In this document: positions 1-64,000 of the stretch, piece by piece | Position numbering within the stretch: the first letter of the stretch is position 1 | Layout of the letters: the number at the start of each line of letters is the position of its first letter | Origin: Botryllus schlosseri | Lineage: Eukaryota | Reading direction: 5' to 3' | Assembly (NCBI GenBank): GCA_051294905.1 | Contig: CM119384.1 | Location: forward strand, 11,222,001 to 11,286,000 | Length of the DNA: 64,000 nt | Made by a program: the position numbers and the translations under genes | The notes under the pieces: model-generated | The model's input: the letters and a program-made list of their open reading frames with translations, nothing else | What the model was told of the DNA's origin: nothing | The model's database searches: none

Positions 1-3000
1 GGGGTTCTGCCCGCATCGCCAAAATCACACCAGTACGATCCGCCGATCGCATTCGGGATGTTGGCGATGTCCACCTTAATCTGAAGGAATACAAAATTGA
101 AGCAAGGGATACAGATATTCCAATTACAGTAGCATTATAATATCGCACTATATGATACTATCAGAAGGCCTTGTGGTGAGTCTGGCCATAAAGGATTAGG
201 AAGATGCTAGTCTATCGTGGGTAGGGCTGGGCAAAATCGAGTACCTGAGTGATTCGATTCTGAATCACTTATTATGCTTCGAGCCGAGTCGAGTATTCGA
301 GTGTCACTCGCTATGACGTCATAATATAATATAATATGCAAAAGTTCAAATAAGTAACTTTTATGCCAACACAAAGATTATAATGCCTATTATCCATCAC
401 ATTAAAGATACTTTGGTATATTCTTTGACCATACCGATTTCATTGCACTTTGTGACAACGTTGTGGGATGATCATGAATTCGTAAATGTGATATTTCCAG
501 TAACGTTATTAGCTTTTTTACTATGTTTTGTATGCTGCAATACGGGCAATCAAGGTTTTAAGGGTACCACAGGGGGAAATCGTATCGTAAATCTAATTCT
601 CGTTGAAATTAAACTTCAGTAGCGAAGAGCGTATAATTTCAGTACTCGAAAAAATCGTCTTTTACTACTCGACTCGAATCATTAAAATTAATACTCGATT
701 CAGATTCGAGTACACGAATCATTGTGCCCAGCCCTAATCGTGGGCATAATGTTGTCACATTCTTCCATGAGCAATTGAGATACTGCAACTGGGCATATCA
801 ACCAGAAAATATAGCGAAATGGAAAAATTGGAAAGAATCCAACTGAGCAACGATCAACTAATGCATTTGGAGGAGGTGAGAGTATCAACTGACGCAACAC
901 CTAGAAAATCTACATGTGTATCAATAAAAAAAAAAATTTATGTAGTAAAGAATGATATAGAACACATTGAAAGCGTGTTTTACGGCCAATGCCAGCACAT
1001 AGGCCAAGACATTCAGATACAATTTAAAAATCAACGGACATTGGAAATTCCAGCTTTTAGTTCCGTTTCTCTCCATTGGCAATAACATTCCTTACAGCAC
1101 ACAGAACAAGTTACCGTATCAAAATAGATGTAAGGAAGTTCTGTTATATTGAGCTCATGTAAATAATTACCAAGATAGGACTCCGTAAGACGAACGAAAA
1201 TCTACATAGAGATGTAAATACTAGTATACTACTATTACTATCAATTAGTGAGAGTGCGATCATACCGGAAATGTTAAATCAATATAATCACAATCATAGC
1301 TAATAATCATTGTGGGATGTGTTATCCCTATTTAGTAGCAAGCTTCCATTTAATCCACCGTTGTCTGTACTAATATGTTATCATTAATACCGGCTCACAA
1401 TATCACAGGAATAACAAGCGAAATACTTCCAGTGCTTTGGCGAATACAAAGCCCATCTAATCATCATAGACGGCTTTTGTGTAAAAGCAAACTATTTCAC
1501 CCATTCACACGGTAATGGCCACCACCTTCACTCGCAATTGAACTGAATGGATCACAATGGAAATTCCGAGGTAGGTGAGAATAACGCAAGACAAAGCAAG
1601 TAAGAGTCTAAGTCATAGCTCAAAAGGATCATCATTTTGAGTGACATCTTCCTGGGTTAGTTATCAAGATGTTGCGCCACGGCGGTGTGAGATAGAAGGG
1701 TACAGAACCCCGCTTTTATGCAGCGCTACATGCATTCAACAGAACAAGGCGTGCTCGTGCTGCCATTAAAATACAGTATGACGTAACCACGCAAAGCGTA
1801 ACCATAACGCTTGGAATTTTTCGCATATTTCTACCGAGCGCACAGGAATGCCCGCCATTATTACACCATACACAAACATATGCCCTGCAGCACAACTCGT
1901 AGGAAGGATTAGCGGCGACAAGAGATTCAAAACCAAACGAATTCTCATTACCTTCTTATTAGACATTCGAAATCACGACATAACGCATTAAGGTATCTTT
2001 CGCAATCAAACCAGACATCAACAAAACCTCAGTTTGTGTAAACAGGAAAGTATGACGAACCAATCCTCTCATTGCGCATACATAGGAGGCATTGACAATA
2101 TATATCAAGACAAAGACTTTATGGTCATCGTCATAGTGTGATTGGTATTCACGTGTCCCATTTATGTACAATTCTTTGATCTACTTAGATTTGTACAGTA
2201 CCACAGTACAGAAAGCGTGTCCAGTAATTACGAATTCTAAGAGGTCGCTACATTAGGGACATTTTGGAAGAATCTCAGATAAAAGCACTCTCATCACCAC
2301 ACAGATTATTCGCGCCCACTATTTCAATAGCAGAGCGATCTCGAACACAAAGCGAACGGGGGAGGGATACCAGAGATTATAAAAGCGTGGTTAGTCAAGT
2401 TTTAAATTCCAGCTCTCAAATGTGAAACCAGAACTGGTATCACGTTGCTGTATTAGTGGGAATAACGAAGAGCTTGGATTACAACCGAGTTGATAAACAA
2501 GTGACAGAGCACAAAAGAACCATCTTTTACAACTTTTCTGGGCAAACATTGGCGGACATTTACATGACACAGTTTTTGACACACGACATCAGCAGTAAGA
2601 CATAATCCATTATTATCATGGTTACATTCTCAAAGTTGTCACTTCTATTTATTCAACATTACCGCTACATTCAACATTGCCGTATGCCGTGGTCACTTTG
2701 AGCCAGGCAACTACTGACAGTACTAAATAGCAATATATTGAGCCTTTGCGCATACAGAGATTACACGTGTAGTAAAAAGAGCAAATATATGTTCAACTTT
2801 GAAAGTCGCATCAGACATTAGAAATTGAAAATGCTAGGTAGCATTCCCATAATTATAAATATAATCAATGAACAAGTGTGAATGTATCATCCTTTTTTAG
2901 CGAGAAAACTGTTCGTTTACTAATTTATTCATCGTTGAATATTAATCAGCGAGGACAATCCGGAACTTGAATTTGAGCTGTCACAGAGATAAAAGAATTC

Positions 3001-6000
3001 TTTGGAACTTGAGAGTATATGAATATGAAGAGGCAAACAGCAGGCATGAAACTGTGAAACCACTGGAATACCTGTTTGGTGTTTGTGTATGACACACACA
3101 AGGATGACCAGCGTTGCAGTGTATACTTGTTTTCATGCATCAAAAAGTACACTTACAAAGATTTTGAGAAATCGTATCGTTAGGTTTCGTAAATTGCCGG
3201 TAAATGAGAGGGACTTTTATATCGGTAGACAAAATTTTACTGTTTCATAAAACGTTTTGTCACGACCATCCAAATTAGGTCTGCGAATGTACAGATTAAA
3301 ATGCATTTTTGATGTCCAAGTTCTAATTTCATAAACATCATAAAACTGCTTACAGCACCACTGCTATAAATAAATCGCTGACGAATCATAGTTAATGGCA
3401 GATGACCTTCAGAAAATTGCACAACTGAGGCAACACTTACAAACTCGCTTTGAGAAGACACATGTAGCGCTGCAGGATTAGTACCAGTCAATCTAGGGCA
3501 GCTACTTGAGTCCGAAGTCGCGTAATAGTTTGGTCCTTTCTCACACTCTGTTGCGGGAGCACATCTGAAATCGAACATATCGATTACCCGCCCTCACGAG
3601 TGTCAGCCGAAAATATTTGGGTTCATTTCAACAGGAATATACTTTTCAATTGTACAACTGTGCAGCTCACTGCAACCAAGACAGCATAGCGAGATAGCAA
3701 CTTACCACGTATAAACAAGCAGACATAGATATAAGCAGAAAGTAATGTGGATTTAATCGTACCAAAGCAAGAAAAACACCTTCACACATCACAGGGAATC
3801 AAACAGGAAATTATATCGTATAGATACAACATTTACTTTTCCGAATGAGTGCTAATTTGGCACTCTGCTAGCGAAATCAAGGACGTTACCTGTCAAGTAG
3901 CGTGCACCAACCGCAGAATGGATCACCAGCATTGAGGCAGTCCGCGCAAGTCGTAAACTTTTGGCAGTCGTGCAGCGGGAGGCTTGACAACTTCCTTTCC
4001 GACATCACAAAAAGCCTGGTGAACTCATTGTTTAATCGCATATCGGGAAGAATGGACGGACTGCCCATGTTCTTCCAACGATGATTATCCTTGCTATCGT
4101 ACGTATCGATGACGACTTTTTCGTAGGGTTCTAGAAGTCGATTTCCGGCTGGTTTCGAATCAATCTTGAGCTGGTGTAAAAAGTTTTGTTATAAATACGC
4201 ATTGCAATGAATGGCAACATATATATCAATACGCTCATTATGAATAGCTCAAATTTATCATGATTACCAATAACAAGACCATCATTTATTTGGGATTTTG
4301 TTTAGAGTACAGTATCAACAGTGTTCACCAAAAGAACTACACACACACACGATACCGGTAATACTAGTAAAATATTGCTTCATATCTACCGGTAATGGAC
4401 AGAATGTAATTGCCACGTAAAATTGCCATGTCTAGTTCATTATAGTTGTTGCCGGTGCAGAGAAGTCCCTCAGTGCCCTTGCTTCATACTAACATCAAAG
4501 CATATGTTAAGATGATGGGGCATTAAAATGGAAGAAATATCTATGTGGCAGACTGTATTTTATCATTGGCATATTGTCCCCATGCAGGGTAGGCCTACCT
4601 CATATTGCTAATAAAGGACACAAAATGAAGTTCACGACGTGTTTAGTAGCCTATTTATCGAAAATACTTTTTTCGCTTCCTACACAGTTCATTGATACCC
4701 ATAAGTGATCACTGGTCGGCATTATTACTATCGGTATGCAGTAACATAGCTAATGATTTGATAAGCGGAGGCCATATACCAAACTTCAGATTATACCCAT
4801 ATCATGTCAAAACAACAGATCTCGACTCATCTGGTGAGGAGCAATATTTAGTCCACAGCAACATATTTACAAAATTTACCAAAAGTGACAATGAGTCGAA
4901 AAATTAATCACAAGTACAAACCTTGAGCAGCTGACCATCATCAGTACCCATAAAAGCAACCGTATGCTTCCCTTGCTTCGCGACTGCCACCGATGTCACG
5001 ATCGTGTCTTTACTCTCATAAACGGTGTATCCGATCTTGGTTCGATTTCCCTGGTACAGGCCCACAATGTCCCATATATTATTGTCGCACAGTGGACGCC
5101 TGATAGGGAAAGTCTGCAATGACACGGATTTGAATAAGTAATTGTAAAACGGTACTACTATAACTATATAATACTGCTGTTTGGCATTCCCTGCAGTGAG
5201 TAAAGTCTAGTCAATTATCTAAAGACCAACCAACCATACTGATAATCTTTGAGAAGAGTTGTCGTCAAATACATTTCTCTCTAGGTAGAAAAGGGCACAT
5301 TGCTCAATGCTCATTGAGGAATTACATAGCCACGAGTTCACACTTCACATACCTTGATGAAACTGAGCCCCACATACACCATGTGTAAATAGATATCATA
5401 CATAAATAGAGTATACTGCACAGTATTGTTTCAAGGCGAGACTGCAATCCTAAATGGACCACCAGTAGTGTTCTACAATTTATAGAACATTGATAACAAC
5501 AATTTTAATCCATTTCAGGTTAAAACTAGATAGCGCATGAAAAATGGAAAATGAACCTCCAAAATGTGTAATTATGATATTTATCGTTCCAACACCTCCA
5601 GATCTTACTCTTACGCTTACTTGGTATACACATCTGAGGAGGTTTGTGTGTCAATTACAACCATTCACTGATACACAGTTGACTAAATTTCCAAATTCAA
5701 GGAGTGTTTGAAGCTAACGAAGGGAACGTAAATAATCTTGGACCACGTGGCCAAATTTACATTGAAATTTACCAGCTACATTTTTCCCCCACGCAGTTGT
5801 AAGTAGTGCACCCTCAATGCCACTTGATAATTAGCCCTCAGTGTGGGCACGCTACATCAGGAGTGAGGAACTATAAAAACGCATAAATTGGACAACATTT
5901 TGGGTGGGCCATATCATTTTTTACTCCATACACAAAAATTCCAGTTTACAAGTGGCTTTATATTCAACAGGTGGAAAACCTCCTAGTGAGAGCGCTGAAA

Positions 6001-7357
6001 AGTAATTTCATTCCTTGACAATTGCAAGATATATTTTGAAATCAGGCATATTGTTGTCTACGGCATTATCTTCCATTCATAGAAATCATAACCAATCGCA
6101 CTGACCACTGTAACCGCCCTATTACTTCAAAGAAATAGCACTTACGATTTTACTGCACGGTATGGCTCCTTCTCTCAACCATCCAATGTGTGTCATACTG
6201 TGCCCGTTCAGGCAGCCTCTCACCATCTCGTAATACTCCGCATCCAGTTCATACATTGGAAACATGGCAAGAGTGCTTCCGCTGGCAGTGTCGCCCTCCG
6301 TCGCGAAAGACACGAAGAGTACATCAGGATTAGGAGATCCAACAGAAATATCGATTCCGAGCTCGTTTTGCAATAGGCTGCCGACTTTCGCAGTGGTCGA
6401 GGTTATCACTCGTGTCAATAACGACTCTCTTCCATTAACCCACGTACGGGAAGCAATCGGAATTTCCAGGTACGAATTGGTCGTCGATTTTTCGTCTGTG
6501 CCTCTCATGCAGACCTGCGAGACGTACGACTTGACTTTATTTTTATTGACACGGTCGGCGATCTGCGGATATGAAATCACGAAATATCCAGTTTTGTCAC
6601 CGTCGAACGCGCTGACGAAATTGACTCGAAACTTTTCGTCTTTTGTCTTGGACGACAAGTCTTTTCTGGTTAAATGACTCGTGGTCTGTTTAGACGTCAG
6701 CTCTGAAGACAACATCGTCGGATCTTTGTTTCTTCGCGGCATTCTTCTGCTGGTGATCGTCGGAAACGACTCGTCATCTGAGATTACTTTGGTATCGTGT
6801 TCAGTCCTAGATGATCCGACATACAGCGATCTTTCTCGTCCCGCTCTACCTTCAAGAGCCATGAACGCGACTGTCGTCTGGTCAGGTAACATGCTTGCCA
6901 CAAAATCGTTGGCGCGGGGATCATTGGCAGGAGGAAATTCGTTTAAAACATGCGTGACATTACCGAGCTGCCTTAAATCGCAAATGCCTTGTTTGATGCT
7001 CCCGCAGGCCACGAGTCGGTCGTTATCGGAGTCTATTATTAGCAGCTTATTGTAGTTATTTGTATTTTCCGTTAAATAGTTACAAACTGAGTGCGGGTAG
7101 CATTCCGGACTATCCAATTTCGGGCCTGTTTCAGCCGTTTTCTCCGGTCTTAAATCCTGTCGAAGTTGATAGATCCTGTTCATGCCTCCGACGTATAACC
7201 GGTCATTTCCGACATCAAACTCCATGTGTTGGAAACTGCATAGCACGTCGCCGCATACTTCGGCGTAAAAATGCCTTTGCTCAATTGCACTAATTTGTTC
7301 CAGGCGATACGCCGAAAGAAGTAAAATTTGCCACCAGTATCGCAATGACGGGCACAT
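1..7357 (-). CDS. PLXN: Plexin, 5' part (signal peptide, Sema domain, PSI, start of first TIG/IPT); the gene continues beyond the left edge
   Basis: Exons 7357-6146, 5113-4922, 4170-3890, 3564-3441 and 80-<1, all GT-AG and phase-consistent (0,0,2,0). Motifs: LVACGSIKQGICDLRQL (Sema), VTSVAV...[39 protein letters not shown] (PSI), IKVDIANIPNAIGGSYWCDFG (plexin-type TIG start). Subclass (A/B/D) not resolved. Confidence 0.93.
222..736 (+). mobile_element. Non-autonomous hAT-type MITE, family A, copy 1 (in a plexin intron)
   Basis: 12-bp TIR TAGGGCTGGGCA/TGCCCAGCCCTA; perfect 8-bp TSD ATCGTGGG (214-221, 737-744); homologous to 29260-29626 and 31373-31889. Confidence 0.93.
3582..3642 (+). ncRNA. 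Degenerate solo hammerhead/pseudo-LTR relic of a Penelope-like element
   Basis: GATTACCCGCC-CTCACGA-G-TGTCAGC-C-GAAA-ATAT-TT-GGGT-TCATTTCA. Same layout as the hammerhead at 29871-29905, but the core is CTCACGA instead of CUGANGA and stem I carries an insertion. Confidence 0.65.
6146..7357 (-). CDS. PLXN: Plexin first coding exon (1212 nt; signal peptide plus most of the Sema domain)
   Basis: ORF 6122..7357 cut at donor AAAATC|gtaagt (6146/6145). N-terminus MCPSLRYWWQILLLSAYRLEQISA is signal-like. Confidence 0.93.
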
Positions 7358-9636
7358 GGCACTCGTTTGGTCGCGTTACACCGCTGATAAGACGGCACTA
7401 TGCAGACAGCATGCTGATTTCGTAAATTATAAAAGCGTTCAAAAGGCAACCATTTCTGAATTATTAAAATACATTCTAAGGTTAGTAAATCTTGACAGGG
7501 TTGTCTTATAAATAATACTTGCAATAAAGCTGCTACTAATTGTATAACTAGAACATGCTGTAATATCATGTTAGCCAACTCTTGGCAAGTGCACTAGCAT
7601 TGCCAGTATGGAATCAGTGCCTCGTGCACACCAAAGATTCTACTTGCTGCACACACGGCGTGATACTGGGAACCGTCTTGGCACACAATAAATATATTGC
7701 GTTAAACATACTGGGATTTTAACCTGATCATTGTTATACACATTGACATTGCACACAAACACACATGATACAAGGAATTGAGAATAATGCCATATTCATG
7801 ACAAAATGCCACAGAGCAGGAGTCCTTCCAATAATATCTAGAGCTAGTCAAGGACTATTAACATGACCTGGTTTTGTATTTCAACCAAAACCAATTGATA
7901 GGCCAATACTGGTATTTGCATTGTATAGTTAATTTTGATGGACGCCCGGCGGCAAAATTACAAGATTTTAACTTGAAAATACATTACTTTGATTGGGAAG
8001 TTGGGATTTACAGTAACTTCGCCGTAAGTAGGATTGCAGTCTCAGCCTTGAACAAATTTGATAACTGTAGTAAGGTAGCAATCTACATACCGTATGGCGT
8101 ATTGTAGTGTCCATGCTATAATCTTCAACACTCCGTGTTGTAAACAACTTAAAACCGTAGTTCGGGAAATAGCACACTCAGTTATTTACCGCTATAGCCA
8201 ACCTCACAGATTTGTCGGTTTCCACTTATTCCAAAGCTATTCGGTTCATGTAGACGTTAATGTATATACTGCAGTCGCATCTCGCAGTGCAATCGGTACA
8301 CCAGGTTATTTACGTTTTTAATAACGATCTTCGTCGTTTCAACGCTTTTTTATCTTGCCGGAAGAAATATTGCGATAGTTAAACGTAATAATACAATTTC
8401 TTCATTATCGGAACACTTCAATAACAGATACTTCCCTCCCTGGTTTTAGCGCACGCAGCCTAACAACTCCATCTATGAAGTCATGGCCCCAGCAGGCACT
8501 AAATTACATATGGCCTGCTACATTCCTTCGTAAATAACACTGCGAACTCTAGCGACCAAACATTAAAAAAAAAACTTACCAGTGGCCACCGATCCACGGA
8601 CCACATTCACGGACTTTATATCTAAATCTCAAATCGTTGGTCGATTATTTTCTGGAAGTTAGCTACTTATCCGCTTCGGATCATGAATATCCAAAGATGA
8701 ACATACAGATTTATACTTATACATGCTTGGGTTGCCATACTTTCGGATTTTGTTGCTAAAATAGGCGTCCTGGATGTATGATTATATGGTCAGGAAACTC
8801 CCTTTCGTACTCTGAGATTGTATAATTTTTCCGACACTTTTACTGGTCGCGAACATTTACTTCCCATAGTAACTGCCAGCTCTATTTTTTGGAACTTGCT
8901 TATTACATCAGTGGTCACTGGTCAAGTAGCATTCAGTCCGTGATATGTATTTGTATATCATTGCATGGCATCTCAGATATCGCTGCTGCTACTCTACAAG
9001 AACTCAGGAAGGTAGTACGGTGTATTATTGATTGAAGACGCCATGTCGTATCGACTCCTCTACGTTTTCATTGTATCATATTCTTGTGGTGTTTGATCTG
9101 ATGAAATTCGTAGTATAATCTGAGATAAACAAGGATGCTGGATGATAAATTTCCAAGCACAATGCATTGTGTGGAACTAGATTACGAGCACGTTCCTTTC
9201 ATCTTTCAGAACCTATTGCGAGATTGCTTCCGAGTCCGACTGATGGCTCTGAGCCATGTGACGATGTGTATAATATCACTGCTCTGAGCTGACTATAGAT
9301 TATTATAACCTCCGTAATCCAAGCTCTGAATCTCATTCTAACTCGGATTAAGATGAAGATATTGTATGACGTCACAATGTAGCTGATAAATATGATATCT
9401 TGAAGAAAATTCTCAAACGGGGTTTTCACTAACGATGAGTTTGAATATGACACAAAATGGAAATCTCGTGTGGAGCGGATTCGCGGGTAAAGGCTTGAAA
9501 AGATACGCACGCTATGCTGCTAATTTCATACTATCCTGAAATTAGTCACATATGATATTAACAACAAAAGTGTGCAGGACAGCTTGCATATCTAGGATAG
9601 TCCAGCGACCTTGAAACGGATAACACGTGAAAGAAT

Positions 9637-12600
9637 ATGAAAGAATCGCAAATTTCTGGTGAATATGATTATTTCGTGGAAGAAACCAGTTCCGATCGGA
9701 CAACCGAAGATACAGCGTCTTCATCTGTGAGTGATAAAAGCACTTGCACGGACACTAGCAGTGTTTGTGAAGGGGCGTCTTTAGTTAACTCACACGACAG
9801 CCCATCTGATAGCGCTGATCATGTTTCTTGGGAGGCTGACACTGCAAATGGTCATGCCCAGTCAACAACCTCGCAGTTACGGGCAAGTTTAGCCTCGAAG
9901 TCAAAAGCTAGCAGACATTCAAAAGAAGTTAGGAGGCAAATTGGAATTAAAGATAGATTAATGCAAAGAACATTCGATCGAGTTTCAACAAATCGCGAAG
10001 GATTGCATCGCGGCTCGGAAGAAAAGTGTGTAGAACCTAGAAAACAGTTTGCAGCTAGGTCCAAACGCATACTCAAAGATTTCGGCTTGGACAAGAAACG
10101 AGAGTTTCGCGATCGCATCAACCTCTCGTTAGCTGCATCTGGCAGAGCTTCGAAATCTTCGCGTGAGCGCGTACGAACGTCAGGCGGTCCTCGTGCGCCA
10201 GCAAACGTCAAGTTTTCTCAGGTGAACGATTCTGCGGGGAAGATAAAGGCGGCGAAGTCAGACGTACAAATGCCGAAAGTTGTTCGTAAAACGAATTCTC
10301 GTTCGAGATACCCGCCAATTTCGGAACGAAAAGGGAAAATCGATAAACCCGGGAATGATTTGCGGCCGACGACTGATAAGAACACAACTAATAACGCGAA
10401 AGGAAAGCCGAGAAACGATCAATTCCGTCGAAGGAGGCTATCTGGGAGTACACCCGCCCAAGAGAACAACCAATCACATCGCAGGCGATCAGCGACGAGC
10501 CCAGGGTGAGTTGCGATTGATTTTTGGCCCATTCCGTTGAGTCACAAACTCGCAACGCTACTGAAAATCTAAAATAGTATGATTAATTTACAATTTCTTC
10601 TATATAGTATACCAGCAATGCTTTTTGACAAGCTTGAAAGTGGGCCGTCTGGTGTGCTGACGTGGAACTTAATTTGAGAATGATTTAGTAAATTCACAGG
10701 GTTGTAGTGACTTGAGTCACGATTTTCTGATGAATTGACTTGACTCTAGTCAAATTTTGAAAATACGGAAATGACTAGACTCGAGTCAATCTGCGTATTG
10801 ACTCGACTTGGACTCGATTCAGTGCGCATGACTCGAACTAACTCATATGACTCGAGACTCAGACGGCCAAGACCGATATTTCATTGTAATTTCAAAGAAT
10901 AGGCCTAGTAAAGTTAGGGTTACCATACGTCCTCTTTTAAGAGGATTTGTCCTCTTTTTTGACTTTTTTGAAAGTGTCCTCGGAGGACGCCCTTTTGTCC
11001 TCTTTTTTGAGATTTTGTCCTCTTTTTTGAAAATCTACGTCAGATTTAGAGCAAATTGCGAGTGATATGACGTAAATTAGCACAGAACTGACGCTCCGGC
11101 GGGTATTTCGGAGTGAAACGGTTATTTTAGCTCTGGGCGGAAAGATGACCTTCCTTTTTTTTTTTAGTCAACCGATCACAAAGTGGGAAAAATTCACCGG
11201 TTTTTGAGAATTCTTCTCCGGTTTTGCAAGTCTTAAATTTCTGAAAAAGTGTCCTCTTTTTAGATTTCCAAAATATGGTAATCCTAAGTAAAGTAAACGC
11301 ACTGTTGGGATCTCGTCTATTGGTACTGGTACTTGAAAATGCGACCAGAAACTGCTAAAGGTGATGGAACTTGGTATTTTATAAATGCAAACCATTCGAT
11401 ATCAAGAAACAGAGTTATGAAAAGTGGGTTTAACAAGACTTTTACGCGAAACCGAGCACTGAGCAGTCAGCACAATGACTTGGACTCGTACTCGAGTCAT
11501 CATACCATGACTCGGACTCGACTCGCTGCTCGCTGACTTGGACTCGGACTTGACTCGGTGGTGAATTGAAATTGACTCTCCACTTGACACGAGTCAAAAC
11601 TATAAAAGTGAAATTGTCTTATGACTTGGTTACAACCCTGTAAATTCGTATGGGTCAGTGGTCGGGAACCTATGACTCGCGAGCCATATATGGCTCTTTT
11701 GGGTATAAGATATGGCTATTTGCTAAATATTTATTTTTGTACTAAATTGATCAATATTGCAGCAACTTGTGGGCAAATTTTCATCACGGCCAGAATAATT
11801 ATTCTCGTGGTAGTATAAACATATCTTTGAAACTTGAAGACAATGCCGTCTTCAGGTCTTGGGGCCCAGACCACCTCTTTTTAAAATCCTCAAATTTAAG
11901 TTACTGTCGCGCCGTCGACCAGTATCACTCGTGAATTCTATATACCGGACTTGCGATACGTTGATTAATCAAAGAGCATAGCAGACATAGCGACGCCCAT
12001 ATCCAACGTTCTTTTCAAATACACATTGCCTTACTGATCTACGGCTCGAAATGTAGGCCTACTCAGCACCGCAACTGCCGCACCCCGAACCCCCCAATTG
12101 GGGGGCCCAAAATTATTTCGTGAATTAGCATAAATCATAGAGTATTTTTCAAAATTTGTGCAATCTTCCAACATTTTTTCGCGCTGCGCGCGAATTCAAG
12201 TATCCATTTATCTTTATTATTGGGTATTGGGCCATTACCGCGCCACGACCCACCAAGACATACAATCAAGTTTTAGGCCATATTACATGCGACTCCAAGA
12301 AGTGTGCTAGAACGATCGGCAGCGAGAAAGCCTTGGCCGAAAGGGTCTATGCCCTTATGCTGACCAAAGACTTCGTTATATATACAAAATACATATAGGT
12401 TTAATTGTCCATAGGCGCCTAAATGACTGGCGCCGAATGCTCCTGTCTTTGCAATCTGAACCTCACAAGACAAATACCATCCCGCTGGGAAAAATTTTAT
12501 GCCAGTGAAGAAATACTAATTTGAAATCGTCTGCGTCTCTTAGTTTAGAAGCGTACGTTTGGGCGATTCTATATTTTTGATATAGCATACTGATGGAAGT

Positions 12601-15600
12601 CACGAAATAACATCATGTAACGAAGTCATATAAACGGGTCCGCCCGCCCGAAGATGTTTAATTACTATTTACGGGCCCTCCCGTTTTCAAGACACTTCAC
12701 TCAGCTCTACCGGTAAATCTAATTACGTGAGAAGAGAGGACAATAAATTGATAGCATAATATATGCAATAGCCGATCTGATTGACCGATTTTATCATAAA
12801 TTATCGAAAATTTTCACGCTTCACGCTGGCTCACAATCCAGTACAGATGATTTCGTGACAAACGCGAACAACGTGATGGAGGGGTCGTTTCATCACCATA
12901 TGGGAGCCCAAGACCCACCTTTTTGGGGGCCTGACGAGGTGCTGTTTCGTTCCTGCCAACGGGTATACGCCCGAAGATGTTTAATTATTATTGAGTGGTC
13001 CCACCTTTTCAAACACACCTCACTCAGCTCAATCGGCAAATCTGATAACGTGAGCAGAGAGAAGATCAAGATTGATAACAATATATATGCAATTCCCGAT
13101 CATACTGACCGATTCAGTAATGAATTCTAGCAATTTCTCGCGCTTCGCACGCTTAGGCGGCAAAAGCTGATTCACTAAACGAACTCCCCACGCATATGAT
13201 AAATAGCGGTAAACAGGGTATCGCCCGAGGGGGGTCTGGTGAGCGAAGCCCCCCAGAAGTTCGGTTTATAACCCCATGGGGGGCCCACGACCAAAGTTTT
13301 TTGGGGGGGCCTGACGAAGTGCTGTTACGGCCCTGGGCCTACTGCTGTGGACGTGACATTCACAATTACAAACTCGAATAACAAACAACGCTATAGCTAT
13401 CCACGTTTTTGATGGGTAAGTAGCTCTGTATAGTCCCGGCGATAAAATGTATGCGTGTAGCGCAACGTTATGTTACCGCCGAATACTTTGAGAACTGAGA
13501 AGTCAATTAGTATTTAGATTTTCGGAATCAGTGTGTCATTTACATTCGATTATTATCAGATCTCATAAATTTTAAGCTATTTACGATGAATTGCGTTATC
13601 AATGGTGAGGCTTGGCCCGTCTGTGTCTTACTTCTCGTTTCGAGCTTTATGTTCGAACAATAGTGAGTTCGAATTAGTGCTACAATGACGTCAGTTGACA
13701 GTTGATTGGCATGTGTGGCTCTCCCGGAGTTAAAATTAATTATCCTAAAATTAATGCCAATGCCCATTAGCCTACTTAGGAGACAAATCTACACCTCGAG
13801 TTCGATACGAAGTTGGAGTAATTGTGAAAAACAAAGTTAGTCTCGCGCCTGCAAGTAATATCATAATTTGCTGTACCTAACATCGCACGACTTGAAATGT
13901 CTGATTGCACAATGGGTTGATCATTCATGGGAAAGTTAGACAATGCAGTTTTCAAATTCATATCGTTATCCTAATCATTGGCTCGTAATGGAAGCTACAG
14001 CCAACCATAATCCCAATTATTAGGCAGCTTGTTCGCACTGTCGGTAAAATGTAGGCTTATAGAGCAACGTTTACCGTCGAGGAATTTAAGAGATGAGTAG
14101 AAAAATTGGCCAAATGATATCCCCATAATGTCATATATATATCTATACTTCAATCTAATATTTGCAGATGTAGTCGGCAGCGTGATATTTAGTAGCCCTA
14201 TTCTGTATCGTGTCCATTCCAGAGTTTCTCTTCCATCGCCAGAGATCATCGAAACATACCCCGGCGGACGACTGGCATACATGATGCACGCCCCGATACG
14301 ACAGCAGGCCAACGCACTGAACCTGAAAAACGGGAAAGTGATCATGATTTCGAAATCCGACGACCACCTGACCGCGACGGATCGGCCCGCTTGTCGCGAA
14401 GTCAAATCCACAAGACATCTCAGTAAGGAGAATACCTCCGACCCTACAGCATTTTCTATTTTATTAAAGCCTGTTTGCAATTTCTTGAAGAGGTCGACGT
14501 CAGAGAGGGAACGCCACGTCCTCCTGAGATGAAGTTGTCGGAAGGAGCTGTGACGATTCAGGAGAGAGCAAAAAGCCTGCAGAAAGAAATCAAAAAGATG
14601 AGAGGAGAAACGGAGCTAGCTGCTTTCAACGCAAGCAGTGACACAAAAATCGCTAAGGTAACCGTGGTATGTAATATTCTCGATTTATCCGAGTCAAATT
14701 TCAGCGACTGAAATATTGTTTGGGAAAATGCTATGGATTATTGTAGATTGCAATTATGATCGTGAAACCAGATTAATGACGCATATAGATTCTATTTTCT
14801 ATAGGGTAATCTCACATTCATTCGAATATTCAATTTTTAATATTGCGCCGTGTTCGTATGTTTTAGGAGTTTCATTGATATAGTATGATTCTTTTCATAT
14901 ATGAAAATCTGATAAAGAGTTCATTCGGTTACCTAATGACATTCAAAAACTTTATGGAATGATTATCTGGTTTGATGCCAAATCTCGGCGATTTGATACT
15001 TTCACCAAATTCCATAGTCATCTTATATGACCTTGCGTATAGTTGCTAAACGCACAATTGATACAAACAGATTTAAAATTAATATGTAATTATGGCTGTC
15101 TTCGGGCTTAGATCCCTTATTATAATTGTATAGTTTGAGATGAGGCGTGTAGTATATATTCAGGGAGTTCAAAATAACATGAAAACATGTTTACGCTAAC
15201 CGCCATCAAACCTTGCAAGGTTGCATTTAAAGGAAATAGCGCGTTTTAAAACCAACCCAGAGCAAAAGCCTTTGAAAAAATTGGTGCCAGGTCGGCGAAC
15301 ACGCCATCAACTGCCAATTCCTGAAATTGCGTCAACTGTAGGTTCATTAAAGTTCTTGATAATCTTGTTGTAATTAATAAAATACATATATTTTACATAC
15401 GGGTACGCACATCGCAAGAAAATAACAACTTGAAATCGAGGCATGGTAGCCTATTGCGCAAGATATTATCATCTTAGATAAGCCACATGTTAAAATTTTC
15501 TATTTTTGCTTCAAAGATTGGTCGAAACAGATGGAATTTTAATTCAGAAAAAACACCACGATCCAGCTAGGAGGATGTCTTTCATGAGGGCATTGAAAGA

Positions 15601-18600
15601 GGGCGATCATAGGAGAAATCTTCTGCGAAAAGGTTTCATGACGACCGTCGGAAAGGTCGTTCCAAAGGATCATTCCATTGTACTGATTGGACAAGCTCAG
15701 ATGAAAAATGGAGAACGAGTGTAAGTCCCAGCATGTCAACCTATTTGTTTCATTTGTCCGTTTATGATTCACAATGCGCAGACAATGGGCCGTCTACAAT
15801 GGTAGGCCTATAAAGTAGGCTACTAGCTGTAAAATAGCAAATGATAAGTTCACCGACAGTACAAAATCTACGATATAAACGAAAATTTTGACTTATTTTG
15901 ATGGTTCAAAAAAAATCGCCCTAGTTATGAGCAATTATATCGCCGTACGCTCTAATCACACGCGGGTTGTTGTCACATTCTGAGTGATGTGTAATCAGTA
16001 GGGCGATTATTTTTTACCTCAAAAGCGTAACATTTTGCACTAAAAAATCGAAATATTGACATTTTTTACATTATTAAATCTAATTTTGACAAAATTTGGC
16101 CTGCAAGTATTTGAATTAGGCATTGTTGCAAATAATGTTAGAATTGTAGTACTTTTCTACATTTCGAGTTGGAACTGTTTGCCCTTGCAGCTTGGCAAGA
16201 ATAGAGAAAAAACGTTCAATGGCAGCAAGTGTTTACTTTCAGCATTAAATGTCAGTGTATACTAGTACAGTGCTATAGTAACCTACGCCTGTTACTTCAT
16301 ACCGACTTTTTAACCTACTATAAATATCTCTCGTTTGTAGCTGTGCTAATCATCACGCCATGTCAACCTAATTGTTTCATTCGATCGTTTATGGTTCACA
16401 ATGAGTATACACAATGGACCATCCATAAAATTAGCCTATGCCTATAATTAAGGCTACAAGGTCTAAAATGATGAATGATGAGTTCACCGACAGTGCAACT
16501 TCTGCGACACCAACGAAATTCATTTGCTAAAATTTTATGGCTTTGTAAACAATTTTGTAAATTTTTTGACCCAACGCTACAATTTTGACAAAGTCTTGAC
16601 TTTTTTTGACATGTCAAAAAATAATCCCCCTATCAGATTACACGATGCAATTGTAGCAGCACGGTGGCTTGTTTTGCATCGGAAAAGTATACAATAAATT
16701 ATAAATACATCATGTGTAGAAACAAGAGGGAGATATATATTCCCATTTTCGCGTTCATGACACAGAATATCACCGTTTTATTTCAGAAAGACTGTAGTCC
16801 TCGGGACATTGCTTGTCGAAGAAAAGAACATTGGATCTGGAGACTCCATTTTGAAACTAGCAAAAAAGCAAAAGGATCTCATAACTGGAAAGGTTAGCTT
16901 ATCCTCGTTGCCTCAGAAGCGAAACCAAAAAGCGACTGGGAGCCTGTGGAAATCAAACGGGCTCGAAAATAACAAAGAGCCAGGCAGAGTAGGCGCAAAG
17001 GCCAACCAATCAAAGGAGCCTGACGCACGAAAAGACAATAAGTGGACTAATCCGTTTCGGTTAAATAAAGATTCCGATTTTTCGTCGGTAGAAAACAACT
17101 CGACCGCGTCACAAAACCGAAAAGATAAAGCAAGCAAACTACTGTTTCCATTTGGCCGTGATCATAAAACTACTCAGAATAATAAAGCGCCCGAGTCTAC
17201 ATTGTCCGGAGGCGGCACTCATACCGCGGCTAGCAAGATGAGCAGACCAACCACGCCAAAAGGACGGGAAAATGTCGCCGCTGGTAATACTCGGAAAGAG
17301 CCGACGAAAAAGGCTAGCGCGTCCGCGGTGGACAAAAAACGTCAAAATATTCGCGAGGAGTCGACTCTGCCGCCAATTCGAGAGAATGCGAGCCGCGGAA
17401 AAAACGCCCTTCCCAATCCCGCGGAAAAGGAGAGCGCTGGTAAAGACGACAAAAAAGGAAAGATCCACCGTTCCACATTTTTCCTGTTCATGGGGAAGTC
17501 AAAGAAACGGCAAGAGGAGAAGCAGATCGTCGAAGAAGAAATCGTAGAGAAAGTAGTCGATGTGCAACACGCAGAGGTAGTTCAACAAGACCAGTTTTCA
17601 GAAGATTCGGATATCGAAGCGGACGAATCAGTTTTGAAGACAGACGCCGGTCAAACGTTCACGATAGGAAGAGACGGTCGACCTCGGCAAGTCACGAAAG
17701 ATGGCAAAGTGTGCAGAAAGAATATCCTTTGGAGAGTTCCCAGCGGCCATGGAGCTCGCGATGCGAACTGCGGCCGAACTCTGCAGCGGAAAATGAAAGG
17801 CATTAGGCTTGATATACGCCGTACAACCGATGTCAGCTCTCAAAATTGGGCGAAAGGTAAATCACAAGTCGGGCTGAAAGCAAAGAAGTCCTCTTCTCGG
17901 AATCTCGCTCAGTCACGCAGTCTAGACATAATGTCTATAGATTCCGACCAAATGTCCGAGATACGTGACGCGTTGATGGGCGATCCGTATGCTTTCGAAG
18001 ACATGTCTGGTACGTTTCAAGCTCGCCGCGATAAGAATGGATTGTTATACCTTCGCGGGGATGCGAATCCCTACGATTACATCGCGTCCAGCAAGTCGGC
18101 GCATTCCTCCATGCTTCATCAGGCTCTCAGCGGGGTTTTATACATCGGCACGAGATTGCGCGGGGCTATCAAAAAGAGGAAACCCCCAACTCGTTCGCGA
18201 GATTATGAAGAAATATCAGGATCTAGAGTCGAAAGCAATCTGAAGTCCACTCCGCAGGAAACCGTGGAAGAAAGTCCATCTTCTTTCGATGAATTCAGTG
18301 ACAGCGATGATTCTGAAGCGGAATCCAATGAATCGGGCCCCTCTCACACATACGACGCGATAGAATCGACAGAACACTCTAGGCAGGAGGAACAAGAAAC
18401 GGATGCGAAAACGTCTGATATCCCTTCCTACGACTCCGTGCACACAGGCAGCCCGTCTTACGACTCTGTACACACGACCGATTCCTTTGAATCCTCATCA
18501 GAGGGTAAAAAGTCTACTCTTACGCCGTCTGTAGGTGTTCACGGTAAACTGTTTACAGCGGTCAAAAAATGTAGTTTACCCCCATCTGTTGGCATTCGAA

Positions 18601-21600
18601 TTTTACCTCCAGATCATAAGGTTCGAGATTACAGTGCTCAAATTGTGATTGGCCGAAGAGGACATACTGGAAAAAATCTTGAGCTTCCTCGAAGAAAAGT
18701 TATGTTCGTGCCTAATGCGGAAGCTCCTGTTACCAACAAAACGGTCAGGTTGTCCTCTTCGTGCGATACAATTTACAAGCCTAGACTCTGCGCAACACAA
18801 CTACGGCCTGTGGGAAAATACAGGAGAGGCATGAGATGTTTAACCAATAGACACCAGCGGCGCATCCCACCCCCGCCGCCTCGCGAATCTCAGTCATTTC
18901 ACTCATATTTCCTCACCGGAAACCTTCGACAAAGCAAAGCGTCCGAATATATCAGTAAATTTGGTGTCGACGGTTCCAATCATAGCATGGAAAAAACGGA
19001 ACCGTTCCAAAAATTTACCACCAGGCCCTCCAGGTCATCGAAACAGCGCGGACTGTCGAGACTCCGCGATTACAGTGACAAAGGTTGCGGGGACTCGGTT
19101 TACAGAGAAAGTGGTTCAAATCCATCCAGCAAAGGACTGAAAACGTCTTCGATATCTACTATGACGGGAAGCACCGTGTCCGGTGTTGTCACCGGATGGA
19201 CAGATCAGATTAAACCAATCGCTCCAAAAATCAGCGCTCGTACTTCATCGAGACCTCAGAAGAGTCACGGTAACAATCCGGGTATGGGTAGAATTACTAG
19301 CATAATTCGTGGATCTAGCAACGATGCGGATAGCTCCATCAGCACTCTACCCGATTCGTCAACGGACCAACCATCACGGTCTAGCAGTGTTTCTTCCGGC
19401 ACCACATATTCCCGACACTTGACTGCCACCTCTACTGCCATGGACGAATATTCCACAACCAATACCGAAAGTGATATTACAGAATCGTGCAATGGCAGTT
19501 CCGAACAACTCTCTATAATTCAAGGAGACATTGAACCCATAACAGAATTCAATGCGTCGCAAATTATTCCAAGAATGAATGGTTCTTCGAGTGATAATGA
19601 AGAGATGCTTTCCAGCGCTTCTAGTGTAAATAGCGGCGAGGAATTACTATCCGAAACCACTGACATTGATCAAGAATCCGCACCAGCTAACGTTGAGATA
19701 TCAGCCGACTATATCGAACATAGCAAAGTAAAAAGCACATTTTTACAACCGTCATGCAATTCGGAATTCTCGTCGAAAACCCCTCAGACTATGGATATGG
19801 ACAACCGTGTTGAAGAATACTCGGTCCCATCGAACTACGTGTCGGACGCCTCAATCCACAAACCGGATAGCTGGGTCGTTTCCGAGAACAGCACCAATGG
19901 AATACCCATGCCCGTTTTGGCGGACGAACGTTTGCATGACTTCAGCACTTCGAGCTCTGATCGCACCGAATCAGTTGATGAATGCAGCGCCGTGGCTACT
20001 GCCGGGTTGAAAAAACGCGGCCGGAAAGGCGCCAGGCCGATTCAGAAAATTAGACAGTTGCTCAAGTACCTGAGAGGAGATACTCTGATTTTTAAGGCGG
20101 TTACTGAAAGAAACAATATCACAATCGATGAAGATGTTAAATTACCGTCCGCAGAATGTTGCATGAAGGCCCAAATCAGCCCGTTCGATTTTAGTCGTAT
20201 TTACACCGGCAATTCTCCGAAGTGCGGGTGCATTAAGCGTTTCGAACCTTTCTTTGAGAAATTGTACGAACAAAATGCTTACGTTCCTTTAGCGAAGCGC
20301 ATCGTGGACCTCTCCATGTACGAAGGACTTGAAATACATGGGCAACTGCATCCCTTGTACACCGAAAAAGATGTCGATATTTTTTGTGATAAGTTAGCTT
20401 ATGAAGCGCTATCAAAAGGGGTCGCACAGTTTTCTGTATTACAGTCCCTCTCAAGCACATTGCTCGAAATCGAATCTGAAGATATGCTCGATGATATGAT
20501 GGTGACAGACGTGCAAGGCGTCGTAGAGGAAATGGTTGCTAATGTAATCACCGAGGAAGCTATGCAACAAGGCAGAAGGTCCTTGATAGTGCAATCCTTC
20601 ATCAACGATTCTGTCCCCAAAGTGTCAGCGAGAAAGAGTAATGATCCGAAGTTGAGGGCAATGTATCGCGTAGCCCTGAGAAATGCTGTGATTGAAGAAA
20701 TTGACGAATCGAAAAGCCTGCTTGTTACGCCGAAAGCGTCGACAGTTGCGTCTAATTTATCAGTCAACACAGACGTGTTGGAAGTCGCGAGTAAATCACT
20801 CGTAAATGGTGTACTCGCCACTTCAAACTCAAGATCCCTATCCCTGAAAAAAGAAATATCCAAGAGTCGGATGGTTTTAGCAGCATCAAAGACGTCATTA
20901 TCGCAGTCGCGTTCCAATATTTCTTCCGTGACAGCGACGAATGACTCGGCCCCTAATCCCTCATCAAGATGGGACGCAAAACCGCAAATTCCCGCATCCA
21001 AGCCTGGACACGACGATTCAATCGACATTACAGATTCTATTGAGGATAAATTCGACTGGATGACAGCGTGTATCGCGGATACTAGTGACCTAGAAACAAA
21101 TTACCAAAAACCTTTTCAGCACATGTGCGAGGCTGAAAAATATGATAACGGCATGGAAATGAAATCCAACAAAATAAGCGAATCAGAAGGAAATAAAAAA
21201 TCCACCGGTAATCATAATCCGCACATTGAGAATGTGGGAACTGAATCATTGTCACCACCGTGTGCTCCGTTCGAAATCCCTGACGGCAGTACGCTGAAGT
21301 CGAATGAAGTTGTTGAAGATACCAAACTAACTGGCGCCGCGAAATCCTCAGAAACTGAAGCAAAGATCTTCTCAAGTCACCGAGTTATCACTGTCACGCG
21401 ACCAAGTCCAACAGAACATCAGACAGATGTCATGACAAACGACGAACCAACAAATAGTGAGTTTAAGTCGGCTTTTATAATAATGCATTTTGTTAAAGAC
21501 TTGTTGTTGTTGTTGTTTATTAAACAGAAAAATTGGAAATGGAAAAATTGCGATCAATAGCACAACGAAGTAGAATCAAGTGAGATAAGGCGATTACTCA

Positions 21601-24600
21601 ACTTTACCAATTTACCAATTTCCATCAAATGATAGCACCTGTAATAAGGGTAAAACGAAACCTCGGACTTTATGCAGGAGATATATATGAGATCTAATCC
21701 AAAAAAGGAGGTGATTATATTCAAAATTTCACCTCACCGATCTTTAACGGACGTATAATTCCACATGAGCAGAGTTAAATTATATAATAATATCATGGAA
21801 TAGAACAATACTGATTTGAAGTGGGATACAAATTATTTTGAAAGTATGAATTTTTAATATATACATTCACGTTTGTTTGTTTATTTCAGCTGAGGTAAAA
21901 GATTCGGAACCGCTAACTCCACTGTCACGGACAGAAACCCATGGAAATTCCCCCCTTCCTTCGGATTTAAGCTGCGATAGGTTTGTGAAGAATTTATTTA
22001 GGCTTCTGTATTTCTCTCTGCTTTGTCATTGATGACAATTTCATATTAACATAATGCATAAGTCCAAGATGCAGGGATACTATAGGATGAGTACGTTAGT
22101 TAATGAGGTTGAGTAGCGTAAACTGATATTCATCGAGTTAGGTTTAATCAATTTATATGTTGTGAACAATGTTCGTACAACGTAATGTTTTGTACGGATA
22201 ATTCAGAATGCATATATTTAACCCGCACACAACAAAGATTATATTTTCAGAAAGACCGTGGACTTTGCGTCTAGTGTTGAAGGAAATGGGAATCTTATGA
22301 TAGCAAAATCTGTCGATATGATCGCGATTGCTGGAAATTCGTCATCTTCACTTCTGGCAACGGAGACGGAAGTTAAAGAAGTAGAAAACATCAACACCGG
22401 AGTATCTAAATCAACGAACCATGACATCTCAAAAACTGCTGACGTTAAGACCATCCCTCGAACAAGAAGCAATGTCGATAACAATAAGGAGCAATCGACT
22501 ACTTCTTCTGAAACAACGGTTTCTGCAAAGCCGTCTTCAAGAAAAAATAATAATGATGAAATTGGTGAGCGACCAACACCAATGGAAATAGCAACTAAAT
22601 CTGCGGGTACTTCAGAAGCCGTTCGAATCGGGACCGGGGTCGGTAAAGAGAGCAATAAAAACTGCGCGTCCGGATTCAAGTTCCATATTGGCTCAGCGAG
22701 AACTACTGAAAGAGCTCGCAGGAAATCATTTCCAGGAACCAGAATAGGACGTTTGACGCACATTGAAAATACAACAGGAACAGTCTTGAATCGCTCGAAT
22801 ATTCCGACGATTCAGCAGTCATCCGTGACTGATGCAAATAACAGCACTGCAGTTCCTGCCAGGCCCTGTGGCATTTTACAAGATTGGAAAGTACCGCCTA
22901 CGGTCAACGACAACAACGATGTATCGACTCCTGGATCCAGCTCATCGAGATTAATGAGTCACCACAAAGCATCGAAAATCAGCAGAACATGTGGTCACGC
23001 GAAAATATTCCTGTCTTGCATACAGTGTCGCCGGGCGATTTTCAAATCGTCAATAAGTCTCAGAAATCGCTCATCCGTTCGAAAACGATCACGACGCTTA
23101 AAAGAGAGAGGATACGTTAGCTACGATAAACCAAAGGGAAACGATGTTCGATACACCCACGGAGTGAACATCACTACACCCTTTCCATCGGGTGGCATAT
23201 TTCCCTGTAACGACATGCGTACTAACATCCATACTCATCATTCCCATTCAGACAGCATACCGCAATATAGTCCGTCCAGTATGGGTACCTCTGTCTACGA
23301 TGAATACGAATCGTCTCATAGGAGCTTGTCGAGTGGTTCTACAACTTCATGTAACTTCACGGGTGGTCAAGTTGTCATCGGCAGGACTAGTATGCAGAAA
23401 GATCTTTACATTGACCATATGAACTCGGGAAGATCGCCGATACAAATCGCCATGAAAAATCCCGCTCCGGGACCAAATATCCACTGCTTATACAGTGCCA
23501 CACCTTCCAACTTCCTAGACTGCGGGCAGAGAATCGTGATAGGTCGCGAAAATACACCCGACGATGTGTCGGCCCGGGGTGTTAAACGTGAAAAACCGTC
23601 GACGCACCCTTGCGGGTGTTCTAAACCCACCGGTAAATCGCCGAGAAGCGACTGCGAACTGGACGATGAGAAAATTGTGGAGAAAGTTCGCCGTATGTTC
23701 CGCTCGCACTCTCCGCGTTCGGGCGGGAAGAACTCCAACGTCAAGTTGTCACGTGACGGTACGGAAATTCAGGAGCACAGCAAAATCACGTGTATTGACA
23801 AAGCAGACGCTTCCGTACAAACTTCAGCACGGAAAGGATATGATTTTTCATCGGACAGGGAATCCACGGTGTCCTCGTCCGATGACCAAGAAGGATATGT
23901 GCAGTCGCCTAGTGCGCGAGGAGTCACGAAGAAAACTCGACCATTGCAATCCACGAGATCAACTTCAACAATCTCGAAATCATCGCGTGGGGAATGTTCG
24001 TCGTCATCTCGTAGCGCCGAGAGTCATTCTTCCAACTTTCAAACTCTTCCGAGGGTTGCAAATAAACCGAATTCTGTGCTGGATATCTTCGATGAGCTGA
24101 AACAAGAACTGAGCGAGCTCGGTTCGATCATCGACACTAGTAAAGTAAGGAAAAATCGTGACGCTGGAATTCTTGGCGACGCGATTCCGCGGCTAAATAT
24201 TCAAAGTGCAACTGAAATAGCCGCGTTGAATGATCCCGTCGCTGTCAGTAAGCAGTCACAAGGGAATTCAACACAGCAAGTAGATGAGCCCACCTCATCT
24301 CCGGTTTCTGATGTCGACACGCAAAATATCGAATCAAAATCTATTTCCAGTTGAGTAAAACCTTTCATTGTATTGTTCATAACACTTCGGTCTAGCCATT
24401 AAATCGCTATGTGTGCACTTGTGCAATGCATATAAATAGGTATAGATATAATACTGTCAAAGCTACATCTTCTCATTTGTTTCATAGAAAACCGGAAGAT
24501 CAGTTTCGCTGCCATGTTCGGCAAACCGCAGGTCACCTGCAAAGACGAGGTCGCTGGCAGTCGAACTCACGGTGAAATCGATTCCAAATCACATAACGTT

Positions 24601-27518
24601 GGAATCTCTGCGTCGAGGAATATGTTTGACGTATTGAAGCAAATACCGCTCGTATCTGGCACACCGTCTTCGACAAGGCGACGCAAATTATCGCAAATCG
24701 GTTAGTTACCCATCATCATTACAGCCAAGAGGCAGTGTAACTTCGTGATCAGTGTATACAACTTAATTAAATTACAAGCTTAAGTCTCTATTCATCCTTT
24801 GATTACATCCTTTCCTCTAATTTCTACGCACGTATCGTATCAGATTCATCCGATGACGGACCTCCTCCAAAAGTAATGTCCAGCTCTAGCGGACAAGAGC
24901 AGGAGAATATCTCGCGCAGAGGCATCAGCGTCGTCTCCTCCTCAAATATGTCGCGAAAGTCGAGCGTACAGGCAGGTGTTGATGCTAAACACCAACTGCC
25001 AGTAGCGGAGTTGAAAGAATACTTCGAAAAAGACAGATCGGCGCAACGAAAATCGGTACGCAAACTTACAGCAGGCCGAATTTCGCGGCATAATACTCTT
25101 CTACCTTAGCTAAGGCGACGTGTTAGTGTTGGTCTACCGAACCGCAGAGACAGCATTTCAAGGACGCCATCTAACGTGGACAAGAACGTGTCGCAAATCT
25201 CTCAACAGAAAAACGACAGAACGAAAAGCCTTCCCGCAGGAAAGCTGGTAAAGGTAAGCACCGGTAAATAAATTAACAGACTTCTCATTTGATATTGAAC
25301 TCTATCTGTCTCATAGATGAGCGCCGTATCACTTCAACAGAGTAATTCTGCGCCGCTTGGCAATGGAAATCAAAACCTTGTGCGGCAGTCGTTGAAATCC
25401 GACAATGGGGGATCGATGGTGATCGTCGGTGCAGAACGTAATAGAAAACAATCTATGAATACGTCAACCGACAGCGTCGTTGATGACGACAACGACGAGG
25501 ATGATAGCAGCTACGCATCTGCAACTCCTACAAATGGGGACAAAGAGCGTAAAAAGAGTTCAATCGTAAGAAATGAATTACCCGGACGCAGAAGATCAAA
25601 TCGCTCCCCTTCAGTGGACGAAAATGCCGCTAATGACCACGAGAAAACGAGGCGGAGCAGTTCAGTTAAATATCATGAAGAACCCTATCAGATCCAGGCC
25701 AATCGAGCTGATTCACTAGCGAGAAACGAAATACCGGGTCACATACAATCAAGATATGCCTCCTCGACTGGCAGAAACGAAAATCCCGACGGATTTCAAT
25801 TGAATTGCCTCATCACAGAAAACCAAATAACGACAGTCCAACTGAACAAAGTAAAGCAATCGGACCCACCTATCGTACTGCAAGATCACAGCAAACCGAG
25901 CCACTGTCGTGCAATCGCCGGAAACCAAATATGCAACCAGATTAATCCCAGGCGAAATAGCTCCATACCATGGTGCGAAGTACCAGACACCGTAACGAAA
26001 AGGCGTGATACCACAAGTGGACAGAATTATGTACCAATCGACGCCCAATATAGACGTAAGAGTTCAATCGCGAGGAATAAACCGTCCGATCATGCAGACC
26101 CGGCCAACGGAGGTTCACCAGACGAAATTGAAGAATTGGAACATTCAGGATCAAGGCGCAAGAGTTCGCTTCGACGGAGTGAACAAGTGAAACAAAGAAC
26201 CAAAAGCTCTATCGGTAGAAACGAGATACCAGATCATATTTTGTCAAAGCGAAAAAGTTCAGCTGGAAAAGGCGGGTCGCATTCGGAAACAAGGCGCAGC
26301 AGTTCGATTCGAAGGGGTGAACTAACAGATCACGCGAAACACAGAATCGATAGTTCGACTGGTGGAGATGATGAAACGGAGCACGTTTCGCCCAGGCGCA
26401 AAAGTTCAGCCGGAAGAAACGGTATACCCGATCATGTAAAATCACGACATCGCAGTTCGATGAATAACGGTGTATACTTCCCTGAGAAACACAGACGCAG
26501 TGGTTCAGTTGGCAGAGACGAAACGAGCCTTAATGCGCAAAGAACGCATTCCTCCATATCAAATAATTCAGCAGAAAGTAAGGAATCATTGTCGGAACCT
26601 GAAGAGATAAATCGCGCTGCATCGAGGCATAACTCCAGCGCGCGTGCTCGAGACAGCGAGATCACGACAGAAATCTCACAATCAACACTCGGCAACGCTG
26701 CTGCGACCGACTCCGATCAAACGGGTACGTCTGCTGGCCCCGAATCTACTGACTCGAGTATGAGTGAAGTAACGGAATGCGGCAAAACGAGACATCACCC
26801 GCACGTGAGTACCGGTAAAAGCTCGGCTACGTCACAATCGTCAGAATACACACAAGGCGGCGCTCCTTATCACAATAAGAGAACAAAAGGGAAAAAGGGC
26901 ACAAATAGACGCTTCATCGCGGCGAGCCAAATCGAGTCGTCTGCGGAATCCTCACTCTCCGATAATCCGACCCAACAGCCGCACTCAACCCGGAATAAAC
27001 GAAGAGCTAAGTCAGTTTCTTACAGTCGTGACATTACCGCCGGTCGATCCGTCGTAAGCAAGCCGTCAGGGAAGTCAGACACAGACACCACAAACAGCAG
27101 CAGTAACATTGTAGCGAAAGTATACGATATGGACGACATAGCCAGTCGATCGAGTAGAAAGTTGTCGGTTGTTCCGTCCGATTCTAAAAGAAAACGAAAG
27201 CACAGCCAACGCCTTCATGGCGGCCCCGAAACGGTGATCTGCAGTCAAACAAGCACTGACGAGTCCAGTGATTGCTTGGAATCCACGGAAACGGGGAAGA
27301 CGCAGAAAAGAGAGCGAAGTCGGAGGAGGTGTAAAAGGCGACGGTCGAAATGTGGAAATTCTTCATTTACGGACGCTTTGTGCAGTTTCTTTACTCTTCA
27401 CGACGATATTCGAATCGACGGTTTCGAGACTGTCATACGAATCGGAGCTTTGTTTATTATTGTAATGTATGCCATGCATGAGGAAATATTTAATTACGAC
27501 GGAAATTTTCCGACGTGA
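9637..27518 (+). CDS. Uncharacterised giant Ser/Arg/Lys-rich low-complexity protein (~3,760 aa, 14 predicted exons) with a C-terminal hydrophobic segment
   Basis: Phase-consistent GT-AG chain: 9637-10505, 10608-10651 (or -10639), 13560-13604, 13780-13854, 14168-14422, 14470-14657, 15548-15720, 16787-21456, 21890-21980, 22251-24349, 24488-24700, 24844-25055, 25110-25253, 25317-27518 (11,280 nt). In-frame stop just upstream of ATG 9637; AATAAA 10 nt after the stop. Exons from 14168 onward are well supported; the three small exons at 10.6-13.9 kb are less certain. Confidence 0.8.
10697..11640 (+). mobile_element. Non-autonomous hAT-type element, family B, containing a nested insertion
   Basis: TIR CAGGGTTGTA/TACAACCCTG; flanks TAAATTCA/TAAATTCG (7/8 TSD); dense subterminal GACTC/GAGTC arrays at both ends. 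Confidence 0.85.
10915..11286 (+). mobile_element. hAT-type MITE, family C, copy 1 (nested in family B)
   Basis: TIR TAGGGTTACCATA/TATGGTAATCCTA; perfect TSD AGTAAAGT; nearly identical to 35081-35547. Confidence 0.93.
12064..13335 (+). mobile_element. Non-autonomous hAT-type element, family E (1.27 kb, internal duplications)
   Basis: Perfect TSD GGCCTACT (12056-63, 13336-43). Right end GTTACGGCCCTG; left end a degenerate CAGCACCGCAAC; intact CAGGGCCGTAAC seen in the related copy at 41819. Internal ~190-bp diverged direct repeat (~12640-12830 vs ~12960-13150). Confidence 0.82.
15732..16522 (+). repeat. Diverged intronic direct repeat (~150 bp; copies at 15732-15885 and 16359-16522)
   Basis: Shared CATGTCAACCTA.TTGTTTCATT...CGTTTATG.TTCACAATG and GAT.AGTTCACCGACAGT.CAA blocks 627 bp apart. 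Confidence 0.75.
16787..21456 (+). CDS. 4,670-nt internal exon of the giant uncharacterised gene
   Basis: Lies within ORF 16809..21560; acceptor ttttatttcag| at 16786, donor |gtgagt at 21457; phases match both neighbours. Confidence 0.88.
22251..24349 (+). CDS. 2,099-nt internal exon of the giant uncharacterised gene
   Basis: ORF 22258..24354; acceptor atattttcag| at 22250. The donor gttgag at 24350 is weak but gives the phase needed by exon 24488. Confidence 0.82.
25317..27518 (+). CDS. Terminal exon of the giant gene: RRxS repeat array, hydrophobic tail and stop codon
   Basis: ORF of 733 aa preceded by acceptor tctgtctcatag| and followed by AATAAA at 27528-27533. Confidence 0.87.
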   Translation: MSAVSLQQSNSAPLGNGNQNLVRQSLKSDNGGSMVIVGAERNRKQSMNTSTDSVVDDDNDEDDSSYASATPTNGDKERKKSSIVRNELPGRRRSNRSPSVDENAANDHEKTRRSSSVKYHEEPYQIQANRADSLARNEIPGHIQSRYASSTGRNENPDGFQLNCLITENQITTVQLNKVKQSDPPIVLQDHSKPSHCRAIAGNQICNQINPRRNSSIPWCEVPDTVTKRRDTTSGQNYVPIDAQYRRKSSIARNKPSDHADPANGGSPDEIEELEHSGSRRKSSLRRSEQVKQRTKSSIGRNEIPDHILSKRKSSAGKGGSHSETRRSSSIRRGELTDHAKHRIDSSTGGDDETEHVSPRRKSSAGRNGIPDHVKSRHRSSMNNGVYFPEKHRRSGSVGRDETSLNAQRTHSSISNNSAESKESLSEPEEINRAASRHNSSARARDSEITTEISQSTLGNAAATDSDQTGTSAGPESTDSSMSEVTECGKTRHHPHVSTGKSSATSQSSEYTQGGAPYHNKRTKGKKGTNRRFIAASQIESSAESSLSDNPTQQPHSTRNKRRAKSVSYSRDITAGRSVVSKPSGKSDTDTTNSSSNIVAKVYDMDDIASRSSRKLSVVPSDSKRKRKHSQRLHGGPETVICSQTSTDESSDCLESTETGKTQKRERSRRRCKRRRSKCGNSSFTDALCSFFTLHDDIRIDGFETVIRIGALFIIVMYAMHEEIFNYDGNFPT

Positions 27519-27527
27519 CAAAATGTG

Positions 27528-27533
27528 AATAAA
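27528..27533 (+). promoter_or_regulatory. Polyadenylation signal of the giant gene
   Basis: AATAAA 10 nt downstream of TGA (27516-27518). Confidence 0.6.
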
Positions 27534-27588
27534 CACTACTTATGCGACTTTCGAAGGAATTGCACTAGGCCTGGAGTGGTATATAGCT

Positions 27589-27905
27589 TAGGGTTGTCAT
27601 TCGTCCGAAATTTCCGGGATTTCACTGTTTATACTAAAATGTCCGGAATTTCGATGGCGTGAAGTAGTCTGAAAATTTTTTCGTACATCAACATGTCCGG
27701 AATTTCACTGATTAAACTGCGTCCGAAAGGAAATTCCAAAATATACTTGAATGTCCGGAATTTTGAAGACGTGAAGTAGGCTGAAACTTTTTTGGTACAT
27801 CAACATGTCCGGAATTTTACTGATTAAACTGCGTTCGAAAGGAAATTCCAAAATATACTTGAATGTCCGGAATTTTGAAGACGTGAAGTAGACTGAAAAA
27901 TTGTT
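27589..27905 (+). mobile_element. Left end of a TAGGGTTG(T/C)CAT-type (hAT-like) element with a 112-bp tandem repeat
   Basis: Starts TAGGGTTGTCATTCGTCCG; ATGTCCGGAATT-containing unit with 112-bp period (27641, 27753, 27865). A matching right end (GGACGTATGGCAACCCTA) ends at 37308 in another copy. Confidence 0.7.
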
Positions 27906-28069
27906 CGTAAGTCAACATAAACAGAATTTTAAACAGATTTATGCTACTTGAAATTTATTACTTCGCGCTGCGCTCGATTTAGTGTTCCATATATTAATAA
28001 AAATATGGAACCATACCACCCTCTCAAAAATACAATCAAAAATGAATAAAAACAGTATCATTTACTGAA

Positions 28070-28433
28070 ATAAGTGTGCTAAGCGACACCGTCACGACAC
28101 CAATGGTTGGTGGTTCGAGTCTCGGCTCTGCCATGTTTCTATGTGTCGGAGGTTTATCTGGGCTCCTCATCGCTTATCCCGCTGTTAACGCAGCGCCTTG
28201 AAAAAGCCCAGAGGAAGAGTGAGCCGAGCTCCGAAGTCGGCAGCAGAGACCAGCAAGAGGACGCATGAAAGCGAGAGCGAATGGAAGAGTGGATGTGCGC
28301 GAGCATGAAAGTCGTCCTGAGAATACAAAAAGCAAAGAAAATGAACTTTACGAATGCATTGTCGTGGCGCACAAGGCCTAAACAGGCGATAAGCGCCACT
28401 GTCGTTGTTGTGTGATTACAATAATAATAATAA
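28070..28433 (+). mobile_element. tRNA-derived SINE with (AAT)n tail
   Basis: B-box GGTTCGAGTC (28112-21); central CGGAGGTTTATCTGGGCTCCTC...AAAAAGCCCAGA shared with the SINE at 45234; (AAT)n at 28420-33. The 5' boundary is approximate. Confidence 0.7.
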
Positions 28434-29259
28434 ATACTGAAATAAGTCTAATTGTAATTGGAATTATAAGATAACGGTGTGGTCCTAGAGTCGGTAAAGT
28501 CCGTTTGGATGCTTTATTCCATTGCTTTTCAACCTTATAGAGCTCTATATTCGCACATTATGGAAAATAAATTTCATTCGCACTAACTAACCGAAAATTG
28601 TTGTACAAAAAAAGATCAAGATACTTCACAATATTTTGTTCAGATGTGCAACAAATTGTCTACTATAGCTTTAAGCCATCAAGTGTCTTATTAAAAAGGC
28701 GACTCTAGGCGACTCTTTTTCATCGTTATGGTTTCAGCTATTTCACTAAAACCGATCTCGGCCAAACGAGTCGTTGGGTTTTGTACAAGAACGTCTACTA
28801 TGGTGCTTGCATGGTCCGGTCTTAAAAACTGCTCTGCACTCATATCCAAAATACAGGGTATCTTCGCGAGAGAAAAATCCTTGCTGGCAGAAATCGTTTT
28901 TGAGAGATGACTTTAAGATCCCGTAAGTTTCAGTTTGTCGAAAGGGTGAAAAATCCACATGTTTGTGTTGAGGGTTTTACCGGATGTCTCGGAAAATAAG
29001 GTCCAAAACGAGAAAGGAGAGTATGCGCATTGGAGCTCGCTACCTTAAACGATACGATGCTCCAACTTGTAATCTTTTTTTTTCGATTTCCCAATTTCTG
29101 TCTCGCAAGTAAATGAGAAGAGCAAAGAAAGTCACAATATCGGCTGTTCGGCTCTGTAGCTAAATCTAACTTGAAAGATCATATTCATAACAGTTCAATA
29201 ACCTTATAGCAGCTTTGTAGACTATATTCAAAATCTGAGTTTTTGTGGCACCTCGCGAC

Positions 29260-29626
29260 TAGGGCTGGGCACAATGATTCGAGTACTCGAATCTGAATCG
29301 AGTATTAATTTTAATGATTCGAGTCGATTAGAAAAAGACGATTTTTTCGAGTACTGATATTATACGCTCATCGCAACTGAAAGTTAATTTACCAACGAGA
29401 ATTATACTTTTGATACTATTTTCCACTGAGAAAGCCTTGAAATTTTGACTGGCCGTGTCACAGCAAACGAGACACATTATAAAGCTGTTGTGGCATAAAG
29501 GGTACATATTTGAATTTTAACATAGTACATTCTGTTGTGACGTCATAATTAGTGATACTCGAGTCGAAGTGGAATGCGTGATTCAGAATCGAATCACTCA
29601 GGTATACTCGAATTTGCCCAGTCCTA
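29260..29626 (-). mobile_element. hAT-type MITE, family A, internally deleted copy in reverse orientation
   Basis: TAGGGCTGGGCA...TTTGCCCAGTCCTA; perfect TSD CTCGCGAC on both sides. Confidence 0.92.
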
Positions 29627-29738
29627 CTCGCGACTCGACCCTCACCCACGAAAAAGAATTCATTTTTAATATTACAGTAGTATGCTACGATTTTATATGC
29701 ATGTGTGACATATAGAACGCGCACACCACAATTCTACA

Positions 29739-29844
29739 CAGGATTGCATTTAAAACAAATGTTTGTTTAAAACACTTTGTTCTAAACATTTAACCAAATG
29801 CATTTTGAAAAAATTGTTTTTTAAAGTTGTATAAATTTTAATAA
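29739..29844 (+). mobile_element. Left end of a family D element (host of the Penelope-like insertion); internal homology resumes at ~32620-32900
   Basis: CAGGATTGCATTTAAAACAAA matches the TIR of 49198-49627. ATTACCACCCGAT.TAGCCGAC and TTTCGTCAAAGGAGCTATATTTACC blocks at 32.6-32.9 kb match 49335-49480. Confidence 0.72.
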
Positions 29845-29870
29845 TATATTCATATTAGAAATATATTAAA

Positions 29871-29905
29871 ACCCGAAGCTTTTCGAGCCAACACTCTTCA
29901 GGGGT
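29871..29905 (-). ncRNA. Minimal type I hammerhead ribozyme in the PLE 3' pseudo-LTR
   Basis: Minus strand ACCC-CTGAAGA-G(TGTTGGCT)C-GAAA-AGCT-TC/GGGT: intact CUGANGA and GAAA core, 1-bp stem II, palindromic AAGCTT stem III, UUC cleavage triplet, 4-bp stem I (ACCC:GGGT). Confidence 0.85.
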
Positions 29906-30018
29906 AATCGTCGGCATAAAGAGAATTTCAAAAACTTGCACATAACTACATTGCATGCAGCCAATTGTGACGTCATAGAAACAAAACAACATCAAGTGCA
30001 GACAAACCGCGAGCGCAG

Positions 30019-30891
30019 CTAGTGGCCAATTTTTAGCTGAAGCAAACGTTCCTTCTGCTGGCATAAGCGTGGTTGATGGATCTTAATGAATGTCGATTCC
30101 AGCGCGGACAAGTGGAAAAGTGTGCGGCCTCTACCCAAAATTGAGAATCTGTCGTCACTATAGTTATTGGCGCAAGTAGCATGCTCAGCTAAATGCCTGC
30201 CAATGGCAGAGTTCATTGCCACGGCCTGATTGTGTTCCAACACCCTTAAGTCAGTTTCAGTTTCAGCGGCCTGTCCCTGGGAATTTAATGTACGTAGTCT
30301 AATAATACGCGGTACATGTTGTTTAATACGTTCCTGCAAGCGCTGAGTTGTTCTTCCTACGTACCGACAATCACAGTGGCACTTAAATTCGTAAACTGTA
30401 TTGCTTTGTTGAGAAGCGGGAAGAACATCTTTGCGCGTTGCAGGAAGTAGTTGTTTGGTGGTGAATACAACATTCGTTTTGACGTTGTCGTAACAACGAT
30501 CTACGGCGGAGATCAACTGTTTCTCAAAACGAGAAGAGATGGGACCCAACCACGGTAAATGTGTGTATACATTATTCTCAGGGCGTTCGTTTGTGTTTTG
30601 GGAATTGCTGGCATCGAAATTGTTGAGTTTTCTGTCCATAGAGCGCTTGATGATATGTTCCGTGTAACCGTTATCAATTAAAATTTTCCGGATATATTCG
30701 AGTTCCGAGTTTAATTTTACATCCGAACAGATCATCAATGCTCTATGTACCAATGTTCCAATTAAATTCAGTTTACGGCGGTTTGGGCTGAACGAATTCC
30801 AACGCAGATATTGTCCAATAAATGTTGGTTTCCGGTACACCGAAGTAACGATGTTAATACCCCGTTTCTCTACAAGAACGTCCAAGAACGG
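30019..30891 (-). CDS. PLE RT-thumb/GIY-YIG ORF fragment (~290 codons, no native start)
   Basis: ORF track 30019..30885; homology starts at PFLDV, i.e. mid-RT. Confidence 0.85.
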   Translation of the reverse strand, partial: PFLDVLVEKRGINIVTSVYRKPTFIGQYLRWNSFSPNRRKLNLIGTLVHRALMICSDVKLNSELEYIRKILIDNGYTEHIIKRSMDRKLNNFDASNSQNTNERPENNVYTHLPWLGPISSRFEKQLISAVDRCYDNVKTNVVFTTKQLLPATRKDVLPASQQSNTVYEFKCHCDCRYVGRTTQRLQERIKQHVPRIIRLRTLNSQGQAAETETDLRVLEHNQAVAMNSAIGRHLAEHATCANNYSDDRFSILGRGRTLFHLSALESTFIKIHQPRLCQQKERLLQLKIGH

Positions 30892-30965
30892 TACGACGAT
30901 TACCCAGACTTGGATAAATAGATAATTCTAGTCTAATTTCACCAAATTAGAGCGAAATGCCAGTA

Positions 30966-31098
30966 ATCTAATTTTAATCTAATTTGTGAAATGTTCCTAT
31001 GCGCTAATTCTAATTCTAATCTAATTTGTGAAATGTTCATATGCTCTAATTTTAATTCTAATCTAATTTGTGAAATGTTCATATGCTCTAATTTTAAT
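30966..31098 (+). repeat. 42-bp tandem repeat, ~3 copies
   Basis: Unit ~AATTTGTGAAATGTTCATATGCTCTAATTTTAATTCTAATCT; shows up as a 14-aa periodicity in the spurious ORF at 30991. Confidence 0.85.
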
Positions 31099-31372
31099 TA
31101 TGATCCAATTTACGGTTTTCCTGAAAATGCCTCTTTGTGCGAGACATTTTGCAGCGAGTTAACAAAAATATCCCTCTCGCACACGGAAATCCAGTGCCTA
31201 GCCGCCATCGCCTCACTTACATTACACCGTATAGTCATAGTAGTTATTGTGACGAATATAATAGCCTACTAGCACATAGTAGCTTTTATTCTGCGAACAA
31301 CATTTTAGTTTTAAAACTCTACGTTAGTACAGCGCCGTGCTGACTAGCATGAGCGATGCTCATGGTTACGAG

Positions 31373-31889
31373 TAGGGCTGGGCAAAATCGAGTACCTGAG
31401 TGATTCGATTCTGAATCACGTAAAATGCTTCGAGTCGAGTCGAGTAATCGAGTATCACTCATTATGACGTCATAACATAATGTACTATGTCACAGTTCAA
31501 ATACGTACTTTTGATGCGACCATGAAGAATATAATGCATATTATCCATCACATTAAAGATACTTATGTATTTTTTCGACCATACCGATTTCATTGCACTT
31601 TGTGACAATGTTGTGGGATGATGATGTCTTCGGAAATGTGCTATTTCCTGTAACTTTCGCAGCTTTGTACTACATGTTTCGTATGCCACAATACGGCCAA
31701 TAAAGGTTTCAAGGCCTCGACGGTGAAAATTAGTATCGAAACTATAATTCTCGTTGATAAATTAACTTTCGGTGGCAAGGAGCGTGAAGTTTCAGTACTC
31801 GAAAAAATCGTCTTCTACTACTCGACTCAAATCATTAAAATTAATACTCGATTCAGATTCGAGTACTCGAATCATTGTGCCCAGCCCTA
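31373..31889 (+). mobile_element. hAT-type MITE, family A, copy 2
   Basis: TIR TAGGGCTGGGCA/TGCCCAGCCCTA; perfect TSD GTTACGAG; colinear with 222-736. Confidence 0.94.
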
Positions 31890-32928
31890 GTTACGAGTTA
31901 ACGACAAAAGAATTAATATTTTATTTAAAGTAGTACAAATACAAAAAGAAATCTGATAAACGTCATTTTATTTTGAACTATGAGCTGCGCACGATACCCG
32001 ACAGCGCTTTCCTCCGACTAATGAATCGATATTGGGGCATCCAGACATGTTACTAGCTGAAAGACTATCTCATCCTAAAGATTGATCTTTTGGTGACGTC
32101 CTATATGCCGTTTTCTAAGCGTCTCGGTCTCGGCATTGTATGGGCCATTGCACGTCAAGGCAATACGCTTATTGATATCAACTGACTCTCCATCGATGGG
32201 GAATGATGTTGCCATCGCCGAAACCGTTTCAGCTAGTGTGGAATAGTGTTGTTGGGCACAGGCGAATAGCATATTTTGAAACAACAACAATAATTTGAAA
32301 CTGAAATCAATCTTAGCATTTCACAATGCGTAATTTCGCGTTCTTCCAAAATCTTAAATCAGATCGCCGGTCACGATTGCGTTGACCCCTTGTATAGTGC
32401 AAATGAGACAAGCTTGGTGTACAGGAGTTAACCATTCTCATGTTTATGGGAATGCATTGTGATTTGATATGGACTGGTGTTTGCTGTATTTATTTCCCAT
32501 TCACAATTTCATTCAATGTCCAAGTTTTTGCGAATTCAGTAATTCTAATTCTAATCCAATTTGAAAAAAACAACAACGGTGTAGCTCAAATTCTAATTCT
32601 AATCTAATTCGGAAAAGCTGAAAAATTTCTAGTCGTCCAAGTCTGCGATTACCACCCGATATAGCCGACCTATGCGATATGGGATGGTGGGAACCCTCGA
32701 AATAGTCGGCTCCACAGCTATATACGTAGATATCGATCAATGCTACGGAATGAATGTTCTGATGATGATTATGAGCGCCGACCGTAAAAATGCTGCGAGA
32801 TGATGTAGTCCTGGTTAAAGATATTTTTGGTCCGTATGTGACAGTGGTTAGAAGCCTATTTCGTCAAAGGAGCTATATTTACCCTATATTTTCAATTGTG
32901 AAGATTAACCAATATGACATCACAATTA

Positions 32929-32999
32929 GAGTTTTTCGATGATAATCCTCGGATTATCTTTTATCGGTGGATAATCCGAGAATTATCAACGAAAAACTC
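32929..32999. repeat. 71-nt near-perfect inverted repeat (30-bp stem, 2 mismatches, 11-nt loop)
   Basis: GAGTTTTTCGATGATAATCCTCGGATTATC pairs with GATAATCCGAGAATTATCAACGAAAAACTC. Confidence 0.85.
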
Positions 33000-33004
33000 A
33001 CATA

Positions 33005-33270
33005 ACTCCGCTTCTACTGGTCGGAATTGAGTCAAATTTTTTCTGCATCGTCTTTGAAGACAGCTCAACAATTTCATGGGGTTGGCAGAAAAATTTGAAT
33101 TTTTTTTTAAATTTTCCCTAATAAATTAAAAATTTTAATTGGATCCGCAGAGTCCTATACTTGTTAGAATTGAACCAAATTTGGTGTTCAGCGTTTTTTA
33201 GGGTAACCTGACAATTTAATTAGTGAATGGCTGGAATCTGGGGAAAAAATTATTTTTGAACAGCCCTAAT
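33005..33270 (+). mobile_element. Dispersed repeat, probable DNA-transposon-derived MITE fragment
   Basis: Similar to the reverse complement of ~40060-40330 (CGCTTCTAC.GG..GGAAT...TGCATCGT.TTTG.AGACA...CAATT.CATGGGGT.GG). Confidence 0.6.
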
Positions 33271-34095
33271 AGTAATTGCATGTGCAACTTTGCATTTATT
33301 CATATTGACACTATTGTGTCATATACCCATCACCTAATCCCGTTCCACATGGCGCACTAATATTAAGTCGCTAACAATAGATGCGAATAGGGGGGTCTGG
33401 AGCCTCCCCCCGGAAGTCTAGCCCAGCCCCCCTCCCCAATCGTAGCGCCACCACTGATTGCAGTCCATATATACGTGATCTACCGGAAGAACTGATGTAT
33501 GTGGTGACTTCGAAAATTTAGGGCGTCAGTGAAGTTCTCGCGAATTAGCTTCGGGTGTGCCAATTGTTATTATAACAGTTACTATGTGTTGAAGCATGCT
33601 GATATTCTGTGACATCTTGCAAAAATGTCGCTACCAAAAATATATTGGAATCGCTGAATTTGCTAAAAGAAAAACTCCCTTGGTGAGACGCATGTGATTT
33701 TAAATTCACATTTTCTTGCGGGTGAGATATTCTCCTGTGAGAGTCACATTCACATTTGTACCACGAGGCTCAGATTGATTGAACGGACAGGACTAATCGG
33801 AGCCGTCGTTTCGGCGCCTGGACTTATCAATATTCAAGGCTTCGGCCAGGATGCTTCGGTCATTTTGGCCAAGGTTTTATCGACGTCCATCTTTCCGGGA
33901 GCGCACACGGGGTCACATGTTGGTCGAAACTTTATATGTCTTGGTGTATGTCATCATGGAGATGGCTAATGTCGAAATGCTGGTGCCTACTGCCTCATAG
34001 TCCCGCACCCGCGGACTGCGCAGTGCACAATGCACAATTGCACATGCACACTGCACAGATTACACACTCTTAGACTTGTAAAATACCGCCTTATA

Positions 34096-34323
34096 AGTTT
34101 CTGCATCTACATCTGCTATTAGGTCTTGAAGCAGGTGCATCCCGACATCGGAATCTCCAGCAAGGCCATGAGCATCGTGAGCTCGCTCTTCTGCGACGTC
34201 TTCGAGAGGATCGCCAGCGAGTCGTCTCGTCTCGCCTACTGCAATAAACTCTCGACCATCAGCAAAGCAGCCGCGAGATGCAGGCTCTTGCTGCCCGGTG
34301 AACCAGCCAAGCACGCCGTGTCA
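34096..34323 (+). pseudogene. H2B: Histone H2B pseudogene fragment
   Basis: [75 protein letters not shown]: recognisable H2B core with in-frame TAG (34120-22), indels, and no N-tail or C-terminal helix end. Confidence 0.93.
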
Positions 34324-34329
34324 TTTATT

Positions 34330-34494
34330 AGTTATCGAATGTGAAAATTGCTCCTGTCCCGGGTGGCTTGGCTCTGAAGACTATGTCATATCGAGCCTCC
34401 CGTCTACCTTGCATGCCACATTTCACTGTTACATTTTTCTAGTGTTATGTTGATATGTAATGTATACGAATAAAGATTCTCTCTCTCTCTCTCT
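34330..34494 (+). mobile_element. Probable LINE 3' end (stem-loop, AATAAA, (TC)n tail)
   Basis: GGCTC-TGAAGACTATGTCATATC-GAGCC hairpin (34370-97), AATAAA at 34469-74, (TC)n at 34478-94. Confidence 0.55.
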
Positions 34495-35080
34495 GTCGGA
34501 AGGCACCAAAGCCATTACCTAGTACTCCAGCTCCAAGTAGAGGGCAGTGCCAAAATCAACAACATATATGTACGTACGTACGTACGTACGGTATAGCGAT
34601 AGCCTATGATCCACGACACAACTACTGTTGCAGTGTTGCAGACACTATATTGCGTCCGGCCGCATGGCGCCTATACCAAAGCAGATGGTTGACAACAGGA
34701 CGCATTGCTATTATAACTGTCATGGGGACATTAGCGATGCGTCGTGTTGGTAACTAAAGACTGAAGCATCCAAACGGCCTCAGGCGTTACAAGGAGCCTA
34801 CCGTTCCCTCACAATTCGATAGCAAAAAATGCAGCAACGATCAATCGCGCGAAGCGCACAGAAAAACTTCAAGTTTATCAAATCTTCCGAAACACTGTAC
34901 TTTATATGTTAATTTACAAACATTTTTTTGATGGAGGCATGGCATTTCGCCCTACTTGGCGACGCTCATGCCGATATATATATCTCCAATCTCCATATTT
35001 GCCAACTACTAAAGGATTGTCGCCGTCTGTTCGAATTCTAAGCAAACTATATACGCGATACAAATTATGCTATCATACAC

Positions 35081-35547
35081 TAGGCTTACCATACGTCCTC
35101 TTTTAAGAGGATTTGTCCTCTTTTTTGACTTTTTTGAAAGTGTCCTCGGAGGACGCCCTTTTGTCCTCTTTTTTGAGATTTTGTCCTCTTTTTTGAAATT
35201 TTAGGTCAGATTTAGAGCAAATTGCGAGTGATATGCCGCAAATTAGCACAGAAGTGAAGCTCCGGCGGGTATTTCGGAATGGAAAAGGGTGATTTTAGCT
35301 CTGAGCGAAATGATGACCTTTTTTTTTTTAGTCATCCACCTGGCACTGTGGAGAGAAAAACGGTATTTTGAGCTGAGCTCCAAACGGTATTTTGAGCTCT
35401 GAGCGGAAAAGATGACCTTTTTTTTTAGTCAACCGATCACAAAGTGGCAAAAATTCACCGGTTTTTGAGAATTCTACTCCAGTTTTGCAAGTTGCAAATT
35501 TCTGAAAAAGTGTCCTCTTTTTAGATTTCCATAATATGGTAAGTCTA
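35081..35547 (+). mobile_element. hAT-type MITE, family C, copy 2
   Basis: TAGGCTTACCATA/TATGGTAAGTCTA; perfect TSD TCATACAC; near-identical to 10915-11286 plus an internal duplication. Confidence 0.93.
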
Positions 35548-36413
35548 TCATACACGATAAACTACAGGAACATAGATGATCGAGAGGGAATCAATTTTGT
35601 GATGCCATAGTATATCTGATCATATCAATGGAAAGGAAAGGCACAATTTGACCGGTGACGTGAATGGTCGAGCTTGGAATCGATTAACGGAGTGCGTAAT
35701 TGACCATCGATTATATAATATTATGACTAGACTATGGCTTAGAACCGGACAATCTTTAGGGGACACCAATTTCTTTCGCCACCCACAATTTGAGAAGCCC
35801 GGTCTTAGAGAACCTGTATATTACGGTTATTACCCGGATATATCTCTTAGAATCGGCACTGTATTGGGATGCCTCTGAAATTGATAACTCACACATGAGC
35901 CTAATTGAACCTTGGGTTCAACTAACATATCTAGGTGGAAATATTAGTCAAATTAAGCCGGCATTGTTAACAAGTGGGTTTCAGTGTCTTCTGAGGGCAT
36001 ACGCCACTTTTGAGCATACCGCCATAGCCTTAACAAGTGCTATGGTGTTACCGCGAACCGAGCTAGCTGTATATAATCGGCTTCGGTGATGTAATCCAAG
36101 ACTGCCGTTGGCGGGAAAATCCACCAGATTGTAATATCAATTTCCATTAAAAACAAAATTGCCCGGAAGGTCAAGTCAGCTGGGAATAGAGCGTAAATCT
36201 CGACTAGCAGAAGTCGTAAACAGCTCCAATACATTCTGAGTACGTGCAGTTACAGGTATGCGTTCTGTAAACCAGCATGTATGACGCACGGAAGCTAGCA
36301 GCAAATTTGGTGAATTGTTTATGTAGTTGCAGATTTCCTGAGATATAGGACAGTGTTTTAACGAATATTTGGCAGTTAGCAATCTCGTTCACCTCGAGAA
36401 CTCTTACTGGAAA

Positions 36414-39400
36414 ATGAAGTTGAGGCTCATTGGCGGAACAGGAATTCTAATGTACTGTTTGATTGCTTATTGCACGAGGATCAGTTTTGCCCAAAAGAAA
36501 AATGGTGAGATTAGCAATTTCTAAATGCTGTCACATAACGGTGTAGAGTAGTTGTTATTCCGTTACTTTTACAGGAAGTTCTGAAAATATTCCAAAGTAC
36601 AAGTATTGCCTGTACGATTGCATTCGGAAAGCAAGTATGTATATTATACATATATATATATATAAGGCTTATAATTAGTTAGCATAGATAGGATAGGGTT
36701 ACCATAATTTTGTGAAGCAAATTCCGGATACTCTTTAGCGCCCACTAGCGGATTTTAAAATGAGGTATAACACATTGTCTGTCAATATGACGTCACACCA
36801 GCAAAGCATTGTCAATCGACTGTATACATGAATGGAGTGGAACAGGAACATATATGGGTCATGAATTGGACTATCTGTAATGTGAGCTCTGGTGATTGCT
36901 ACTTGCTAGGGTCTGCAATGGATTTCTCCATGGGTCGGATGAAATCGTCTGGCAGGCCGTGTCTGGCCTGTCGGGATTGTGTTTCCGTAGCCCAGCTCAA
37001 AACTTGAATAAGCTGATGGGTATTTATGTTTATTTTTGATTGCATTTTTAGCGAGGGAGGTGCCTGGTGCCCATATTAATATCAATATACGTTGCATTAA
37101 CTCGCACGCATCCCGAAGAAGAATTTTGAATAGCAGAAATCAGCTTGAAAATAGTATTGTTTCTGTTGATTTACGAAAAACTTTTGAGCCTACTTCAAGC
37201 TTTCAAAATTCCGGACATTCAGGCATATTTTAGAAATTCCTCCCGGACGCAGAGTTTTCAGTGAAATTCCGGACGTGTCCGGGAAATTCCGGACGTATGG
37301 CAACCCTAAGATAGGATAGACTTAACTCCCAGTGGTTGTCTGCAATTGTGAACCCGGATCGTTTCGAATAGAGGGATCAGCGACTAGAAAGCTAATCTGC
37401 AAGAACGAAGCTGAAGGTCACGCGACCGGCAGCGAATCAAAAGTACCGAGAGATTGGATCATCCGAATCGACGGTAACAAGATTCCAACCAAACACGTTC
37501 GTTTGCTGAAGTACTCGCAGCCTAATAAAGCAAGAAATAGGAACGGAGACTCAACACGATACACCGTACTTGTGCCATCATATCTCTGCGAAGAGTCCTG
37601 GCGGACGTCGCAGAATCAGATCGTTAAGGCATGCAACGGCAAAGTACAGAAAATAAACAAACGCGAGGGAGTTGTATCGAGTCCTCGTTACCCAAAAGCT
37701 TACCCAAAGAGCACTCCTCCGATCAAGTGTAGGTGGAAGATATCGACTGATCCGAATAGCCTACTGCAGATAACGTTCGATTCGATAGATTTGAAAAGCA
37801 AGTCGGACGAATATCCTCAGTTGGCAGCATCGGTGAGTCTGGGATAAGTTGAAACCTTTTCTGCATTAAACGCATATGGGCATATATCACTGATACATAG
37901 CATATGATGGTACCAACTTCATTCGATGATATGTGTATTCCATATTCGATACGCAAGCGATAATAATAAAATAATCCCAAGGCCTCGAAGCATTACGAGT
38001 TACGACAGCCAATATAAGGTCATGTTGAGTTGACGAGCACCAGCCCTCGGAGCGATTTTGCCTCCTGATATTCAGGTTTTTCAAATCTCAGTTAATCCCA
38101 ACTTGTTGAAAAGTATGGAATATTGGATATTAGTATATCACACACTGATAGCCTACTCCAGGGATGGCATTACTATATTTAGTTCCTAAATAAACCCATA
38201 TGCTTCTGGTCCGAAGCCATACGATGGCCTGGTTTCAATTTCTACATACAGGCTTACCAGAGATTTCGGGTGACACGCGGCAAAACGGTATTTCGGCATT
38301 TTCAAGACTGTAAAGATGACCACGTAAACATCACTGACATTGGCGCACGAAGGGTCGCACCAGGAGGGGTACACTACGGAACGTTCTGCGGTACATGGGC
38401 TCCACCAACTTTTACCACCGTTGGAAACTCGGTTATGATTACATTCGTCGGATCCAGGTTTGTGACAAATAACGATTACAAAACTGGACATAGGAATAAG
38501 ACAAGGCCTGTAGCAGGATTCAACCGGTTCGCATCGGTTCTACAGAACCGTCTCAAGAAATTTAATGAGATCAACTAACTGACTAGCATTAATGGTTCCT
38601 GTCAACGATATTATGTAACAGAACCGGCTGAAAATATGAATTTTGTGATAGAACCATATAGAATCAGCTGATGAAACCGACCATTGCAAGTAGCGTGTTT
38701 CGTTGAATCTTTCAAGATGATTCACGTTCTAATATATGATACATGTAAGTATTATTCACTTACCTTACGGGACAGAATATAGTTCAGGTCGACGAAAAGG
38801 TTTCGCGTTAAAGTACAAAACTATAAACCCGCCAATGGGCCTGATACCTTTACAAAAATCGATCAGCAACTGGACGTGGGGTGGTATCAGAGAGGAATGC
38901 CAGAAGGCCTCTGGAAAAGATTTGTGCAGAGCAAGAGATATTTGCAGGTGGGACTACACCATGTTGCACACTCTTGATTCGTAATCAGCGCTGCCTTTGA
39001 ACATGCGGTTTATTGTTAATCTCAAGTAGGATCTCAAAATGAATTGGATATAATGGTTCGGTCACGCTAAAAATAGCGAGAAAATGTCAAGGTAGCGAGT
39101 CATTCAAATTAACCCCCAGTTAACCCTAACACGAGCAAATTTAACCCTACGCTTATCTCAACATTACGTTACCCGAAACCCAAGCTAAACCTAATCATAA
39201 CTCGATATTTAGTGTTAAGAACCCAGCCCGAAATTATCCAAAATAATTAACCTTGGGAATATTCTTTTTCGCGACAATTTGCAGATATGACTCCAATAAA
39301 TATAAATGTTGAATAATACCACATGCGACAAGACTGTCGCTCAATATACCAGCTAATATCGAGAGGATAGGTATATTTCATCTTTTCAAAGATCAATCAG

Positions 39401-42400
39401 TTTTTAATAATATTTTCATCATTTCAAAAAACATCAAAAGACTGCGATACAATGAAAAGATAGGAAGGTGTCGAAACAACTTGGAGTAGCCTTTAACCTC
39501 AGACACCCACCGTAGCCTAGGCGAAGTAAAGAAGAGGCATGCACACTGAATGAAAAGTAATGCAGAGAATATAAGACGCAAGCGAGGTGGCAGGTGGCGG
39601 AGGGCGAGGTCGATGTTAGATCGTGGTCCGGTATTCCTGAAGGCTAGTATATATACTTGTCGTGTGTTCTTATCGAAAAGCTTGTGCCTTCACACCCGTT
39701 TACCACCCGTGACACAGGGGTGTGAATATACACCCGTGATGAACTATATAAACCTCAGACTTACACCACGCTATCACTAAAACACAACATTTTAATCCAA
39801 ATGATGATTGCACCTATAGGGACGGAGGAAGGTTGCAAATGCAAATAGGCACGTAGGAGTTATAACCGTGATAAATAATTCTGAGAGGTTCGTGTACCAC
39901 CTTTTGGGTGTGAATACGCTCCCTTCTCGCTAAGACCGTATTATCTTACAGGGTGTTGCCTGAATAATTCGTATTGAAGAAAGGCAATTCATTAACGCGT
40001 CTATTTATAGCGTATTCCTGAAATTCAAAGTTACCCAGAGATATGCGCCTTTAACCTGTTGGTTTCATGTCCGTTATGGTTCAAAAATAACCTTTTTTTC
40101 CGGATTCTGGGGATTCACCGATTAAATTGTTTGATTGCCTAAGGCTGCGCACCAAATTTAGCTCAATTCCAATCAGTAGAATCCGCCGTAGAGCCAATTG
40201 AAATTTTTAAATTTATTTAAAAAAGAACGATTTTTTTATATCACTACCGACCCCATGTAATTGTCGCGTTGTCTACAAAAACGATGCAAAAGAAAATTGA
40301 CGCGATTCCATCCCGTAGAAGCGAAGGAAGGAAACCTAACAATTTAATCAGGTAATACCCGGAATCCGAAAAAAAGTTATTCTTGAAAACCCAATGTCCG
40401 TCGACCATAATCTCACCCATAAACAATATACATAGCCTGTCATGCCTGCGAAGGTGTCGATATCACTATTCTTCAGCATAGAAAGACCCTTTCATGGAGT
40501 GGAGCGTGATGACATGTGGACACCTATTTTGGATGAATATGACGACTGGATTCAGGTTCGTTTAACAATACTGCGACTGATGGTCAATGCCATCGGAAAC
40601 TAAGCAGTAATAGTATATGACTTATTTCGTAGGTGTTCTCAAAGGGTGGGCCATGGCCCACTGGTGGGCCACAAGAGCATTTGAGGTGGACCACAAAGCT
40701 ATTTAGAAAATTTTAGAATTGATGTTTAGTTTAGTTATATTTGTTATATTAATCGCTAAAAATATATTCATATGATCTAATTATACGTAGGCTACGTAAA
40801 GCTTTTCGTCCGACTCTGATGAGACGTAGTGGCGCGTATGCAGTCGACATGTTCAAGTCGAAAACGGGAGGGAGAAACGGCGACTTTTTCCACTGGCTAT
40901 GACAACCTACGGCTAATAGCAACTAAAATAATTTCGAGTATATAATAACTGGAAGGTAATGCTGAAGTAACCAAGTATTCCGACAGGGTCATATGTCGTA
41001 TGCCGTTGAAAGGGGTGTGCAATAAACTCGGAATGAAGTGTAATTGAGAGAGAGAGAGAGAGAGATATGGTATTCTTTTTCGCCTGCACCATCGCGATGC
41101 TTTGACGACGGAGATGCGATACGGTCGTTATAGTAAGGTCATCTAGTCTGCACCCCCGTTTTTTACTCCTCCATGCTACCCGTGATTGCTGAGCGCCTAG
41201 CAGGATAGCCGCGGATACCAGTTTTCGAGTCTTTGGTCTGACCCGGCCGGGGATCGAACCGACGACAACCGGACGCACAACCATTACACTATCTCGCTCG
41301 CTCACTATCTTGGGGTATAGATTTACTGTACTAAGGCAAGCCATATTATTGTAAGATAAAAATAGCCATAATTGCAAATTATTAGCAACTTCTGGCGGAG
41401 GTATCTGCACCACCGCAACGAATCGTATTGGATTGAGGATTTAGCAGAGCGCATTAATCTTTGGAGTCGGTTTAAAATGTCCGCCCAGGAAATCATTGTA
41501 CATAATGTAGAAGTCACATGAATTGATTGTATCACTTGATTGAATATTCTGACATCGCAACTTCAGTTGGTTGGTACAAGACATACAACGTGCATTGTAC
41601 AGCATGCATATTAAATAAATCTTTCTCCACTTCTCTGTAGTACCCCATTCACCAATGAATTGTTTGAAGCTGACCCAGGATGATCATATTATTCCCCACA
41701 ATAGTGGAACTAAAATCCCAATCACACAGCGGATGCGTGGTTTTGGTCATTGTGTTTCGCGACGCGAATGGAGCAGCGGACGATCGTAGTAGACACAGAG
41801 TTTTAGCCTATGATCTACCAGGGCCGTAACTGCTGTACCCAAACCCCCAATTGCGGGAGCTCGAAGGGGCACAAGATTATTTCGTTGGTCGTTTGCTGGG
41901 GGATATTTATTAGACATGAAAATTTTAGTCGCGCTTCTCGCGATTTCATGGGCCGAAAGGTCTGCATTTAAATATCAACAGTGAATTAAGAGAAAAATGC
42001 GCATATTTTAGAGAAATAGGCATATAGGCGCCGTCGATTACCACGCATTGAACAATATTATGACTCCAATAAGATAAGAGGTAGGCCACAGCACATTTTC
42101 AAACCGGAAAATGAAACACTGGCAAGAAAGGGCTGAGAACCCCTAAACTATACGATAGTGCTTTCCCAACGGATCTCCAACGGGTCTGTCATAAGGATCC
42201 ATCAGGGCTTCATGGGCGCAATGGACATTGACCAAACTGCAAGAACATTCAAACTATTATTTGTCGTGGATGTATAGGGAAAAAATTTACACACACGAGT
42301 ATGGTGTCTCACTTTTGATAATAATCATTCCGTAGTTGGTTGCGATTTTGTTTTCGCTCTCATTTTGTGCATTCAGCTTTCTGATTGCATTTCCCATTTG

Positions 42401-45400
42401 TGTACAATCCACTACTGCATTTTATCATTTTCGAACTTCTGAATTCTCGGTTCTTGTTTCTATTAAAACCAGACAAACCAAAACACACAAACGCATAAAT
42501 ATTTTTAATAGTTCCCTCTCCAGAGAGAGAGAGAGAGAGAGTATTTATTTTTGATCCAACCAAAATACATAACAAACAGACGGCAATGATGGTGGTACAG
42601 AAAATATGCATGCACAGTATTCGGTATCAGATAGGAATGATCGATGATGGTCAACTAATCTGATCACAAACGCTTCAAACAGGTGCACCTGACCATATAC
42701 AGTCTTACTGTAAAAATATTAGTTAAAAAAGGATGACAAAAAAGAAAAAATTAAACGATGGTAGCGAATGATCAAATGATCAATGAAGCAATGACTGGGC
42801 GAGGCAGGGCAACAGTGGTAATATGACAAGAGGTAATTAAGAAATTTGGCTGATAACAATATAGGGGCTGGACCAGTGGTTCCCAACGTGGGCGAAATCG
42901 CCCCCCATGGGGCGATTTGGCGACCTAGGGGGGGAATGATGAAGGCGGCGATAGGGGGCGAAAATTAGACCTCTCAGAAGGCTGTGTCATTGTTATTTTG
43001 CACAATGAATAAGAGCGAAAGGGTTGGATTGCGATTACATCATCAGAACATCCAATGGCTACCTTTTTATCTTCTTACTTTAGATCGGTGAAGCTAAGGG
43101 ACAAACGTGTCAAAGACATAACAAGTTGTATGGACCACCGAAATGGGGGGAAACGGGCTACAAACCTCCGTCGACCAAACTGTATTGCTGCGACCCGTTT
43201 ATTCCAGCCCCATTTGACAATGTAAGTCTGCAAATCGGAATTTATTTTAAAACTATATATATAGGTATAGCTGCTAGGCCTACTTGGTATGAACTCGGTC
43301 GTCATCTCAAATCTTGATCAATAATCGTAACTCCGCTGTCGTTAGCTTTGAATTTAGTTTCCAAAATCTTCCCATGAGAGTCTTCTTATCCTTTCTTCAT
43401 GCCAACTCTTTAGCTCATGCTGAGATATAGAAAACCATTTCGCGTGCCCCGTGATCTCAATCCATGAGAATAGACTCATGAATCACTGTGACCGCAAAAA
43501 TGAGTGAAGAAGCGGGTCAACCTCGACCCTATATTAAGCCACGTTGTAACGAGTAGCCTTTCGGATTATGAAGTTCATGCCTAATTTATTCGTTATCTGT
43601 ATGATTACATAACAATTACAGTAGAGACATTACTTCCTTTACACCACAACTAACCATTAACTTTTTCTTGTTAGTTCCTCACGCCGGACAAGCTTCCAGT
43701 CGCGCACGAAGTTATTGTTAGTATTTATACTACTGTTCAGAATGGGAGGGTATTTTACAGGTTCGTATCTGACCGAAGAAATACATTCCCAGAATACGTG
43801 CGATTAGTCCCGAAGCAGTATCAATTTATAAAAGACGTTTACAGTTCATAATATACATATGCGATGCTCATAATTATTGTAAATGTTCATTACAACTATT
43901 CCGTAGCCCCCACTGATGGAAGACCTGGTGACCCAGATGTAGATGGCTTACTTGTTCCCAAAACATCCACATAAGTAGTAAAATACGCCCAGACTCATAT
44001 ATACAAATGTCGCGTATACAACTTCGAACAATTCTCTGATATCTTATCAGGTATATAAGAGAAGGCGTTGATTCTATAAAAAGTGATGGAATTTGGTCAA
44101 AAGCAAGGATAAACAATGGCGATTTATCAAACATTATCCTTTACTCATCTTACGAAGAACGGTGAGTCGAAACCGATGAAATTCAATAAGCGCAGCATAA
44201 TATTGCAGATCTATTCAGAGCTACCGAACCTATATATTTCTGCTCAACCTCACTTATCCTGGCTATTGGCGAGTTGCGGACAGTATACAGGATTTCAAAC
44301 AAACCCTGCATTGCGATCGGTTGGAATTTGCTGTTTTATTTGTATGCATCCGAGAAAGAGAGCGAAGAGGTATTGCCTATGTTATACGGTGGTCTATCTA
44401 AAAAGGGATCAGTGTCTCTCCAAGACACCCGACATTAACCTCACCTCACGTGATTGATATACCAGTGTCGCGCGTTTATTTTGTCGAGGCAGAATGAGCG
44501 TCAGAAATGCTTTTTGATGTATAGCTTCCGCGTTTGACAGACTTCGCGCTGCAGATGTACAGTTGTACATGTTTGATAAGAACGTAACGCACCTATTTGT
44601 AAATGCATTTTCTCAGCTGTGAAACGACTAAAAACTGACACATAGATAAGATTGGCGGATACAATCGTGGGACACCATATCGACCCCCTGTTATAGATGT
44701 GCAACAGGATTGATGATTACTTCTTGTAATAACATACGAATGTCTCAATTACAGAATCATATTCAAGAAATATACGTCGGAGTTTCAGTGGCATTCCCAC
44801 ATCATTCCAGAGCTCATTTCGGATATTATCCTGTAAAGTTCAATAACATTACGAGCTTCTTATTATACGCCAAAACAACAGACCTCATGCCTTCGGACTT
44901 AGTGAGTTATGCTGAATTTCTTATTAATTTCCTTATAGATTCTTTGGAATAGGGTTACCATACGTTCTGCTTTAGGAGGATTTGTCCTCGTTTTTGAGGT
45001 TTTTGAAAATGTCCTCCGAGGACGCCTTTTACAGCTTTAACAGCAAGGATAATGGGCAGATTCGAGTGAAAATGGGCATAAATGACGCTAAATACCAAAT
45101 ACGGATGTTCGAGCAGTATATTCGTGGTTCGATCGGAAGTGACGACCTTTTTTTAGTCAACACCACTAAATTTTGTGGTACGATTGTTGATATACAATGT
45201 TCTTTCCAATTCTCTACTAGTTGCTGACGATTAGGCAGGGGAGATAGTGTAGTGGTTACGATAAGCGCCCAGCACGCAGTCGAACCGCGTTCGATTCCCG
45301 CCGGAGGTTTATCTGGGCTCCTCTTCCTATGACGTTGCCGTTCTTACGGCGACAAAAAAGCCCAGAAAAAGACCCGACGAAAGAAAGCACTCACAATGAA

Positions 45401-48400
45401 TGGAAAAGAACTAGTAGAAAGGGCCGCGGCTTCAAAGAGATCAACATCGAAAAAGAACTGTGACATCGGGCACTCTAGGCCGAGGTGGATGTTAGAGTAA
45501 AGGATCGCTACTGATGCGTGTCGTTCTACATCCTCCTATCTGTTCATGCCATCGCATTGTGTCTTATCGCATGTACATTGTGTGTGACTTGTTCAGATAA
45601 AAATATAACCCAACCATGTTATGTTATGTTATGTTATGTTATGTTACCCCTGACGAGTGTCAGCCGAGAATATTCGGGTTCATTTCAATATGAATATACT
45701 GTTCAACACTAAATTTAAGTAAAAAGTGTGTAAATCGGGAGTCGAATGAAAACGATGACCTTTTTAAGTCAACTCACCAAATGTTACTGCAAAACTAACG
45801 AAATCGGCTGTTGTCAGTCTTGATCAACTCCCTCCTTTCCCGATTCCAAAATATGGTAACCCTACTATACAACCATCTGAAAACGAAAGGAATCGATACT
45901 AATAGTCCTCGTACCAAGTTAATTAACGCCCAGCACCCACACAGTTCTGATATTCATATGCCAAGCGTAGACCATGTAGTTTTCGTGCTGTATATTATTT
46001 TGGTTCATCAGTCAGTGCGCGTGTCCTCTTTTTTCGTCCTTTCTTTGTGTTAGAGCAGGGGTGTCAAACATACGGCGCGCCAGACCATTTCATCCGGCCC
46101 GCGAAGCTATCTCGAAAAATGGCTGTAATATATCCAGCACATTTTTACAAATGTTGAGATTTTTTGTATGAAATATTATAATCAGATAATCCCTCAAGAT
46201 AACAAATGTCGAGTATGTTCAATTGTTCATAGGTCACATTATGACCATTCGACAGTGGTGTTGTGGTTTCACTCTAGTCACCATCACCAAGGAAAAGCCG
46301 TCATTTACGTCCAATTTCGAGAAGGCAAAAATCCACACTCAATTCCTAGTTTTACGGGAAAATGGTCCAAAAAGTAGTTATTCACAGAAGTGAAACCCCC
46401 ATAGTGAGAAACCGGTATTTGCAGGTTACATAGAGAATATAATTGTTCCACAAAAATAGAATTTAAATATCTGTGGACGCACTCCCAATTTCGCCTATGA
46501 CTTAACGGAGCCTCGCTGCATACGGAGAAACCGGAATCGCGATATAATAGTAATGAACCAGCTTCAATATATCTCTCGTATTCCTGATAACGCATACACA
46601 TGAGGTATATCGTCCTTAAAGCTACTCTTTTCGCAGTTTATATTACCCTTTGTAACCAGCCATAATCTCAATTTTGCTAATTTCCATTGTTCGCTAGTAC
46701 AGGTGTTGCTAGAGTAGAACCCTATGATCCGTTATAATGTAATATATTATTGTGTAGGCTTAATAATTGAGTATTCAAGCAAAAAACAAGGGTATGGAAT
46801 TTCCATCATTTGAATGGTCCGGCCAGCGAGCGATCAGATGGTTTCAATCCGGCCCGCGACGCAATTTGAGTTTGACACCCCTGTGTTAGAGGGTAAGCAT
46901 TTTACACGCTAGTTGTATGCGTGCAATATCCGTGAACTTTGTTCTGTTTATACTCCGAATCGTCTTCGAGAAAATAACGCGATATTTTGGTGAATGTTTG
47001 GAATCGGTATAAATCGAAGCATTACATCGCATGTGATCCAAACATTTCCTATCCGGCGCATTTAATCAACACATAATGCACTTTATTCGTTTAAACGCAT
47101 AAGTAATTGCGCCTTCATATGCTAGCTATATTATGCATACAGTGTATACTGAACTCGAAAGTAAGTCATTCTCGAGGCATTTGTTCTGTGATCAACATTA
47201 TGCTGCAGGGGGAGACTGATTCGGTCGAGCCCGTATCAAGAGACGCTTGTTCAACGAAAGTCATGATTGTAACAGCCCCGGCGGTTATCACATCGCCAGG
47301 GTACCCAAGGAGGTATGAGCCCTTGCTAAACTGCAAGTGGCGAGTGAGACTCTCGAAGTCAGATATCGATCTGGGTAAGTTGAGTCTTCGTATCTGATTT
47401 GGCGGTGACTATAGGTTGCCGCGTTTACGTTTCAGGAATGGAATTACGGATAAAAATTGTGGAACTGGATCTTGAATCGCTATCCGATTACCTTCGAGTA
47501 TATCGCGCGCCGCTGGACAAGGGTTTCGAGGATTTCTCTTTTAGAGACGCCGAGGAGTTTTCAGGCTCCGTGAGGAGCGTATCCTTGTCAACAAGGGACT
47601 CGTTCCTGCTGAACTTCAAATCGGATTATTCAATAGAAAAGAAAGGGTTTCGAATCGTAGCTGAGACTCTAAACGATCAGTGTGGAGGATATATACGGAC
47701 TAACGGAGCCATCATATTGTCACCGAACTATCCAAAACCATACGAGCCCAATCTAACTTGCTCTTGGGTGATTCAAGCGCCCGTCGGATTTGGTGTTGAA
47801 ATTCGGTTCTCGAAATTTGAACTCACTAAGAGCAGAGGTAGAAATTGCAAAAAAGAGTCTGTTAAGATCGTCGCGCCACAATCTAATGAAAACCATACAC
47901 TATGCGGCATAAAAGAAAACCCACCGCGTTTCGAATTTTCCGACGGTCTCGTCTATCTCAATTTTACAACCGGCCCAGTCCAATCCGCTCACAAGGGCTT
48001 TGTTTTCACCGTACTTTTCTGGCCCGTTGGTCAACCGGTAGGGAATAGCACAAGAAAACAAAATTGCGGAACGCAAAAGATTCAACCGTGGCCGCGAGCC
48101 ACGGAAAGAATTGTCGGAGGACGTGAAGCAATCGCGGGCAGCTGGCCGTGGGTGGTTCACTTCCCCGAAATACAATGCGGGGGAGTTCTGTTGAATGAAA
48201 GGTGGTGTTCGCAATGTCGCATTTTTCACTGTCCTCTTCTTTTATACTTTATATATCGTTACTTTTTTCAGATGGGTTCTGAGCGCTGCACATTGTTTTG
48301 TCGGCGACAGAACACGGAGTGGAAAATGGGCTCTGAAACAGGGCAGTGAAAAGTATACGGTTGTGGCTGGGAGACATCACAAAACCGATGAGTCTTCTCA

Positions 48401-51400
48401 CGAGCAAATCTTCGGTATAAAATCGATAATAATACACCCGGAGTAAGATTATCCTAAAATGATAATTTAATCGATGACAGCCTGCATGGCCCGTGTTATA
48501 GTAGCATACTTTTATAAGAAATGAGTGGTGAAACACACAAGACCACAGTTTGGGTCTCGGCTTTTCCGTTACCAGTCACTGGTCACAGATTTTTCTGCGG
48601 CCGACCACAGCTCATGACCAGTCGGTTGGCCAGAAATATATATTGATTTAGATGTAGTTCTATAGTTATCCCTGGGTTGGCGTGCTCTGAACCACTCCTT
48701 CAAAAAGGAATTATTCAGTCACCTCATCTCCCGTTACCAATGATCCGCTTGTCTCACACCAATTTTTTTAGTTTCTTCAGTATTTTATTTTTATGCTGAG
48801 CTGAATTGATTGATCCCAACCAATGCATCCAAATTTATGACACGATATCTGTATTTGTTAATGCAGGGTGTGATCAGACTAGTTGACCCTACCCAGAGTC
48901 ATATCGGTCACACCCTGTCCTATACCGTTAAGTTCATTTATTGTTGTTTCATGTGCCAATGATGTTTTCTTTACGGTTGGACAAATCAATAAATATCTCT
49001 CGCTCTCTCTCTCTCTCTGAACTCTGATGGCCGCTCACAGGTGAATTTCATTTCCAGTCCTATGAATTCATCATGACCGCTCGCCGGCTCATCGTCTCGT
49101 CAACGCTCAAATCACAATTCTTTCCAGCCCATTCACCTTTTGCATGTTATGCTATGCAATGCAAAATCCTAGCTGCTTATCAGTACTAATCGGTGCTTAG
49201 GGTTGCATTTAAAACAAACGGTGTTTTAAATCACTTTGTTTAGAACATGTTTTAAACAAAGGCCCTTTAAAAAAATTGTGTTTTTCAAGTTGTAAAATGA
49301 TGCCATAATTGTGTGAATACTATTCAAAAGAGATGTTGTATGAGCCGATGGACAATTACCACCCGATTTAGCCGACGTATATCGATATGGGATGGTTGGA
49401 ACCCTCAAAATATAGTCGGTTCAATAGTTTGGTACAGATATTTCGTCAAAGGAGCTATATTTACCGTATATTTTCAATTGTCAATGTCAATTCATTGTGA
49501 CGTCGCAATTGAATATTCGTGACGTCATGGCTTGAAAAAAAAAACACAATAAAAAACATGTTTTAAATTAGGGCCTTGTTTTAAATATGTTTGTTTTTAA
49601 TTGATATTTGTTTTAAATGCAACCCTATCGGTGTTGCTACTAGGACTTGGGCTGACAGCTCCCATGAAAGGGCATTTTCGCTGAAGCTATATTACCGTAT
49701 CGTGTATGGCTTATAGTTTGATTAGTTATGCATGATATTTAACTTTCAATGCGAAGTCTTTGAATACTCAGGTTGAAAATTTTGTGAATCAGGTTAAATT
49801 TTCAAAACAAACACTTTAGATTCGATAGAGTCCGACAAGGTAATGCTGGCAAGGACATCGCTCAAGGAATACCCCAAAAGGATATTGCATTAGTGAAGTT
49901 GAGAGGAAACGCATCTTTTAACGATGATTATGTTTCACCGGTGTGCTTGCCGAAGCAGGTAATCGTCTTCTCCAACTGAATCGTCACTAATCGCATTATG
50001 ATATCATAATGCAGAAGCGACCACCGTCGACAATACGGCGACTGATGTTGGGAAGTTTTTTAGGATGTTACTGAAGGCGAGTCCTGCGTGATTGCAGGAT
50101 GGGGAGCCAGGGAAGTCCTTGCATCTTTGTCACCAAACTTCAAGGATACGTTGCACTTCGCACACGTCTATGTTTTATCCAATTCACTGTGTAATTCATA
50201 TACGTCTCTCAGCGGGAGCATTACCGACGACATGATTTGCGCAGGTGAAGAACGTAGCCTAATCATGTGTTTAATCTATTTATTGTCCATAGCCGCCTAA
50301 ATGGATGGCGCCTAATATTTTTGTCCTGGCAACCTGAGCCCCACATTACAAATGCCCCCCGTAGAGAAAAATTAAGCGCCCCTTGATAAAATGCCACTTC
50401 GAATCATGTGCGTCGCACGGAAGAAGTTCTTTCGGGCTGGTACGTTTCAGCGATTCCGAAATCTTTTAACAATATAGCAGACGGAAGGTCACGAAATACA
50501 AACACACAACAAAGTAAGCTACTTGATAACACGGGCCCGCCCGCAGATTTTGCAAGTAGGCTATAAATTAGGGTAGAGTAGGGCAACGCGCCAACCCTAA
50601 GCGGAAAACGCCATAATATCCACCAAACTAGTCAAAACGGATTGAATTTCGGAATTTGAGCGCAAGATATCGTCCCCATTCTACCAATATCGTCTCGAAA
50701 GTCCCAGTAAAAATTATCATATGTAAAATTATCATTAATCTATGTCCATCAATTTGACCTTTTGCTACATGGGTGGGGCAAAACGCACCCATTGGCTTTT
50801 TACCCCGTTATACCCTACTAAATACCGCATGCCTCTCAGTAAACGATGAATATTTAATCCCTATACAGAGCTATACATGCTTCTCCACCTCATCATCGCG
50901 TACCGGATCTTTTGAAAACAAATTTCATCCAGAAATGCCAACTGATTATGAAAAGTCATAAACAAAGTCGGAAGTTCTTGAACTGTATGTTGCTCAGTCG
51001 GAGGGACAGCCTATATTAGCCAGTTGAATCGTTATTTTGATGGAAATGGGGTTCCCCGAGAAGACGTCATTGATGAACCCATAAATGGCAACTGAATCCA
51101 TATTTACTATACTTTAAAGGGTGGGGCGTTTTACCCCACGGGTGGGGTAGGCGTTTTAGCCTCGAAGTCGCCATTGTTTGTGGATCAGCTACCAGGTGGT
51201 TATTGTATAAATTCGCCCTGGGACTGTGGCTTAAATCCAAGTACGCGTAGTGAAATCATGAATAGGACTGGCAAACTCTCTGTAGCATCCGTTAAACATG
51301 ACATTTCACTTCGTTGGAAAATGCTCTCTTTCGGTAAGAATATGGGTAAAAGTCAAAAATTCTCATAAAACTTTACAAATATTCATTCGGGCGTCAAAAA

Positions 51401-52126
51401 TCAAAGTGACAGTTTCGTTTGACCATTAGGCGACTTTTGCGATACTGTAACGCATTTGACGCTCGCTTTGTTCTGTCATATTGATGGTGGGCGTCTTACC
51501 TCGCCTGGGCGTTTTACCCCACTCTACCCGGGCCACCCTCAATTTTCTAAGACACCAATTCCATCAGCAGGCCTACTGACGGTTAATCTGACCACCTGGA
51601 CTAGTGGTTAAAAATTCGACCGTAATATATGCGATTCAAATTGCCTTAACCGAATCCTATCACGAATTTGATTTTTGTCACAATCAGACAACAATAGGCT
51701 ACTTCTCGATCAGTAGTGTTTCCATCCGGAGCAAACCAAAATCCTGTATTTTTTGCAACTCAGGTTTCGAATCGTTGAAGTCGGGCCCCTCTGAAATATT
51801 TCGTTATGTAAATTTGGTTCATTGACATAACATAGGAAGCATATTTGTAACAAATTATGGATAGGGTATATTTTTGCCTCACCTATGTTAGTTATTACTC
51901 GACTAGTTTCATGTCCACAAGTGCTTTCGCAGGCTATCAAGGAGGTGGAGTCGACTCTTGCAGCGGGGATTCTGGCGGGCCGCTAATGTGTAAAGGCGTC
52001 GATGGAGATTATCAGATCAAGGGAGTTGTCAGCTGGGGAAGGGGTTGTGGAAAGCGATTCAAACCGGGGATATACACCAGAGTCTCCAATTTTTACCAAT
52101 GGATATCTGATACGATATTCAAGTGA
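36414..52126 (+). CDS. Secreted mosaic trypsin-like (S1) serine protease: signal, Cys-rich segment, CUB, lectin-like/unknown module, CUB, CUB, protease (~1,150 aa)
   Basis: Phase-consistent exons 36414-36504, 36575-36634, 37333-37832, 38252-38457, 38783-38947, 39566-39630, 40482-40555, 43084-43221, 43675-43817, 44051-44161, 44209-44341, 44755-44901, 47209-47374, 47436-48201, 48272-48442, 49820-49958, 50064-50244, 51933-52126 (3,450 nt; extra exon(s) possible at 36802-37019). CUB motifs SP.YP..Y...C.W.I and GF; activation site R/IVGG; triad AAHC, DIAL, GDSGG; S1 Asp in GVDSC. The CUB and protease exons are secure; the middle exons are less so. Confidence 0.85.
37200..37308 (+). mobile_element. 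Right end of a TAGGGTTGCCAT-type element (TCCGGA-rich subterminal repeats)
   Basis: Ends AAATTCCGGACGTATGGCAACCCTA, the reverse complement of the 27589 left-end type; left boundary not found. Confidence 0.6.
39949..40330 (+). mobile_element. Probable Tc1/mariner-type MITE fragment
   Basis: Begins TA|CAGGGTGTT; the distal part is the reverse-complement match to 33005-33230. Confidence 0.5.
41046..41301 (-). mobile_element. tRNA-derived SINE with conserved central domain and (TC)n tail
   Basis: Minus strand: A-box TAGTGTAATGG, B-box GGTTCGATCCC, then GGTCAGACCAAAGACTCGAAAACTGGTATCCGCGGCTATCCTGCTAGGCGCTCAGCA, ending in (TC)n. Confidence 0.82.
41819..42170 (+). mobile_element. Family E fragment (left end)
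   Basis: CAGGGCCGTAACTGC..CCCCCAATTG..ATTATTTCG matches 12064-12120; right end not found. Confidence 0.65.
42522..42860 (-). mobile_element. LINE-like 3' UTR fragment with AATAAA and (TC)n tail
   Basis: Minus strand GTGATCAGATTAGTTGACC...GGTTGGATCAAAAATAAATAC(TC)n; same motifs as 48700-49018. The 5' boundary is approximate. Confidence 0.6.
45234..45645 (+). mobile_element. tRNA-derived SINE followed by (TTATG)n
   Basis: A-box TAGTGTAGTGG (45245-55), B-box GTTCGATTCC (45289-98), core shared with the SINE at 28070. Confidence 0.78.
45646..45700 (+). ncRNA. Solo hammerhead/pseudo-LTR relic (single core substitution)
   Basis: ACCC-CTGACGA-G(TGTCAGC)C-GAGA-ATAT-TC-GGGT-TCATTTCAATATGAATATA: GAAA has become GAGA; otherwise an intact minimal hammerhead with an AATATT palindrome. 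Confidence 0.75.
46056..46883 (+). mobile_element. Non-autonomous hAT element (Charlie-like ends), family F
   Basis: 14-bp TIR CAGGGGTGTCAAAC/GTTTGACACCCCTG; perfect TSD TGTTAGAG; subterminal TCCGGCCCGCGA at both ends. Confidence 0.94.
47209..48201 (+). CDS. CUB2-CUB3 and protease N-terminus (exons 47209-47374 and 47436-48201)
   Basis: [26 protein letters not shown]; [23 protein letters not shown]; [37 protein letters not shown]. Confidence 0.92.
48700..49018 (+). mobile_element. LINE-like 3' UTR fragment with AATAAA and (TC)n tail
   Basis: GTGATCAGACTAGTTGACC (48870-88), GGTTGGAC, AATAAA at 48988-93, (TC)n. The 5' boundary is approximate. Confidence 0.6.
49198..49627 (+). mobile_element. 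hAT-type MITE, family D, compact complete copy
   Basis: 21-bp TIR TAGGGTTGCATTTAAAACAAA/TTTGTTTTAAATGCAACCCTA; flanks TCGGTGCT/TCGGTGTT (7/8 TSD). Confidence 0.92.
50571..51529 (+). mobile_element. TIR-bounded non-autonomous element, superfamily unresolved
   Basis: GGGTAGAGTAGGGCAACGCGCC...GGGCGTTTTACCCCACTCTACCC; internal GGGGC(A/G).(AA/TT) repeats; no TSD seen. Confidence 0.62.
51933..52126 (+). CDS. Last exon of the serine protease (catalytic Ser)
   Basis: [40 protein letters not shown]. Confidence 0.95.
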
Positions 52127-53245
52127 CCCCAAAGTCACGAGGACACCATTTTGTATTGAGACGACATTTGTGAAGCAACATTACTATGATCAGTAAAAGT
52201 CGCACGCTTGATCTACCAGTATTTCTTGCGAATTCGAGCCGCAATAAATCCAGCTTCCCGCGTTGCTTCGTGGGGATCCGACATGTCTCAACCAACCGAC
52301 TACCAATATAGCAATTCCTCAACCTGTTACGTTAACTGAGTCCATATTGCGCGCGCGAGACACGTCCCGTCCCCATTTCGATACCACCTCACCCCAAAGA
52401 ATGCAAAAAGAAATCGCCTCGCTCCTTAAATAATACAAACCCCACGCAGGTAGCAACACACGTGCAGAAAGTTCAGTTATCTCGTTATATTGCGCTTAAA
52501 CGAATACGAACTCTCAGAAGTCAGAACAGTGTTAACACCTCAGCTAAATGGAAATGGCACGCTGAGACGATGAAGAAGGCGCGCAGTGAAAAATGGTAAG
52601 GATGCAATATCAAGGTTCAAGTCGTGTCCTGGCACAAAAAATCTCAGGTTTGACCACAGGGAAGCACGTGACACACAGTCTTCTCAAAGAAAACAACAAC
52701 TTGTAAAATACCTCCTAGAAATCCTCCAGAGTATCATCACGGAGCGAGCAGATTCTAACGGAAATCTTTGGCTAGACGTGACCCGATGCATAAAATTTAA
52801 GCGTGACAAAAGTAGTACACTTCGAGAGCACCAGCAATATTACAGTAGCAGGGAAGAGCATAAGTCACGAAAAGTAAATGGGCATCCCACGAAAGCTTAT
52901 TACGTGGCAGTTTGCTTCAACAGGCTTCCCCCCTTCACTTCTAATCAGAGTATACTGCCATGATACAATACAAACTCGAAAAGCGTTAGCAATAAATAGC
53001 AAAACAACAGAACTAGCTTGAAGTGAAAAGTCTGTAATGTAAATACGTCCACTTTCCGTTTCTCCCACCCTTTAGTTTCAATATTGCGATGATTAAGTGC
53101 GTTAAATCAAGTGACAAGCAGTGAACGAGAATGACTGAAGCGGTAACAAGTGAGTAAGGCAAGGGAAGACAAGGCATTGGAAGTCTTTGCACGAGATCGG
53201 CAGACCTCGGCCTGCTTGAAGCACCGTGTGTGAGCGAACGCGATG

Positions 53246-56200
53246 CTAATCACGAGATGCGACATCTAGTGGTTCCGATCGTTCATGTCCAGCATGATCA
53301 CGGCGTGTGGACTCGATCTGAATCGGAGCGGAACTTTGAGAGCTACCGTGAACGGAAACACAGCTCTTGACGTAAAACAGTGCAAAGCTCAAAGTTACGA
53401 TGCCGGCGACCTGCGAAAACAACACAGTCGCAACTCACAATAATCTTGAATGCATGTGGGGGCGGTCGAGGTCAGGCATCATGGCAATATATACCCTAGA
53501 TATTAAATTAGAAATGTCTCACTACTGAACAGCTTCTTTGAGTTGCATAACTTCAACATACAATTCAATAGCCTATTCATATTGAAATGAATCCAAAAAT
53601 TTTCAGCTGACACTCGTCAGTGGTAATCGTCAGAAACTAGTAGAGAATTGGGAAGAACACTGTATATCAACGATAGATATTCTTGCACTGCTATTTGGTG
53701 TTTTGTAGCCTGCAGGACCACACATTTCCTTTCCCATCAGAATATTCTATTTAAAGCCCATAAAAATAGTATACGTCACACAGTAAAATACTAGATCGTT
53801 TTGATCCTATTTTTCCCCGTTTTGTGTGCGACCAACGCAGAATGGTGCATTACACTAGGAATGCTACGAATTTCAAAAATTGTGGGTACTCTCTCGATGC
53901 GGTCATGTCGAACACGCTGATAGAAAAACCATAAACCACCCTAAATCTTCAACAAAATTTAGAAAGCAAGCAATTTGTCCTAAAAAACTATGAAAGTAGC
54001 AGTTTTTCTAGGGACAACACTTCCTAAGTACTCGAAAAAGTGCTGCGTCGCAGATTGTTGAAAGGTTCTTTTTCTACAGATCTACGCCTGGAGATAAAAT
54101 AGGAAATTTATGACCTCCCAGTAAGCCAACAGATTTAGAACCGTGCGACATTATCACGTTTGCAAACTTGACCTCACTTTAGCGTAGAAAAAATGCTCGC
54201 CCATGTTTTCACTGCGACGATGTCGATCCCAAGGATGACAGCGTTTTGTTCAATCTGCATGATTGATTGGACAGTATACAGACATCCAACCGGATGGTTA
54301 CCTTATTTTATCATGCAAGTGTTCGTTGTGTCAGATTATATCAAAAGACAAGGCATGAGTATGATCAGTCAGATGGTCTGAACGTAGTCATTGCTGACGA
54401 CCTCACCAACAAACAAGCCCCTTTAACGGTAGCCAATATCATGGAACATACTAAACTAATTATTATCTGATGAGCTCATCTACTAAACACACTTACCTTG
54501 TAAGCAATTGACAGCAGCAGGAAACTGAAGGAAAGGTCGCTATTTTTATACAAAACGCAAGACCCGTTGAAAGCACAATTCGCCTTGTCGACTAGTAAAC
54601 AGGCATCGTCGATAACAGTTCCAAATAGGATGGGACCAGGTATCGTCCCTAGCGTCCGGATCAAAATCCATTGCACACCGATCGCCAGAGACCGTTGGTG
54701 GTTGGGAAAGCACCTGAACAACATATGTCAAAAGTGCATTGGCTGGACAGTTTTAATATGTAATATGCACAGTTGTACCGGGTATTTCATAATTTTGGAT
54801 GACATAGGCTAGCAAGCATTCGGCAGAAGGAACTCAGCAATGTCCCTCAACTGCTTAAGAGATCGTACAATGTCGTATATACATGAATCTAGGGCTGTCG
54901 CCATAATAATGAGTAACTGCATCATCACCGAGGAGATAAAAACATCCATAAAAAATGCCCCTAATGAATGCCGTAACATTCGTGTCGTTGCATTACAGAA
55001 CACATGTACACATGAAATATGACTACATATACAATTGTACACCAAAAATTCGAATGATCTTAAAATTAAGAGAATCGACAAACTGAAAATCGATGCGACT
55101 ATCGAACACATGAGAAGAAGATTAGCTTATAATCCGTTATCAAGACCCCTATAAAATATTAACCATCGCATTAACAATGCAATGGCTCGATAAGGTGCTC
55201 AATTACAAGAGAAAAAAGGCTGCTAGACGATGACCTCAAACTGTTAATAAAGGTTATTGCAAAAGGGGAAGTATGTAGCACATGATTTGCGACAATTTCT
55301 GACTTTTCGCACAAACATAATTGTGCAAAACCAGGAGATTTCATAGTATTGGAAAACCGCGAGTATTTTGTTTTGCACTGTATATCTATTCACCAACTAG
55401 AAAACAATAAACACCCAATAGACCGGGTTTTGGCTGCAGGCACCAGGTTCAAGCACATATGATTATTCCCCTAATATCCCAGCACAGGGACCGATGAAAT
55501 ATCTCAAACCTCAGCATTCGAGATATTGAATACATGAGAAATGGGCCTATGACCCGAGTTAAAACAAAAGCACAAACTCACCTCAGCGAGATGTCCACTC
55601 CGGGAATAGTACACATGAAAGTACTAAGAATAATGACGAACAAACTGAACAGAATGAGAGTCTCCCATTGACAGACTTTGGGACAGATCCCTGCCGTCAC
55701 TTCGCTGAAACCTGTTTACAAAATCGCACGTTTGTAAATGAAGAAACGAAAGCCTAAATTCTGTGTTGAGCTTGTGAGTGGATTATGTCGATATTCAACC
55801 GTTAACAGGGTTGTCGCCCATATCCCGATTCTCCATACACCTATTACAGCTAGATACAGATGGCTCAGTCCCTGAAGGCCAAACCGTGACGAAAGATGCA
55901 CATACCGAAGAGCCAGAATAAATGTCTTGAAACACTTTCTAGCGCCAGTAACCATGACCAGAGCCAATGGAAAAATCGGGATATAATATTCACAGGTAAG
56001 ATTCAGATTTGTTGTCAGCCAGTACTATCATAAAAGTCAAGTTTTTTCGGCCGATACTGTTACAAAATGTGATTGACAGCAATCAGTAATGCAAACCGGT
56101 TCATTGATCTTCTAAATTTTGTTTGTGAAATAGTTCCATAGAACACGAGCGAACCGGCTGAATCCACTGAATGCCACTGATAATAATCTATAAATCAGCA

Positions 56201-59200
56201 ATATAGTAACATGTGAATCAGCAATCACATAGTACACCATAAGTAACGCATAGGTATTAGGCCTATATGCTACTATTACATTATATAAACGCCTCGCTTA
56301 CCTGGAGTCATACAGGCACAGTCGCTGTACATATTGGAAGTGCTATCAAATCCGGCACAGCCGGCGTGGCACGGTGAATAGTACGTGATAAGATCCTTGC
56401 CACAGACAGGGCTAAAACGAGAGGCATCGTGGCAATTGCATTCCAGATTGCATGAATCCAACACAGTGATGTTGTTAAGAGCACTTTCGAGGCTGAGAAT
56501 GGTAATGACAGATACCGTAAGGCACGACCAAATATGCAGAGTGTGGTACTTTTCTACTATTGTGCCCTTCTACTTTAGATGAAGGATCCTCAAATTAACA
56601 TGGCGTATTTGTAGTGGATAACCATGATCGAAATTAACCAACTGTAAATAAGGAGAAGTCTGGTGTAGCTGATCGTAGTGTTTCATTCTGTCCTCGGCAT
56701 CACAGAGTACAACAGCATATATGAAAAGATGCCAAAATCCTATATGCTTCAATGCAGTCGGATAATGGCAATTGCGCGAGCTGGTCAAAGCAGTCACCAG
56801 TCAACATTGATTCTCGAATAAAAGAAACACGAAAAATTTCTACTGAATTCCTAGCAGAGGCTGGGATTCCCAACAAATGTCGAACTGCAATAACAGTAAT
56901 GTAATGAGTAGTTTCAAAATGTACATTTGGTCGAGAGGTCACATACTTGTAGTACTTGATCGTGAGTGGCTACTTTTGGAGTTATAGCTGTAGGGTGTGG
57001 GTTTGCTGCTGACACTACAAATAGGTGACTGTGATACGGGGGGGGGGGGGGGGGGCTATTTCGCCCGATTCTTATGACAGGTTCGCTCATAAAATTAACG
57101 CAATCATATCCAAAAATTACTTTCCACTTTACAAAATTCAAGTGTAAAAAGCCAGTAGCTTCGTCTAAAAAACTGTGAAAGCACAGGAGGACGCAGTCTG
57201 AATACTTGACCGCTCGAGAAGTGCAAGCACGCAAAGCCTACTAAGAGCACCCGAAACAGAAGAACACGCTTACCGGCCACCTCTGCTAATCATATCTAAC
57301 AGGACATATATGTCTGACAAGCCATTTCATGTACAGTCCACTCGCTATGAATCACAAATGACTAATACCAAACAAACTAGACTGCTTTGAAAAATTTAGA
57401 GCGGATATTGATGAATTCTTGAAATATTTTAAAAAGGTAGACCTGTAAGCAAAGTCTCATCCTTCTAGAAAACAGGAAACGGGCTCGGGGAAGTGAACTT
57501 TTCGCCTATTTACCAAGGCCGCCTTGGAGGTTAATCGAATAACACGGAATATTTGATCACAACGCAGCAAACCACGCACCTGTTATTATGTCGGTAAGGC
57601 ACCGTTACCCCGGCAATCTCCGGGTCGTTACAGTCGAGAACGAGGACGAAATGCGCCAGCAAACTGACCGCGCTCACCGCTATGCACATTTGAAGAGTGG
57701 CTTTGTGATTCATCTTCAATCCCACCATCAGGAACGCCCCTATAAGCATCCCGCTAGCGCCGGCGGGTATACACACATATCCTAAACGGAACACATCAGA
57801 TTGTCACACATCACAAAAATCGCCTTGTTTTCTCAATGGTTCTCACCAAACAGATTGGCGGCGTCTGCCGCCGATTTTCCAAGTTGCGACTCGATGAATT
57901 TCGGGCCGAACGTCGAAAAGCCTGACACCAAAGTGCTGAAAATGGCCGCTGACAAGCTCAGAAACATGAACGCTTTGTTGGACAAGACTTGGAAGAGATC
58001 GCTGAAAAATCATAAATGACAGACAATCATAAATGGTGTATGACTAGAGGTAGTGAAAATAGTCAGCGTTACCACTGAGTATAACGAACTAGAAGTAGAA
58101 GCATGTCGTTTCTGATCAAATACAAGTAGAAGTTTGAAATGAGTGGTCCGGAAAGGCTACTCAAGTAGTTTCAATAGGTCGTGAGATCGCTTTTTTTCAG
58201 TAATTGGTATCTACTCCTAAATTGCCAGATGTGCAAAATGACGACACTGCAAATAGTTAGAATCTTTTATTATACATTCAGTTACCATGATGCAGGGACT
58301 ATTCCATGCTGATCTTACGACAATTTCAATCATAAAGTGATGCAAACTTGTCCCAAAACTACTTTCCACATTACAAAATCCAAACTGTGAAAAGTAAGTA
58401 GATTTGCCTAAAAGCTGATTAAATGGAAGTGCTAAAAATTATCACTTGATTTAGTGGCACAAGTAGGCAAATCATATTTGAGTACACTGAAGAAGTAGAG
58501 GACATCATTACTGACCGCCTCTGTATATGACCACATTATACGCTGCGTTAGAGATGTCGATATTATTGATGCGGAAGACTATGAGGCCACGTCGCAGCTA
58601 AAACCACTTTGTGTATCAAAAGATAAACCGTCTCCATGCGTAAAAACGCTGAATGTATACGGAATGAAACCGTAAATCGGTAACACACATATACACAGGC
58701 CGTTAAAAATCAATGAAAACTGACATGCAGCTGGTCAGCGCACCAAAACCAGATTAACACAACCATTTGCTAGTAGCATACAATTGAATTCAACAGAAAC
58801 CTCCAAAATTCCTTGATCGCTCTGGCCGAAGACGTCTTGGAAAACGCAGTACGCAAGCTGTTTTTTTCAGAGTTTCCATCCGTTGTGTGCCCGGGAGAGC
58901 CAGTTTGGAGATCTGAATGAAAAATATCTAGGAATGCACACCGCTTGAGCGGGTAACAGTAACATCAACTCTACAACGCAAGAATATTCAACCACCAAGT
59001 ACTCGTGCACAGGAGTCACACACCATTCCATGCATAGTGACTGCTTCCACCAATGACGAATTTAAATCCGAAATAAAATAAATCGAAATAACAAAATGAT
59101 GCTGGGTCTTCAATAGCTCAATATTCCAGCCTATAGCATATATTATCAAAGCATGCGAGTGATGCTTGCTCCAAGCAATATTTACATTTTTCCAGGCCAG

Positions 59201-62200
59201 ATTTGAAAACACGATCTTGCTAAGTAGTACTAGCTTTTTAACAAACCAGCGGGAAAAGACGTAACAATGAATTCAGATTGTAAATTATTAGATTAAATCG
59301 GCATGCAATGGATGATACCACCATTTTTTAATGACTATTAAACACACAAAATGGAGATAAATCCAGTCTATGTGAGATTTCAAGTCAGATGACTGCTGAC
59401 TGTGTGGAGTCTTTATTTCAAAAGTCGCCAATTGATAACAAACACAGTTTTTCGCAAAACCATCATGAACAAAAATGCGTATCCCAACAGTCAGAGCTCA
59501 ATACAAAACCATGGCAGGGTGCCGGCTTTAACCTGGTATAGTTCGCATCGAACGACTTACCACTTTCAGAAATATGCTTGTCGACATCAACATTGGAAAC
59601 TCCTAAATCTTTCATATCAATATCATGCTCTATCTTGCGGCTTCTACGACCGGAACACCGCATGCCGCCCGAAGATTTTCGCAGTCTGCTCGGGTAACCA
59701 AACAACGGAACAGAGAGCAGAAAAGCCAACGCTCCAGAAATAAGGAACCCGATCCACCATGCTCCAACCCAGGTAGGGCTCTCAGGATTGATATCGGAAG
59801 GTCTTGAAAGCAACAAGGTCGTGTTCAAGCCAAGTATTAGCAGAAGGGAAAATATTTAACATGCAGCAGGCTCACACCCAAAACACTCCATTCTGATTAA
59901 CAGAACGACCGGTGAACACAAAGTGAACAGTGATTTATAGGCTATTGCTATAAGATAAAGACAAGGCTTACAATGTGTCCAACACCTTCAATCAATCAAG
60001 ACGGTATCATCTTATCGCAATTGAACTGATAGCTTCAAGAGCTGTTTGCAATTAAGCACACTTACACTCTTGAGTCAATGTCAATTAGAATTATAGGTCT
60101 CGAGAAGTTCATCGGTTTTTCATCAATACACCGCTACAACATTCACATATGGCATGCAGCTATAGTAGAATATGGTACCGGTACCATAAAAGAAAAAAAG
60201 TCGCCCAATCATCATCAACATCAATATACTGGAGATTTGGCCTACTTACCGACTAGACTACAGAAAGAGCCCAAAGTACAATATGCCAACTGCCAAGATC
60301 GTTAAAGACCTGAAGATCGTAAGCAGTTAAGGAGCAACGATCCATTATCAAGATACATTCAGACATCCGGTATCACAGGTTTAATGTGATCATGAATCAA
60401 GGCTATCAATCAATATTTCCGACTGGTTTGAACAGAAAATCCCAAAATTAGCAGGCTGGATAATCCTCAAATTCATCGTCCAAGATATTGCTATTACAAC
60501 CAAAACCAAATCCATCAAGATATACCTCTCGAACATTCCAAAGGAAAAGTTGAAAACTCCTAGTCGCATGGTACGATAGTCAATAGTGAAAGTCAGGTGA
60601 TTTATTACTCTGTCAGCTAGTCTGGAGTAGCGAATGGATCGGTCAAAGCTTAGATTCAGCACATAAATAATTGACTCATATCTCAAGTATCATTACTCAA
60701 CAATCCACATCTTCGGATCATAGCGTCTTGAAAATTTGAATCAAATGGATAATTGATGAAGGAATTCGGATTGGCTGGTATTAACCTCACATTATTTACG
60801 ATAGAAAAGAAAAGCTACAGGGATTTACAGTCATGTAGTACTAAATAGGCTCTAGGGAACACTACGAAGGGATCCCCTAATTCATGTGGGTGGAGAATCT
60901 AGCAACAATAAATATTGTGCTACATAGCCTGCACTCATATGCATATGTTTCCGACCTTGCTGACCTGATGTATCACGTATTTGCATACAAACTGGTTATC
61001 GCTAGCTAATCTATTATTTCTCAGCTTGCTGTAAAATCACCATTTCCGGGTCCGTTATTGAGAATGTTCAGATACAGCTATAACTAGAGACTACGCCACC
61101 GTATTTAGCTGCATATAATTCTGACCTTGTCCACTTTTTTTGATTCTTGGTTGAGTTGTGGAAGTGTTTGTAAGTAATGATAGGAGGCCTACTGCTTGCA
61201 GGAAATGTTGCGAAATGCTACATACTCAGGTACTAGTATATAATAGTACAGAAATATACATCACATTCGAATTTGGTAGGACTATCATATATAAAGTGAT
61301 CACTTTTCAGTAATTCTCGACCTCAACGTAATGAGATATGTATTTTTAACATTATTAAGTGAGCCACCATGCACAATGAATATTAATCAAGCAAACTCAC
61401 ATTTCGTAGACATTCGTGAATATAGTTAGAAGCTTTCCACCAAGGATAAACCCAATAGCTGGTCCCAACAAGGCGCCAAGATAAAAAATCCCTGAAAAAT
61501 GAATATTAAAATAGATAATGTCTTAGAAATTAAAAGAACACGACATTGTGAACTCTACACACCAATGTGAATAGGGTAAACTTCTTCATTGACGCTTTCA
61601 TCAATCATAGTCACTGCCAAGATACTCAATGGTGAACTTCCAATACCAATAACAAATTGGCCGAGGATGAAGACATACTTCATATATCGGAAATCCACGT
61701 AGTCAACTGACCCAAGGCTGCAATCATCTAAAACAAAGCAATGATGTAAATGTAATACAATGCAAATGCAATAGAATACCTTCAGACTGTTTATAATATG
61801 TAATATGCGACAGTTGGGCTGGGGATTTAACCTCCCGGACAAGCACTTGAGATGTGACATTAAATGACATTGCAAGTATGGTAGCTAATGTTCATCTTCA
61901 ACATCATACCAACAATAAACAGCCACATTAATTAGCAGGTACATGAGAATGTTTTCCGATTGGATAGCTGTCTGCCTGATTATTCACATATATATGCTAG
62001 ACGCCGGTAACATTGTGTTCATTTACCAACCAACAAGAACAAAATAATGCATGTGGGTAGGTACCAGGCATCTAGTCTGAAAGCCAGTCATGTGCATGAT
62101 TTTGTTTCAGCAACAAATTCAATTTCGCTGACAGAAAACATCCATTACCATAATTGAATCATGTACCAGGATTGATTTATAGTTCAAACGGGTCATGATC

Positions 62201-63413
62201 TGTTTCAATTGGAGCATAGATAGTAGTACATCATCATCACCCCCAACAAGATTTCAAATTTTATTCATACATTATTCAAAAAAGAGCTGAGAAACAAGTT
62301 TTGAAAACCTGCAGACGCTTTACTGCGAAGGAATCTATGAATATAAATAAATATCAATGAACATTCCATTCACATTCGCACAATTTTATCGATGCCTCCT
62401 TATAAGTGAATCACATATTCCTAAAACAAACTGAACAGGTAAATACATCTGGTCACCGGCAATGTAGACAGATAATTTGAAACTAAGGTAATTTACTTTT
62501 CATTAGCATGTCAATAAACGTATGTCAATATTATTAGCATGTAATTGCCTTGGACTGATCTTTATCAATATAACAACTGCCGCACTTATGAAATGACCAT
62601 GAGCCAGCTCCTAATACATATCATTTTCATGGGAAGAGCAAAGGCATTGCTTCTTGTACGGAGACCAAATTTACGGAATTTAGATTCGAGCTGCTGAGCA
62701 ACATTGGTGAATCCAGGTATACAATACAATACAATTCACTTTCACTTCCAGTTTCAGTCTCACTGTACACCAGTTACAGAAAGTAAAAATAGAATAGATT
62801 TATTATCCACATTTAAAAGTTTGTACAAGAAGTATTCATCTGTCCGTACCGTTTTTACTTAGTTACGCAATCTTGTAACCTTCGAACATGAAGTCAGGGA
62901 TTACCTGTGCTATTCAAAGTCCAAATGCCAGTACTAATAACTTCCTTCCAACACTTCATCGGCAGGTAAATTTCACATTAAAGTATGGTCGTACTTTCAT
63001 CGAATGGTCTTGATTGGTATGAGTCGAGATGATGATTGCCATCACTCTCAAGCACACGAGTGTCTATATATTTGATATCTTGAAGTTCATATCAGTGCAG
63101 CCTAGAGCGATCCAAGCCCTACCGAATTCAACTATTCATATTTATTATAGTTTATAGTACAATAAAAACTTGAGCAACAAAAATGGCTATTATGCAGTCA
63201 TGCTATTACATCCAATTCACTAACCGCTTGTATTATTGTTGAACGAGAAATTATTGCCAGAACGCTGCACACAGACATCAATACCATCATCCGTACTGGA
63301 GGGCTTATACTGATATGGTCCCACAATAAAATTTGGCAGGGCAAGGATTATCGATCCGATTCCAAGAAGTAGCACCCCCACACTAATCCACCGAGGCTTG
63401 TGTCTCTGACCAC
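53246..63413 (-). CDS. SLCO: Organic anion transporting polypeptide (OATP/SLCO family), 3' part; upstream exons lie beyond the right edge
   Basis: Exons 63413-63225, 61727-61563, 61491-61401, 59802-59561, 58912-58801, 58001-57847, 57781-57580, 56492-56302, (one small phase 1-to-2 exon unresolved at ~55.8-56.05 kb), 55704-55582, 54713-54497, 53410-53246 (TAG). Motifs GGQRHKPRWISVG, GQFVIGIGSSP..IDE, GPAIGFILGG, WVGAWWIGF, Kazal-like C.C....FSPVCG...YYSPCHAGC, RSLAIGVQW..RTLGTIPGPILFG..ID..C. Family-level call only. Confidence 0.95.
53578..53631 (-). ncRNA. Degenerate solo hammerhead/pseudo-LTR relic
   Basis: Minus strand GACGATTACCA-CTGACGA-G(TGTCAGC)T-GAAA-ATTT-TT-GGAT-TCATTTCAATATGAATA: core intact, stems mutated; shares GACGATTACC and AATATGAATA flanks with the PLE end. 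Confidence 0.7.
57038..57055 (+). repeat. G18 homopolymer in an SLCO intron
   Basis: 18 consecutive G. Confidence 0.9.
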
Positions 63414-64000
63414 CTGGAAAAAGATATATAAAATGCATCAATAATAAATCTGACAAACGAAACTACATGTTTTCATAAATTCACAAATTGCCAATATGCA
63501 ATCATCATAGAAATCGAGTTGTGGTCGAATTCATTAAATGTGTCAAAATAGGTATGGATAGAGTTATAAATCCAAAGTATTGTAAATGCAAACAATTCCA
63601 CTTTTGACAAAATGACACTTAAATCGTCATAACGACATCTTGTAATTTCTGTCGCCATATTTCACCTAATTAGCATGGTGTACATATGTGCAAAATATTA
63701 TGAAGTGTCATGAAATGAACACGGAGACATGAATGACAATTCTCATTTCAACAGGCGGAATGGTTTAATAAATAGGTTTATAACGGAAATGACTTCAGAA
63801 GCTCAACTCATGTGGAATGATTACGACAGGAATTCCTGCACTCACAACTCCACAAGGGAATAGAAACACCACGACTCAAATAGCCTATGTTCCTACTAGA
63901 CATGATAGCAAGATCAATACAAAATATAGAAATGATTGATATAAAATTGATGTGGCTAGTGCATTTTGTAGAGTATTTCACTATCAAATTTCAACTTATT

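Follow-up and report, generated by a model that had tools for sequence, protein, structure and literature searches.

At positions 9637-27518 of the window, a 64,000-nucleotide stretch of the Botryllus schlosseri genome, the plus strand holds a single, real and transcribed gene with at least 11 coding exons and a product of about 3,680 residues. The model that is supported by RNA and homology comprises 11 coding exons and 11,040 nt encoding 3,679 amino acids (Table 1). Its frame runs uninterrupted from the ATG at 9637 to the stop codon at 27516-27518, with all introns in phase and GT-AG borders at every intron of the chain. Four very long open frames are found on this strand, namely 9631-10506, 16761-21557 (1,599 codons), 22222-24351 and 25317-27515. 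An in-frame stop (9628-9630) precedes the ATG, and the transcript extends at least 160-204 nt further upstream, into a 5′ UTR or another exon. In two studies (X1 and X7), RNA contigs splice 9600-10505, 14223-14422, 14491-14657 and 15548 onward to one another, and the unique intron stretches between the 5′ exons are without depth in the RNA data. Contig coverage spans 9600-15720; after 15720 the exon chain follows phase-consistent GT-AG sites and collinear Styela clava matches up to the stop at 27518, with the junctions from 21456 onward based on splice consensus, phase and collinearity. A direct join of exon 1 to 15517, taken from the Styela match, was replaced after the RNA contigs gave 15548 as acceptor. 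Neither Rfam families nor tRNA genes were detected when the whole window was scanned for them.

The first-pass annotation of this DNA had proposed 14 exons, 11,280 nt and about 3,760 residues. Its one continuous frame over 9637-27518 stands, the exon number and both lengths have been replaced by those of our model, and its three extra exons could not be reproduced, with only four exons present in the RNA contigs between 9600 and 15720. Its view of a giant, mostly disordered product of one real gene is borne out by the spliced 5′ exons and by a collinear Styela protein of 3,888 residues. That the long frames belong instead to several separate genes, or represent an annotation artefact or a decaying gene, is very improbable: the junctions past 21456 (exons 6-11) were placed by splice consensus, phase and collinearity and not by reads, one of their donors (CCA followed by GTTGAG, at 24350) is weak, an older Styela annotation divides the locus into two genes and the raw reads of two bulk RNA runs (X15 and X19) leave exons 1-4 uncovered, which says only that these samples are without 5′ exon expression, but exons 1-4 are spliced in the RNA contigs, a Styela match spans the exon 4/5 junction, the current Styela model unites the central module with the tail in a single protein collinear with the window, and phase is kept at all introns over the whole stop-free length.

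Table 1. Features of the gene, in positions of the window, with the basis on which each was placed.
Feature	Position	Strand	Basis
Coding exon 1	9637-10505	+	X1 and X7 contigs cover 9600-10505 and join it to 14223 (GT..AG); listed ORF
Coding exon 2	14223-14422	+	Joints 10505>14223 and 14422>14491 in X1 and X7 contigs; phase fits
Coding exon 3	14491-14657	+	Joints 14422>14491 (68-nt intron) and 14657>15548 in X1 and X7 contigs
Coding exon 4	15548-15720	+	Acceptor 15548 in RNA contigs; contains conserved GFMTTVGKVVPKDHSIVLIG
Coding exon 5, giant, about 1,557 codons	16787-21456	+	1,599-codon open frame; splice sites read; matches to P0001-P0008
Central helical module, about 150 aa	20220-20681	+	phmmer relatives, alignment, AlphaFold2
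Coding exon 6 (inferred)	21890-21980	+	Consensus acceptor and donor, consistent phase
Coding exon 7, large	22251-24349	+	Open frame 22222-24351, phase, relaxed Styela match
Coding exon 8 (inferred)	24488-24700	+	Splice sites, phase
Coding exon 9 (inferred)	24844-25055	+	Splice sites, phase; contains QLPVAELKEYFE
Coding exon 10 (inferred)	25110-25253	+	Splice sites, phase; RRxS cluster begins (RRRVS, RRDS)
Coding exon 11, last, 733 codons and stop	25317-27518	+	ORF; RRKSS-type repeats in 25317-26408
Predicted transmembrane tail anchor TVIRIGALFIIVMYAM	27429-27476	+	Hydrophobicity; conserved in Styela, L016 and L017
Predicted luminal tail, 13 residues, HEEIFNYDGNFPT	27477-27515	+	C-terminal end; KASH-like by loose rules
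Predicted poly(A) signal AATAAA	27528-27533	+	Sequence; 10 nt past the stop codon

Relatives and conserved islands of the protein

The same protein is kept in other sea squirts (3,888 aa in Styela, 3,075 aa in Ciona) and at several further loci, and it carries no known domain. A phmmer search of 1.8 billion representatives returned eight clusters of relatives with E-values from 1e-98 to 2e-6, and the sole named ones are 'uncharacterized' proteins of Styela clava (LOC120327567, XP_077970308) and Ciona intestinalis (LOC100180955, XP_026693921). Judged by sequence, these two look like orthologues; a literature search by accession retrieved no paper naming either of them. Additional homologue searches returned only P0001 or the query, and they were limited by shared words and length, so that little weight is given to them. 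The Styela protein is collinear with the Botryllus protein from 15.5 kb through the last codon, in the form of islands. Its residues 592-662 match across the exon 4/5 junction with 48.6% identity (E 1.9e-13), its residues 2609-2901 match the exon 7 region in a relaxed tblastn search (E 1.3e-4), and it ends like the Botryllus protein (HEE.F..DG.FPT). Identity to the Styela and Ciona relatives reaches 45% in the central module and 44% over the last 64 residues, whereas most of the chain of both cannot be aligned with the Botryllus protein. Furthermore, five other loci (L002, L012, L013, L014 and L015) show the same layout, in which two exons of about 1,000 codons come after a giant one. The protein had been called an orphan, with a homology search proposed as a check; that search has turned the orphan into a defined family, so far seen only in sea-squirt-type genomes, whose named members are all uncharacterized. 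In its anatomy, this family combines the giant-exon layout with a tail anchor, a helical module and conserved short motifs. The appearance of a lineage-restricted scaffold, also noted at first, is likewise supported.

About 99% of the chain forms a largely disordered arm that is rich in Ser, Thr, Arg and Lys. Serine makes up 14.7% of the protein, followed by arginine (7.7%), lysine (7.4%) and threonine (7.0%), in agreement with the S/T/R/K/D/E-rich composition described at first, and a charge-hydropathy plot places 78.5% of the 60-aa windows on the side of disorder. DNA tandem repeats were rejected as a source of the low complexity, with none of score 80 or higher inside the exons. As the first-pass annotation had also stated, no globular domain was recognised: Pfam gave no match above cut-off for the four large ORFs, the eight relatives, their central modules or the four tails, a PDB profile search with the central-module alignment gave no match at E <= 10, and the ESM Atlas held nothing usable for the central module or the last 100 aa. 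Two AlphaFold2 attempts yielded no fold. The central module was modelled as long helices with pLDDT values up to about 80 and no compact fold (mean 48.6), and the VLGTL/GSGDS island as a weak hairpin (mean 41.2).

The conserved parts of the arm are short islands, namely VLGTL/GSGDS, a recurring phi-x-IGR motif, KMKxIR, the RRxS clusters and the helical module of about 150 aa. Exon 5 begins with KTVVLGTL...GSGDS and contains two IGR motifs, a KMKGIR helix motif and the central module (RFEPFF..PLAKRIV..PLYTE..DKLAYEAL..VQGVVEEMVANVITEEAMQQGRR), the alignment of which has 13 invariant columns. This module takes in the helical patch of the first-pass annotation, which proved real (20391-20564) and lies within the best-conserved part of the protein. 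Exon 7 has three IGR motifs and shares ERGYVSY...TPFPSGGI / DDEKIVEKVRRMF with Styela, and the exon 9 motif QLPVAELKEYFE is also found in Ciona (QLTVPLLREYFE) and in a small ORF of locus L002 (QLTVPELTGYFE). Six IGR motifs were observed against 0.93 expected, with enrichment in all eight relatives. The protein has 16 sites of the type RRx[ST], where its composition predicts 4.8 +/- 2.0, and most of them lie between residues 2901 and 3310. At the position corresponding to the RRKSS-type repeats of exon 11 Ciona has EDRRKSVVP repeats.

C-terminal helix and tail

The protein is probably a tail-anchored scaffold. Ranked by hydrophobicity, the first six 17-aa windows of the 3,679-residue protein all come from residues 3646-3668, its only strongly hydrophobic stretch. 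The top one belongs to the C-terminal hydrophobic segment that had been noticed before. At the N-terminus the chain is hydrophilic (MKESQISGEYDY). Tail anchors are recognised by a single transmembrane segment no more than about 40 residues from the C-terminus, without a signal peptide or a further membrane segment, and the protein shows this arrangement. The giant arm would accordingly be placed in the cytosol and the short tail in the lumen of the ER or the perinuclear space. The anchor helix is moderately hydrophobic and contains an Arg; R, A and I of the helix are invariant across four lineages (Botryllus, Styela, L016 and L017). These four are all lineages in which the 3′ end was reached, which leaves out L012, L014 and L015, and the Ciona model appears to be cut inside the helix. 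In each of them the chain closes with one hydrophobic helix and, after it, 11-13 residues up to [F/V/A]-P-[T/I]-COOH: the tail has 13 residues in Botryllus, 13 in Styela, 12 in L017 and 11 in L016, and ends in NFPT, DGDFPT, NYAPI and GRRVPT, respectively, with an invariant penultimate Pro. The charge of the tail is not conserved and varies from -3 to +2 between lineages.

Possible partners of the tail and of the central module

In the reading that we favour, this tail-anchored scaffold quite possibly docks a SUN protein with its short, KASH-like tail, a step that we infer. The conserved free C-terminal end would insert into the pocket of a SUN domain like a short plant-like KASH tail. Docked in this way, the arm would be tethered to the outer nuclear membrane, where its motifs and the helical module might recruit partners and basophilic kinases might regulate both via the RRxS clusters. 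According to the DORY rules, a KASH tail directly follows the transmembrane domain, has 9-40 aa, forms the end of the protein, carries XXPT and is present across the family (PMC4050730). A refined plant KASH pattern, [DTVAMPLIFY][VAPIL]PT, and an animal KASH terminal pattern, [PATHQL]PP[QTVFILM], are given in the same study (PMC4050730). By these rules in their loose form, the helix is directly followed by a terminal tail of 11-13 aa, which was recovered in four of four reachable lineages, and the loose XXPT is found in three of them, with the fourth (L017) ending in PI. The refined plant pattern is found in none of the four, since at least one of the two variable positions is wrong in N/F, D/F and R/V and the fourth lineage has no PT; the ends NFPT, DFPT, RVPT and YAPI do not follow the animal PPPX pattern. 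Membership among the canonical KASH proteins was rejected: the tails of the four lineages had no match to Pfam KASH (PF10541) at E <= 10, a PF10541 scan of the Botryllus genome did not pick up the giant-protein locus, hhalign of the tail against the canonical KASH of the same genome gave 1.4% probability, and a PPPX end is lacking. A kinship with IRAG/LRMP was likewise rejected, with no MRVI1 among the Pfam results.

The Botryllus genome encodes one canonical KASH gene, with a tail of about 30 aa that ends in ...YTNGPPPV, and a SUN-domain gene (C14:122365-123011) whose Sad1_UNC match is split over exons and which we presume to be of the SUN1/2 type. The single-exon SUN gene of the genome is SUCO-like. 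With a SUN-domain gene and a canonical KASH gene at hand, the parts of a LINC complex are thus present. Canonical KASH tails use a Cys for a disulfide to SUN, and the Botryllus tail has no Cys matching it. We are not aware of an animal KASH tail as short as this one, and know of only few animal proteins that bind SUN, all accepted ones of which have a PPPX tail. It is a bolder proposal, and one that we consider rather unlikely, that the protein represents a new type of animal LINC protein, that is, a giant disordered tether of the outer nuclear membrane with a minimal plant-like phi-P-T tail of 11-13 residues beside a normal nesprin-type KASH. If true, animal SUN proteins also accept short non-PPPX tails, and the protein could serve as a template to find hidden KASH proteins in other animals. 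A giant cytosolic arm that ends in a short, conserved phi-P-T tail makes a cheaply testable candidate for a new class.

The evidence for the topology applies equally to a scaffold tail-anchored in the ER at large, or in the membrane of another organelle, without a SUN link, in which the luminal end serves insertion, retention or another luminal partner. This alternative is possible, if held with some reserve, and it agrees with a tail that has no sequence homology to KASH, with an anchor that is moderately hydrophobic and has an Arg inside, and with a tail charge that shifts by lineage. However, the penultimate Pro is invariant and the terminal residue is T or I, 11-13 residues from the membrane, despite only about 25% identity elsewhere. 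Such retention of the terminal P-T/I is what would be expected from selection by a reader of the free C-terminus such as SUN, and SUN is the only luminal reader of this kind known to us. Should the tail not be a SUN ligand, the family would still be a clean example of a chain above 3,500 residues that is kept open for short motifs and an anchor and not for folded domains.

Compatible with either membrane reading, but improbable, is a function as A-kinase anchoring protein (AKAP), in which the central module would bind the docking domain of PKA RII through an amphipathic helix (VQGVVEEMVANVITEEAM) and place PKA by the RRxS clusters. This helix presumably resembles known RII-binding helices, RRx[ST] sites are about three times as frequent as expected, the same genome has an intact PKA RII gene, and a second conserved helix, in Styela, has a weak match to Pfam RII_binding_1 (E 0.044). 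That match remains under the cut-off (14.5 versus 18.8 bits), though, RII_binding (PF10522) has no match in the Botryllus protein itself, and the hydrophobic pattern of the helix is lost in distant relatives. A complex prediction with two copies of the Botryllus RII docking domain and 20364-20618 reached a score of 0.08, where the mark is 0.34, and counts neither way.

Comparison with known systems

With AKAPs the Botryllus protein shares a long disordered scaffold, amphipathic helices and many sites for basophilic kinases, but it has no RII_binding match above cut-off. Animal KASH proteins (nesprins, Klarsicht, UNC-83, KASH5 and LRMP/Jaw1; PF10541) are similar in their tail anchor and their giant or, as in Klarsicht, largely unstructured arm, and furthermore in acidic residues just past the membrane helix and a Pro before the last residue. 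They differ in tail length, with about 30 aa in the canonical KASH of the Botryllus genome compared to 13 aa in the giant protein, where neither a PPPX end nor a Pfam or profile match is found. The plant KASH proteins (WIP1-3 and SINE1-4; PMC4050730) belong to another kingdom and have no sequence homology to the Botryllus protein, for which SUN binding is only predicted. In addition, position -2 of the Botryllus tail is Phe (Val or Ala in two relatives) and position -3 falls outside the refined plant pattern. Nevertheless, plant KASH proteins and the Botryllus protein are alike in their C-terminal helix, in a short terminal luminal tail that ends in x-phi-P-T and is conserved within the family, and in cytosolic parts that share no domain.

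Gene model and transcription

Four very long open frames lie on the plus strand between 9.6 and 27.5 kb (9631-10506, 16761-21557, 22222-24351 and 25317-27515), the second of which runs for 1,599 codons and, by estimate, far exceeds what chance would yield in DNA of ~42% G+C. The window contained no N runs and gave no matches in tRNA and Rfam scans, and no DNA tandem repeats were found within the exons of the giant gene. In each of two Logan contig sets behaving as RNA, one contig (X1, study P1, 1,666 nt, depth 13.7; X7, study P4, 1,956 nt, depth 49.6) joins 9600-10505, 14223-14422, 14491-14657 and 15548 onward with GT..AG at all joints. Both contigs extend 160-204 nt 5′ of 9600, and contig depth is zero over the unique intron stretches 13800-14200 and 14800-15400. 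These contigs demonstrate transcription and splicing of the gene, and they fix exons 1-4; 15517, first inferred as the exon 4 acceptor, was replaced on their basis.

For the 3′ part, splice sites were read directly and the whole chain was checked by script; junctions from 21456 on were placed by consensus, phase and homology only, and the donor at 24350 (CCA/GTTGAG) is weak. All introns are GT-AG, the phase is unbroken and the model totals 11,040 nt (3,679 codons plus stop), with AATAAA 10 nt 3′ of the stop. An intron of 68 nt is present in RNA, so lengths of 54-68 nt are ordinary for introns of this gene. The first-pass annotation had proposed 14 exons and 11,280 nt; its continuous frame stands, its exon count and length give way to 11 exons and the shorter total, and its additional exons were not reproduced, the RNA contigs being without further exons in 9600-15720.

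Coding exons 4-11, segments matching the Styela clava protein, and flanking elements
Feature	Position	Strand	Basis or description
Exon 4	15548-15720	+	acceptor 15548 in RNA contigs
Exon 5	16787-21456	+	splice sites read, phase
Exon 6	21890-21980	+	consensus, phase, homology level
Exon 7	22251-24349	+	consensus, phase, homology level; donor weak
Exon 8	24488-24700	+	consensus, phase, homology level
Exon 9	24844-25055	+	consensus, phase, homology level
Exon 10	25110-25253	+	consensus, phase, homology level
Exon 11	25317-27518	+	consensus, phase, homology level
Segment across exon 4/5 junction	model residues 424-494		Styela 592-662, identity 48.6%, E 1.9e-13; spacing identical
Segment	model residues 711-948		Styela 770-1022, identity 29.5%, E 5.1e-20
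Central module	model residues 1615-1743		Styela 1890-2019, identity 45%, E 1.6e-36
C-terminal segment	model residues 3616-3679		Styela 3827-3888, identity 44%, E 4.6e-9; reaches last residue
Tandem repeat	27630-27918		112-bp unit x 2.6, 90% matches, nested 58-bp period; begins ~100 nt past the gene's poly(A) signal
Upstream ORF	6122-7357	-	411 codons, opposite strand to the giant gene; no Pfam match

Intron 1 is packed with high-copy repeats (10600-13800). All four runs (X1, X7 and the raw RNA runs X15 and X19) contain them in abundance, with summed contig depth up to ~10,000; the reads are 95-99% alike and show numerous loose ends. One such end in X19, at 11055, is poly(A), and close to 10925 hundreds of reads of that run start. 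The suggested source of this signal is an expressed family of SINE- or TE-like elements rather than the giant gene. Single-base differences between the X1/X7 contigs and the window at 9654, 9815, 9829, 9878, 10328 and 14338 (exons 1 and 2) most likely represent inter-individual polymorphism. At 16787 and 22251, the two internal exons of greatest length open almost alike after the acceptor (cag, then AAAGACTGTAG vs AAAGACCGTGG), both giving ..KTV..., a likeness that could be fortuitous or left over from an internal duplication.

A mostly disordered protein and its relatives

The 3,679-aa product is rich in Ser (14.7%), Arg (7.7%), Lys (7.4%) and Thr (7.0%), with 0.3% Trp. The earlier description as a disordered giant protein is upheld: the charge-hydropathy boundary places 78.5% of 60-aa windows on its disordered side, and the longest run on its ordered side is residues 1551-1860 in the central region. 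AlphaFold2 on a nine-sequence alignment of that region gave long helices only (query residues 85-114 and 121-203; pLDDT peak near 80, mean 48.6) without a compact fold, and the second-best island (GFMTTVGKVVP.DHSIVLIG ... KTVVLGTL ... GSGDS) gave a weak hairpin (mean pLDDT 41). Searches of the PDB by profile and of the ESM Atlas with two queries returned nothing.

The protein is no longer an orphan. When 1.84 billion cluster representatives were searched by phmmer, with the 365 residues that are best ordered (20004-21098) as query, eight relative clusters emerged (E 1e-98 to 2e-6), none with Pfam domains. Only two are named, Styela clava LOC120327567 (3,888 aa) and Ciona intestinalis LOC100180955 (3,075 aa), both 'uncharacterized protein', and our literature search found no papers naming them. 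The others are unnamed ORFs of 1,321-2,029 aa on Logan, ENA and JGI contigs, single giant exons on eukaryote contigs, whose loci share the layout of the window: a giant ORF followed by two same-strand ORFs of ~930-1,130 codons. The family looks confined to tunicate-type genomes because just eight clusters were found in so large a library, in line with the lineage-restricted scaffold proposed earlier.

Matches between the Styela protein and the window are collinear, including a weaker one in exon 7 (22684-23700 vs Styela 2609-2901, E 1.3e-4, tblastn with relaxed settings). Conservation lies in short islands, among them VLGTL...GSGDS..TL at the exon 5 start, L..KMK.IR..IR..TD...K.W, and QL.V.EL..YFE in exon 9, present also in Ciona and at locus L002. 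Phi-x-IGR-x-R motifs occur six times vs 0.93 expected from composition and are enriched in 8/8 relatives. RRx[ST] sites (16 vs 4.8 +/- 2.0 expected; RRKS, 4 vs 0.3) cluster at residues 2901-3310, where they form repeats resembling RRKSS(I/L/A).RNE.P, and the Ciona protein carries EDRRKSVVP repeats at the matching place.

The C-terminal segment and its possible partners

The last 29 residues, TVIRIGALFIIVMYAM-HEEIFNYDGNFPT, include the top-scoring hydrophobic 17-aa window of the whole chain, which holds no other candidate membrane segment. The Styela protein ends in ...TTIRLLALAIILFYAI-HEEVFVVDGDFPT, and same-strand terminal exons found by walking downstream at two distant loci end in ...ICRVVAVCAIIYVLFFY-KPEGYGRRVPT (L016) and ...ICRAVAAGAILYFLL-HEPTDSVNYAPI (L017). 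Aligned four ways, these endings share an invariant Arg, Ala and Ile in the helix and the penultimate Pro. A sole hydrophobic segment with helix and tail conserved in four lineages argues for a tail-anchored family, with a predicted luminal tail that is 11-13 residues long and has [F/V/A]-P-[T/I] as its end.

The protein is thus probably a tail-anchored scaffold. As the likeliest mechanism we infer, more tentatively, that its conserved free C-terminal end would act as a short tail of KASH-like type and dock a SUN protein, a step we find plausible if short of probable. The main rival, in which the same scaffold would sit on the ER or a different membrane with no involvement of SUN, we regard as somewhat doubtful. 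An A-kinase anchor, binding RII via the helix VQGVVEEMVANVITEEAM, which resembles RII-binding helices, would suit the RRxS clusters, but Pfam RII_binding_1 gave no match in the giant protein and, in Styela, hit just another helix at a score below threshold, and the hydrophobic pattern of the helix is not kept in distant relatives; a complex prediction of 20364-20618 with two copies of the own-genome PKA RII docking domain scored 0.08, evidence neither way. PKA regulatory subunit II is itself one ORF in this genome (L009, G000:C12:5022579-5025686, minus strand; 417-codon open frame) that covers the docking domain and the two cNMP-binding domains, with inhibitor site RRKSIS.

Comparison with KASH and SUN proteins

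Returning to the KASH-like tail, the Sad1_UNC match of the own-genome gene taken to be of SUN1/2 type is split over exons. Just one SUN gene occupies a single exon, and it is SUCO-like: an N-terminal hydrophobic stretch resembling a signal peptide precedes the SUN domain, which lies in the first third of the protein. This SUCO/Slp1-like protein (L007 2750-5803, G000:C6, minus strand; a single 1,017-codon ORF) also has a hydrophobic segment near its C-terminus.

Under the DORY rules, a putative KASH domain lies directly C-terminal of the TMD, measures 9-40 aa and is itself the end of the protein, closing in a characteristic four-residue pattern; it is more credible when found across family members (PMC4050730). 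The giant protein's tail agrees in TMD adjacency, length and recurrence across the family, and a loose XXPT end occurs in 3/4 lineages. It fits neither the animal pattern [PATHQL]PP[QTVFILM] nor the plant pattern in its refined form, [DTVAMPLIFY][VAPIL]PT. Pfam KASH gave no match to the tail, and a whole-genome PF10541 scan found one canonical KASH, ending ...YTNGPPPV, and did not pick up the giant gene; compared with that canonical KASH, the alignment of the family's tails reached 1.4% probability (hhalign). Membership of the KASH family was therefore rejected; our proposal goes no further than that the tail may work like KASH.
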